Part shown: piece by piece, positions 1 through 32,000 of the stretch | How positions within the stretch are numbered: the stretch's first letter is position 1 | How the letters are laid out: every line of letters begins with the position of its first letter | NCBI GenBank assembly: GCA_026712925.1 | Contig: JAPOPJ010000240.1 | Span: 1-32,000, forward strand | Length of the DNA stretch: 32,000 bases | Source: Nitrososphaerota archaeon | Lineage (GTDB): Archaea > Thermoproteota > Nitrososphaeria > Nitrososphaerales > Nitrosopumilaceae | Reading direction: 5' to 3' | Made by a program: the position numbers and the translations under genes | The notes under the pieces: model-generated | Seen by the model: the letters and a program-made list of their open reading frames with translations, nothing else | Database searches by the model: none | Told to the model about the DNA's origin: nothing

Positions 1-2044
1 TGAAGATTATGGTTCCAGCACTTGAGGGTGCAGTGAATGATGGAGTAGCAGTAGTGGCATCAGTTAGGATCACATCAGGTCCAGAGGTCTTTGCCCAGGA
101 ATATGTAAGGGGGTCACTTTCTGGGTCTGTAGAACCGCTTCCATCTAGTGTTACTGATGAGCCTAGTACAACTAGTTGATCATTTCCTGCATTTGCAGTA
201 GGTGCAGTATTGGTGCCAGATTTTTTAGGAAGGTTTGAGACAGATATGGTAAACGACTCAGAGTTCCCAGTGCCAAATGCGCCAGTAGCATTTACAGTTA
301 CATCATACGAGGCCTGTGTAGGTTTAGCCTTTAGTTTGAGGTTGGAACCACTTATCTCAAAGTATGCTGAATCACCACCTGTCCCAATACTGTATGTGGG
401 GTTTTGCGCTACAAGTATACTATTTTGTGCAGAGATGCCACCTACAATTAGAGATGCATCTGTATAATCAACACTAGTGTCATCTAGTACGATATACCAC
501 TTGCCCAAATTCTGGCTAAACACTGCAGCATCATCAAACATAGAAGTCATGTTAGTTGCATTTGAAACATCCCAATCTGAGATATCTTGGTTAAAGGCTT
601 GTGTGTTGCTAAACATTTTAGTCATGATCTTTACATTTGATACATCCCAATTATTGAGGGGCTGGTTAAATGAATTGGAATTGTTGAACATATGGTCCAT
701 GTCAGTTACATTTGATACATCCCAATTATTGAGGGGCTGGTTAAATAAACTGGAATCTTTGAACATCCGGTCCATGTCAGCTACATTTGATACATCCCAA
801 TTATTGAGGGGCTGGTTAAAGACTTGCGTACCAATAAACATGTAAGCCATGTCAGTTACATTTGAGACATCCCAAGAGGAGAGGTCTTGGTTAAATACAC
901 TTGTATAAAAAAACATGCCACGCATTGTATTTGCACCAGAGACATCCCAAGAGGATATATCCTGGTTAAAATTCACTGCACGATCAAACATAAAGCCCAT
1001 GTCAGCTACATTTGAGACATCCCAAGAGGATATATCCTGATTGAACAGACGTGCTACTGCAAACATGTAACGTGCATTCTCCAAAGAAGAGACATTCCAG
1101 TCAGAGATATCTTGATTGAAATTCACTGCCCGGGTAAACATCTGAGACATGTTAGTTACCTTTGAGACATCCCAATCTGATATGTCACCATTAAACAAAG
1201 TAGCACTGTAGAACATACTATCCATGTTAGTTACACTTGAGACATCCCAATCTGATATGTCACCATTAAAGGATGTGGCATTGTAAAACATATTATTCAT
1301 ATCAGTCACTTCAGACAAGTTTGGTACATCAGTTGCATTATACACCATATTACTAGCACCGCGGAACATGCCACTCATGTCAGACCACTCAATGTCACCC
1401 CACTGCTCTATTGATGCAAGCTTTGCTGTGGCAGTATCTGTATGAGAAGTATGGTTAATTTTAGATAGATCTCCAGATATAGTAACTGTGTACGTACCCG
1501 AACTGCCATATATGTGAGAAATTGTACCGGCTGTAGATTGAGTAGTGCCATCACCCCAATCTACAGTATAGGTCTTGCCAGGTGCGGCAGTTCCATGTAT
1601 AATTATTCCGAGATTCTGGGAAGTTACAGTCCATGTGGTGATAAATGGATCATAGTCCTGAACCGATATAACTACCGTATCAGTTACTGTCGCGGTCCCA
1701 TCACTGATACTTAGTGTAAATGTAATGTCAGTGTCAACATCAACTGCAGGAGCAGTAAACGAGGCAGAAAGTGAGTCACTACCAGTAATTACCAGTCCTT
1801 GCACATCAGAGGTCCACGCATATGTAAGGACATCAGTTGCATCTGCATCACTAGCTGTACCTGAAAGTGTGACAGTCTTACCCTCTTGCACTGTCTGCTT
1901 TGTGCCCGCATCTACTGTTGGCAACTCATTTACCTGACCATACACATCAAAATCATACATGCCCGGGACACAAGTAGTTGCCAAAAGCATTACTACTCCC
2001 AAGACAAAAATTACACCATTACTTGTTAGCCCAATACCACTCAT
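1..2044 (-). CDS. Large secreted/surface protein (5' complete, C-terminus beyond window). It has an N-terminal signal/anchor, PKD-like Ig domains and about 12 tandem 25-aa DUF285/BspA-type repeats
   Basis: Manual translation of the minus strand from ATG at 2044 (MSGIGLTSNGVIFVLGVVMLLATT...) stays open to position 1, with the frame checked at both ends. The repeat FNQ(D/P)(I/L)S.WDVS.V.(D/N)M..MF recurs every 25 aa. DAGTKQTVQEGKTVTLSGTASD..LTYAWT and ANAGNDQLVVLGSSVTLDGSGSTDPESDPLTYSW are PKD-like. It is absent from the ORF track because no stop lies inside the window. Confidence 0.8.
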   Translation of the reverse strand, partial: MSGIGLTSNGVIFVLGVVMLLATTCVPGMYDFDVYGQVNELPTVDAGTKQTVQEGKTVTLSGTASDADATDVLTYAWTSDVQGLVITGSDSLSASFTAPAVDVDTDITFTLSISDGTATVTDTVVISVQDYDPFITTWTVTSQNLGIIIHGTAAPGKTYTVDWGDGTTQSTAGTISHIYGSSGTYTVTISGDLSKINHTSHTDTATAKLASIEQWGDIEWSDMSGMFRGASNMVYNATDVPNLSEVTDMNNMFYNATSFNGDISDWDVSSVTNMDSMFYSATLFNGDISDWDVSKVTNMSQMFTRAVNFNQDISDWNVSSLENARYMFAVARLFNQDISSWDVSNVADMGFMFDRAVNFNQDISSWDVSGANTMRGMFFYTSVFNQDLSSWDVSNVTDMAYMFIGTQVFNQPLNNWDVSNVADMDRMFKDSSLFNQPLNNWDVSNVTDMDHMFNNSNSFNQPLNNWDVSNVKIMTKMFSNTQAFNQDISDWDVSNATNMTSMFDDAAVFSQNLGKWYIVLDDTSVDYTDASLIVGGISAQNSILVAQNPTYSIGTGGDSAYFEISGSNLKLKAKPTQASYDVTVNATGAFGTGNSESFTISVSNLPKKSGTNTAPTANAGNDQLVVLGSSVTLDGSGSTDPESDPLTYSWAKTSGPDVILTDATTATPSFTAPSSAGTIIF
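520..1420 (-). repeat. About 12 tandem 75-bp coding repeats (25-aa DUF285/BspA-like units). The units starting near 633, 708 and 783 are nearly identical
   Basis: The core ...catttga(t/g)acatcccaa... recurs at 558, 633, 708, 783, 858, 933, 1008, 1083, 1158, 1233, 1308 and 1383, an exact 75-bp spacing. Confidence 0.85.
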
Positions 2045-2077
2045 AAACAAACACCTAATTTTACGTAGAAATTTTAC

Positions 2078-2338
2078 CTAGCATACAAAACACCGTGTAA
2101 ATGATGTGAACTTTGGATACGTTCTTTGCACATGCATATACTGTACATCTTGCGGTAGTAGATACTGCATCGCATTCCTAACAGTTGCCAGTGTCTGCAT
2201 GTCCCAGCATTGCTTGTCTAGTAATACAAAACCCGCAGACATTTGAGGATTTGATTCATACCCCAAGGAGGCTTTGCATGACGCATCCACATAATATGGC
2301 ACACTTGACTGCCTGCCCATATCACATCTCATAATCAT
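2078..2338 (-). CDS. Hypothetical small protein (doubtful)
   Basis: ORF only. The C/W/M/Q-rich composition is atypical and no motif was recognised. Confidence 0.15.
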   Translation of the reverse strand: MIMRCDMGRQSSVPYYVDASCKASLGYESNPQMSAGFVLLDKQCWDMQTLATVRNAMQYLLPQDVQYMHVQRTYPKFTSFTRCFVC

Positions 2339-2523
2339 TAGCTTGTCCTAATTTGACATCTATATAATCCATTTGCTCACATTATGTAAAGAAAGAGCAA
2401 ATTTTTTTTCACTACAGTCAAGACGTAATATGAATACCGCAGGTAATCACTACAGTACAAATTCATGCACCACGTATAGGTGTCACATCTAGGATATAGT
2501 ACATGAGTCCCCAAAAGGCATAA

Positions 2524-3417
2524 GTGAGGAAGAGACAGGGGCAGATATACATGCAAAGTCCTAATGCAAACTATTTGGACATCACGATACCAAAACCGTT
2601 TGTAAAGTGGGCAGGTGGAAAGCGGCAGCTAGTTTCCACACTAGCAGAGAACCTACCAAAGTCATTTGGTACATACTTTGAACCATTCCTAGGAGGCGGC
2701 GCATTGTTCTTTTACATCCTTACAAGACAGAATAAACAAAGATGCAACATCTCTGATCTTAACTCTGATCTCATCACCACATACATTACAATACGCGACA
2801 AAGTTGACGAGCTTGTATCTTCACTGAAAAACCACGAGAAGCATTACCAAAAAGATTCAAAGACATACTATTACGCAATTAGACAAAATAACCCCAAAGA
2901 TAGTATTGAAAGGGCATCAAGGTTGCTCTTTCTAAATAGAACTTGCTTTAATGGCCTGTACAGAGTAAATAGTAAAGGAATGTTCAATGTGCCGCTTGGA
3001 AGCTATACAAAACCCAAGATAGTCAACGAGGAGAATCTGCGCGCAGTAAATAATATCCTACAGTCCCATGACATATCAATTAGGTATCGCGATTTTGCAG
3101 ACATACTTGATGATGTCAGAGAAAACGACCTAGTATATTTTGATCCACCATATCAGCCCATCAGTGCCACAGCAAGCTTTACTAGTTATACATCCAACGA
3201 CTTTACAACTAATGACCTAGACAGACTCTACGTGCTCTGCCAAAAGCTAGATTCTAAAGGATGTAAAGTAATGCTCTCAAACTCGGACTCTGAAAAAGTC
3301 TTTGAGATGTTTTCACACAAACCGTGGAAGATATGCAAAGTGAGTGCAATGCGGGCAATTAATTCAGATTCTAAAAAACGCACTGGGCACTTTGAATTGC
3401 TTATAAAAAATTATTAA
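2524..3417 (+). CDS. dam: Dam-family (D12 class) N6-adenine DNA methyltransferase
   Basis: Motifs FVKWAGGKRQL, FEPFLGGGALFF (FxGxG), NRTCFNGLYRVN and VYFDPPYQP (DPPY). The GTG at 2524 lies about 26 nt after the TATA-like GGATATAG. ATG at 2551 is an alternative start. Confidence 0.85.
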   Translation: MRKRQGQIYMQSPNANYLDITIPKPFVKWAGGKRQLVSTLAENLPKSFGTYFEPFLGGGALFFYILTRQNKQRCNISDLNSDLITTYITIRDKVDELVSSLKNHEKHYQKDSKTYYYAIRQNNPKDSIERASRLLFLNRTCFNGLYRVNSKGMFNVPLGSYTKPKIVNEENLRAVNNILQSHDISIRYRDFADILDDVRENDLVYFDPPYQPISATASFTSYTSNDFTTNDLDRLYVLCQKLDSKGCKVMLSNSDSEKVFEMFSHKPWKICKVSAMRAINSDSKKRTGHFELLIKNY

Positions 3418-3419
3418 AA

Positions 3420-3493
3420 AGCCTCGAACGGGATCCGGACCCGCGACCTTTACCTTACCAAGGTAACGCTCTACCAGGCTGAGCTATCGAGGC
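3420..3493 (-). tRNA. tRNA-Thr (anticodon GGU), intronless
   Basis: Hand-folded cloverleaf from the reverse complement: GCCTCGA/TCGAGGC acceptor, GCTC..GAGC D stem, TTACC-TTGGTAA-GGTAA anticodon arm, GCGGG-TCCGGAT-CCCGT T arm. A TATA-like AATTATAAGG lies about 28 nt upstream. Confidence 0.85.
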
Positions 3494-3782
3494 ACAAGTT
3501 TGCCTCGTATGAAATCCTTATAATTCTTGGTTCTTGTATTATTCATGAATTATTTCTTAAATTCAGGGCTTTGTAATCTCTGATTATGATATCCATATCA
3601 AATGGCAAACAACGTCATAATTTCCTCATACCGTACAGGCGGGTTTTGGTCTGGTATAATGACTTTCTGCCGTGCCAGATGTAGATGAAATGATTTGACA
3701 TCTTTACACACATTACCAAAGTAATGAATTTGAGGCACACATGCACTAAACTGTTAAATCTTACACAGATTCTTATTCACTT

Positions 3783-3904
3783 GGAGGAGTAATCAAGCCT
3801 GGCCAAAGTAAGCACATCGTGCTTTTGGACATGCAGGACTTAAGATCAAATAATGGGTGATCCTGTCTCTCAGGAGTTCGCGGGTTCAAATCCCGCCTCC
3901 TCCA
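3783..3904 (+). tRNA. tRNA-Leu (anticodon UAA), class II. It carries a canonical 37/38 intron (about 3845-3859) and a probable second 22-nt intron in the D arm (about 3809-3830)
   Basis: GGAGGAG/CTCCTCC acceptor, GCGGG-TTCAAAT-CCCGC T arm, and CAGGA-CTTAAG[15 nt]A-TCCTG anticodon arm. Removing 3809-3830 yields the canonical D arm TA-ATC-AAGCCTGGCCAAA-GAT-G. The mature length is then 85 nt. Confidence 0.75.
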
Positions 3905-3905
3905 C

Positions 3906-4292
3906 TTATTTTGGATTTCTGATTCCCTTGGAGTTGAGAACCTCATATACATCAGGTAGTGAAAATACAAACCCGATATGGACACAATCTTTTTCCTCGC
4001 ATAGCTGACAGAACAGCTCGCCACCTTGGACTGCAACCTCGGCAATCCTGTTTTTTATATTATCCTTGAGTAGAATACGATCATCATCAACTGAAATCTT
4101 TTCAATCTTGGGAGCATATCTTGCAAAAGTTTTGTCTTTTTGCATCATCTCTTCGAGCATGTATGTGACATATCCTGAAAAACTATTGACACCCTTCATT
4201 GTGAGTGAGTCTTTGTTTTGCTGATAGACCTCTTGGAATTTATCATAGACTGTATCTGAAACTGTGATAGATTTGAATCCGGCTTTTGGCAA
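3906..4292 (-). CDS. Small putative DNA-binding protein with an N-terminal ribbon-helix-helix-like segment
   Basis: The N-terminus KSITVSDTVYDKFQEVY resembles a CopG/RHH beta-strand plus helix. The C-terminal part contains CQLCEEKDCVH. The fold assignment is by pattern only. Confidence 0.45.
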   Translation of the reverse strand: MPKAGFKSITVSDTVYDKFQEVYQQNKDSLTMKGVNSFSGYVTYMLEEMMQKDKTFARYAPKIEKISVDDDRILLKDNIKNRIAEVAVQGGELFCQLCEEKDCVHIGFVFSLPDVYEVLNSKGIRNPK

Positions 4293-4510
4293 TTTACTTT
4301 TCCCTTACCGTACATTAAGGTACTATGGTATATAACATTTTACTCTTGCTTTGTTCGTAAGTGTTATCTTGTGTGTAGTATGAAAAGTGAGTCTGCGTGC
4401 TGGCTAGGTCATATCACCCATATCAAAGGTATCAAGATGAATAGTTCTACATGCCATAATCCTGCCGGGCAGATAATCAGTCTTATACCATACCATACCC
4501 CATAGATAGT

Positions 4511-5398
4511 ATGGGACGTGGCTATCATTCTGAGGAGATTCGAGAAAAGCTGATTCAAACCCTTGCAGACTCAAAATCAGGAATGTCTGGTGTTGAGATT
4601 GCAGAAGCACTTGGCATAAACAGAGCAACTATGACAAAATACCTTAGGGTTTTTGCAGTAGAGGGACTCTTGCACCGAAAGGATGTTGGAAATATAATAC
4701 TGTGGTCACTAGAGCCGGGTCAAGAATCATACGACTTTCCAGCCGACTACTTCAAGGTAGCCCCCATATTTCTAGAGTTTCTGTTAAAGTATTCTGAAGA
4801 GGGTGCATGTGCGCTAATTAGAAACTGTCTTCACTCAGGAGCATCCGTGGAAAAACTCGTAACTGAAGTAATAGTACCTGCAATATCATCTGTTGAAAAA
4901 TCATTTGACGGTGGAAAGATGGGAAGCTCTGAGCAGAGATTCATCCAGAATATCATATCAAGATCACTGCACATACTCAATCACACTTTAGTAGAATCAG
5001 ACCCAAAAAAGAGCATCATAGTAATGTCTGCTGACCAGGCAAGCAGCCCACTCTCAGAAGCTGCCGCTACTGCACTGCGCCAGACAGGATGGACCGTATT
5101 TCACCTAGGCGATATGTCTTCAGCTGTAAACGTGCTTTTTGATCTTGACTTTCAAAAGCTGCTCGGAAAGATTGCAAAGCAAAAGTCTAGCACCACTACA
5201 GTTCTGGTATTTTCAAACACCGAAGAGGGATTGAATTTTTTCTCTGATTCTATTCGTTCCATCAAACAAAAATCTAAAAAATCCATAAAGCTTGTACTGT
5301 GTGGTAAGGTCGGAAAAAAGACAAAGATAGAATATGATTTCATGTCTGCAAAGTTTGATGATATTATTCAATGGTCAAAATCAGTTCAACACACCTAA
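4511..5398 (+). CDS. Winged-HTH transcriptional regulator with a C-terminal cobalamin(B12)-binding-like two-domain module (CarH-like architecture; the DxHxxG histidine is absent)
   Basis: The N-terminal MSGVEIAEALGINRATMTKYLRVFAVEGLL is a wHTH. The helical-bundle-like VIVPAISSVEKSFDGGKMGSSEQRF is followed by the Rossmann-like KKSIIVMSADQASSPLSEAAATALRQTGWTVFHLG. Confidence 0.5.
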   Translation: MGRGYHSEEIREKLIQTLADSKSGMSGVEIAEALGINRATMTKYLRVFAVEGLLHRKDVGNIILWSLEPGQESYDFPADYFKVAPIFLEFLLKYSEEGACALIRNCLHSGASVEKLVTEVIVPAISSVEKSFDGGKMGSSEQRFIQNIISRSLHILNHTLVESDPKKSIIVMSADQASSPLSEAAATALRQTGWTVFHLGDMSSAVNVLFDLDFQKLLGKIAKQKSSTTTVLVFSNTEEGLNFFSDSIRSIKQKSKKSIKLVLCGKVGKKTKIEYDFMSAKFDDIIQWSKSVQHT

Positions 5399-5444
5399 AG
5401 CACTAGTAATTATCATCAAGTAGAAATTTCTAGAATGCACACAT

Positions 5445-5496
5445 GGTTCTAGTTTGTGGTTCTAGTTTGTGGTTCTAGTTTGTGGTTCTAGTTTGT
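5445..5496. repeat. Perfect tandem repeat GGTTCTAGTTTGT x4 (13 bp)
   Basis: Read directly. Copies at 5445, 5458, 5471 and 5484, in the convergent spacer between the regulator gene and amoA. Confidence 0.95.
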
Positions 5497-5613
5497 ATGA
5501 TTCTAACATGTAAGTACATCAGCTAAAATGTCGGTACGCGTAAAACCAAATCAAATAGATACAGAATGATAATGCCAGTATGGTAAAACGGTAGGATCTG
5601 TAGAGCAACCCTG

Positions 5614-5637
5614 AGAGATAGAAAATGAAAAGAAGGG
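5614..5637 (-). terminator. Putative archaeal oligo-T terminator downstream of amoA
   Basis: The minus strand reads CCCCTTCTTTTCATTTTCTATCTC starting 11 nt after the amoA stop. Confidence 0.35.
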
Positions 5638-5647
5638 GATGTTGTAT

Positions 5648-6298
5648 CTAGTCCCACTTGGACCAAGCGGCCATCCATCTGTATGTCCACGTATTGAGCT
5701 TACAGCCCAACGCCGCAAACGTACATGACAAAACAGCACCCGCACCCGCACCCAACGCAACCGGGCTATTGTAGAACTTGCCTACCTGCGGTTCTATGGG
5801 TGTCATGTATGGTGGTAGTGTCGGTCTTGGATATTTGAAGGCCGTTTCTAGTGGGTCTGCTACTGTTATCAGGTTCACCATATTGAATAATGGTAATGAC
5901 ATTCCTACCAGTACACCTCCAAAGAAGATCAACGAGTGTTTATTCTTCTTTGTCGCCCAGTACGCCAAATCAAGCAACATTGCTGATGGAAGCCATACCG
6001 GCGTTACTATGAAGTCATATGGATAGCCGAGTGCAAACCATGCGCCTTTGGCAATCCACGTGTATACCGTCATAATTAGGGCATAGTACGTAGCCGTGCC
6101 TGGAACGCCTGTAAACGTAAGATAGTATGTTGCACCTACTACAAGCATCAACGTTTGCGATATAGAGAATACCGTAAACGATGTCCAAGCCCAGTCAGTG
6201 TAGAAGATGTAGTCACCTGCATTAATTGTTAACAGTGTTGAGTTAACTGCAACCACTACTATGAACAAGTAGTGTGTACATCGTCTTAACCAGACCAT
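5648..6298 (-). CDS. amoA: Archaeal ammonia monooxygenase subunit A
   Basis: A 216-aa product, MVWLRRCTHYLFIVVVAVNSTLLTINAGDYIFYTDWAWTSF...WMAAWSKWD. I recognise it as essentially the Nitrosopumilus AmoA sequence. Confidence 0.97.
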   Translation of the reverse strand: MVWLRRCTHYLFIVVVAVNSTLLTINAGDYIFYTDWAWTSFTVFSISQTLMLVVGATYYLTFTGVPGTATYYALIMTVYTWIAKGAWFALGYPYDFIVTPVWLPSAMLLDLAYWATKKNKHSLIFFGGVLVGMSLPLFNMVNLITVADPLETAFKYPRPTLPPYMTPIEPQVGKFYNSPVALGAGAGAVLSCTFAALGCKLNTWTYRWMAAWSKWD

Positions 6299-6322
6299 TA
6301 AACAGTTAGAGATAGGGTCAGT

Positions 6323-6330
6323 ATATAAAA
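6323..6330 (-). promoter_or_regulatory. TATA box of amoA (minus strand TTTATATA), about 25 nt upstream of the ATG
   Basis: The minus strand reads AAAATTTTATATAC. The spacing implies a leaderless or very short-leader mRNA. Confidence 0.4.
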
Positions 6331-6405
6331 TTTTAGAAAATGATGAAGATCGTCATTTCAGAGAAGTTTAAAATGAAAAAGAAGTGTCCGAAGGAGTATT
6401 TCCTT

Positions 6406-6768
6406 CTAGTTGCCGACGAATAGGGCTATTAATATCGTACCTACCGTCACAGCTGCTATGGTTCCAGCTACTAGGCCGTTACTATTCTTGTTAGAGCCTT
6501 CTTGTGTGACTTTAACGCAAAAGATGTAACCAATCGCCTCAATAATTGTGAGTACGATGAAAGCATAGTGTCCACTCGGTGTCGGGTATGCCCACGGATA
6601 GTAAAAGTATCCTGCTGCAGTACCTCCAAAAGTAGCCAACCAGGCTGCTATGAAGGAGATTGTAATTACGCCAGTCATATTCTCGACACGTTTGCCGATC
6701 ATACGTTCTACGTCAGCACTAGATGCGCCACCTGCGCCACCTGAACCAAATCCTTTCGGGAGAGTCAT
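6406..6768 (-). CDS. amoX: AmoX (ORF38-like), a small membrane protein of the archaeal AMO cluster
   Basis: A 120-aa multi-TM protein encoded between amoA and amoC, the position conserved in Nitrosopumilales. It has a Gly-rich N-terminus and hydrophobic helices. Confidence 0.8.
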   Translation of the reverse strand: MTLPKGFGSGGAGGASSADVERMIGKRVENMTGVITISFIAAWLATFGGTAAGYFYYPWAYPTPSGHYAFIVLTIIEAIGYIFCVKVTQEGSNKNSNGLVAGTIAAVTVGTILIALFVGN

Positions 6769-6976
6769 CTGTGGTTATACTAAACAGAATACTTTTAAGT
6801 CTTTCCTAATCTGCCGGATTATTGCGCAATTCGACTGTAACTAGTCATATCTGACCCTTCTAGTTTGACAAACACACGCAAAGAAACCAGAATCTGAACA
6901 AAATCAGCCATAAAACAGATGTGTATGATAGCCAGCTGCCCCAGCACAAAGTGTATCACACAAGCCACAGACTAGA

Positions 6977-7013
6977 GGATATAAAATAAAAGAAAAAAAT
7001 GTGCAAAGTGCAC
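6977..7013 (-). terminator. Hairpin plus T-tract terminator after amoC
   Basis: The minus strand reads GTGC-ACTTT-GCAC followed by ATTTTTTTCTTTTATTTTAT, beginning 6 nt after the stop. Confidence 0.45.
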
Positions 7014-7018
7014 TTTTT

Positions 7019-7594
7019 CTATGGGATTGCTCTGCTGTACAGTTTACCCTCTAGGGCCATCTTGTACATTTCAGCAACATACGGATTCTCACCAGGTGTC
7101 TCTGCTCCTAGTTCTACCAGTCTAGCATATACTCGGACTACGTAGGCTAGGGCACCCATGAATGCAACAACTACACCCATGTTAAACATCCAGTGATTTG
7201 GTACTGCAAATATCTCCTCTACAAACCAAAAGTGCCACATCTCGTTAACTCCAATGGTGAACATGGTTGCCAGATAACCAAGAATGGTCATCTTTAATCC
7301 AGTATTCATCGAGTTGTTTGGACCTCTGAGAATAGGTACCTTTCTATCATACATTGCAACTGATGCCCAGCCAAGCGGCAATGCTACAAAGTGGGAGTAT
7401 AGCCACCAGTGTGCTGGGGTAAATGCGCTGTCTCTGATAGATGTCTGGTGCAGTGAGCCGTCAACAAAGTTGTCCACTTCGACTGACGCTGCAGTTGATC
7501 CCATAGCTATGACGATGAGCCAGATTTTCTTTAGTCTCTGAATCTCAACTTCTTTTGGGATTAATGCCGGCATTTGTGCCATAGGTGTACTCAT
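7019..7594 (-). CDS. amoC: Archaeal ammonia monooxygenase subunit C
   Basis: MAQMPALIPKEVEIQRLKKIWLIVI...HWWLYSHFVALPLGW...EMWHFWFVEE matches archaeal AmoC. The upstream ORF extension to 7627 is unlikely. The TATA-like CTTTATATTT at 7604-7613 favours ATG 7582 (MAQMP) over 7594. Confidence 0.92.
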   Translation of the reverse strand: MSTPMAQMPALIPKEVEIQRLKKIWLIVIAMGSTAASVEVDNFVDGSLHQTSIRDSAFTPAHWWLYSHFVALPLGWASVAMYDRKVPILRGPNNSMNTGLKMTILGYLATMFTIGVNEMWHFWFVEEIFAVPNHWMFNMGVVVAFMGALAYVVRVYARLVELGAETPGENPYVAEMYKMALEGKLYSRAIP

Positions 7595-7841
7595 GTGGAT
7601 TTGAAATATAAAGCATGAGCTTTTCAAACTAGAGATTTTGTATGAAAAAACAATAAAACTAGCCTGAAAACTGTAAAAAATTGGTTTTCTGCTAAGGATT
7701 TATCTTAAAAATCTATCCTGTTTCTATCGGATTTGGTTGTTCAACATCAATGTCGAATCACACCACCATAATTACTAGATCCGTCAATCAAGGTAAAACA
7801 TATAACGCTGTGTATTATCTTTCTGAATATTAGGGATAACT

Positions 7842-8411
7842 ATGGTCGAAAAAAAAATAATCGTATTAGGACTATCGGTTGTACTTGCCCTAGGTACGCT
7901 CGGCTTTAACTGGGTCGAGACAATCATGCCTACAGCAGAAGCACACGGTGTCCAGGCACAACTTCAGAGTCGTTTCATCAGAATCGAAGATGAAACCTTC
8001 AACAGACAATCCTTGCAGACTGGCGAGACCTTGACGCTTCAGGGAACACTAGTCAGTCTTGTAGAAAGAGATCTAAGAGGATGGATATCTATCTTCTCAG
8101 AATCCACAAATGCTGGAAACAGATGGGAGATGTTGGCTAGAGACCCACCAGGTAATGTCTTTGACATTCCAGGTAATACTCAGATTGCCTATTCACTGTC
8201 TGCAAAGGCACTAGAGGCAGGAGTATATCATGTGCACACACAACTTAACGTGGCAAGTGTAGGTCCAGGACTCGGTCCAGGTCAAACAGTAGTAGTTGAA
8301 GGTGAACCAATTATCAAAGAGATCCCATACACCAACATTGCATACCAGTCAATCATAATTGGTGTTGGATATGTGATCACCTTTGCAACAAGACCCTGGC
8401 AAGTAATCTAA
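7842..8411 (+). CDS. amoB: Archaeal ammonia monooxygenase subunit B
   Basis: 189 aa with a signal peptide then AEAHGVQAQLQSRFI...VYHVHTQLNV and a C-terminal TM segment. It is divergent from amoC. Confidence 0.93.
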   Translation: MVEKKIIVLGLSVVLALGTLGFNWVETIMPTAEAHGVQAQLQSRFIRIEDETFNRQSLQTGETLTLQGTLVSLVERDLRGWISIFSESTNAGNRWEMLARDPPGNVFDIPGNTQIAYSLSAKALEAGVYHVHTQLNVASVGPGLGPGQTVVVEGEPIIKEIPYTNIAYQSIIIGVGYVITFATRPWQVI

Positions 8412-8475
8412 CAACCCCCACCCCTTTCCTTTTCATTTTCCAATACTACAACTTCCCAAGTTTTATCTGTCATGA

Positions 8476-8805
8476 GTGCCAAGCAAATGTATGCTCAGAT
8501 TCAAGATAGCAAAGATGGATATCTTTCAAAGTTATTTTTTTGGTAGTGTTGAATTTCGTGGAGACACTTACAAGATTAACATTCAAAGTCAGAGAAGAGG
8601 AAAGGTACTCAAGCTGCCATTTGAAATGACATCAGGAAAGGAAAAAATGATAACCAGATTGACAGGCCCGGGCGACATCTTTGTAGAGGATTATCTTCCA
8701 TACTGCGGCGAGTCAGAATGGTTGGAGATAGACTCTGACGAGATTACTTTTTTTCTGGCAGACAATCAGGACAAGTTAGATACAGTAGAGATAATGGATA
8801 GATAG
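8476..8805 (+). CDS. Hypothetical protein (start uncertain: GTG 8476, ATG 8491 or ATG 8515)
   Basis: ORF with ordinary amino-acid composition. No motif was recognised. Confidence 0.4.
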   Translation: MPSKCMLRFKIAKMDIFQSYFFGSVEFRGDTYKINIQSQRRGKVLKLPFEMTSGKEKMITRLTGPGDIFVEDYLPYCGESEWLEIDSDEITFFLADNQDKLDTVEIMDR

Positions 8806-9175
8806 TGTTGTTTGGTGTCATGCATGTTAGCACATTTGGCATGGTGACGTAGATTGGTATGCTTTGGGTTTTTTGCACAAGCATTGCAAAAATCAGTTAT
8901 TGTATAATGCCGTACACTTTCAAAATCATTCATGTAATAGGCACCACTGTACCGGGCAGTGCATCCATACCAAAGCAAATCACATCCATGCCAGATCACA
9001 CCACATACACGGATATGACACCACACAGTATGTCAGTCAGAAAACAGTGCCTACTTGACGATCTCTACTGCTTAGCATCTACGGCTTAGCACCTACACTC
9101 ATACTCAAAAGCATGACTAGTCAGTACTAGACAAGATGAAAATGCATGCCAAAAGAAAGGGCTTTTATGTAATTC

Positions 9176-9730
9176 ATGAAAAAACACCACATGAGATGGC
9201 CCGGAACAAGCGATCCATATAAGAGAAAAAGGACCATCAGATTCCTCATAATCTCTGCAATCATTGGCATTTCAGTAGCAGCAGTATTTGCATTTACAAT
9301 GTCTGTCATAGACAGGGATAATCCACTCAAAGTATGCATCAATGACAGAAACACACCCTACAAGATTACAGCATCACTAGAATTGATTGTGGATGGCCAA
9401 CCGGCAGAAATTCCAGCTAGGATTGGTTTTGAAGAAAGAGATATACTAAATGAGGACTGCCAAAGAAGTCTGTACACATTGAATAATGATGGTACCATCT
9501 ATGCTGAATGGGAAGAAGCGTACCCCTTTGAGTTAGGACACTTTTTGTGGACATGGGATTTTCCGCTAAGAGACATGGATCAGTCAAAGTCCACAATATA
9601 CGTAAATGACGAAAAATCAGATGACTTTATACACCATCTACTACAAGACGGATACCACTACAAGGCCGTATTTACCAGCAAGGCATATGACACATCAAAG
9701 GATCAAGACTTTCTGCCACCTGAAAACTAG
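9176..9730 (+). CDS. Hypothetical membrane-anchored extracytoplasmic protein
   Basis: A basic N-terminus is followed by a single TM segment, FLIISAIIGISVAAVFAFTM. The rest is soluble with W/D/E-rich composition. Confidence 0.5.
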   Translation: MKKHHMRWPGTSDPYKRKRTIRFLIISAIIGISVAAVFAFTMSVIDRDNPLKVCINDRNTPYKITASLELIVDGQPAEIPARIGFEERDILNEDCQRSLYTLNNDGTIYAEWEEAYPFELGHFLWTWDFPLRDMDQSKSTIYVNDEKSDDFIHHLLQDGYHYKAVFTSKAYDTSKDQDFLPPEN

Positions 9731-9944
9731 TCCCCACATGACCACTTTACAAAACAGATACACGATACAAATTTTAAACATGCATCACATCTATAATTCC
9801 TAAAGTCACATAGTGTGGCAAATCACATTCACACTTGCACACAAAGCCAAACATCATTCACACACAAACCACATAATTTCTCAGATAACGCCTAGCACAA
9901 TAGGGTACAGTATCTAGATTGCAATCCTAGATGGCGTACCGGGT

Positions 9945-10006
9945 CACACCCTAGACCACACCCTAGATCATATCACACACAATACCCCAGAACACCACAC
10001 CTAGAC
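9945..10006. repeat. CACACCCTAGA(C/T) x2 in tandem, plus a third degenerate copy
   Basis: 12-mers at 9945 and 9957, and CACACCTAGAC at 9996. Further CTAGA sites occur at 9914 and 9927. Confidence 0.8.
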
Positions 10007-10088
10007 GGCATATCCTGCCAGCAACGCAAAAACCATACTAACAGTAACCACGAAACAAAAAATAATGAAAAGAAGAGAGGATATAATA

Positions 10089-10367
10089 TTACCAGTACTT
10101 GCCGTTGTCTGGAATTAGACCAATGCCTTCTCTCTCAAAGTGCCTGTCCAATTCGTCAACCCATCTTTCACGGTTGTCCTTGTATGACCAGCCGTGTACT
10201 CGCAACCAAAATGAGATAATTCCCAAAAGGAACACTGTAAACATCATGGTTCCAAAGATGTAGATCATTACGTCGTAGAATAACGGATCATAATTTGGAC
10301 CCAGCTGGCCTGTTACTGATGACAGGATGCTCATAAAGATCCCTACGATAGGAGTCATTGATAACAT
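10089..10367 (-). CDS. Small two-TM membrane protein; candidate accessory AMO subunit (AmoY/AmoZ class)
   Basis: 92 aa with two hydrophobic helices and a charged C-terminal tail. It lies close to the amo cluster. The assignment rests on context only. Confidence 0.55.
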   Translation of the reverse strand: MLSMTPIVGIFMSILSSVTGQLGPNYDPLFYDVMIYIFGTMMFTVFLLGIISFWLRVHGWSYKDNRERWVDELDRHFEREGIGLIPDNGKYW

Positions 10368-10470
10368 GGCATCATTTGTGCGATATATACATTTCTCTCA
10401 GATGTAAAAAATTGCGAGATCAGCACATGACTAAAAATCTAAAAGAAAATAGGGGGAATTTGGTTAATAA

Positions 10471-10803
10471 TTAACCTCTTCCCATTGCTGCATACTTGCC
10501 GGATTTGCCCCTTATGAAGAAGGCACCTGCAATTCCGCCAAATACCGCACCTGCAATTACGGCAGCACCAATAACTCCACCTGCATCAAGGTATGGAGTA
10601 CCAGAACCTGCACCCGGATTGGACTGTGCTGAGGCGACTCTTTCTGCTTGAATCGCAAGGGCCTCTTCGAGTGTGTGCTTGCCTGTTTCACCTTGATCAC
10701 CGACATTTCCAAGGTATTGCGCAAAGGCAACGCCGGATTCGGCATAAAAGCCTACAGTGAATACAGCAATTAGGGACGCTGTTAAAGCTAGTTTTCTTAT
10801 CAT
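10471..10803 (-). CDS. Small exported protein with a signal peptide and a Gly/Ala-rich C-terminal TM anchor; candidate accessory AMO subunit (AmoY/AmoZ class)
   Basis: 110 aa: MIRKLALTASLIAVFTVGF signal, then C-terminal GGVIGAAVIAGAVFGGIAGAFFIRGK. Confidence 0.55.
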   Translation of the reverse strand: MIRKLALTASLIAVFTVGFYAESGVAFAQYLGNVGDQGETGKHTLEEALAIQAERVASAQSNPGAGSGTPYLDAGGVIGAAVIAGAVFGGIAGAFFIRGKSGKYAAMGRG

Positions 10804-10953
10804 AGCGTTTCTAATCGTGTTGTAGCGAGAATACTTATTTAACCTTTATCTATTCCTTGAAAATCACCCCCTTGTGTACGAGATCGGCAGGACATAGGGT
10901 ATGGTCATGTGCAATAAGTAACGTTTAATTTTGTTCTAAAATCAGCCCACATC

Positions 10954-11403
10954 ATGGGAAGAATGCATACACACAGGCATGGAAAATCACACTCCATCAG
11001 GCCTAAAACCTTGATAACTCCAAAATGGATAACTCAGAGTTCAGAAGAAATTGAAGGGTTGGTAGTAAAGTATGCAAAAGAAGGCATGACTCCAAGCCAA
11101 ATTGGAATCAAATTAAGAGATCAGTACGCCATACCACTAGTAAAACCACTTGTAAAGAAGAGAATGGGAAGCATACTTGCAGAAAACGACCTTACTACAG
11201 ACATGCCTGAAGACTTGGAAAATATTGTAAAAAAGGCAGTTGGTCTTCAAAAGCACCTCAAGGCAAACAAGGGCGATAGGAGAAACGTCAGATCACTTGA
11301 ACTCATTGAGGCTAAAGTGCACAGGCTTTCAGTATATTATAAAAGAATAAACCGTATCCCAAAAAACTGGAAATATAAATCTGTGGTAGCCCAGTTAGAG
11401 TGA
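10954..11403 (+). CDS. rps15: 30S ribosomal protein uS15 (S15P/S13e)
   Basis: MGRMHTHRHGKSHSIRP... and the C-terminal LELIEAKVHRLSVYYK. A TATA-like GTTTAATTTTG lies about 26 nt upstream of the ATG. Confidence 0.93.
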   Translation: MGRMHTHRHGKSHSIRPKTLITPKWITQSSEEIEGLVVKYAKEGMTPSQIGIKLRDQYAIPLVKPLVKKRMGSILAENDLTTDMPEDLENIVKKAVGLQKHLKANKGDRRNVRSLELIEAKVHRLSVYYKRINRIPKNWKYKSVVAQLE

Positions 11404-12821
11404 TGGCAAAACTTGACGAGTCACTTGCATTATTCAGAGATACTGTTTTAGATTGCATCAAGGCAAAAAGATCTATTACAGTTCTAACTCATATAGACTG
11501 TGACGGTTTGACTTCTGGCAGTATAATCTCCAAGGCACTATTTAGAGCAGGAGCAAAATGCACCCTCAGAGTAGCAAAAGAATTTGGTAAAACAACAGCA
11601 GAGTCACTAAAAAAAGACGCAAGAGACTTTCACATAGTTACAGACTTGGGCGGCGGCTTTGCAAATGATATGGACAAAAGGCTGGGACGGAATTGGTTCA
11701 TTCTAGACCACCACCAAATTCCAGATGAAGAGATAGAAAATCAGAGAGTCATAAATGCATGGAAGTATGGCATTGATGGAGGTGCAGAGATATGCGCCGG
11801 CGGCATGGCATATCTTGCAGCCAAATCACTAGATGATAAAAATTCTGACCTATCTGCTGTTGCAGTAGTATCTGCACTTGGAGACAGACAGGACCGTGGT
11901 GAGAAAAAGTCATTTGTCGGAAAAAACATAGAGATAGCAAACACTGCAAAAGAGGAAGGACTCTTAGAGATGGACCTTGATTTGCTTCTAGTAGGAAGAG
12001 AGACACGAGCACTTGCAGACGCGCTAGCCTTTACATCACAGCCATTCATTGATGGACTTACATGGAATAGAGATGTGTGTCTTTCCCTTATGAACTCATC
12101 AGGGGTGCAGCTCAAAGAAGGAGGAAGATGGAGAGTGCCTGCCGAGCTTGACGAGAATGAAAAGAGAGCCGTCATTGAGGCAATCACAAAGTTTGCATCA
12201 GGAAAAAACGCCACTGAGATAATGTCTGATATGATAGGTTATACATACACATTTCCCACAGAAGACCGAAGAAGTTTCCTGCGGGACGGTAGAGAATTTT
12301 CCACCATGCTAAACTCGTGTGGCCGCATTAGCAGGTCTGGTGTAGGCATGGCAATATGCATGGGGGATAGAAACAAAATACTACTAGAAGGTGAAAATAT
12401 CCTCATGGAGTATAGAAAGACAATCAGAGGTTTGATGAATAGAATAACAAACGAGCGATGGAGGATTTCAGAGAGTAATACGTGTGTTATGGTAAATGGT
12501 GAGGGGGTAATTCCAGAGACCATGACTGGAACAATATCATCTCTAATTGCAGGTGCTCCAAAAAATGCTGGAAAGATAGTCATTTTACGGACAAACTCTG
12601 AGGAGAATACCATAAAGTTTTCATCTAGAAAATCACACAGCTGCAAGTCTGGAATTAATCTGAGTGATTTGATGAAGGCAGGTGCAGAAAGATTTGATGG
12701 TGTAGGAGGAGGACATGATGCCGCAGCAGGTGCAAAGATAACTAAAGACAAATTGGACGGATTTCTTGACTATTTGGAAGTAAATGTCATTAACGTGCAG
12801 GGTTCGGATAGTGCTAAATGA
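11403..12821 (+). CDS. RecJ-like DHH/DHHA1 phosphoesterase (archaeal RecJ/Cdc45 or GAN-type)
   Basis: Motifs HIDCDGLTSG, DHHQ and GGGHDAAAGA. Its ATG overlaps the uS15 TGA (TGATG). The uS15-RecJ linkage is a known archaeal neighbourhood. Confidence 0.85.
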   Translation: MAKLDESLALFRDTVLDCIKAKRSITVLTHIDCDGLTSGSIISKALFRAGAKCTLRVAKEFGKTTAESLKKDARDFHIVTDLGGGFANDMDKRLGRNWFILDHHQIPDEEIENQRVINAWKYGIDGGAEICAGGMAYLAAKSLDDKNSDLSAVAVVSALGDRQDRGEKKSFVGKNIEIANTAKEEGLLEMDLDLLLVGRETRALADALAFTSQPFIDGLTWNRDVCLSLMNSSGVQLKEGGRWRVPAELDENEKRAVIEAITKFASGKNATEIMSDMIGYTYTFPTEDRRSFLRDGREFSTMLNSCGRISRSGVGMAICMGDRNKILLEGENILMEYRKTIRGLMNRITNERWRISESNTCVMVNGEGVIPETMTGTISSLIAGAPKNAGKIVILRTNSEENTIKFSSRKSHSCKSGINLSDLMKAGAERFDGVGGGHDAAAGAKITKDKLDGFLDYLEVNVINVQGSDSAK

Positions 12822-13026
12822 TATCACGGCAGAAAAGGCTGCCGCAGTCAAAGAGTCCCTAGAACCAGATAATATCAATTTTCCAAAAGGCCTGAGTCTA
12901 CATACTGAGGGTATAGATGGCGGGTTAGCTTTTATTTTTGAGAGTACACAAGACATGAAAAAGATGATTGGCAGTATAGATGAAGTATTAGGACATGTAC
13001 AGATTGCACTAAAGGTGATGAAATGA
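12784..13026 (+). CDS. Small protein, possibly a KEOPS Pcc1-like subunit
   Basis: 80 aa. AAAVKESLEPDNINFP resembles the Pcc1 A..SL.P(E/D) segment. It overlaps the recJ-like 3' end and the serS start (ATGA). Confidence 0.4.
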   Translation: MSLTCRVRIVLNDITAEKAAAVKESLEPDNINFPKGLSLHTEGIDGGLAFIFESTQDMKKMIGSIDEVLGHVQIALKVMK

Positions 13027-14288
13027 TGTTAGACCCCAAAATAATCAAAGAAAAACCAAATGACATACTAAATATGTTAAATGCAAGAGGTGTAAAATTT
13101 GACCTAGACGCACTAACTGATTCTAATAAAAAGAGACTTGCAATGATTGCAGAGACTGACATTTTAAGAGAAAAGAAAAACCAGATTGCACAAGAAATAT
13201 CCCAGAAAAAAAAGAACCAGCAAGATGCAAGTGGTATGATATCAGAAATGAAGGGAATTGCAGAAAAACTTGCAGAATTAGAATTAGAGCAACGACAAGT
13301 AGATGAGAAATATCTAAAGTTGGCATTGACTATACCAAATATGATTGACAAGTCTGTTCCAATAGGGGATGAGTCTGCAAATGTAGTGGTAAGAAAGTGG
13401 GGTGAGATTCCAAAGTTTGACTTTGATGCAAGAAATCACATTGATATTTCTGAGGAGCGAAGCTTGGTAGATATGGCTAGAGCCGCCAAGGTATCAGGGG
13501 CAAGATTTTACTATCTGAGAAATGATATGGTAAGACTAAACCAATCCCTCATACAATATTCCCTTGACTTTCTTGCAGCAAGAAATTATTCCCTAGTTCA
13601 ACCACCATACATGATAAATAGACAGTCCATGCAAGGAGCAGTTATTGCAGATGACTTTGAGGATGTAATTTACAAGATAGAAGGTGAGGACCTATACATG
13701 ATTGGTACGTCTGAGCACGCAATGGCTGCAATGCATTCAGGTGAAATAATCAAAGGCGCAGATGTTCCACTCAGATATGCAGGTGTGAGTCCATGCTTTA
13801 GAAAAGAAGCAGGAGCACACGGGAGAGACCAAAAGGGAATATTCAGAGTACACCAGTTTGAAAAAGTAGAACAGTTTGTGTTTGCAAAGCCAGAGGAATC
13901 ATGGGCCGAACACGAGAGGATGTTATCTGTAGCTGAAGAGTTCTATCAGAGTCTTGAAATACCACACAGAGTAGTATTACTATCTAGTGTAGATATGGGC
14001 AAAGTCTCTGCAAAGACATATGACATTGAGGCCTGGATGGCAGGACAGGGAGCGTTTCGTGAAATAGTGTCATGCTCAAATTGCCTAGACTATCAGGCAA
14101 GGAGGCTAAAGATTAGAGTCAGAGAAAATACAAACGAGGAAACACAATACATTCACACTCTAAATAGCACGCTTGTTGCCACATCTAGAGTACTAGTAGC
14201 ACTAGTTGAGAATTTTCAAACAAAAGACGGACACATCAAAATTCCTCAAGTTCTGCAAGGGTATATGGGCGGACAAAAGGAGATATAG
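13023..14288 (+). CDS. serS: Seryl-tRNA synthetase
   Basis: An N-terminal coiled-coil arm and class II motifs including FRVHQFEKVEQF and LNSTLVATSR. Confidence 0.93.
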   Translation: MMLDPKIIKEKPNDILNMLNARGVKFDLDALTDSNKKRLAMIAETDILREKKNQIAQEISQKKKNQQDASGMISEMKGIAEKLAELELEQRQVDEKYLKLALTIPNMIDKSVPIGDESANVVVRKWGEIPKFDFDARNHIDISEERSLVDMARAAKVSGARFYYLRNDMVRLNQSLIQYSLDFLAARNYSLVQPPYMINRQSMQGAVIADDFEDVIYKIEGEDLYMIGTSEHAMAAMHSGEIIKGADVPLRYAGVSPCFRKEAGAHGRDQKGIFRVHQFEKVEQFVFAKPEESWAEHERMLSVAEEFYQSLEIPHRVVLLSSVDMGKVSAKTYDIEAWMAGQGAFREIVSCSNCLDYQARRLKIRVRENTNEETQYIHTLNSTLVATSRVLVALVENFQTKDGHIKIPQVLQGYMGGQKEI

Positions 14289-14297
14289 TTTAGAGTG

Positions 14298-14336
14298 TAT
14301 GGGGTTTGGTATTATGGGGGTTTGATGTATGGTGTC
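14298..14336. repeat. G/T-rich tandem repeat TATGGGG(G)TTTG.. of about 2.5 copies, directly after the serS stop
   Basis: TATGGGGTTTGGTAT / TATGGGGGTTTGATG / TATGGTGTC, read directly. Confidence 0.7.
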
Positions 14337-14405
14337 AATGCACCAGCAGGTTTAGTTATCATACCTCAGAGTATGACTGTTTAGCGAGTTGTTTTAGCAT
14401 CTAAT

Positions 14406-14756
14406 TTGAAGATGCACACATATATCCACATTCAAAAATCATCAAACACGATTAAAACAATATTCTGGGTAGTTCTTACAGTGGCCGTTGCCAGTGTCAT
14501 ACTAACAATACAAATCATTGTATACACCCAAAATGAGGAAGTAGAATTGTCAATTGAGGAGTTAAAGCAGATATCACTTGATGAAGAAAAGATCTTTAAT
14601 GATTATCTCACACCATACGAGATGTCGTCTGCAATGATTGAGCACTTTGGTGGATTAAATCAGACATTGTGGCACTACAACCATTTCAACGACTTGCTGG
14701 ATAACAGCAAAGACAACCCCTACATGGAGGAGATAAATGAGATTGCGATGTTGTAG
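14406..14756 (+). CDS. Hypothetical N-terminally anchored protein, possibly the 5' part of a gene interrupted by an in-frame TAG
   Basis: TM segment IFWVVLTVAVASVILTIQIIVY. The ORF ends at TAG 14754-14756 and is in the same frame as 14769..15143. Confidence 0.4.
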   Translation: MKMHTYIHIQKSSNTIKTIFWVVLTVAVASVILTIQIIVYTQNEEVELSIEELKQISLDEEKIFNDYLTPYEMSSAMIEHFGGLNQTLWHYNHFNDLLDNSKDNPYMEEINEIAML

Positions 14757-14768
14757 TTCAACTTTGAC

Positions 14769-15143
14769 GTGCTGACAAACACGGTAGTATGCGGAGACAA
14801 AATAGCCGTACTCGTGATACAAGAGTGCAAGCTTGCAGGAACATACCAGCAACCTGACTTGGAACCACTACAGAAACTCCACACATATCTGGAAGCAGAG
14901 TATCCAATCAACGCAACGACACCTAGTCTGCAAGACATGTTTGGTGACATGAGTGTACTGACCCCAGAGATACTAGAAATTAAGGAGACAACAGCCCTGT
15001 TTGGATTACCTCCTGAAGAGTTACTGGAGGAAGAACCCGGATACTGGTCAGCCGTCGGCTGGTACGGTAGTTGTGAAATAATAGATAATGGTACTGATTG
15101 TGCCAAGTATCTAGAAAGGGCAAAAGCAAGATCATTGGAATAG
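14769..15143 (+). CDS. Hypothetical acidic protein with no ATG start; possibly the 3' part of the interrupted gene
   Basis: Protein-like composition. Only a GTG start is available, and it is in frame with the upstream ORF. Confidence 0.35.
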   Translation: MLTNTVVCGDKIAVLVIQECKLAGTYQQPDLEPLQKLHTYLEAEYPINATTPSLQDMFGDMSVLTPEILEIKETTALFGLPPEELLEEEPGYWSAVGWYGSCEIIDNGTDCAKYLERAKARSLE

Positions 15144-15733
15144 TCATCAAAAGAAGAAAAGAATTTTCAAATTGGTGCGGATAATACCAACGTTCCAAGA
15201 GCATACGCACCGATTAACTATCATGCTGCAGTGTACATGAATAATTGTCAGGAACTATACACTTACTGCTATACTATACATCAAAAGGAAGCTACAACAA
15301 CTACAAGAACATCGTGTGGGAAGCGTTGATCATGTTACAGGAACTTCTGTAACGGCGTACATGTCAACAACACCAACTAGCAGTGATGTAAACTATGCAT
15401 ATGCGTTCTCAGAGCGCTGGCCAGGTGGTTCACTTTCAGCCGATCAAGACATAGCATGTAATGAAAGTGAAGTCAAAGTGTATAATTCGGTCACTATCGG
15501 TATAGTTACAGTGCCACTGTAACGTACGATCGTGGTGCACATTTCATTGGCCATATTATGGAATAATAGTACTTCAAATACTATATTTTGATTTAAAGAT
15601 CTTGTAAGAATCTGTCGCATAACCCTGCCCGAAGCTGTCGTTACAGGGATGTTTTCTGTGCCTGAAAACGGAATTATGCAACACACTCGCATTCCGCATA
15701 CCCTTATATTTTGGATTCAAAGGTCGAAAGTGA

Positions 15734-16345
15734 TTGGCACGTAGAAAAGGTAGAGTAAAGGACAAGTGGCGAGAAAAACGCTGGATAACAATATACGCTT
15801 CTGAGGCATTTAACAACATCCCATTATCATACGTCCCAATTACTGATGATGAAAAGGCATCTGGAAGAGTACTAGAAATGACGCTACATGATATAATAAA
15901 GGGCGATCCCTCAAATCACCAATTCAAGCTATACTTTCAGATTGACAAGATTCAAGAAGACAAGGCAACATCCATCTTCAAACGCTGGGAATACTCTAAA
16001 GAGTATCTGCGGAGTCTGGTCAGACGTGGCTCCTCAAAGATCACCTTTATCATTGATGCTAAAACAAAAGACGGGTACATATTTAGAATTAAAATAATTG
16101 CGCTCACACACAGACAGCTCAACACATCAAGAAAGCATGCGTTACGACTTATTGCAAAAGATATTATCGAAAAGACTGTTCCTGAAATGACCATCCATCA
16201 GTTTGTGCAAGCTGTATGTTATAGTAAAATCAACTCTGATATTATGGCTGCATTCAAAAAGGTAATCAGGGTAAGACATGTAGGCCTAGAGAAGGTAAAA
16301 CTTATCAGAACAGCAGAAAAAGAGATTGCCTTGTTAGAAGCATAA
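15734..16345 (+). CDS. rps3ae: 30S ribosomal protein eS1 (S3Ae)
   Basis: (M)ARRKGRVKDKWREKRWITIYASEAFNN... is typical of S3Ae. The start is TTG, directly after an in-frame TGA. Confidence 0.9.
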   Translation: MARRKGRVKDKWREKRWITIYASEAFNNIPLSYVPITDDEKASGRVLEMTLHDIIKGDPSNHQFKLYFQIDKIQEDKATSIFKRWEYSKEYLRSLVRRGSSKITFIIDAKTKDGYIFRIKIIALTHRQLNTSRKHALRLIAKDIIEKTVPEMTIHQFVQAVCYSKINSDIMAAFKKVIRVRHVGLEKVKLIRTAEKEIALLEA

Positions 16346-16351
16346 TCGCTC

Positions 16352-16777
16352 ATGGCAGGCGCGCTAGAAATTACAATAGACATCATAATTCATGCCACCG
16401 AAGTCAGCTCAAAATTTCTTGATGTCTTTGAAGAGTCATTTGGCGTGCCTCGAGAAAAATTCTCAGCAGTACAGTCCACAGGATACTATGATAATATCAT
16501 AACTATTCAAAGTGCAAGACTGCAAAAGAGTTCTGCACATACCTTTCTAGAGATACTTTTTAAAAGACTAAGTAAATCGCAAAAGGATATGATATCTGAG
16601 GAATTTGACAAAAGACTGTCAGGATCAAAGTTTCATCTTAGACTGGGAAAACAAGAGTTTGTTACAGGTACACTAGCCTTTAAGGAAAATGATGCAATAA
16701 GACTCAAGATACACACTCCCATATATAACAAAAAGGATGCTAATAGAATATTCAAGGAATTGTTCCAACTAGATTAA
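16352..16777 (+). CDS. Conserved archaeal protein, possibly of the COG1325 RNA-binding/exosome-associated family
   Basis: 141 aa. The N-terminal IIIHATEVSSKF resembles the HPTED-type N-terminal motif of that family. It follows rps3ae. Confidence 0.35.
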   Translation: MAGALEITIDIIIHATEVSSKFLDVFEESFGVPREKFSAVQSTGYYDNIITIQSARLQKSSAHTFLEILFKRLSKSQKDMISEEFDKRLSGSKFHLRLGKQEFVTGTLAFKENDAIRLKIHTPIYNKKDANRIFKELFQLD

Positions 16778-16896
16778 ATAGAAACAAGTCCGAATATAAT
16801 CCGGGAATGAGGAGATAACAGCCGCTCCAGTCTGAGCTAAAGCCATGAGGACGCCGCGACGAACCGACCCAAAATATCTAACTAATATAATATGAC

Positions 16897-17085
16897 TTGT
16901 CAGTCCCACTTTATCATCACATTGTGTTGACCCACTATTGTTCACCCACTATTGTCCACCCATGTTATCTGCCCGTGTTGTCCATCTGTGTTGTTCATCC
17001 ATATCATGACACTGTTGGCCCACTATCATCCATCCGTATTATCCATCGTGTTGTCTGCCCATATCACACCACCACATTGTTTTAA
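16897..17085. repeat. Degenerate array of 13-14-bp units (consensus about CCCAYTRTTGTYCA, roughly 12 units), G-poor on the plus strand
   Basis: CCCACTATTGTTCA CCCACTATTGTCCA CCCATGTTATCTG CCCGTGTTGTCCA TCTGTGTTGTTCA ..., read directly. Confidence 0.75.
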
Positions 17086-17101
17086 ATACAGATGTACGGG
17101 G

Positions 17102-18568
17102 ATGTTTATTGTGTCAGACTATGACGTTATAGTTGCAGGTGGTGGCCTTACAGGGACAATCGTGGCGCAAGCAGTAGCACATTATTCCAATCAAAATCTT
17201 AAAGTGCTCTCAATTGACAGAAATCCTGCCATATTTCCGGGAAGAAAGTCAACAGGTGGATGGACATGCGGGGATGCATGCTCAAAAGAAGCAGTGGACT
17301 ATATGTCTGAGAGAATAAAGGTACAGTGGACCAAACCCGAAATAGAGCACGATGTAAAGGGCGTTATGGCATTTTCACCTGATAGAAAGACTGCAATACC
17401 ATTTGATGGTGCAGGGTATATGTTAAACAGACAAAAGCTCCCAGAAATTCAAAACCAGAGAGCACAAAATATGGGAGTAGAGTTTGACTTTGAGATAAAC
17501 CTCATGGGACTCATCTATGAAGGAGAGCAGGTGACAGGAGTCAAGGGAATTGACAACAAGACAAAGCAACCATACAAAAAGACTGCCAAGGTAGTGGTGG
17601 ACTGTACTGGTGTTACATCTATGCTTAGAAACCAGCTTCAAAACTCTACAAAAGTAGAGAGAAAGATAGACCGACGAGACTTGGAATCCACAGGTAGATA
17701 CATCATGTATTTTGATAAAGGGGAAAATGATCTTAGTGAATTTGATTCAGACTATTGTATAATTCATCTAGACCAAGATATAGCTCCGGGCGGTTACGGA
17801 TGGGTATTTCCCAAAGGAGATGACAAAGTAAACATTGGACTCGGAGTTGAAAAGTCACTCCTAGACAAACGAAACAAAAGATTGGGCAAAAAAGACAACG
17901 TAGAATCCCTCATGAAAGAATATCTATACAGAAATAAAGCAATCAAAAATGCAAAGCTATCAGAGGATCCAGAAGACACTAGCAATAACTCTGGAATATT
18001 CCAAGTCTCAGTTAGGAGACAAAACGACTGCCTAGTATCTGGCGGATACATGATGGTTGGTGACTCTGCATGGATGCCAAAACCAATTGATGCAGGAGGA
18101 ATAGGACCTGCCCTAATAGCAGGAACTATTGCAGGTGAGAATATAGTACGGGCAATAGAGGCAAATGATACATCTGAGAAAAGCCTGTGGCAGTACAACA
18201 TTGACTTTATCAGAGAGTATGGCTACAAGACTGCCGGTTTAGAACTATTCAGGAGACTTGTCCAGACCCTAACAAATGATCAGATAAGTTACGGGATGAA
18301 ACACTTTCTTGGAAACTTGGATGTAGAATCAATCAGCAAGGGTGAGCATCCTGACTTTTCAGGATTAGGAAAGGTTGGCATGATAATAAGAGGAATAATG
18401 AACCGTACTGTTGCAGACGGGCTCAAGTACACATCCACACAGAACAAGTGGCTTGTAAACCACTATAACAACTATCCTAGGGAACCAGCAGGCTTTGAGG
18501 AGTGGAACAAGAAACTCCACAAAAACCTAGAGGAGTCATTTGTTAAAATAGAGTCATTTGGAAGCTAG
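17102..18568 (+). CDS. FAD-dependent oxidoreductase of the geranylgeranyl reductase family
   Basis: MFIVSDYDVIVAGGGLTGT (GxGxxG) and GDSAWMPKPIDAGGIG. The ORF-track start at 16952 runs through the repeat array and is rejected. Confidence 0.8.
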   Translation: MFIVSDYDVIVAGGGLTGTIVAQAVAHYSNQNLKVLSIDRNPAIFPGRKSTGGWTCGDACSKEAVDYMSERIKVQWTKPEIEHDVKGVMAFSPDRKTAIPFDGAGYMLNRQKLPEIQNQRAQNMGVEFDFEINLMGLIYEGEQVTGVKGIDNKTKQPYKKTAKVVVDCTGVTSMLRNQLQNSTKVERKIDRRDLESTGRYIMYFDKGENDLSEFDSDYCIIHLDQDIAPGGYGWVFPKGDDKVNIGLGVEKSLLDKRNKRLGKKDNVESLMKEYLYRNKAIKNAKLSEDPEDTSNNSGIFQVSVRRQNDCLVSGGYMMVGDSAWMPKPIDAGGIGPALIAGTIAGENIVRAIEANDTSEKSLWQYNIDFIREYGYKTAGLELFRRLVQTLTNDQISYGMKHFLGNLDVESISKGEHPDFSGLGKVGMIIRGIMNRTVADGLKYTSTQNKWLVNHYNNYPREPAGFEEWNKKLHKNLEESFVKIESFGS

Positions 18569-18660
18569 ATGGCTCTAGTGTGGCATATGCTTGTGTATAT
18601 TAAAAATTCAAAGTCTTGTGTGGCACATATTAATAAAGTTGGAATTAAGGTGATACATTG

Positions 18661-19452
18661 ATGGAGATGCAGTACCTTGACTGGAACAACTCTGTCCCCA
18701 TTTTAGGCAAGGCCTACGATGCAGGGCTGTTTGCAATTATAATAGGTCCAAAAGGGACTGGAAAGACAACCCTAGTAAGGCAATTTGCACAGAGTATGAA
18801 TGCGCGTCTAGAATCTGTCAACTTTAGTCTCAGAACTAGAGAAAGTCATCTAGTTGGAACAAAGACACTTCATGATGGGACTGTAAGTTTTGGTGAAGGA
18901 TTGTTAGTAAGGTCCATGAGAGAAGGTGGCATTTTATACCTAGATGAGATAAACTCAGCAGAAGCAGACGTTTTGTTAAGACTTGATGAAGCCCTAGATG
19001 ACCGAAGACAGATTGTCCTAAAAGAATCATCAGGTGAAGTGATAAAGGCAAAAGAAAACTGGTTTGTAGTGGCTACAATAAACCCACTCACACACAGCGG
19101 TACAAAAGAACTTCCACCACAGATACTCAGCAGATTCCCAGTCCGAATCAGCCTAGAATATCCACCTGAAGATATAGAGATGGAGATTGTAAAAAAATAC
19201 GTATCAGGGAGTCATGATGAGGACATACGACAAGGAGTAAAGCTTGCAAACATGCTAAGAAAGGCAGCAGCTGTTGAAGAACTCTTTTACTCTCCTAGCA
19301 TGCGAGAGACTATTGCATTTGGCAGGCTTTTAGATAAAAGTATGCAGGCAAAAGAAGCCGCAGGAATTGTATTTGGAAATGTGTACACACAATGGGGAAG
19401 TATAGAATATCAAAAGGTAAGTGACATCATTACATCAATGTTTGGAAGCTAG
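18661..19452 (+). CDS. AAA+ ATPase of the MoxR/CbbQ/NorQ family
   Basis: Walker A GPKGTGKT and Walker B ILYLDEIN. The SD-like AAGGTGAT lies 8 nt upstream of the ATG. Confidence 0.85.
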   Translation: MEMQYLDWNNSVPILGKAYDAGLFAIIIGPKGTGKTTLVRQFAQSMNARLESVNFSLRTRESHLVGTKTLHDGTVSFGEGLLVRSMREGGILYLDEINSAEADVLLRLDEALDDRRQIVLKESSGEVIKAKENWFVVATINPLTHSGTKELPPQILSRFPVRISLEYPPEDIEMEIVKKYVSGSHDEDIRQGVKLANMLRKAAAVEELFYSPSMRETIAFGRLLDKSMQAKEAAGIVFGNVYTQWGSIEYQKVSDIITSMFGS

Positions 19453-21015
19453 ATGCAATCCTCAGAGATAAAAAGCGAGCACTTGCTTGATATTGCATCA
19501 TTTCTTGTAAGGCGCTGGTCTGAAAAAGATGGTGTAATAGTAGAATTTTCAGACAAGGTAGATACGAGAACCAGACTTGCAGAAAATAAAGTCATACTGA
19601 CACCGCTTGAAAAGATGGCAGGGAGTAGCTTTCAAAGATATAGACAATTCAGAACATCACTTTGGTACGAGGCCATGAGGATAAAATTTTGCAAAAAAAT
19701 ACTAAGCAACGACCACGCATTTGGGTTTATTCTCAATACAATGGAGACTAGAAGAGTAGAAAAACTTGGACGAAATATATGGAAAGGTATGGATGAAGAA
19801 ATTATATTCAACTATTCTTACATGTTAGTTTCAAGGCCACAGCTGCACTCGGTATATGGTAAAGCAAGAATTGTAGAAGCATTTTATCAGTATTTCATGT
19901 TTGGTGCATTCAAAGGCGAAATACAGTCAAGTCATTTTGAGAGAATAAAAAAAGCAGATGCCCTTGCAAAGAGAATAGTAGATGATGCAGTCCGATACGA
20001 ACATGGTACGGAATGGCTAGAAAAAAAAATTAGTGAGATAATAAAAATACTAGACATAGACTCGCTTCTCACAATCCCAGTCTCGCTTCCATTTATGAAG
20101 GCAGGTATGGCACTAACAGAGCAAGAGTTGCTAAAATTCCTCAAGATAGTCTCAAGGAATAAGGAAGGTGATTTTGGAAGAGTCGATCCAGGTGCAGTAC
20201 TAAATGGGAGTGACATATATGATGAGTACAGGGTTTTGCTTGATGAGAATCAGAAAAACGACAACAAGGGCATACTACCAGAGGCAGTAGGGGTAAAAGT
20301 GCCTGCTACAAGAAATGTTGATGAATCTGCAATATATGATATATCACTGATAAACAGTCTAAAGACTAAATTCAGAGAGTGGGCTATGGGATGGAAAGAA
20401 CAGCATGGTAGAAATGGTGATGAGTTTGATGAGGAGAGTCATATAGAAGGACACGAGCCGTTTTTTACTGACATAAAAAAATCAGTAAAAACCAGAATAG
20501 TCATTTTGCTTGACCACTCATCTAGTATTTCATCAGATGCACTAGAATACAAAAAGGCAACACTTGCATTATGTGAAGTGCTTGCATTTTTAAAAGTAAA
20601 ATTTGCAGTGTATGCATTTAGCACCGAGAACAGATCAACAGTATGCTGGCAGATAAAGCCAGATAATATAAAATGGAATTATCTGTCTGCAAAAAAACTT
20701 GCACAGATTGTTGCAAATGGCTCAACTCCGCTAGCAGAAGTGTATGATAAAATGTTTCCAATATTGCAATCAAAGAGGCCCGATGTATTTTTGACACTCA
20801 CAGACGGGGAGCCCTCAGACCCTAGTGCCGTGCGCACAATGACAAAAGCATTAAGAAGTATGGGGATAAAGATGGTAGCATTGGGACTTGGCCCAAACCC
20901 TGTAAGATCGACTGCCATTGCAGGGAACTTGGGCCGTCTAGGATATGAAAAGACACTTGCAGTAAGCAGGCTAAAAGACATTCCCAGTAAAGTGATTAGA
21001 ATTTTGGATGCATGA
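19453..21015 (+). CDS. von Willebrand factor A domain protein (NorD/CbbO-like partner of the AAA+ ATPase)
   Basis: C-terminal VWA domain with the MIDAS motif LLDHSSSIS (DxSxS) and TDGEPSD. Its ATG directly abuts the upstream TAG. Confidence 0.8.
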   Translation: MQSSEIKSEHLLDIASFLVRRWSEKDGVIVEFSDKVDTRTRLAENKVILTPLEKMAGSSFQRYRQFRTSLWYEAMRIKFCKKILSNDHAFGFILNTMETRRVEKLGRNIWKGMDEEIIFNYSYMLVSRPQLHSVYGKARIVEAFYQYFMFGAFKGEIQSSHFERIKKADALAKRIVDDAVRYEHGTEWLEKKISEIIKILDIDSLLTIPVSLPFMKAGMALTEQELLKFLKIVSRNKEGDFGRVDPGAVLNGSDIYDEYRVLLDENQKNDNKGILPEAVGVKVPATRNVDESAIYDISLINSLKTKFREWAMGWKEQHGRNGDEFDEESHIEGHEPFFTDIKKSVKTRIVILLDHSSSISSDALEYKKATLALCEVLAFLKVKFAVYAFSTENRSTVCWQIKPDNIKWNYLSAKKLAQIVANGSTPLAEVYDKMFPILQSKRPDVFLTLTDGEPSDPSAVRTMTKALRSMGIKMVALGLGPNPVRSTAIAGNLGRLGYEKTLAVSRLKDIPSKVIRILDA

Positions 21016-21175
21016 TTTCCAGCATGATAATATCACATCCTCCAAATTCATTATTTTGATAAACTTTTAATCAAATATTTGTATGAAATAACTGATAACC
21101 ACATTTACAATTAATCGCAATACATGTGATTTGATTTTTTAATTTTGGTGGATGTTTTTCTAATCTGTAAAATCT

Positions 21176-22615
21176 TTAAGCATTCATACCCATACCTTTA
21201 GAAAATATTGGATAAAGTAAATCCAAATCAGATTCAACAAGTAAGCTGAAATCAAGATTTTCTATCAAATGATCACAAATAATCTGTCTTGCATTAGATA
21301 GTGGTTTTTGTACAGTTGATACACCATGCAAATTTTGCTCTTTCTCAGATAGTCTAGATGCCACATAATTTGCCAAAACATCTATACGAATATTTTCATT
21401 TTTTGATATTTTTTGAAGATTTTTTTTAATCTGTGATATATCCCAGTTAGAATTTTCTAGAGATTTTTTAGTTAATTTGTGTGAGTCTTTTCCCAATAAT
21501 ACAAAATGTGCAAATTGACTGGCAATTCGCTCTTCTTCATCTTGAGAATTTAGTGATTTTGTAATATTTTCAGTAATTTGGCTTGTTCCTTGTGATATAT
21601 GATAAAATTCATAAAGTAAATTAAACATCCAGCGTGCTTCAGAATCTGTTTTTTGTGTGAGAATAATGATACTTCTACTCTTATCTATAAAGCAAGCCGC
21701 ATGAAAGGAAATAGTATCTAATACCAAAACAGGGATGCCCCAACTCCAAACATAACGTAAGATAGTATCAAATGTTATTTTTCCAAAATTTGAAAGAATC
21801 TGTTCTCTCACAATATATGGATCATCTGGAATATTCTTATTTGCTTTAATCTTTGTTGCTTTAGATACAAGTTGTGCTATATGATGAGCATAAATAGTAT
21901 GGATGCCAAGTTTTTTCTTGTTTGTGTTGCTAGAAATTTTGTATTTTACTTTGGTAAGAGGTGTTGTATTTAACACAAGAGGTTTTGATTTAAAAATTGA
22001 TTCTGGTTTTATTCCAAAAACCTTTCCTATATAATAAGAGGCCTGAAGACATAAAAGATCAGGTGAGATATCTTTATCATGAAATCGTGCTGCAAGTCTA
22101 GGCGGTAAGAGTCTGTGCATAATAAAGTCGGAATCAATACCCACAGAGTTCATTTTTTTGAAAAATTTTTTTAAAGAGAAATTAGCTATTGGAACTCCCA
22201 CATGTTTTTCTATTTTTAAGTTTAGAGCATCAGCAATTTCTTTAATTTTAGATATACTGGCAGATTCATATTCAGTTGCTTCATATCTTTGAATTTGCTG
22301 TTCTGGTAAGCTTACCATTTTTCCCAATTCTTTTTGGCTAAGATTTAGTGAAATTCTAGCTTTGATTAATGTGAAAGGTAATTCATCAATAGAATACAGT
22401 TCTGTTATTGGAATGTTGCCCAAAGTCAAATCTTCATATTCCTTTACTTCTCTTTGTAGATCTAAAAGTTGACTTTTTAATGCAGCTTTTTGTAGTGTTA
22501 GTAATGCACTAGTTCCACCTTTTACCTCATCAGTTTCAAGATCATTTAACGCGGTAGAAAATTTTGCTAGTTGTGATTTGGTAATCTTGTACTGCCTACT
22601 ATTTTTAATCATCAT
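21176..22615 (-). CDS. Fusion protein: coiled-coil N-terminus, XRE-type HTH and an ImmA/IrrE (DUF955, COG2856)-like domain with a degenerate HExxH (YEFYH)
   Basis: RQYKITKSQLAKFSTALNDLE..; HTH LSQKELGKMVSLPEQQIQRYEATEYESASISKIKEIADAL; GIPVLVLD..SIIILTQKTDSEARWMFNLLYEFYHI and EEERIASQFAHFVLLG (the E..AN.FA..LL pattern). The gene is very AT-rich. Confidence 0.65.
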   Translation of the reverse strand: MMIKNSRQYKITKSQLAKFSTALNDLETDEVKGGTSALLTLQKAALKSQLLDLQREVKEYEDLTLGNIPITELYSIDELPFTLIKARISLNLSQKELGKMVSLPEQQIQRYEATEYESASISKIKEIADALNLKIEKHVGVPIANFSLKKFFKKMNSVGIDSDFIMHRLLPPRLAARFHDKDISPDLLCLQASYYIGKVFGIKPESIFKSKPLVLNTTPLTKVKYKISSNTNKKKLGIHTIYAHHIAQLVSKATKIKANKNIPDDPYIVREQILSNFGKITFDTILRYVWSWGIPVLVLDTISFHAACFIDKSRSIIILTQKTDSEARWMFNLLYEFYHISQGTSQITENITKSLNSQDEEERIASQFAHFVLLGKDSHKLTKKSLENSNWDISQIKKNLQKISKNENIRIDVLANYVASRLSEKEQNLHGVSTVQKPLSNARQIICDHLIENLDFSLLVESDLDLLYPIFSKGMGMNA

Positions 22616-23032
22616 AATTCCCCCATATTGATCAAAACAATGCCTTTAATATTTCCAGATTCTCTATCATGTTAATAGAAATTCAGAATCATTTCACCAC
22701 TTCCACTGAGATACATTGAGAAAAATTCTCCATAATATTTTACTTTTTGAGATTTTCTTCCATTTTCAAAGCGATTTAAAACAGGGTCGGCTCGCCCACA
22801 AATTCGAGGCTTTTCCTAGTTTGTTTCTCTGATGTAGGTATAGTTTGTCTGAATATATCATTGGAATAATCTAGATTGCCCAGTGCTTACAGAATGAGTT
22901 TTGATGTAATATAGCATATGATCGTATTGACTCTGTTGGGAATGTTGAGGATTTACCAAAAGCATCGAATTTGTGGGAGAACCCAATGTCGATAACACCT
23001 TAATACTTAAAATCAATACATATCATGAACAT

Positions 23033-24439
23033 ATGGCCACACTACAGAGTATGGATATACGAAGCTTGAGAACCGAAATGGGAATCAAACAAATGGATCT
23101 TGCAAAAAAAGCCCAAGTGTCTCCATCTGATCTTAGCAAATGTGAAAGAGGACTAGTCCCACCAGACATGAGACTAATCACGGTAGTATCAAAAATCCTT
23201 TCAGTTAACCCAGATACGATACTAAAGGCTCACAAAATGATGCTGGATAATCCGATATCTGGAGAGGGATACGTAACGAAAAAGACTAGTGAATTTTTCA
23301 CAATTAAACGAATAAAAACTCCAAACAAGGAAGCAATTCCAATACTAGATCTTTTTTGCGGAACGGGTGGTTTTTCCAATGGGTTTGAGCAGACCGAAAA
23401 ATTCCAAGTAGTATCTGGATTAGACATGATGCCTGATAGAATCCATACGTTTTCGCGCAACCACCCTGCAGCAAAAGCCTACTGTCACGACATTACGAGA
23501 TTTTCAATTGATAAATTTAATGATGATGTTATACCGCAGGTGATTATTGGCGGTCCACCGTGTCAAGGATTTTCTTCAATTAGACCGTTTCGTTCCGTCA
23601 ACGAAAACGATCCTCGTAACAACCTTTTCACCAATTTTGCGTTCGCGGTAAAAAAACTGAGACCGGAGTGGTTTGTTTTGGAAAATGTGGTCGGGCTGGC
23701 AACACACCAAAAGGGCAAAACAGTCACCAAACTTCAAACCATGTTTGAGGAAATGGGATACACCGTTTCATGGTCCATACTAAACGCGGTACATTTTGGC
23801 TTGCCCCAGCGACGGGAACGATTTATCATGGTGGGAAATATTGACGGACATAATTTTGAATTTCCGATGCCAACACATCATTTCAATGGTAAAAGTATGG
23901 CAAAGAGCAACATATCATACACAAATGTCGTACAAAGATTGAAACCCGCAGTGACTGTAATGGATGCTATTGGAGATCTTCCAAATGTGGATGCTGGAGG
24001 GTCTGTTTCAAGATACAATTCGCCCCTCACACCATACCAGAAATCAATGAGACGTGATGGGATAGACCTTAAAATGCATTCTGCAACTGCACACACACAA
24101 CGGATGCTGAAAATAATCGCACATTCAGGCTCAAACAGACATTCAATCCCCAAGGAAATGATATCAAGTGGGTTTAGTTCGTCTTATAGTCGATTGGAAC
24201 CAGACGAGCCGAGTGTTACCATAACAGTCAACTTTGGATTTCCAGGATCCAACAAATGCATACACCCATACCAAAATCGAGCACTTACACCTAGAGAAGC
24301 TGCCCGGTTACAGGGATTTCACGACATGTATGAATTTGTCGGGACTAGATCTGAAATATGCAAGCAAATCGGCAACGCCGTTCCCCCCATACTAGGCAGG
24401 GTCATCGGAGAGGCACTGTTCAGACAGATGAGGGTATGA
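23033..24439 (+). CDS. DNA (cytosine-5) methyltransferase with an N-terminal XRE/C-protein-like HTH
   Basis: Motif I LDLFCGTGGFSNGF, IV GGPPCQGFS, VI FVLENVVGL, VIII LPQRRERF and X GNAVPPIL. The N-terminal HTH is IKQMDLAKKAQVSPSDLSKCERG. The ORF is open from GTG 22973, and the first ATG is at 23033. Confidence 0.88.
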   Translation: MATLQSMDIRSLRTEMGIKQMDLAKKAQVSPSDLSKCERGLVPPDMRLITVVSKILSVNPDTILKAHKMMLDNPISGEGYVTKKTSEFFTIKRIKTPNKEAIPILDLFCGTGGFSNGFEQTEKFQVVSGLDMMPDRIHTFSRNHPAAKAYCHDITRFSIDKFNDDVIPQVIIGGPPCQGFSSIRPFRSVNENDPRNNLFTNFAFAVKKLRPEWFVLENVVGLATHQKGKTVTKLQTMFEEMGYTVSWSILNAVHFGLPQRRERFIMVGNIDGHNFEFPMPTHHFNGKSMAKSNISYTNVVQRLKPAVTVMDAIGDLPNVDAGGSVSRYNSPLTPYQKSMRRDGIDLKMHSATAHTQRMLKIIAHSGSNRHSIPKEMISSGFSSSYSRLEPDEPSVTITVNFGFPGSNKCIHPYQNRALTPREAARLQGFHDMYEFVGTRSEICKQIGNAVPPILGRVIGEALFRQMRV

Positions 24440-24586
24440 TTACGGCTTGAAACATTCGTCAATGAATACAACTTTTATCTTATCCCACCCACACACTCAT
24501 CCGCACATACACACGGCTAATAGGTATCGAATTAGAGGATAAATCCTCAGGGTAAATTTTAATTTAAGTGAATTACAGGATAAATC

Positions 24587-26131
24587 ATGGTTAATTCAGG
24601 GGATATTGATACCAAACTGTTAGAAAAGTTTGAGCAAGAGATATGGAGTAAAGTTCCCCATATAGAGAAAGGTGGAAATATGATTGTAAATCCAACACCG
24701 CTAACTGACCTGACAAAAGACCTTGAAAACTGTGCAAGAGATATCTATAAAATTGACCTACAAATGGCAGATGCAAAAGTGTATGGCAAATTTGACTCTG
24801 TGTTGCCCAGTGGCTCAATAAAAGTCAGGGCGGCAGTACACATAATTCATGATGCCATACTATCAGGAAAACTAAAGAGCGGTCAGACAGTAGTAGAGGC
24901 AACATCAGGTAACTTTGGAATAGCACTCGGATTACTCTCAAGACTAGGCATTAATGTGGTGGCACTTGTTTCAAGAAAGCTTCAAGAAGGCGTATTCAAG
25001 GAGCTCAAAGATGAAAACATTCGCACAATGGACCTAGATATGGAGATATGCCCAGCACCTGGCATGGAAAACAAAGTAGACGAGCTTGCCGCAAAAGCGA
25101 CAGTTGAAAATGTCAAAACCCAACTTGCAGGACTTGGGTTTGATACCACAATTTTTGAGAAGAATCGCCAAGAAGCAGAAAAATTACTTGGAAGACAAGA
25201 CATCATAAACTTTGCAGTATTTCTATCAAAGATATATGATGTGTTTTGTCCTGCACAATATGACAACGAGCTCAATGTAGATGCTCACAGGACAATAACA
25301 GCGGCAGAGACAGACCAACAGCTACACAAACATGATGACTCACTTGAAGAATATAGAATTGTATGCGCGTTTGGTACAGGAGGCACATCAGGCGGAATTA
25401 GTAAATACATGTCTGAAAAGTATGGTAAAAAATCCGTGCATGTAGTGTTCCCACCTGCAGGCCAAGACGTTGCAGGTATTAGAACCAAGGCAAACGCATC
25501 AGGTCTAAAGATGTACAATCCAGATTCTTATGTAGCGACACACGAGATAGACTATGAAAAGGCAAAACTGTTACTCAAATATTTTGTAGAAAAGGGTCAT
25601 GACATTGGCGAGAGTACAGCCCTAGCACTATACTGCACAATGATGATGATACATTCTGGTAGAGCAAAAAAGTTTGTAGTGATTGTGGCTGATGGGATTG
25701 AAAAGTACAAAAAGAATTTTGAGCAAATTTCAAAGGAGGCTGTCCCAATGCGAATATCTCTTGAGGATGCAGCAGTAAATAATTATGACAAGATAATATG
25801 GGTTCACACCCAATACACACCAAAAGAAGAGGGAATAGAAATGATTGCAAGATCGCTTGGAGTCGACAAGTCAAAGATAGCAGTTCCAAAAGCAGGCACT
25901 ATCAATGAATTACTTAACACGCAAAAAGTTCCAGAGGAGCTTAGCAAGGAGTTAGATAGCTCAGAAGGCAAGACCCTACTAGTATGCATGGCAGGAAACA
26001 CATCATTTATGACAGCACAAGTGCTTGCAGGAAAGGGCATAACAACTCAAAGCCTCAACGGTGGAATTACCGATCTACCTGAGGGAAGGGGTAAGAATCC
26101 GGGCCAGTACATCCAGATAGCAAGGGAGTAG
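24587..26131 (+). CDS. Fold-type II PLP-dependent enzyme (cysteine synthase/CBS-like) fused to a C-terminal rhodanese domain
   Basis: PSGSIKVRAA (PLP lysine region), EATSGNFGIALG and FGTGGTSGG. The C-terminal LLVCMAGNTSFMTAQVL..GGI is a rhodanese-type Cys loop. Confidence 0.7.
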   Translation: MVNSGDIDTKLLEKFEQEIWSKVPHIEKGGNMIVNPTPLTDLTKDLENCARDIYKIDLQMADAKVYGKFDSVLPSGSIKVRAAVHIIHDAILSGKLKSGQTVVEATSGNFGIALGLLSRLGINVVALVSRKLQEGVFKELKDENIRTMDLDMEICPAPGMENKVDELAAKATVENVKTQLAGLGFDTTIFEKNRQEAEKLLGRQDIINFAVFLSKIYDVFCPAQYDNELNVDAHRTITAAETDQQLHKHDDSLEEYRIVCAFGTGGTSGGISKYMSEKYGKKSVHVVFPPAGQDVAGIRTKANASGLKMYNPDSYVATHEIDYEKAKLLLKYFVEKGHDIGESTALALYCTMMMIHSGRAKKFVVIVADGIEKYKKNFEQISKEAVPMRISLEDAAVNNYDKIIWVHTQYTPKEEGIEMIARSLGVDKSKIAVPKAGTINELLNTQKVPEELSKELDSSEGKTLLVCMAGNTSFMTAQVLAGKGITTQSLNGGITDLPEGRGKNPGQYIQIARE

Positions 26132-26134
26132 ACA

Positions 26135-26590
26135 TTGAAATGCCTTTCAGTATCACAACCATTTGCTGATTTAATAATATCAGGTAGAAAAAAGATAGAA
26201 TTGCGCAGCTGGAACACAAAATTCCGCGGCGAGTTTCTGATACACGCCCCACTGAAAATAAGAACGCATGATGTAAAGCGATTAAAGATGAAAAGTGAAT
26301 TTGTTACGGGTGCAATAGTCGGAAAGGCAGAAATATTTGATGTCAAAAAATATGAAACGGTATCAGAATACAGCAAAGATGCACACCTTCACTTTGCCGC
26401 AAAAAAATTCAGCGATATTAGGTATGGTTTTATGCTAAAAAGAGCAAAGATATTCAGGATTCCCATCCCATACAAAGGAAGGCTGGGATTTTTTGAGGCA
26501 GTTTTACCAGAATCAAATATCAAAGAATCAGATATTGTGACAGATATAATTGATGAAGAATATAGGTATCAGTGGATAGGACACCACTAG
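26135..26590 (+). CDS. ASCH (PUA-like) domain protein
   Basis: LSVSQPFADLIISGRKKIELRSWNTKFRGEFLIHA matches the ASCH N-terminal pattern. The start is TTG. Confidence 0.7.
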   Translation: MKCLSVSQPFADLIISGRKKIELRSWNTKFRGEFLIHAPLKIRTHDVKRLKMKSEFVTGAIVGKAEIFDVKKYETVSEYSKDAHLHFAAKKFSDIRYGFMLKRAKIFRIPIPYKGRLGFFEAVLPESNIKESDIVTDIIDEEYRYQWIGHH

Positions 26591-26871
26591 ATAGGGTATG
26601 ACTAGATAGAATATGACTAGGCCATATACACAAAATACACCATTTTGTAAATTGGTGTGTGAAATAATGCCCAGTCTACATTTAGGTTAAAACGACGTAT
26701 AATCACCAGGTATAATCACTAGGTGCACCGCATGTATGCCCGTACAAAGCGCAAACTAGACCATAATCCCGCACCACATATCTGAAAAGTTGGCTCATTT
26801 GGGGAATATGGGCATAAACAAATTTGTGTGGCCTAGTGCTAAATGAGATAGTATTTAAAAAAATTGAGTAG

Positions 26872-26895
26872 TATATATAAAAGGACTATATAAAG
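26872..26895 (+). promoter_or_regulatory. Two adjacent TATA boxes upstream of tbp (TATATATAAAA and CTATATAAAG)
   Basis: Read directly. They lie about 26 nt upstream of TTG 26905 and ATG 26923 respectively. Confidence 0.5.
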
Positions 26896-26922
26896 CTCCT
26901 CGAATTGCCTCAGACAAAGCCC

Positions 26923-27468
26923 ATGGTTAGTGTAGAAAACGTTGTTGCATCTGCATCAGTAGAACAAAAGATTGATCTCAATGACATTACAAAAAAGTTT
27001 CCAGATACAGAATACCATCCAGAACAATTCCCAGGACTCGTATTCCGACTAAGCAATCCCAGAACTGCAACACTCATCTTTAGAACTGGAAAAATGGTGT
27101 GTACTGGGGCAAAATCCGAAGACATGGCAATCAAGGCCGTAAATACAGTAGTGCAAAAGCTGCGAAAGGGAAAGATCAAGATAAAAAATGACGCAGTAAT
27201 TACGGTACAAAATATTGTTGCGGCCATAAACTTGGGTGGAAAAATTCACCTAGAAAAGGCCGCAAGAACGCTTCCAAGGAGCATGTATGAACCAGAGCAG
27301 TTTCCAGGACTGATTCACAGGATGCTAGACCCAAAGACGGTAATCTTGCTGTTTGCCTCTGGAAAACTAGTCTGCACTGGAGCAAAAAAAGAATCAGATG
27401 TCTATCGCTCTGTATATAACCTGCATGCCCTACTTGAAGAAAAAAACCTCATGATATACGACCAGTGA
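26923..27468 (+). CDS. tbp: TATA-box binding protein
   Basis: Two internal repeats: EQFPGLVFRL..LIFRTGKMVCTGAKS and EQFPGLIHRM..LLFASGKLVCTGAKK. TTG at 26905 is an alternative start. Confidence 0.95.
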   Translation: MVSVENVVASASVEQKIDLNDITKKFPDTEYHPEQFPGLVFRLSNPRTATLIFRTGKMVCTGAKSEDMAIKAVNTVVQKLRKGKIKIKNDAVITVQNIVAAINLGGKIHLEKAARTLPRSMYEPEQFPGLIHRMLDPKTVILLFASGKLVCTGAKKESDVYRSVYNLHALLEEKNLMIYDQ

Positions 27469-27495
27469 GGCTGTATTACGCACCACAGTATCATC

Positions 27496-27594
27496 TAGTA
27501 TGATTCTAGTATGATTCTAGTATGATTCTAGTATGATTCTAGTATGATTCTAGTATGATTCTAGTATGATTCTAGTATGATTCTAGTATGATTT
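27496..27594. repeat. Tandem repeat TAGTATGATTC x9 (11 bp; last copy imperfect)
   Basis: Copies start at 27496, 27507, ... 27584, in the convergent spacer after tbp. A solitary GATTCTAGTATG occurs at 28433-28444. Confidence 0.95.
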
Positions 27595-27667
27595 CAAAAC
27601 TGCAGGCAGAATGTTCAAGTGATATTACCAGAATCGATATTACCAGAGTATAATAGAATCAGATGTA

Positions 27668-28354
27668 TTATCCTGTAAATGCGAAAGTAAAAGATGCTGA
27701 CTCTGAGCTACTCTCTGCTGTAATGGTAAATGTGCCAGACTCTTCCCACCCTGCACCACCGGCAATTGTAAGTGTAGAGTATCGCCCATCATCCCTTACA
27801 GGTATAGTCTCAGTCCAAGAGACTTGATTGTTCGGGTCAGTTATGGAGATGTTTACATTATCCAAGGTAGGTGAAATGCCGCTGATAGAGATTAGATCGC
27901 CCTTTTGGTACGACTGGAGATCTGCTCGGATTGAGAGAACATCAGGCTCGATTATGGGTGTATCAACAGGTAGTGCCGTATCATCAGGCTGTGAGCTCAT
28001 CGAGAGTGCTGCAGAGACCACAATTGCAAAGGCCACAACTAGAAATATTATCATCACTTTTTTGTTTTTTCCAGCAGACTCTGAGGCAGGAGTCGGTTTA
28101 ACTACCACCGTCCCGGTACTTTGAGGCGATGGTGGAATTTCCACATCAGGCGAAGAGATTGTGGGAGTTTTTGGTACCTTGACTTGTTGCACTCTTGAGA
28201 GATGTTTTTCTACCAACCTTTTTACATAATTACGTTCATAATTGCTAATTACCTCATCATGCTCACAGGCCCTCAAGATTTGCTTGAGGATTCGCTCATC
28301 ACCCATTTTCTTCTCTAATAGTTCCTTTACATCATCAGCAAGTAAGTCTGCCAT
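27668..28354 (-). CDS. Hypothetical single-pass membrane protein: cytoplasmic helical N-terminus, Pro-rich linker, TM segment and an extracellular beta-rich domain
   Basis: TM segment VMIIFLVVAFAIVVSAALSM. No catalytic motif was recognised. Confidence 0.55.
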   Translation of the reverse strand: MADLLADDVKELLEKKMGDERILKQILRACEHDEVISNYERNYVKRLVEKHLSRVQQVKVPKTPTISSPDVEIPPSPQSTGTVVVKPTPASESAGKNKKVMIIFLVVAFAIVVSAALSMSSQPDDTALPVDTPIIEPDVLSIRADLQSYQKGDLISISGISPTLDNVNISITDPNNQVSWTETIPVRDDGRYSTLTIAGGAGWEESGTFTITAESSSESASFTFAFTG

Positions 28355-28995
28355 TACTGCCTTGTTATAAAGACGGATTATTTATGGAATTACATTGAGC
28401 ATGTGATTGTGTCAGTGTGGCTGTGTAGTGGATGATTCTAGTATGTGAGTGTTCATAACTTGCAGTCAGATACCAACATGTATCTCTGTTGCAAGCATGA
28501 TACAAGTCATTTGGCCCACCTGACAGCATAAAAGCCTGCCACACCTACCTGTAAAACCACAAGACCACACGACTTTGTATCTGCTACAAATGACAAATAG
28601 AGGCAAATCTGACTACACATTACACTATATTGCAGTGATTTTACAAATTCAAAACATTTTGCTAGTTTTTTGACTTTGCATGCCGGGCATGTAGTTAATG
28701 GTGTATTTTATGCAGACATGGCACCAGCAGATGTCACGGCATGTCAAAATCTGTCTTGCATTGCTAAATCTAGAGCCTAGTTTGTCATCTGAGATGGTTG
28801 TGTTGAGCTAGAGATTCAATCTTGATATGGTCTCGAATTTGGAAAAAATATGTAGAAAAGTTATCAGATGATAATATTTTCAAAATATGCATCAATTCAG
28901 TCTTTAATGCCACATCCCAAAGACTGTCATCTGTAATATTACTCACAAAACCACACTACAGAACAATTACCAAGATGCAAGCCCATACAGGAGTG

Positions 28996-29003
28996 TTTTT
29001 AAA
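28996..29003 (+). promoter_or_regulatory. TATA box (TTTTTAAA) about 26 nt upstream of the P-II ATG
   Basis: Sequence and spacing read directly. Confidence 0.4.
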
Positions 29004-29025
29004 CCATTACAAGATAGAATATTAA

Positions 29026-29367
29026 ATGAAACGGATCGAAGCAACTATCCAATTCAACAAAACAGGAGCTGTATCCAATGCGATCAACGACTTGGTAGGC
29101 GGCTTTACCATCCTAGAGGGAAACGGTAGAGGTTCTGGTGCAAGACAAACAATTAGGTCAAGCAGAGGAACAGGGACTTTTGTTGCAGAATACAACAAGG
29201 TAGCCATAGTCTCAACAATAGTCGATGATTCCAAGGCAGATGCCGTGATTGTAGCAATATCAGAGGCAGCATTTACTGGAAACGGAGGCGATGGCATTAT
29301 TGTGACTAGTAACATAGATGAAGTCACAAACATCGCGTCAAAAAAGAGTGGTACCGAAGCCCTCTAA
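29026..29367 (+). CDS. P-II (GlnB/GlnK family) signal-transduction protein with a divergent T-loop
   Basis: 113 aa: MKRIEATIQ...GFTILEGNGRGSG...VAIVSTIVDDSKADAVIVAISEAAFTGNGGDGIIVTSNIDEVTNI follows the P-II pattern. Confidence 0.8.
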   Translation: MKRIEATIQFNKTGAVSNAINDLVGGFTILEGNGRGSGARQTIRSSRGTGTFVAEYNKVAIVSTIVDDSKADAVIVAISEAAFTGNGGDGIIVTSNIDEVTNIASKKSGTEAL

Positions 29368-30133
29368 CAATTTTTTTTCAAATACTATCAGCGAAAACTA
29401 TACACACAAAATATACAAGATTATTCTCTTCATAATATGAGTAAATTTGTAGAACCATACCAAAAAATTTGAATAAATCATGGAATAAACCATCGTATGA
29501 AATCATCAATCACATTACTGTGAAACCAAATATACGACATACACTAAAAATATCATGACAAAAGATTCTGCATGCATGAATTTTGTGATAAAGTCATTCA
29601 ATGAAATAGTACGTTTAGAAAAAAAATCCCACACTACTTGTAGATTTGAAGCGAATGCTGTACGTACCCTGTCTAAATTGGAACCTAAACGATTCAGATG
29701 AGGCTTTACTACAACTCACAATCACACAATTGTTACAGATTCTAGATGTATCTTATCATCACATACGTCTGTTTTGTTGGAACTGGTGCCACTGATAGTA
29801 GTTTTGTGAAATATTAGTAAAGACTGAGTATAATTAATTTACCAGCATAGATGTAAAACTCACTGTGTGTGGCACTCACCCTATGCGGGCTTGGATAAAT
29901 CAGAATGAAAATACAAATCAATAGAATTGTTAGACACCACACCCATTAAAACAAAATTTTATCAAAAAACCATACTTGACTCATGGGAATGTATTTTGAA
30001 TACTAGTATTGGCAAATATAAAATAGGCACAGATATTTTTCCCAAGCCTCAGATAGCCACCACTAAACTAGATTCAAACCAAGTTGGTTTTTTAGATACT
30101 CTTCATACTTTAGATTATTTCTTCTTGGCTTTT

Positions 30134-30448
30134 TTATGTATCATCTTTAGAATTTTGCAGTACAATGTCAAGTATTTTCTCAGGACTGTTACATGTGATA
30201 TCAAACTCCTTTTGTATGAATTGGGTGATAGTACTGTCCTCTTTGGTTTTATCGCTATCTCCTTCTCTCTTTATAAACGGCGAAAAAAATCTCTTGTCAT
30301 TGGATGCGATATAGGTTTTACAATTAGGAATGTGGATTTCAGATTCAGGGTCATCGATTAATGTCTTGTGCGTATCTGCTCGGTAACTGTTCACATCCAT
30401 ACTCCTGCAATCACAAAACATACATAGATTCTTTTCATTTATGCGCAA
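30134..30448 (-). CDS. Hypothetical small protein (third gene of the AT-rich operon; start uncertain, TTG 30448 or ATG 30421)
   Basis: Charged, protein-like composition, in contrast to the overlapping plus-strand ORF. Contains CMFCDC...HIPNC. Co-directional with the two upstream genes. Confidence 0.35.
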   Translation of the reverse strand: MRINEKNLCMFCDCRSMDVNSYRADTHKTLIDDPESEIHIPNCKTYIASNDKRFFSPFIKREGDSDKTKEDSTITQFIQKEFDITCNSPEKILDIVLQNSKDDT

Positions 30449-30489
30449 AATGTAATGGATCGTGAACAGATACCTTATTTGTGCAAGTA

Positions 30490-31392
30490 TTAGTTTATCA
30501 TAGTCATGCTTATTTTTGTTCTTTTTTTCTGACTTTTTATGTTCAGCAAGTTGAAGTGGTAGTTTTTTATTTTTATATTTAGCAAATAACTCATCAAACT
30601 TTTTTTTACATGCAATTGAGAAGCAGGCGCATTCTTTGCATGCCAGCTCAATTGAGTTTTGGGCATATTATTGATTTCTTCCAAACCCTTTTTTAATTCA
30701 TTCATCTGTTCAACACAATATGATGCGGCATTTTCGGCGGACTGATCATACAACCACTTACCATTGTCGATTTCATAATTAATTATATCACGCAACTCAT
30801 CTAGTCTATTACTAGACAGTGGTACACCATATCGTTTCCGTTCCTGGTTAGTGTATTTAGCTGCATAGTACGATGCAAGAGACAATAATGCTTTTAATCT
30901 CATATGTAAACCTGTTTTCTCGTACTTTTTCCAATCAATGTCTACCACTGGAAGCACAGAATACAAATATATCAAGTACGCAATGTCTCCCGATTCATGG
31001 ATATATGGTAATTTCCGGATGTCACGTGGGTATTTCACTTTAGGATTATCTGACTTAACCCGATGAAAGTAATCATCTTGTAACCGTACGGCTTCAGCAT
31101 CTTCTGGCACTTCTTTTTTTAATTTTTTCATTACGGCATACACTATTTTTTGTGCTACTGCTACTGTGTACAAATCAACGTATTTTGAAAAAATCTTTTT
31201 AGTGCGATATTCACCTTTCACTTGTGGTAAAAGTATGCCACCTACATTAGGATATGTAATTTGATCTTTAATTACCTCTAATAGTAGAGACGATTCATCA
31301 TAAAATCTGTCTCGTATGGGTATTACTCCTTCATAGACGGTATTAAAAGTAGCTGATAACATTACATTTGTGTCAGGTATTATTACATTCAA
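30490..31392 (-). CDS. Hypothetical protein with a possible N-terminal PIN-like nuclease domain
   Basis: MNVIIPDTNVM (PIN beta1 DTN pattern), then DESSLLLE, ESGDIAYLIYL and VVDIDW as candidate acidic residues. The C-terminal about 140 aa is helical and unrecognised. Confidence 0.4.
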   Translation of the reverse strand: MNVIIPDTNVMLSATFNTVYEGVIPIRDRFYDESSLLLEVIKDQITYPNVGGILLPQVKGEYRTKKIFSKYVDLYTVAVAQKIVYAVMKKLKKEVPEDAEAVRLQDDYFHRVKSDNPKVKYPRDIRKLPYIHESGDIAYLIYLYSVLPVVDIDWKKYEKTGLHMRLKALLSLASYYAAKYTNQERKRYGVPLSSNRLDELRDIINYEIDNGKWLYDQSAENAASYCVEQMNELKKGLEEINNMPKTQLSWHAKNAPASQLHVKKSLMSYLLNIKIKNYHFNLLNIKSQKKRTKISMTMIN

Positions 31393-31407
31393 TGCTATGT
31401 AAAAAAA

Positions 31408-31932
31408 CTAAGTACTAGTATCTAAGCTTTTCATTAGGAAGCGATACTGCCATCGTGCTTTGTCTTTGTCAGGTTTGAATTTATTAAAATCTACTACCTT
31501 GTTATGGGTAAGATCAATCAAATCCGTTATGTTGTCATACACTCGGTCTTTTCTTTCCTCAGTAATGGACGTATCTTTAGTGATGTCGAGTATGTTTTTT
31601 ATCAAATTTGACATCTTAGGAAACACCTGAATAAAGGATGCTTTTGGTTTCCAATGTGAATTTTTTTGTTCTGGTTGAAATTGTCCATCTTTGTAGATAC
31701 TAACTTGTTTGGCTACAATATGAACACGATCTGATGTGAAATGAATAGTGGCATCTGGAAACTGCTTTCCACCAATTTCGATATTTTCAATATTAAATTG
31801 TGCGTTGACCAGAATTAGTCTTGCAACACCAATAGCCATGCCAATGGGAATCCCATTAAAATTTTCAGCAGTTAGCCATGTTATCCTGTATTCATTTAAT
31901 TGTTGTCGTAATTCGAAAAACTCTCGAAACAT
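31408..31932 (-). CDS. Hypothetical protein (first gene of the AT-rich operon)
   Basis: 174-aa ORF with no motif recognised. ATATAAAAA (31953-31961, minus strand) lies about 25 nt upstream of the ATG. The frame stays open upstream to the window edge, so a longer product cannot be excluded. Confidence 0.45.
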   Translation of the reverse strand: MFREFFELRQQLNEYRITWLTAENFNGIPIGMAIGVARLILVNAQFNIENIEIGGKQFPDATIHFTSDRVHIVAKQVSIYKDGQFQPEQKNSHWKPKASFIQVFPKMSNLIKNILDITKDTSITEERKDRVYDNITDLIDLTHNKVVDFNKFKPDKDKARWQYRFLMKSLDTST

Positions 31933-32000
31933 ATATTCCTCTCCATTAGATGTTTTTATATCCAGCGATGGTGGCTCTGCGGGTTGGTGTCGCGCTCGAG

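What the first reader, a model, noticed from the sequence alone, without database searches (positions are those of the whole stretch)
21016..24586. AT-rich islet: HTH/ImmA-IrrE-like fusion with a degenerate metal site, divergent from an HTH-fused C5 methyltransferase with no visible endonuclease
Composition changes sharply right after the norD-like stop. A hand count gives 13 G+C in 21421-21480, against 28 in 7141-7200 within amoC.

The 479-aa minus-strand gene combines an antitoxin-like coiled-coil N-terminus, an XRE HTH, an unassigned middle region of about 150 aa, and an ImmA/IrrE-type domain. In that domain the first histidine of HExxH is tyrosine (LLYEFYHI), while the downstream E..A..FA..LL motif is retained.

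Across a spacer of about 400 bp it faces a C5 methyltransferase that carries its own C-protein-like HTH and has a noticeably higher GC than its neighbour. I see no restriction endonuclease, integrase or toxin.

Three readings are possible:
- a remnant of a mobile-element immunity switch (ImmR/ImmA logic);
- an R-M-like system whose nuclease is hidden in the unassigned part of the 479-aa protein;
- a new methylation-coupled regulatory or defence pair.
Basis: partly seen in the sequence, partly recalled or inferred. Interest (0 to 1): 0.7.

Follow-up and report, generated by a model that had tools for sequence, protein, structure and literature searches.

The report
Debris of two unrelated defence modules
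The AT-rich islet is a strain-specific insertion holding the decaying leftovers of two unrelated mobile modules, an orphaned repressor-protease gene and a restriction-modification system that has lost its nuclease, so it is not a new paired system.

Summary
Window 21016-24586 is an insertion: in 51 of 59 relatives the norD-like and PLP genes lie 42-121 bp apart, and 0 of 80 carry either islet gene.

The 479-aa gene belongs to a family found at 563 or more loci. That family sits in a conserved operon: DUF6932, XRE-HTH/M78, DUF4186, radical SAM, MTase-like, ASCH, kinase. None of 80 such loci has a Dcm nearby.

In the window both operon neighbours are pseudogene stumps: DUF6932 at 22612-22797 and DUF4186 at 21041-21160, each with an in-frame stop. 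HExxH is intact in 113 of 117 family members; H335Y is a local defect. Between the window and a 95.6 %-identical sister strain, dN/dS is 0.50 for this gene against 0.01-0.14 for its neighbours, and the sister copy carries Q444*. Its model is helical and IrrE/CapP-like, with no nuclease fold.

The HTH-Dcm is the methylase of a type II R-M system. All six other contexts have a convergent ~200-aa partner with a PD...ExK motif and a NaeI/EcoRV-like fold. The window keeps only that partner's last 17 codons (24440-24493). The methylase is intact and under purifying selection, so it is a recently orphaned methylase.

The parts
21016..24586 (.). Strain-specific insertion between the norD-like (VWA) gene and the PLP-dependent enzyme gene
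   Evidence: In 51 of 59 metagenomic relatives that hold both genes, the PLP gene starts 42-121 bp after the norD-like stop. None of 80 relatives has a homologue of either islet gene. One sister strain, 95.6 % identical (L081), shares the insertion.
21041..21160 (-). Stub of a DUF4186 gene (codons 9-48 only, in-frame stop at 21071-21073): a pseudogene
   Evidence: tblastn with the DUF4186 protein of the closest intact operon (L089) gives 47.5 % identity over 40 aa, E 4e-11. The L001 protein gives 48 %. The remainder of the gene is missing, because the norD-like stop lies at 21015.
21176..22615 (-). 'geneA': 479-aa XRE-HTH / extended M78 (ImmA/IrrE-type) fusion. It comprises an N-terminal helical hairpin (aa 6-64, nt 22424-22600), an HTH (aa 76-136, nt 22208-22390) and an M78-containing module (aa 147-468, nt 21212-22177). 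The probable real start is the second ATG, at 22612.
   Evidence: Pfam, NCBIfam and PADLOC scans. Family of at least 135 proteins and at least 563 loci. AF2 model with pLDDT 85.5. Foldseek matches to IrrE, PprI and CapP at probability 1.00. phrog_18577 matched end to end. dN/dS 0.50 against the sister strain.
21599..21613 (-). Degenerate metal site YEFYH (H335Y)
   Evidence: Translation. In the family, position 335 is His in 113 of 117 members, H339 is present in 117 of 117, and E336 and E362 are each present in 115 of 117. Tyr occurs only in the window copy, its ortholog P0001, P0004 and P0020.
22612..22797 (-). DUF6932 ('C1') pseudogene. Only the C-terminal ~60 codons remain, with an in-frame TAA at 22672-22674. 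Its stop codon overlaps the geneA start (ATGA), as in intact operons.
   Evidence: tblastn with 98 C1 queries; the best is 54 % identity, E 1e-15. Translation. The sister strain keeps residues ~15-141 with the same stop codon. Intact C1 matches PF22014 at E 1e-36.
22789..22983 (.). 195-bp MITE-like element with 26-nt imperfect terminal inverted repeats. It lies exactly at the breakpoints relative to the sister strain.
   Evidence: Inverted repeat at 22789-22814 / 22958-22983, 88 % complementary. The alignment with L081 breaks at 22788 and resumes at 22981. L081 instead has 783 bp that hold more of C1 and an rve_3 transposase fragment.
23033..24439 (+). HTH-fused C5 cytosine methyltransferase, 468 aa (the ORF is open from a GTG at 22973). 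Motifs: FCGTGG 23354-23371, PPCQ 23555-23566, ENV 23681-23689, QRRER 23807-23821, GNAVPP 24371-24388.
   Evidence: PF00145 E 2e-66 and TIGR00675 E 9e-60, plus HTH_3/HTH_31. PADLOC MTase_II E 4e-96. Motif positions. dN/dS 0.11, significantly below neutral (p 7e-15).
24440..24493 (-). Last 17 codons plus stop (CGWDKIKVVFIDECFKP*) of the cognate type II restriction endonuclease gene. The rest was lost in a ~1.1-kb deletion.
   Evidence: tblastn of the L081 R protein: residues 184-200, 76 % identity. Sequence and translation. L081 has the full 200-aa gene abutting the Dcm stop.

Best explanation
The 3.57-kb islet is a strain-specific insertion. It holds the juxtaposed, decaying remains of two unrelated mobile modules, not a functional divergent pair.

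(1) The AT-rich left part (21016-22797).
- It is a fragment of a widespread, horizontally mobile operon: DUF6932, XRE-HTH/M78 fusion, DUF4186, radical SAM, MTase-like, ASCH, P-loop kinase.
- Only the XRE-M78 gene survives as an open reading frame.
- Its translationally coupled upstream partner (DUF6932) is truncated at the 5' end and carries a nonsense codon.
- The downstream DUF4186 gene is reduced to 40 codons.
- Inferred by analogy: in intact systems the fusion protein probably works like RosmerTA RmrA, ImmR-ImmA or CapH-CapP. In that model the HTH represses the operon and/or the protein neutralises the DUF6932 partner, and the M78 peptidase releases that control on a trigger.
- In the window the gene has no partner left. 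It has lost the first zinc-binding histidine (H335Y) and is evolving under relaxed constraint, so it is a relic on the way to becoming a pseudogene.

(2) The right part (23033-24493).
- It is a type II restriction-modification system of the kind in which the C5 methylase carries its own N-terminal HTH (as in M.SsoII and M.Ecl18kI) and faces a convergent PD-(D/E)xK endonuclease.
- In this strain a ~1.1-kb deletion removed the endonuclease, leaving 17 codons.
- The methylase is intact and under purifying selection. Inferred: it still methylates its target, autoregulated through its HTH, as a newly orphaned methylase.

(3) Between the two parts lies transposon debris: a 195-bp TIR element here, and an rve transposase fragment in the sister strain. 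This probably brought the modules together and truncated DUF6932.
For: Insertion:
- In 51 of 59 relatives the norD-like and PLP genes are 42-121 bp apart.
- None of 80 relatives has either islet gene.

Operon origin of geneA:
- 79 of 80 genome loci have DUF6932 immediately upstream on the same strand.
- 69 of 80 also have the DUF4186 gene, mostly followed by radical SAM, MTase-like, ASCH and kinase genes.
- The closest intact relative (69 % identity) has the full operon.
- The operon also occurs on a conjugative plasmid.
- No Dcm lies within 10 kb in any of the 80 loci.

Remnants in the window:
- C1 tail, E 1e-15, with an in-frame stop shared by the sister strain.
- DUF4186 stub, E 4e-11, with an in-frame stop.

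Decay of geneA:
- His335 is present in 113 of 117 family members.
- dN/dS is 0.50 against 0.01-0.14 for seven neighbouring genes. Fisher p = 2e-7, and the ratio is not distinguishable from neutral (p = 0.056).
- The sister-strain ortholog has Q444*.
- The only locus among the 80 that lacks the first His (L075) also has a split C1.

No hidden enzyme in geneA:
- The AF2 model (pLDDT 85.5) is helical apart from the M78 sheet.
- Foldseek finds only IrrE, PprI, CapP and HTH proteins.
- phrog_18577 spans aa 147-468.

R-M origin of Dcm:
- A convergent R homologue (46-74 % identity) is present in all six other contexts.
- D94, E106 and K108 are invariant in 34 sequences.
- The AF2 model (pLDDT 91.9) hits NaeI (E 4e-5, probability 1.00), EcoRV, DpnI, SfiI and HincII.
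- A 17-codon R remnant remains in the window.
- Dcm dN/dS is 0.11.

HTH-fused C5 methylases that regulate their own R-M system are documented (PMC3978073, PMC2760811).
Against: - geneA is still a full-length ORF in the window, and its HTH and most conserved positions are intact: it deviates at only 3 of 56 positions conserved in at least 90 % of the family.
- Two other Tyr335 variants (P0004, P0020) still have an intact DUF6932 neighbour, so H335Y alone does not prove loss of function.
- Synonymous divergence in geneA (dS 0.037) is about four times lower than in the flanks. This is unexplained, and the dN/dS estimate rests on only 32 substitutions.
- The roles of DUF6932 as toxin or effector and of the fusion protein as repressor or antitoxin are inferred from analogy, not shown. 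A profile comparison of DUF6932 with a Pol-beta nucleotidyltransferase was not significant.
- No operator-like inverted repeat was found upstream of Dcm.
- Methylase activity is untested.
Confidence: 0.85

Rival explanations
1. geneA has been domesticated. It lost its partners and its peptidase activity but survives as a stand-alone XRE-type transcription factor (a pseudo-protease repressor) with a host function, possibly acting on the neighbouring promoter region.
For: - The ORF is intact at 479 aa, and the HTH and 53 of 56 highly conserved positions are retained.
- dN/dS of 0.50 is nominally below 1.
- Tyr335 variants with an intact DUF6932 neighbour exist elsewhere.
Against: - dN/dS is not significantly different from neutral (p 0.056) and is about 4-50 times higher than for the neighbours.
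- The sister-strain ortholog has a premature stop that removes the conserved C-terminus.
- The gene is absent from all 80 relatives.
- The flanking DNA is pseudogene and transposon debris.
Confidence: 0.1
2. One reading: a remnant of a prophage or ICE immunity switch (ImmR repressor / ImmA anti-repressor controlling an integrase or lytic genes).
For: - The XRE HTH plus M78/ImmA-type domain and the fold match to IrrE and CapP.
- The mobile, AT-rich, truncated context, with a transposase fragment in the sister strain.
Against: - The conserved neighbours in 79 of 80 loci are DUF6932 and a DUF4186/radical-SAM/ASCH/kinase set, not integrases or phage genes.
- Repressor and protease are fused in one protein.
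- There is no match in 50,697 phage records.
- The rve fragment in L081 lies on the Dcm side of the junction, and L082 also has an rve transposase upstream of its Dcm homologue.
Confidence: 0.05
3. One reading: the 479-aa protein and the HTH-Dcm form a new methylation-coupled regulatory or defence pair.
For: Divergent orientation across about 400 bp, with both proteins carrying HTH domains.
Against: - None of 80 geneA loci has a Dcm within 10 kb.
- None of five Dcm-homologue loci has a geneA or DUF6932 relative.
- The 'spacer' is a DUF6932 pseudogene plus a TIR element.
- The two genes have different composition (GC3 0.19 against 0.39) and opposite selection regimes.
Confidence: 0.03
4. One reading: an R-M-like system whose nuclease is hidden in the unassigned part of the 479-aa protein.
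For: About 150 aa had no Pfam assignment, and no endonuclease gene is visible in the window.
Against: - The region is confidently modelled as all-helical. The only sheet of three or more strands is the M78 sheet at 296-319.
- No nuclease appears among the Foldseek hits.
- Residues 147-468 are one conserved module shared with a phage protein family.
- The true endonuclease is a separate gene in the sister strain, and its 3' end is still present in the window.
Confidence: 0.01

Closest known systems
RosmerTA antitoxin RmrA and other XRE-COG2856 (ImmA/IrrE, M78) fusion proteins paired with diverse toxins (PMC10440598; PMC2701414)
   Same: - One polypeptide carries an N-terminal XRE HTH and an HExxH zincin domain.
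- In the family, a small unrelated partner gene lies immediately upstream ('toxin first') with overlapping stop and start codons.
- The module is mobile, patchily distributed and found on plasmids.
- There are weak PADLOC RmrA hits (E 3e-7 to 1e-8) and a spr1629 repressor/antitoxin hit.
   Different: - The HMM matches are partial (HTH only, or the HExxH region only) and far below the family cut-offs.
- The protein is larger (about 480 aa), with an extra N-terminal helical hairpin and a 320-aa extended module.
- The partner is DUF6932, which has not been described as a toxin.
- Most loci carry five additional enzyme genes.
- In the window the partner is a pseudogene and the first His is Tyr.
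Separate repressor/protease switches: DdrO-IrrE (Deinococcus), ImmR-ImmA (ICEBs1), CapH-CapP (CBASS regulators)
   Same: - The best structural matches of the model are CapP 7t5t, IrrE 3dti/3dte and PprI 8sln, all at probability 1.00.
- The logic is the same: an XRE repressor is controlled by an M78 peptidase placed upstream of an effector operon.
   Different: - Here repressor and peptidase are fused.
- There is no GAF-like sensor domain as in IrrE.
- No integrase or CBASS genes are nearby.
- TM-scores are modest (TMt 0.34-0.39), so the resemblance is at domain level only.
M.SsoII / M.Ecl18kI-type C5 methyltransferases with an N-terminal regulatory HTH region (PMC3978073, PMC2760811)
   Same: - An N-terminal HTH of about 70-100 aa is fused to a complete C5-MTase with motifs I, IV, VI, VIII and X.
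- It belongs to a two-gene type II R-M system.
   Different: - The gene order is convergent with abutting or overlapping 3' ends, whereas SsoII and Ecl18kI are divergent.
- No operator repeat was found.
- Some relatives additionally have a C-protein gene or a C-R fusion.
- In the window the R gene is deleted.
EcoRV/NaeI-class PD-(D/E)xK type II restriction endonucleases
   Same: - The 200-aa partner has invariant D94, E106 and K108 (plus E60 and P93 in at least 90 % of sequences).
- Its confident model matches NaeI, EcoRV, DpnI, SfiI and HincII.
   Different: - There is no detectable sequence similarity to any Pfam or NCBIfam family, and all homologues are annotated as hypothetical.
- The recognition site is unknown.
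- It is present only as a 17-codon remnant in the window.

Membership tests
Peptidase M78 / ImmA-IrrE (COG2856) metallopeptidase | HExxH zinc-binding motif | tested here: not met
   The window copy reads YEFYH at 21599-21613. The family as a whole meets the feature: H335 in 113 of 117 members and H339 in 117 of 117.
Peptidase M78 / ImmA-IrrE (COG2856) metallopeptidase | Downstream Glu as third metal ligand on the following helix | tested here: met
   E362 is retained (ERIASQFA). It is present in 115 of 117 family members and lies on helix 355-374 of the model.
Peptidase M78 / ImmA-IrrE (COG2856) metallopeptidase | Pfam PF06114 match above the gathering score | tested here: not met
   16.0 bits against a cut-off of 22, E 0.011. 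Many homologues do carry a precomputed PF06114 hit.
Peptidase M78 / ImmA-IrrE (COG2856) metallopeptidase | Zincin fold: a three-stranded sheet followed by the HExxH helix | tested here: met
   The AF2 model has strands at 296-298, 304-311 and 314-319, then helix 326-341. Foldseek gives probability 1.00 to IrrE, PprI and CapP.
RosmerTA (RmrT/RmrA) | RmrA: HTH + ImmA-type peptidase recognised by the PADLOC RmrA models | tested here: inconclusive
   Only partial hits, E 3e-7 to 5e-5, each covering either the HTH or aa 309-384.
RosmerTA (RmrT/RmrA) | An adjacent intact toxin gene in the same operon | tested here: not met
   In the window the upstream partner is a truncated pseudogene with a stop codon. 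In the family, DUF6932 is adjacent in 79 of 80 loci, but its toxicity is unknown.
RosmerTA (RmrT/RmrA) | Toxicity that is neutralised by the antitoxin, and phage defence | not testable with these tools
   This requires expression and phage-challenge assays.
ICE/prophage ImmR-ImmA immunity switch | Location next to integrase/excision or phage genes that it controls | tested here: not met
   The conserved neighbours are DUF6932, DUF4186, radical SAM, ASCH and kinase genes. There is no hit in the phage collection.
C5 cytosine DNA methyltransferase (PF00145 / TIGR00675) | Full-length profile match and catalytic motifs I (FxGxG), IV (PCQ), VI (ENV), VIII (QRR) and X (GNAVP) | tested here: met
   PF00145 E 2e-66 and TIGR00675 E 9e-60. 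All the motifs were located.
Type II R-M system with HTH-fused methylase (SsoII/Ecl18kI-like) | N-terminal HTH domain on the methylase | tested here: met
   HTH_3 E 7e-6 and HTH_31 E 6e-6, at aa 29-81 of the 488-aa ORF.
Type II R-M system with HTH-fused methylase (SsoII/Ecl18kI-like) | A cognate restriction endonuclease gene adjacent to the methylase | tested here: not met
   The window holds only a 17-codon remnant at 24440-24493. The feature is met in the sister strain and in five other contexts, where it has a NaeI/EcoRV-like fold.
Type II R-M system with HTH-fused methylase (SsoII/Ecl18kI-like) | An operator (inverted repeat) bound by the methylase HTH in the promoter region | tested here: inconclusive
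   No short inverted repeat was found in 22780-23060 with the settings used. Binding cannot be tested here.
DUF6932 (PF22014) | A full-length ~145-aa protein with the conserved DGSF...D.D core | tested here: not met
   The window keeps only residues ~83-141, so the core motif is gone. Intact relatives match PF22014 at E 1e-34 to 1e-36.

The most novel reading that the evidence does not exclude
The window copy itself is dead, but it is a fossil of a widespread operon that appears to be undescribed. The operon reads: DUF6932, ~480-aa XRE-HTH/M78 fusion, DUF4186, radical SAM (weakly viperin/QueE-like), DPPW methyltransferase-like, ASCH, and a VakA-like nucleotide kinase. It occurs at 563 or more loci across many bacterial phyla, Nitrosopumilus and Thorarchaeota, and also on conjugative plasmids. 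The most novel reading not excluded is that this is a new nucleotide-modifying anti-phage system, or a similar conflict system, gated by a Rosmer/CapH-CapP-like repressor-protease and a DUF6932 partner.
Probability: 0.3. Interest if true: 0.6.

Novelty: new member of a known kind. Interest (0 to 1): 0.25.

Why it matters
For this window the result is a clean-up. An apparently intriguing 'HTH-protease facing an HTH-methylase without a nuclease' turns out to be gene decay and chance juxtaposition inside a small variable insertion in an ammonia-oxidising archaeon.

It is still a tidy, datable example of two processes.
- How orphan methyltransferases arise: the sister strain still has the endonuclease, while this strain keeps 17 of its codons.
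- How an antitoxin/regulator-type gene lingers after its partners are lost.

The by-products may be more useful than the finding itself.
- A previously unannotated family of small NaeI/EcoRV-fold restriction endonucleases, linked to HTH-fused C5 methylases.
- A widespread uncharacterised seven-gene operon built around DUF6932 and an XRE-M78 fusion.

Tried and rejected
- A search for an operator-like inverted repeat upstream of Dcm found nothing.
- I tested whether DUF6932 is a minimal nucleotidyltransferase, as its GSF...D.D motif suggests. The profile search against PDB sequences found nothing, and hhalign against a Pol-beta NTase gave probability 0.07. The idea remains a motif-based guess only.
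- A literature search for DUF6932 returned no papers, and the four papers on DUF4186 were irrelevant.
- The phage collection had no match to geneA.
- I checked whether H335Y tracks loss of the downstream cargo genes. All ten of the 80 genome loci that lack the cargo genes but still have a first His keep HExxH intact, so there is no simple correlation. The only locus without the first His (L075) has a broken DUF6932.
- I considered that other inserts at the norD/PLP junction in relatives might be related mobile elements. They turned out to be native genes, rearrangements or small unrelated ORFs.
- The first tblastn placement of the DUF4186 stub (21053-21172, three stops) was superseded by a better frame (21041-21160, one stop).

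Full report
**1. Observation.**

- A 479-aa ORF lies on the minus strand at 21176-22615. An ORF on the plus strand runs from 22973 to 24439.
- GC falls to 27-31 % over 21001-22500, against about 40 % in the rest of the window.
- GC3 of the 479-aa gene ('geneA') is 0.19. Native neighbours have 0.33-0.36 and the methylase gene has 0.39.
- Pfam gives HTH_3 at aa 84-136 and a sub-threshold Peptidase_M78 match at aa 314-374 for geneA. For the second protein it gives HTH_3/HTH_31 plus DNA_methylase (E 2e-66).
- The degenerate motif YEFYH lies at 21599-21613, followed by ERIASQFAHFVLLG.
- Homologues of the methylase are about 468 aa long, so its real start is the ATG at 23033.

**2. The segment is an insertion.**

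I scanned metagenome contigs with the norD-like protein and obtained 80 relatives at 74-79 % identity.
- Of the 59 that also hold the PLP-enzyme gene, 51 have it starting 42-121 bp after the norD-like stop.
- None of the 80 encodes a relative of geneA or of the methylase.
- The few larger gaps at this junction hold native genes, rearrangements or small unrelated ORFs.
- One contig from a sister strain (L081, 95.6 % nucleotide identity over window 11305-30984) shares the insertion. It became the key comparator.

**3. geneA belongs to a large family with a different, conserved context.**

- At least 135 full-length homologues of about 470-490 aa were found.
- A scan of species-representative genomes found at least 563 encoding loci. 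These span Planctomycetota, Cyanobacteria, Acidobacteriota, Chloroflexota, Alpha- and Gammaproteobacteria, Nitrosopumilus and a Thorarchaeote.
- In the 80 loci retrieved, no relative of the window's methylase lies within 10 kb.
- Instead, 79 of 80 have a ~147-aa gene immediately upstream on the same strand, usually overlapping the geneA start by 4 nt.
- 69 of 80 also have the ~205-aa gene downstream, mostly followed by genes of ~340, ~430, ~175 and ~180 aa.
- Pfam identifies these as DUF6932 (E 1e-36), DUF4186, a radical SAM enzyme, a weak N6-MTase-like protein with a DPPW motif, ASCH and an AAA_18 kinase.
- PADLOC relates DUF6932 to the candidate-defence model PDC-M63A, the kinase to VakA, and the radical SAM enzyme weakly to viperin.
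- The closest intact relative of geneA (P0002, 69 %) sits in the full operon.
- The operon is also on a conjugative Tolypothrix plasmid, annotated only as hypothetical, XRE, DUF4186, ASCH and AAA proteins.
- About ten loci have only the DUF6932-geneA pair, so that pair is a self-standing core.

**4. In the window, geneA is flanked by the stumps of its operon partners.**

- tblastn with DUF6932 proteins hits window 22797..22615 on the minus strand. The match covers residues ~83-141 at 54 % identity (E 1e-15) and ends in the ATGA overlap with the geneA start, exactly as in intact operons.
- The reading frame carries an in-frame TAA at 22672-22674...ILNFY*HDRESG, against ...ILNFFQRDKESG in the intact protein.
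- The sister strain keeps residues ~15-141 with the same stop codon, so DUF6932 was already dead before the two strains split.
- Downstream of geneA, window 21160..21041 encodes residues 9-48 of the DUF4186 protein (47.5 % identity to L089, E 4e-11) with one in-frame stop. The rest is missing, because the norD-like stop lies at 21015.

**5. geneA itself is decaying.**

- In the family the metal site is intact. Position 335 is His in 113 of 117 members, H339 is present in 117 of 117, and E336 and E362 are each present in 115 of 117.
- Tyr335 occurs only in the window copy, its ortholog P0001, P0004 and P0020.
- Between the window and L081, geneA has 21 nonsynonymous and 11 synonymous differences, giving dN/dS 0.50. 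Seven neighbouring genes give 0.01-0.14.
- The contrast with the neighbours is significant (Fisher p 2e-7), and geneA is not distinguishable from neutral evolution (p 0.056).
- The L081 ortholog has a premature stop (Q444*) that removes the conserved C-terminus.
- The only one of the 80 genome loci lacking the first His (L075, LLQTLFH) also has a split DUF6932 gene.
- Caveats: the window ORF is still full length. P0004 and P0020 have Tyr335 with an intact DUF6932 neighbour. geneA's dS (0.037) is unexpectedly low compared with the flanks (0.135-0.17), which I could not explain.

**6. No nuclease is hidden in geneA.**

- The AlphaFold model built on 33 homologues has mean pLDDT 85.5 and pTM 0.77.
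- It shows an N-terminal two-helix hairpin (aa 6-64), the HTH (76-136), and then helices. The only β elements are one short lone strand (223-227) and the three-stranded M78 sheet (296-319), which precedes the YEFYH helix.
- The significant Foldseek hits against the PDB are IrrE, PprI, CapP and an M. tuberculosis XRE-M78 regulator, all at probability 0.97-1.00, plus XRE HTH proteins. No nuclease appears.
- Residues 147-468 match one phage protein family end to end (phrog_18577, E 7e-22). The 'unassigned' middle, the M78 core and the C-terminal helices therefore form one module.

**7. The methylase comes from a type II R-M system whose nuclease gene is deleted here.**

- In L081 a 200-aa gene abuts the methylase stop in convergent orientation.
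- Relative to L081, the window lacks about 1.1 kb there.
- The window retains only the last 17 codons, CGWDKIKVVFIDECFKP*, on the minus strand at 24440-24493.
- Homologues of this protein (46-74 % identity) lie convergent to, and abut or overlap, the 3' end of the methylase homologue in every other context examined: L082, L083, L084/85, L086/87 and L171. In one case a C-protein gene precedes it, and in another it is fused to an HTH.
- The family (36 proteins, all annotated as hypothetical) has invariant D94, E106 and K108, with E60 and P93 nearly invariant. This is a PD-(D/E)xK signature.
- Its model (pLDDT 91.9) matches NaeI (E 4e-5, probability 1.00, TMq 0.52), EcoRV, DpnI, SfiI and HincII, and nothing else significant.
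- The methylase has all the catalytic motifs and dN/dS 0.11, well below neutral (p 7e-15).
- HTH-fused C5 methylases that regulate their own R-M systems are known, for example M.SsoII and M.Ecl18kI (PMC3978073, PMC2760811).

**8. The junction between the two modules is transposon debris.**

- The window-specific segment 22789-22983 is bounded by 26-nt inverted repeats (88 % complementary), exactly at the breakpoints with L081.
- L081 instead has 783 bp there. These hold more of the DUF6932 gene and a 98-aa rve_3 integrase-core fragment.
- L082 also has an rve transposase just upstream of its methylase homologue.
- So the R-M cassette probably arrived with an IS element that truncated DUF6932 (inference).

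**9. Mechanism.**

Shown:
- the insertion;
- the operon origin of geneA;
- the pseudogene remnants;
- relaxed selection on geneA;
- deletion of the R gene;
- purifying selection on the methylase.

Inferred:
- In intact loci the XRE-M78 fusion probably acts as repressor and/or antitoxin for the DUF6932 partner and the downstream enzymes. The M78 peptidase would release that control on a trigger. This is by analogy with RosmerTA RmrA, ImmR/ImmA and CapH/CapP (PMC10440598, PMC2701414; fold match).
- In the window that circuit no longer exists.
- The methylase most likely still methylates its site and autoregulates through its HTH.

**10. Comparison, novelty and verdict.**

- geneA works like an XRE-COG2856 fusion. 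The window copy fails the HExxH and Pfam-threshold tests for M78, and the adjacent-toxin test for RosmerTA.
- The methylase is a member of the C5-MTase family and of the HTH-fused R-M class, but it lacks the adjacent nuclease.
- Nothing in the window is a new kind of system. It is a new, decayed member of known kinds.
- Interest is low for the window itself. The parent seven-gene operon and the small NaeI/EcoRV-fold endonuclease family are the leads worth following.

Noticed in passing
L005:9523-15358, L030:9561-15459, L089:152-4855, L172:5561-11501 (not in the window): A conserved seven-gene operon that appears to be undescribed: DUF6932, XRE-HTH/M78, DUF4186, radical SAM (weakly viperin/QueE-like), DPPW MTase-like, ASCH, and a VakA-like P-loop kinase. 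Relatives of its XRE-M78 gene occur at 563 or more loci across bacteria and archaea, and the operon is also on a conjugative plasmid. All products are annotated as hypothetical or generic proteins.
   Followed up: partly
Proteins P0049, P0055, P0056, P0066, P0068, P0071: Variants of the geneA family of about 650-665 aa carry an additional AAA_17/AAA_18 kinase-like domain. This suggests a functional link between the regulator and a nucleotide kinase.
   Followed up: no
window 21200-22700 compared with the flanks: Synonymous divergence from the sister strain is about four times lower in geneA (dS 0.037) than in the flanking native genes and the methylase gene (0.135-0.17). Recent recombination of the AT-rich segment between lineages, or a lower mutation rate in AT-rich DNA, might explain this. 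It remains unresolved.
   Followed up: partly
window 22789-22983 and window 2501-2585: A 195-bp element with 26-nt terminal inverted repeats (MITE-like) has only one copy in the window. Separately, window 2501-2585, which spans the start of the ORF 2524-3417, is 80 % identical to an 86-bp stretch just upstream of the methylase gene in the sister strain (L081). This may be a dispersed repeat or a shared promoter-type sequence.
   Followed up: partly
L082:2660-4101 and L083:2942-5830: The HTH-Dcm/R pairs of two relatives sit in defence-island-like contexts. These hold a second Dcm plus Vsr, a HATPase_c_3 protein, and several transposases (IS110, rve, DDE_Tnp_4).
   Followed up: no
P0263-P0276; L086:6408-7304; L084:6414-7456: In some relatives the endonuclease is fused to a C-protein-like HTH (about 300 aa), or is preceded by a separate C-protein gene, even though the methylase also carries an HTH. 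These systems would therefore have two HTH regulators in one R-M system.
   Followed up: no
L112:5174-5497, L133:8624-8947, L107/L137/L148 (junction between the norD-like and PLP genes): The same intergenic junction holds other material in some relatives: a 107-aa ORF with a hydrophobic, signal-peptide-like N-terminus, or about 3.3 kb of rearranged native genes (ASCH, P-II and others). This suggests a locally variable spot.
   Followed up: partly
window 26135-26590: The native ASCH-domain gene two genes downstream of the islet shares only its domain type with the ASCH gene of the parent operon (weak tblastn hits, E 0.003 or weaker). It is conserved in relatives that lack the islet, so the resemblance is coincidental.
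   Followed up: yes

Follow-up and report, generated by a model that had tools for sequence, protein, structure and literature searches.

The DNA analysed here (the window) is 32,000 nt long, and its last block, from position 29368 to 32000, carries ORFs on the minus strand that we read as two genes, namely a partner gene (gene A) and a gene for a PIN-like protein (gene B), the latter being frameshifted here. Taken together, these three statements about the locus seem to us highly probable. The original prediction described an AT-rich operon of three genes, and three ORFs are indeed present on this strand: one of 174 aa with an ATG start (31408-31932), one of 300 aa with a TTG start (30490-31392), and one of 104 aa, also with a TTG start (30134-30448), separated by gaps of 15 and 41 nt. 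However, the 300-aa and 104-aa ORFs belong to one gene that a 1-nt deletion has split. The predicted AT-richness is real, if mild, the GC content being about 0.35 (0.344-0.356) across 29001-32000 vs about 0.41 (about 0.39-0.43) in most of the window. As had been noted, the block follows a P-II gene (29026-29367; Pfam P-II, 38.7 bits) and opens with an AT-rich spacer of 766 bp (29368-30133) between B and P-II, which holds no convincing gene. Neither an Rfam family nor a decayed second gene A or any other A or B remnant was found in this spacer, which is as conserved as the genes in L003 and L005, the two syntenic relatives used for comparison beyond position 32000.

Gene A is represented in the window by its 3' 196 codons and stop codon (31408-32000, minus strand). 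The first ORF had been taken for a complete gene of 174 aa, but its frame runs on without a stop to the window edge, and since the deposited protein P0006, which is 100% identical to gene A of the window, has 224 aa, the gene starts at about position 32082, outside the window. A TATA box had been proposed at 31953-31961 to drive the operon; these bases instead lie inside the gene A ORF and encode D-I-K-T, a stretch that is conserved as protein in paralogues ('[VI][KE]T[SD]'), and in L003 a different TATA-like element precedes the upstream ATG of gene A. Members of the A family have 160-224 aa, and the family HMM scores the gene A of the window at E=1.7e-85. Searches of Pfam, PDB, PADLOC, PHROG and NCBIfam with gene A gave no match to any known family. 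Likewise, neither the family profile nor any of ten A-family proteins showed an antitoxin domain or a DNA-binding domain of the AbrB, RHH, PHD/YefM or HTH type.

Gene B is divided over two reading frames. Its 5' part (30601-31392, minus strand, TTG start at 31392) is in the original frame and provides residues 1-264 of the repaired protein, encoding the PIN strand S1 with D7 (31374-31372), strand S2, E61 (31212-31210) and most of a helical insertion. The 3' part (30134-30601, minus strand, stop codon 30136-30134) is in the -1 frame and provides residues 265-419, encoding helix H4 with D299 (30499-30497) and strand S4 with D366 (30298-30296); the 104-aa ORF is the tail of this part. The frameshift site is a run of eight A (30600-30607, minus strand; GTAAAAAAAAG) with one base fewer than in the in-frame relatives, and a -1 shift at this run restores the reading frame and gives a repaired B of about 419 aa. 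In a three-way DNA alignment at the lesion, the window reads GTAAAAAAAA-G, L003 reads GTAAAAAAAATG, and L005/L006 read GTAAAAGAAAAG. The open stretch of the 3' frame already begins upstream of the A-run, and it aligns colinearly with P0003 (373 aa), P0005 (361 aa), P0011 (389 aa) and B of L010 (379 aa), all of which are fused homologues spanning both ORFs of the window. From SLMSYLL onwards, the 41 C-terminal residues of the 300-aa ORF match no homologue and represent out-of-frame translation, and the TTG of the 104-aa ORF codes for a Leu inside the conserved B frame.

At the other end of B, the motif MNVIIPDTNV was rightly recognised in the original prediction, and it proves to be the first motif of the active site. 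The whole family conserves it, and 'IIPDTNV' is kept in all full-length relatives, including those started with ATG, so that the predicted TTG is to be preferred to the deposited ATG, a start codon that lies too far downstream. Because the frameshift puts D299 and D366 in another frame than D7 and E61, the copy of B in the window is probably dead and most likely inactive.

A profile search for B recovered 77 relatives among 1.84 billion representatives. Across 27 of these 77, the aspartates D292 and D318 never vary and conservation of D7 and E61 reaches at least 90%, the four positions corresponding to D7, E61, D299 and D366 of the repaired B; across 70 relatives, conservation of at least 90% was also seen for D299 and D366. 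The third and fourth acidic motifs, HDYD-KLILAQ and YIASND, were both placed within the 104-aa ORF, which had been described as a Cys-containing product of no recognisable kind but encodes the third and fourth acidic residues of B. The later acidic positions that had been cited as PIN-like, in ESGDIAY and VVDIDW, lie instead in the variable helical insertion. The idea of a PIN-like middle protein nevertheless holds in kind, as the acidic quartet falls at the PIN-defining positions of an AlphaFold2 model of the repaired B, which was built with 70 sequences and reached a pLDDT of 87.4 and a pTM of 0.86 (with only 11 sequences, the pLDDT was 51.8 and the model unusable).

The order of elements in the model is S1(2-6)-H-H-S2(50-54)-H3, the insertion, and H4(297-319)-S4(359-363)-H-S5(399-402). 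According to a previous study, PIN-like proteins have a Rossmann-like alpha/beta/alpha sandwich of five parallel strands and are defined by an Asp directly after S1, an Asp or Glu where H4 begins and another after S4, a fourth acidic residue usually following S2; in some PIN-like nucleases the acidic set is larger and counts up to nine residues (Matelska et al. 2017, PMC5499597). In the model of B, D7 directly follows strand 2-6, E61 follows strand 50-54, D299 starts helix 297-319, and D366 follows strand 359-363 (YIASND), the last two being invariant in the 27 sequences. The domain is split between S2/H3 and H4 by the helical insertion, which in most relatives is about 100 aa long but reaches about 230 aa in the clade of the window, and the proteins of the family range from 245 to 419 aa.

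The only recurrent HMM matches of B in two libraries are PIN families in the correct register, with PIN_3 at the N-terminal motif and PIN_4 at profile positions 53-116; in addition, one member each matches NYN and DUF4411, and TIGR00305 ('toxin component, PIN family') was also hit. None of the PIN-clan matches is significant, the best E-values being 0.0048 for PIN_3, 0.0037 for PIN_4, 0.0083 for NYN and 0.0036 for TIGR00305; the best E-values of the HMM matches of B overall are about 0.004-0.1, no curated threshold is reached, and the PIN scores, where printed, are 12-15 bits vs gathering cut-offs of 22-27 bits. Neither the ORFs as called nor the repaired full-length B had a significant match in Pfam, PADLOC, PHROG or NCBIfam, and PADLOC-DB v2 had no match at E<=1 for any of the three ORFs of the window, which agrees with the suggestion that the locus is not catalogued. 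Searches of the B profile against PDB sequences returned no PIN match for the whole family or for the insertion-deleted core, and hhalign of the core profile with one verified VapC (3TND) and one PIN_6 protein aligned the first motif alone. Foldseek of the model against PDB and BFVD gave no significant match, the non-significant ones including FEN-1 (1b43) and a plastid exonuclease (E=3.6-4.5). Considering the model and the conserved residues, B looks like a PIN-like, putative metal-dependent nuclease.

Genes A and B are consistently found together. At 14/14 distinct places with a full-length B, frameshifted copies counted, an A-family gene lies directly upstream of B, the places counted being the window and those of L001/2, L003/4, L005-9, L010-12, L015/16/19, L017/18, L020, L021, L022, L023, L024, L025, L027 and L028. 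This pairing is seen even though some B proteins at these places are only about 25% identical, and no intact B was found without A. Where the spacing was measured, A and B overlap by up to 14 nt or lie up to about 40 nt apart, except in L019, where a transposase-like insertion of about 930 bp separates them. Like the genes of type II toxin-antitoxin systems, A and B are adjacent, on the same strand, closely spaced and co-inherited.

The pair occurs at differing genomic sites, beside P-II, prefoldin/DAO or MOFRL/Fe-ADH, transposases adjoin it or sit inside it, and the source MAG holds two copies. Independent frameshifts of B are present in the window, L003/4, L005-9 and L022. Moreover, B is cut to a stump of 13-38 codons behind an intact A in L001, L010 and L013/14, and is truncated in L026. 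The decay is asymmetric, with B repeatedly inactivated by frameshift, deletion or insertion and A surviving alone. Across ammonia-oxidising archaea the A-B pair is mobile and frequently in decay.

Selection differs between the two forms of the family. In the short-form copies of Nitrosopumilus, omega is 0.04-0.15 for A and for B, which indicates that the pair is functional where it is intact. In the long-form clade, intact B genes have an omega of about 1.2 with the ORF still kept, and none of 5000 neutral simulations (0/5000) left the long-form B ORF open. The dN/dS of B between the window and L003/L005 is about 1; we dropped this value as independent proof of pseudogenisation, because the intact long-form genes also show an omega of about 1.2.

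Our preferred explanation, to which we give a probability of about 60% with its toxin-antitoxin-like mechanism included, is that the locus is a decaying copy of a VapBC-like two-gene module of a new family. B would be a metal-dependent PIN-like nuclease, most likely an RNase, and A an obligate partner translated just upstream of it, with a short overlap or a gap of 2-40 nt, most plausibly an antidote or inhibitor, with the two acting like a VapBC-type toxin-antitoxin or abortive-infection module. We infer that B would have nuclease activity and be toxic, and that A would neutralise it. For toxicity and neutralisation, the asymmetric decay, in which B goes and A stays and no intact B was found without A, gives indirect support. 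In the window, the 1-nt deletion in the A-run would allow no complete active site to form, and so the toxin half would be inactive while A is still an open ORF. The earlier guess of a toxin-antitoxin or defence cassette therefore fits as regards an uncatalogued, conflict-type behaviour and a PIN-like protein, but not as regards the anatomy, which comprises two genes with B frameshifted and A cut by the window edge.

Similar to VapBC, the module has a pattern of four acidic active-site residues (D following S1 and S4, E following S2, and D where H4 begins), a partner gene immediately upstream with a small gap or overlap, and a multi-copy, mobile and patchy occurrence in which decay often loses the toxin and keeps the partner. 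Unlike VapC, which has about 130 aa, B has 245-419 aa (2-3 times as many), because the helical insertion of 100-230 aa splits its domain; A, at 160-224 aa, has no recognisable AbrB, RHH, PHD or HTH DNA-binding domain, and no PIN HMM reaches its threshold for B. The closest profiles, PIN_3/TIGR00305/COG1569 and PIN_4 (PF13470, PF13638), share with B the motif styles 'DTNV(l/i)', 'D..ILA.A' and 'IAS.D..F', but describe compact single domains without the insertion.

A more far-reaching version, which we offer tentatively and consider improbable, is that A-B would be an uncharacterised conflict system of ammonia-oxidising archaea, either antiviral abortive infection or an addiction module. The insertion would then evolve fast under diversifying selection and serve as a specificity or sensor module, the long-form genes having an omega of about 1.2 with an intact ORF; A would be an antidote of a new kind with no known fold, and the homopolymer tracts of B might be mutational on/off switches.

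It is also conceivable, but unlikely, that B is functional in this organism, either because an A was lost by mistake in the assembly or consensus sequence or because RNA polymerase or ribosome slippage on the A8 run restores some full-length protein, the run then serving as a low-level or phase-variable switch. The lesion is indeed single, with both frames otherwise open (264 and 155 codons), and lies in a homopolymer (A AAA AAA G, a -1 slippery context) where one added A or a -1 shift yields VKKKF, comparable to VKKMF and VKEKF of relatives. Only one assembly shows the allele of the window, no second copy having turned up in JGI metagenomes scanned for the exact pattern, and all five frameshifts of the B family lie in or beside A- or T-runs. 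However, efficient slippage usually needs runs of at least nine or a stimulatory structure. The frameshift positions vary by lineage and none is conserved, which led us to reject programmed frameshifting as the main reading. Furthermore, the L005-type frameshift is present on five contigs, which come from five samples, showing that such lesions are real in the B family, and B is elsewhere also lost through deletion and insertion.

Slightly less likely still is the possibility that A and B form a lineage-specific housekeeping nuclease for RNA or DNA processing with its cofactor, comparable to a FEN-like enzyme with a helical arch. In free-living Nitrosopumilus both genes are under strong purifying selection, which would suit such a role, and FEN-type 5' nucleases also combine a PIN-like core with a helical insertion at a comparable size (about 340 aa), FEN-1 being among the Foldseek matches, which are non-significant. 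In contrast to these enzymes, B has just four conserved acidic residues rather than up to nine, and neither an H3TH motif nor arch homology was detected in it. A housekeeping role also agrees poorly with the variable genomic position, several copies per genome and adjoining transposases, with the frequent inactivation of B in related lineages, and with a family of only 77 relatives; A-B behaves as an accessory module.

A genuine operon of three genes, with the 300-aa and 104-aa ORFs as separate proteins, is very improbable: the ORFs and gaps exist and each ORF has a possible TTG start, but every intact homologue is one polypeptide across both, the active-site quartet is divided between them, and the unmatched tail of the one and the internal Leu codon of the other point the same way. 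Finally, random open frames in AT-rich non-coding DNA, which the lack of database family matches might suggest, are refuted by conservation, with homologue E-values down to 1e-187, the 77 profile relatives, purifying selection in relatives and the confident AlphaFold model.

Ammonia-oxidising archaea are abundant and ecologically important, and to our knowledge only a small number of toxin-antitoxin or defence systems have been characterised in them. The analysis corrects the annotation of this locus, in that two deposited ORFs form one probable pseudogene, the start of B is moved and gene A extends past the window. Since the window most likely contains a dead remnant, it is the A-B family, not this locus, that deserves interest. 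A new two-gene family is defined, consisting of a split PIN-like nuclease and its partner A; the family has no significant Pfam, NCBIfam, PADLOC or PHROG match and no sequence relative among solved structures, and it offers clear putative active-site residues, intact members and signs of conflict-type evolution.

Downstream of the P-II gene (29026-29367; Pfam P-II, 38.7 bits), the window carries three co-directional minus-strand open frames, which belong to two genes. The coordinates of the 174-aa ORF (31408-31932), the 300-aa ORF (30490-31392, TTG start) and the 104-aa ORF (30134-30448, TTG start) agree with the original prediction, including the gaps of 15 and 41 nt between them, and so does the AT-rich character of the block (GC 0.344-0.356 over 29001-32000 versus ~0.39-0.43 for most of the window). 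The stretch between the last ORF and P-II is gene-poor, as had been described, its 766 bp holding no convincing ORF, Rfam family or detectable remnant of neighbouring genes. A second, more AT-rich island (21000-24440, GC 0.29-0.33) contains a 479-aa HTH_3 protein gene (21176-22615, minus) divergent from a gene for an HTH plus C5 cytosine DNA methyltransferase (22973-24439, plus), a pair also found in the homologous loci L003 and L004, and is probably a restriction-modification or orphan-methylase island.

Three genes had been proposed, and the 300-aa and 104-aa ORFs turned out to be one gene, here gene B. Of five proteins found by homology to the 300-aa ORF, two, P0003 (373 aa) and P0005 (361 aa), extend beyond the end of that ORF into sequence matching the 104-aa ORF. 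In six-frame translation, the reading frame of the 104-aa ORF continues without a stop well upstream of that ORF's TTG and reads ...KKKFDELFAKYKNKKLPLQLAEHKKSE...HDYDKLILAQ..., the same as the homologues' sequence after ...SQL.VK. Two syntenic relatives, L003 (93.5% identical) and L005/L006 (96.8% identical), were aligned with the window as DNA, which confined the lesion to one homopolymer (window GTAAAAAAAA-G, L003 GTAAAAAAAATG, L005 GTAAAAGAAAAG), so that one base is missing from the window at 30600-30607. A -1 shift at this A-run restores a 419-aa protein B. Within B, the TTG at the head of the 104-aa ORF is internal, and the 300-aa ORF ends in 41 residues read out of frame. For B itself, the TTG start is preferable to the deposited ATG, because the ten residues it adds (MNVIIPDTNV), which contain a predicted catalytic Asp, are kept in every full-length relative. 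As well, a 144-aa ORF on the plus strand (29927-30361) runs antisense to the 3' part of B and was judged a by-product of the AT-rich antisense strand.

The frame of the 174-aa ORF, taken as a complete first gene by the original prediction, is open to the window edge, and a deposited protein of 224 aa (P0006) is 100% identical; the partner gene, gene A, thus starts ~80 nt outside the window. The proposed TATA box proved to be coding, specifying D-I-K-T in a stretch conserved as protein in paralogues, and in L003 the upstream ATG has another TATA-like element in front of it. Gene A has clear homologues, and no family was detected for it in Pfam, PHROG, NCBIfam, PADLOC or PDB sequences.

In Pfam, NCBIfam, PADLOC and PHROG, no model was matched significantly by the separate ORFs or by repaired B. 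When 1.84 billion representative proteins were searched with a profile, 77 relatives emerged, most of them 200-280 aa long and matching only the N-terminal ~70 and C-terminal 70-100 profile positions; these are shorter-insert versions of B. Alignment of 27 relatives revealed four conserved acidic positions, within the motifs 'IPDTNV', 'V..E', 'D..ILAEA' and 'IAS.D.GFFSP', two of them invariant (D292 and D318, P0005 numbering) and two at least 90% conserved (D7 and E61); in repaired B the quartet is D7, E61, D299 and D366. AlphaFold2 reached a pLDDT of 51.8 with a shallow alignment and gave a confident model with 70 sequences (pLDDT 87.4, pTM 0.86), which is composed of a strand (2-6), two helices, a strand (50-54) and a helix (56-94), an all-helical block to about residue 291, and then a helix (297-319), a low-confidence loop, a strand (359-363), a helix (388-397), a strand (399-402) and a last helix. 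According to Matelska et al. (PMC5499597), the PIN-like core consists of five strands and five helices, with nearly invariant acidic residues downstream of S1, at the N-terminus of the crossover helix H4 and downstream of S4, and a fourth usually downstream of S2. In the predicted structure, D7, D299, D366 and E61 match the sites after S1, at H4, after S4 and after S2, respectively.

PIN families were also the only ones matched repeatedly, and in the right register, by individual B members, whether or not the insertion was first removed computationally, and this held in two independent libraries. Five members matched PIN_3 (best E 0.0048; profile positions 1-21, the N-terminal motif), five matched PIN_4 (best E 0.0037; positions 53-116, across the E/D/D region), with the register taken from printed matches, and four matched TIGR00305, 'toxin component, PIN family' (best E 0.0036); NYN (best E 0.0083) and DUF4411 (best E 0.18) were each matched by one member. 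On motifs and topology, rather than a significant database match, we consider B to be PIN-like with a probability of roughly 85-90%, and the PIN-like N-terminus proposed for the middle protein is thereby upheld. What had been called 'Cys-containing' is a cysteine cluster (CMFCDC...C; 30320-30415, repaired B residues 327-358) present only in the sub-clade of the window, L003 and L005; it lies in the model's one loop of low confidence, where the block-mean pLDDT is 49-59 for residues 311-350, and may be a small insertion that binds metal.

HMM searches of every fetched locus found B immediately preceded by an A-family gene at 14/14 distinct places with full-length B, frameshifted copies included, among them Nitrosopumilus MAGs whose B is only ~25% identical to that of the window. 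Nearly all members known so far come from ammonia-oxidising archaea. The 14 places also include a 1968-bp contig of 64% GC (L017), so the family extends beyond the low-GC marine ammonia-oxidisers. Where measured, spacing ranges from a 14-nt overlap to a gap of ~40 nt, except in a Nitrosopumilus MAG (L019), where ~930 bp (3072-3997) with a long ORF are inserted between A and B; by eye this ORF looks like an IS1595/ISXO2-type transposase, and the insertion would be another way of disrupting the cassette. The pair occupies different chromosomal sites in related organisms, namely next to P-II (window, L003-L007), between prefoldin/ERCC4 and DAO oxidoreductase (L001, L010) and between MOFRL and Fe-ADH (L013/14); a second copy is present in the source MAG (P0004/P0007). 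Transposase or integrase genes adjoin it in L003 (rve) and L015 (IS240). In L003 (6439-9233), the 385-aa rve-type integrase/transposase lies immediately upstream of gene A and is preceded by an N6/N4 DNA methylase and a 42-aa ScaI restriction-enzyme fragment.

In the window, the codons for D7 (31374-31372) and E61 (31212-31210) lie upstream of the A-run and those for D299 (30499-30497) and D366 (30298-30296) downstream in another frame, so neither ORF product could form the four-residue site. Barring an assembly error or slippage past the lesion, this copy of B is dead; such an error, or slippage on the A8 run, is unlikely. Every close relative of the window has lesions of its own. In L003/L004, B lacks one nucleotide in a T-run, and in L022 it lacks one in an A-run; in L005-L009, five contigs that come from five samples, both genes are hit, with one-nucleotide deletions in a T-run (A) and an A-run (B). 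L001 and L010 carry, after B, a second A paralogue followed by only 13-15 codons of B (VIIPDTNV...; 11947-12001 and 10585-10640), L013/14 carry A and a 38-codon B stump (L013 6957-7070), and L026 retains the 3' half of B only. The orphan A paralogues and stumps are tandem or solo modules with B deleted. In L026 (3300-4000), a ~90-nt segment occurs twice upstream of the B fragment and may be a repeat element that truncated B. A often persists without B, and no intact B without A was found among the fetched loci; indirectly, this asymmetry is as expected if B were harmful alone and A protective.

By simple Nei-Gojobori estimates, which are approximate on these AT-rich genes, purifying selection acts strongly on both A and B in the short-form Nitrosopumilus clade (omega 0.04-0.15; B genes, dN/dS ~0.1-0.15), which shows the intact pair to be functional. 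The window belongs to the long-form clade, in which omega is ~0.37-0.39 for A and ~1.2 for intact B across core and insert (L001 10001-11083 versus L010 8579-9715). The long-form B frame, open in reality, was open in 0/5000 simulations with an equal number of random substitutions, which argues against neutrality and for a protein that evolves fast, perhaps under diversifying selection. Since intact long-form B gives ~1.2, the value of ~1.0 for B between the window and L003 was rejected as separate proof of pseudogenisation; neighbouring genes gave 0-0.32 (combined Fisher test, p=8e-11).

A-B is best read as a VapBC-like module, with B as a putative PIN-like RNase dependent on Mg/Mn and A, translated from the gene immediately upstream, as the protein that would bind and neutralise B. 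The helical insertion of B may serve target specificity or regulation. The cassette spreads horizontally and decays where it is not maintained, and in the window copy the putative toxin half has been knocked out. A housekeeping FEN-like processing nuclease with its cofactor, set beside both the constraint on the short-form pair and the shifting sites and B losses elsewhere, is unlikely, slightly more so than an erroneous or bypassed lesion. A true three-gene operon is very improbable with homologues spanning two of the ORFs, and random ORFs, in a family so constrained in one clade, are next to negligible.

Among known systems, A-B most resembles VapBC, sharing with it the acidic quartet, gene order, coupling, mobility and decay pattern. 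Unlike VapBC, B has no significant PIN HMM match, A is without a detected DNA-binding antitoxin domain, the components are two to three times larger, and B, unlike VapC, bears an insertion of 100-230 residues within the catalytic domain. PADLOC has no entry for A-B, in keeping with the suggestion of an uncatalogued module, and a literature search found no paper joining PIN domain, Nitrosopumilus and toxin-antitoxin. We regard A-B as a new family in the PIN-like superfamily together with a new partner protein. Uncharacterised PIN modules are common; the A-B family, though its copy in the window is broken, is well defined and testable and displays conflict-type evolution.
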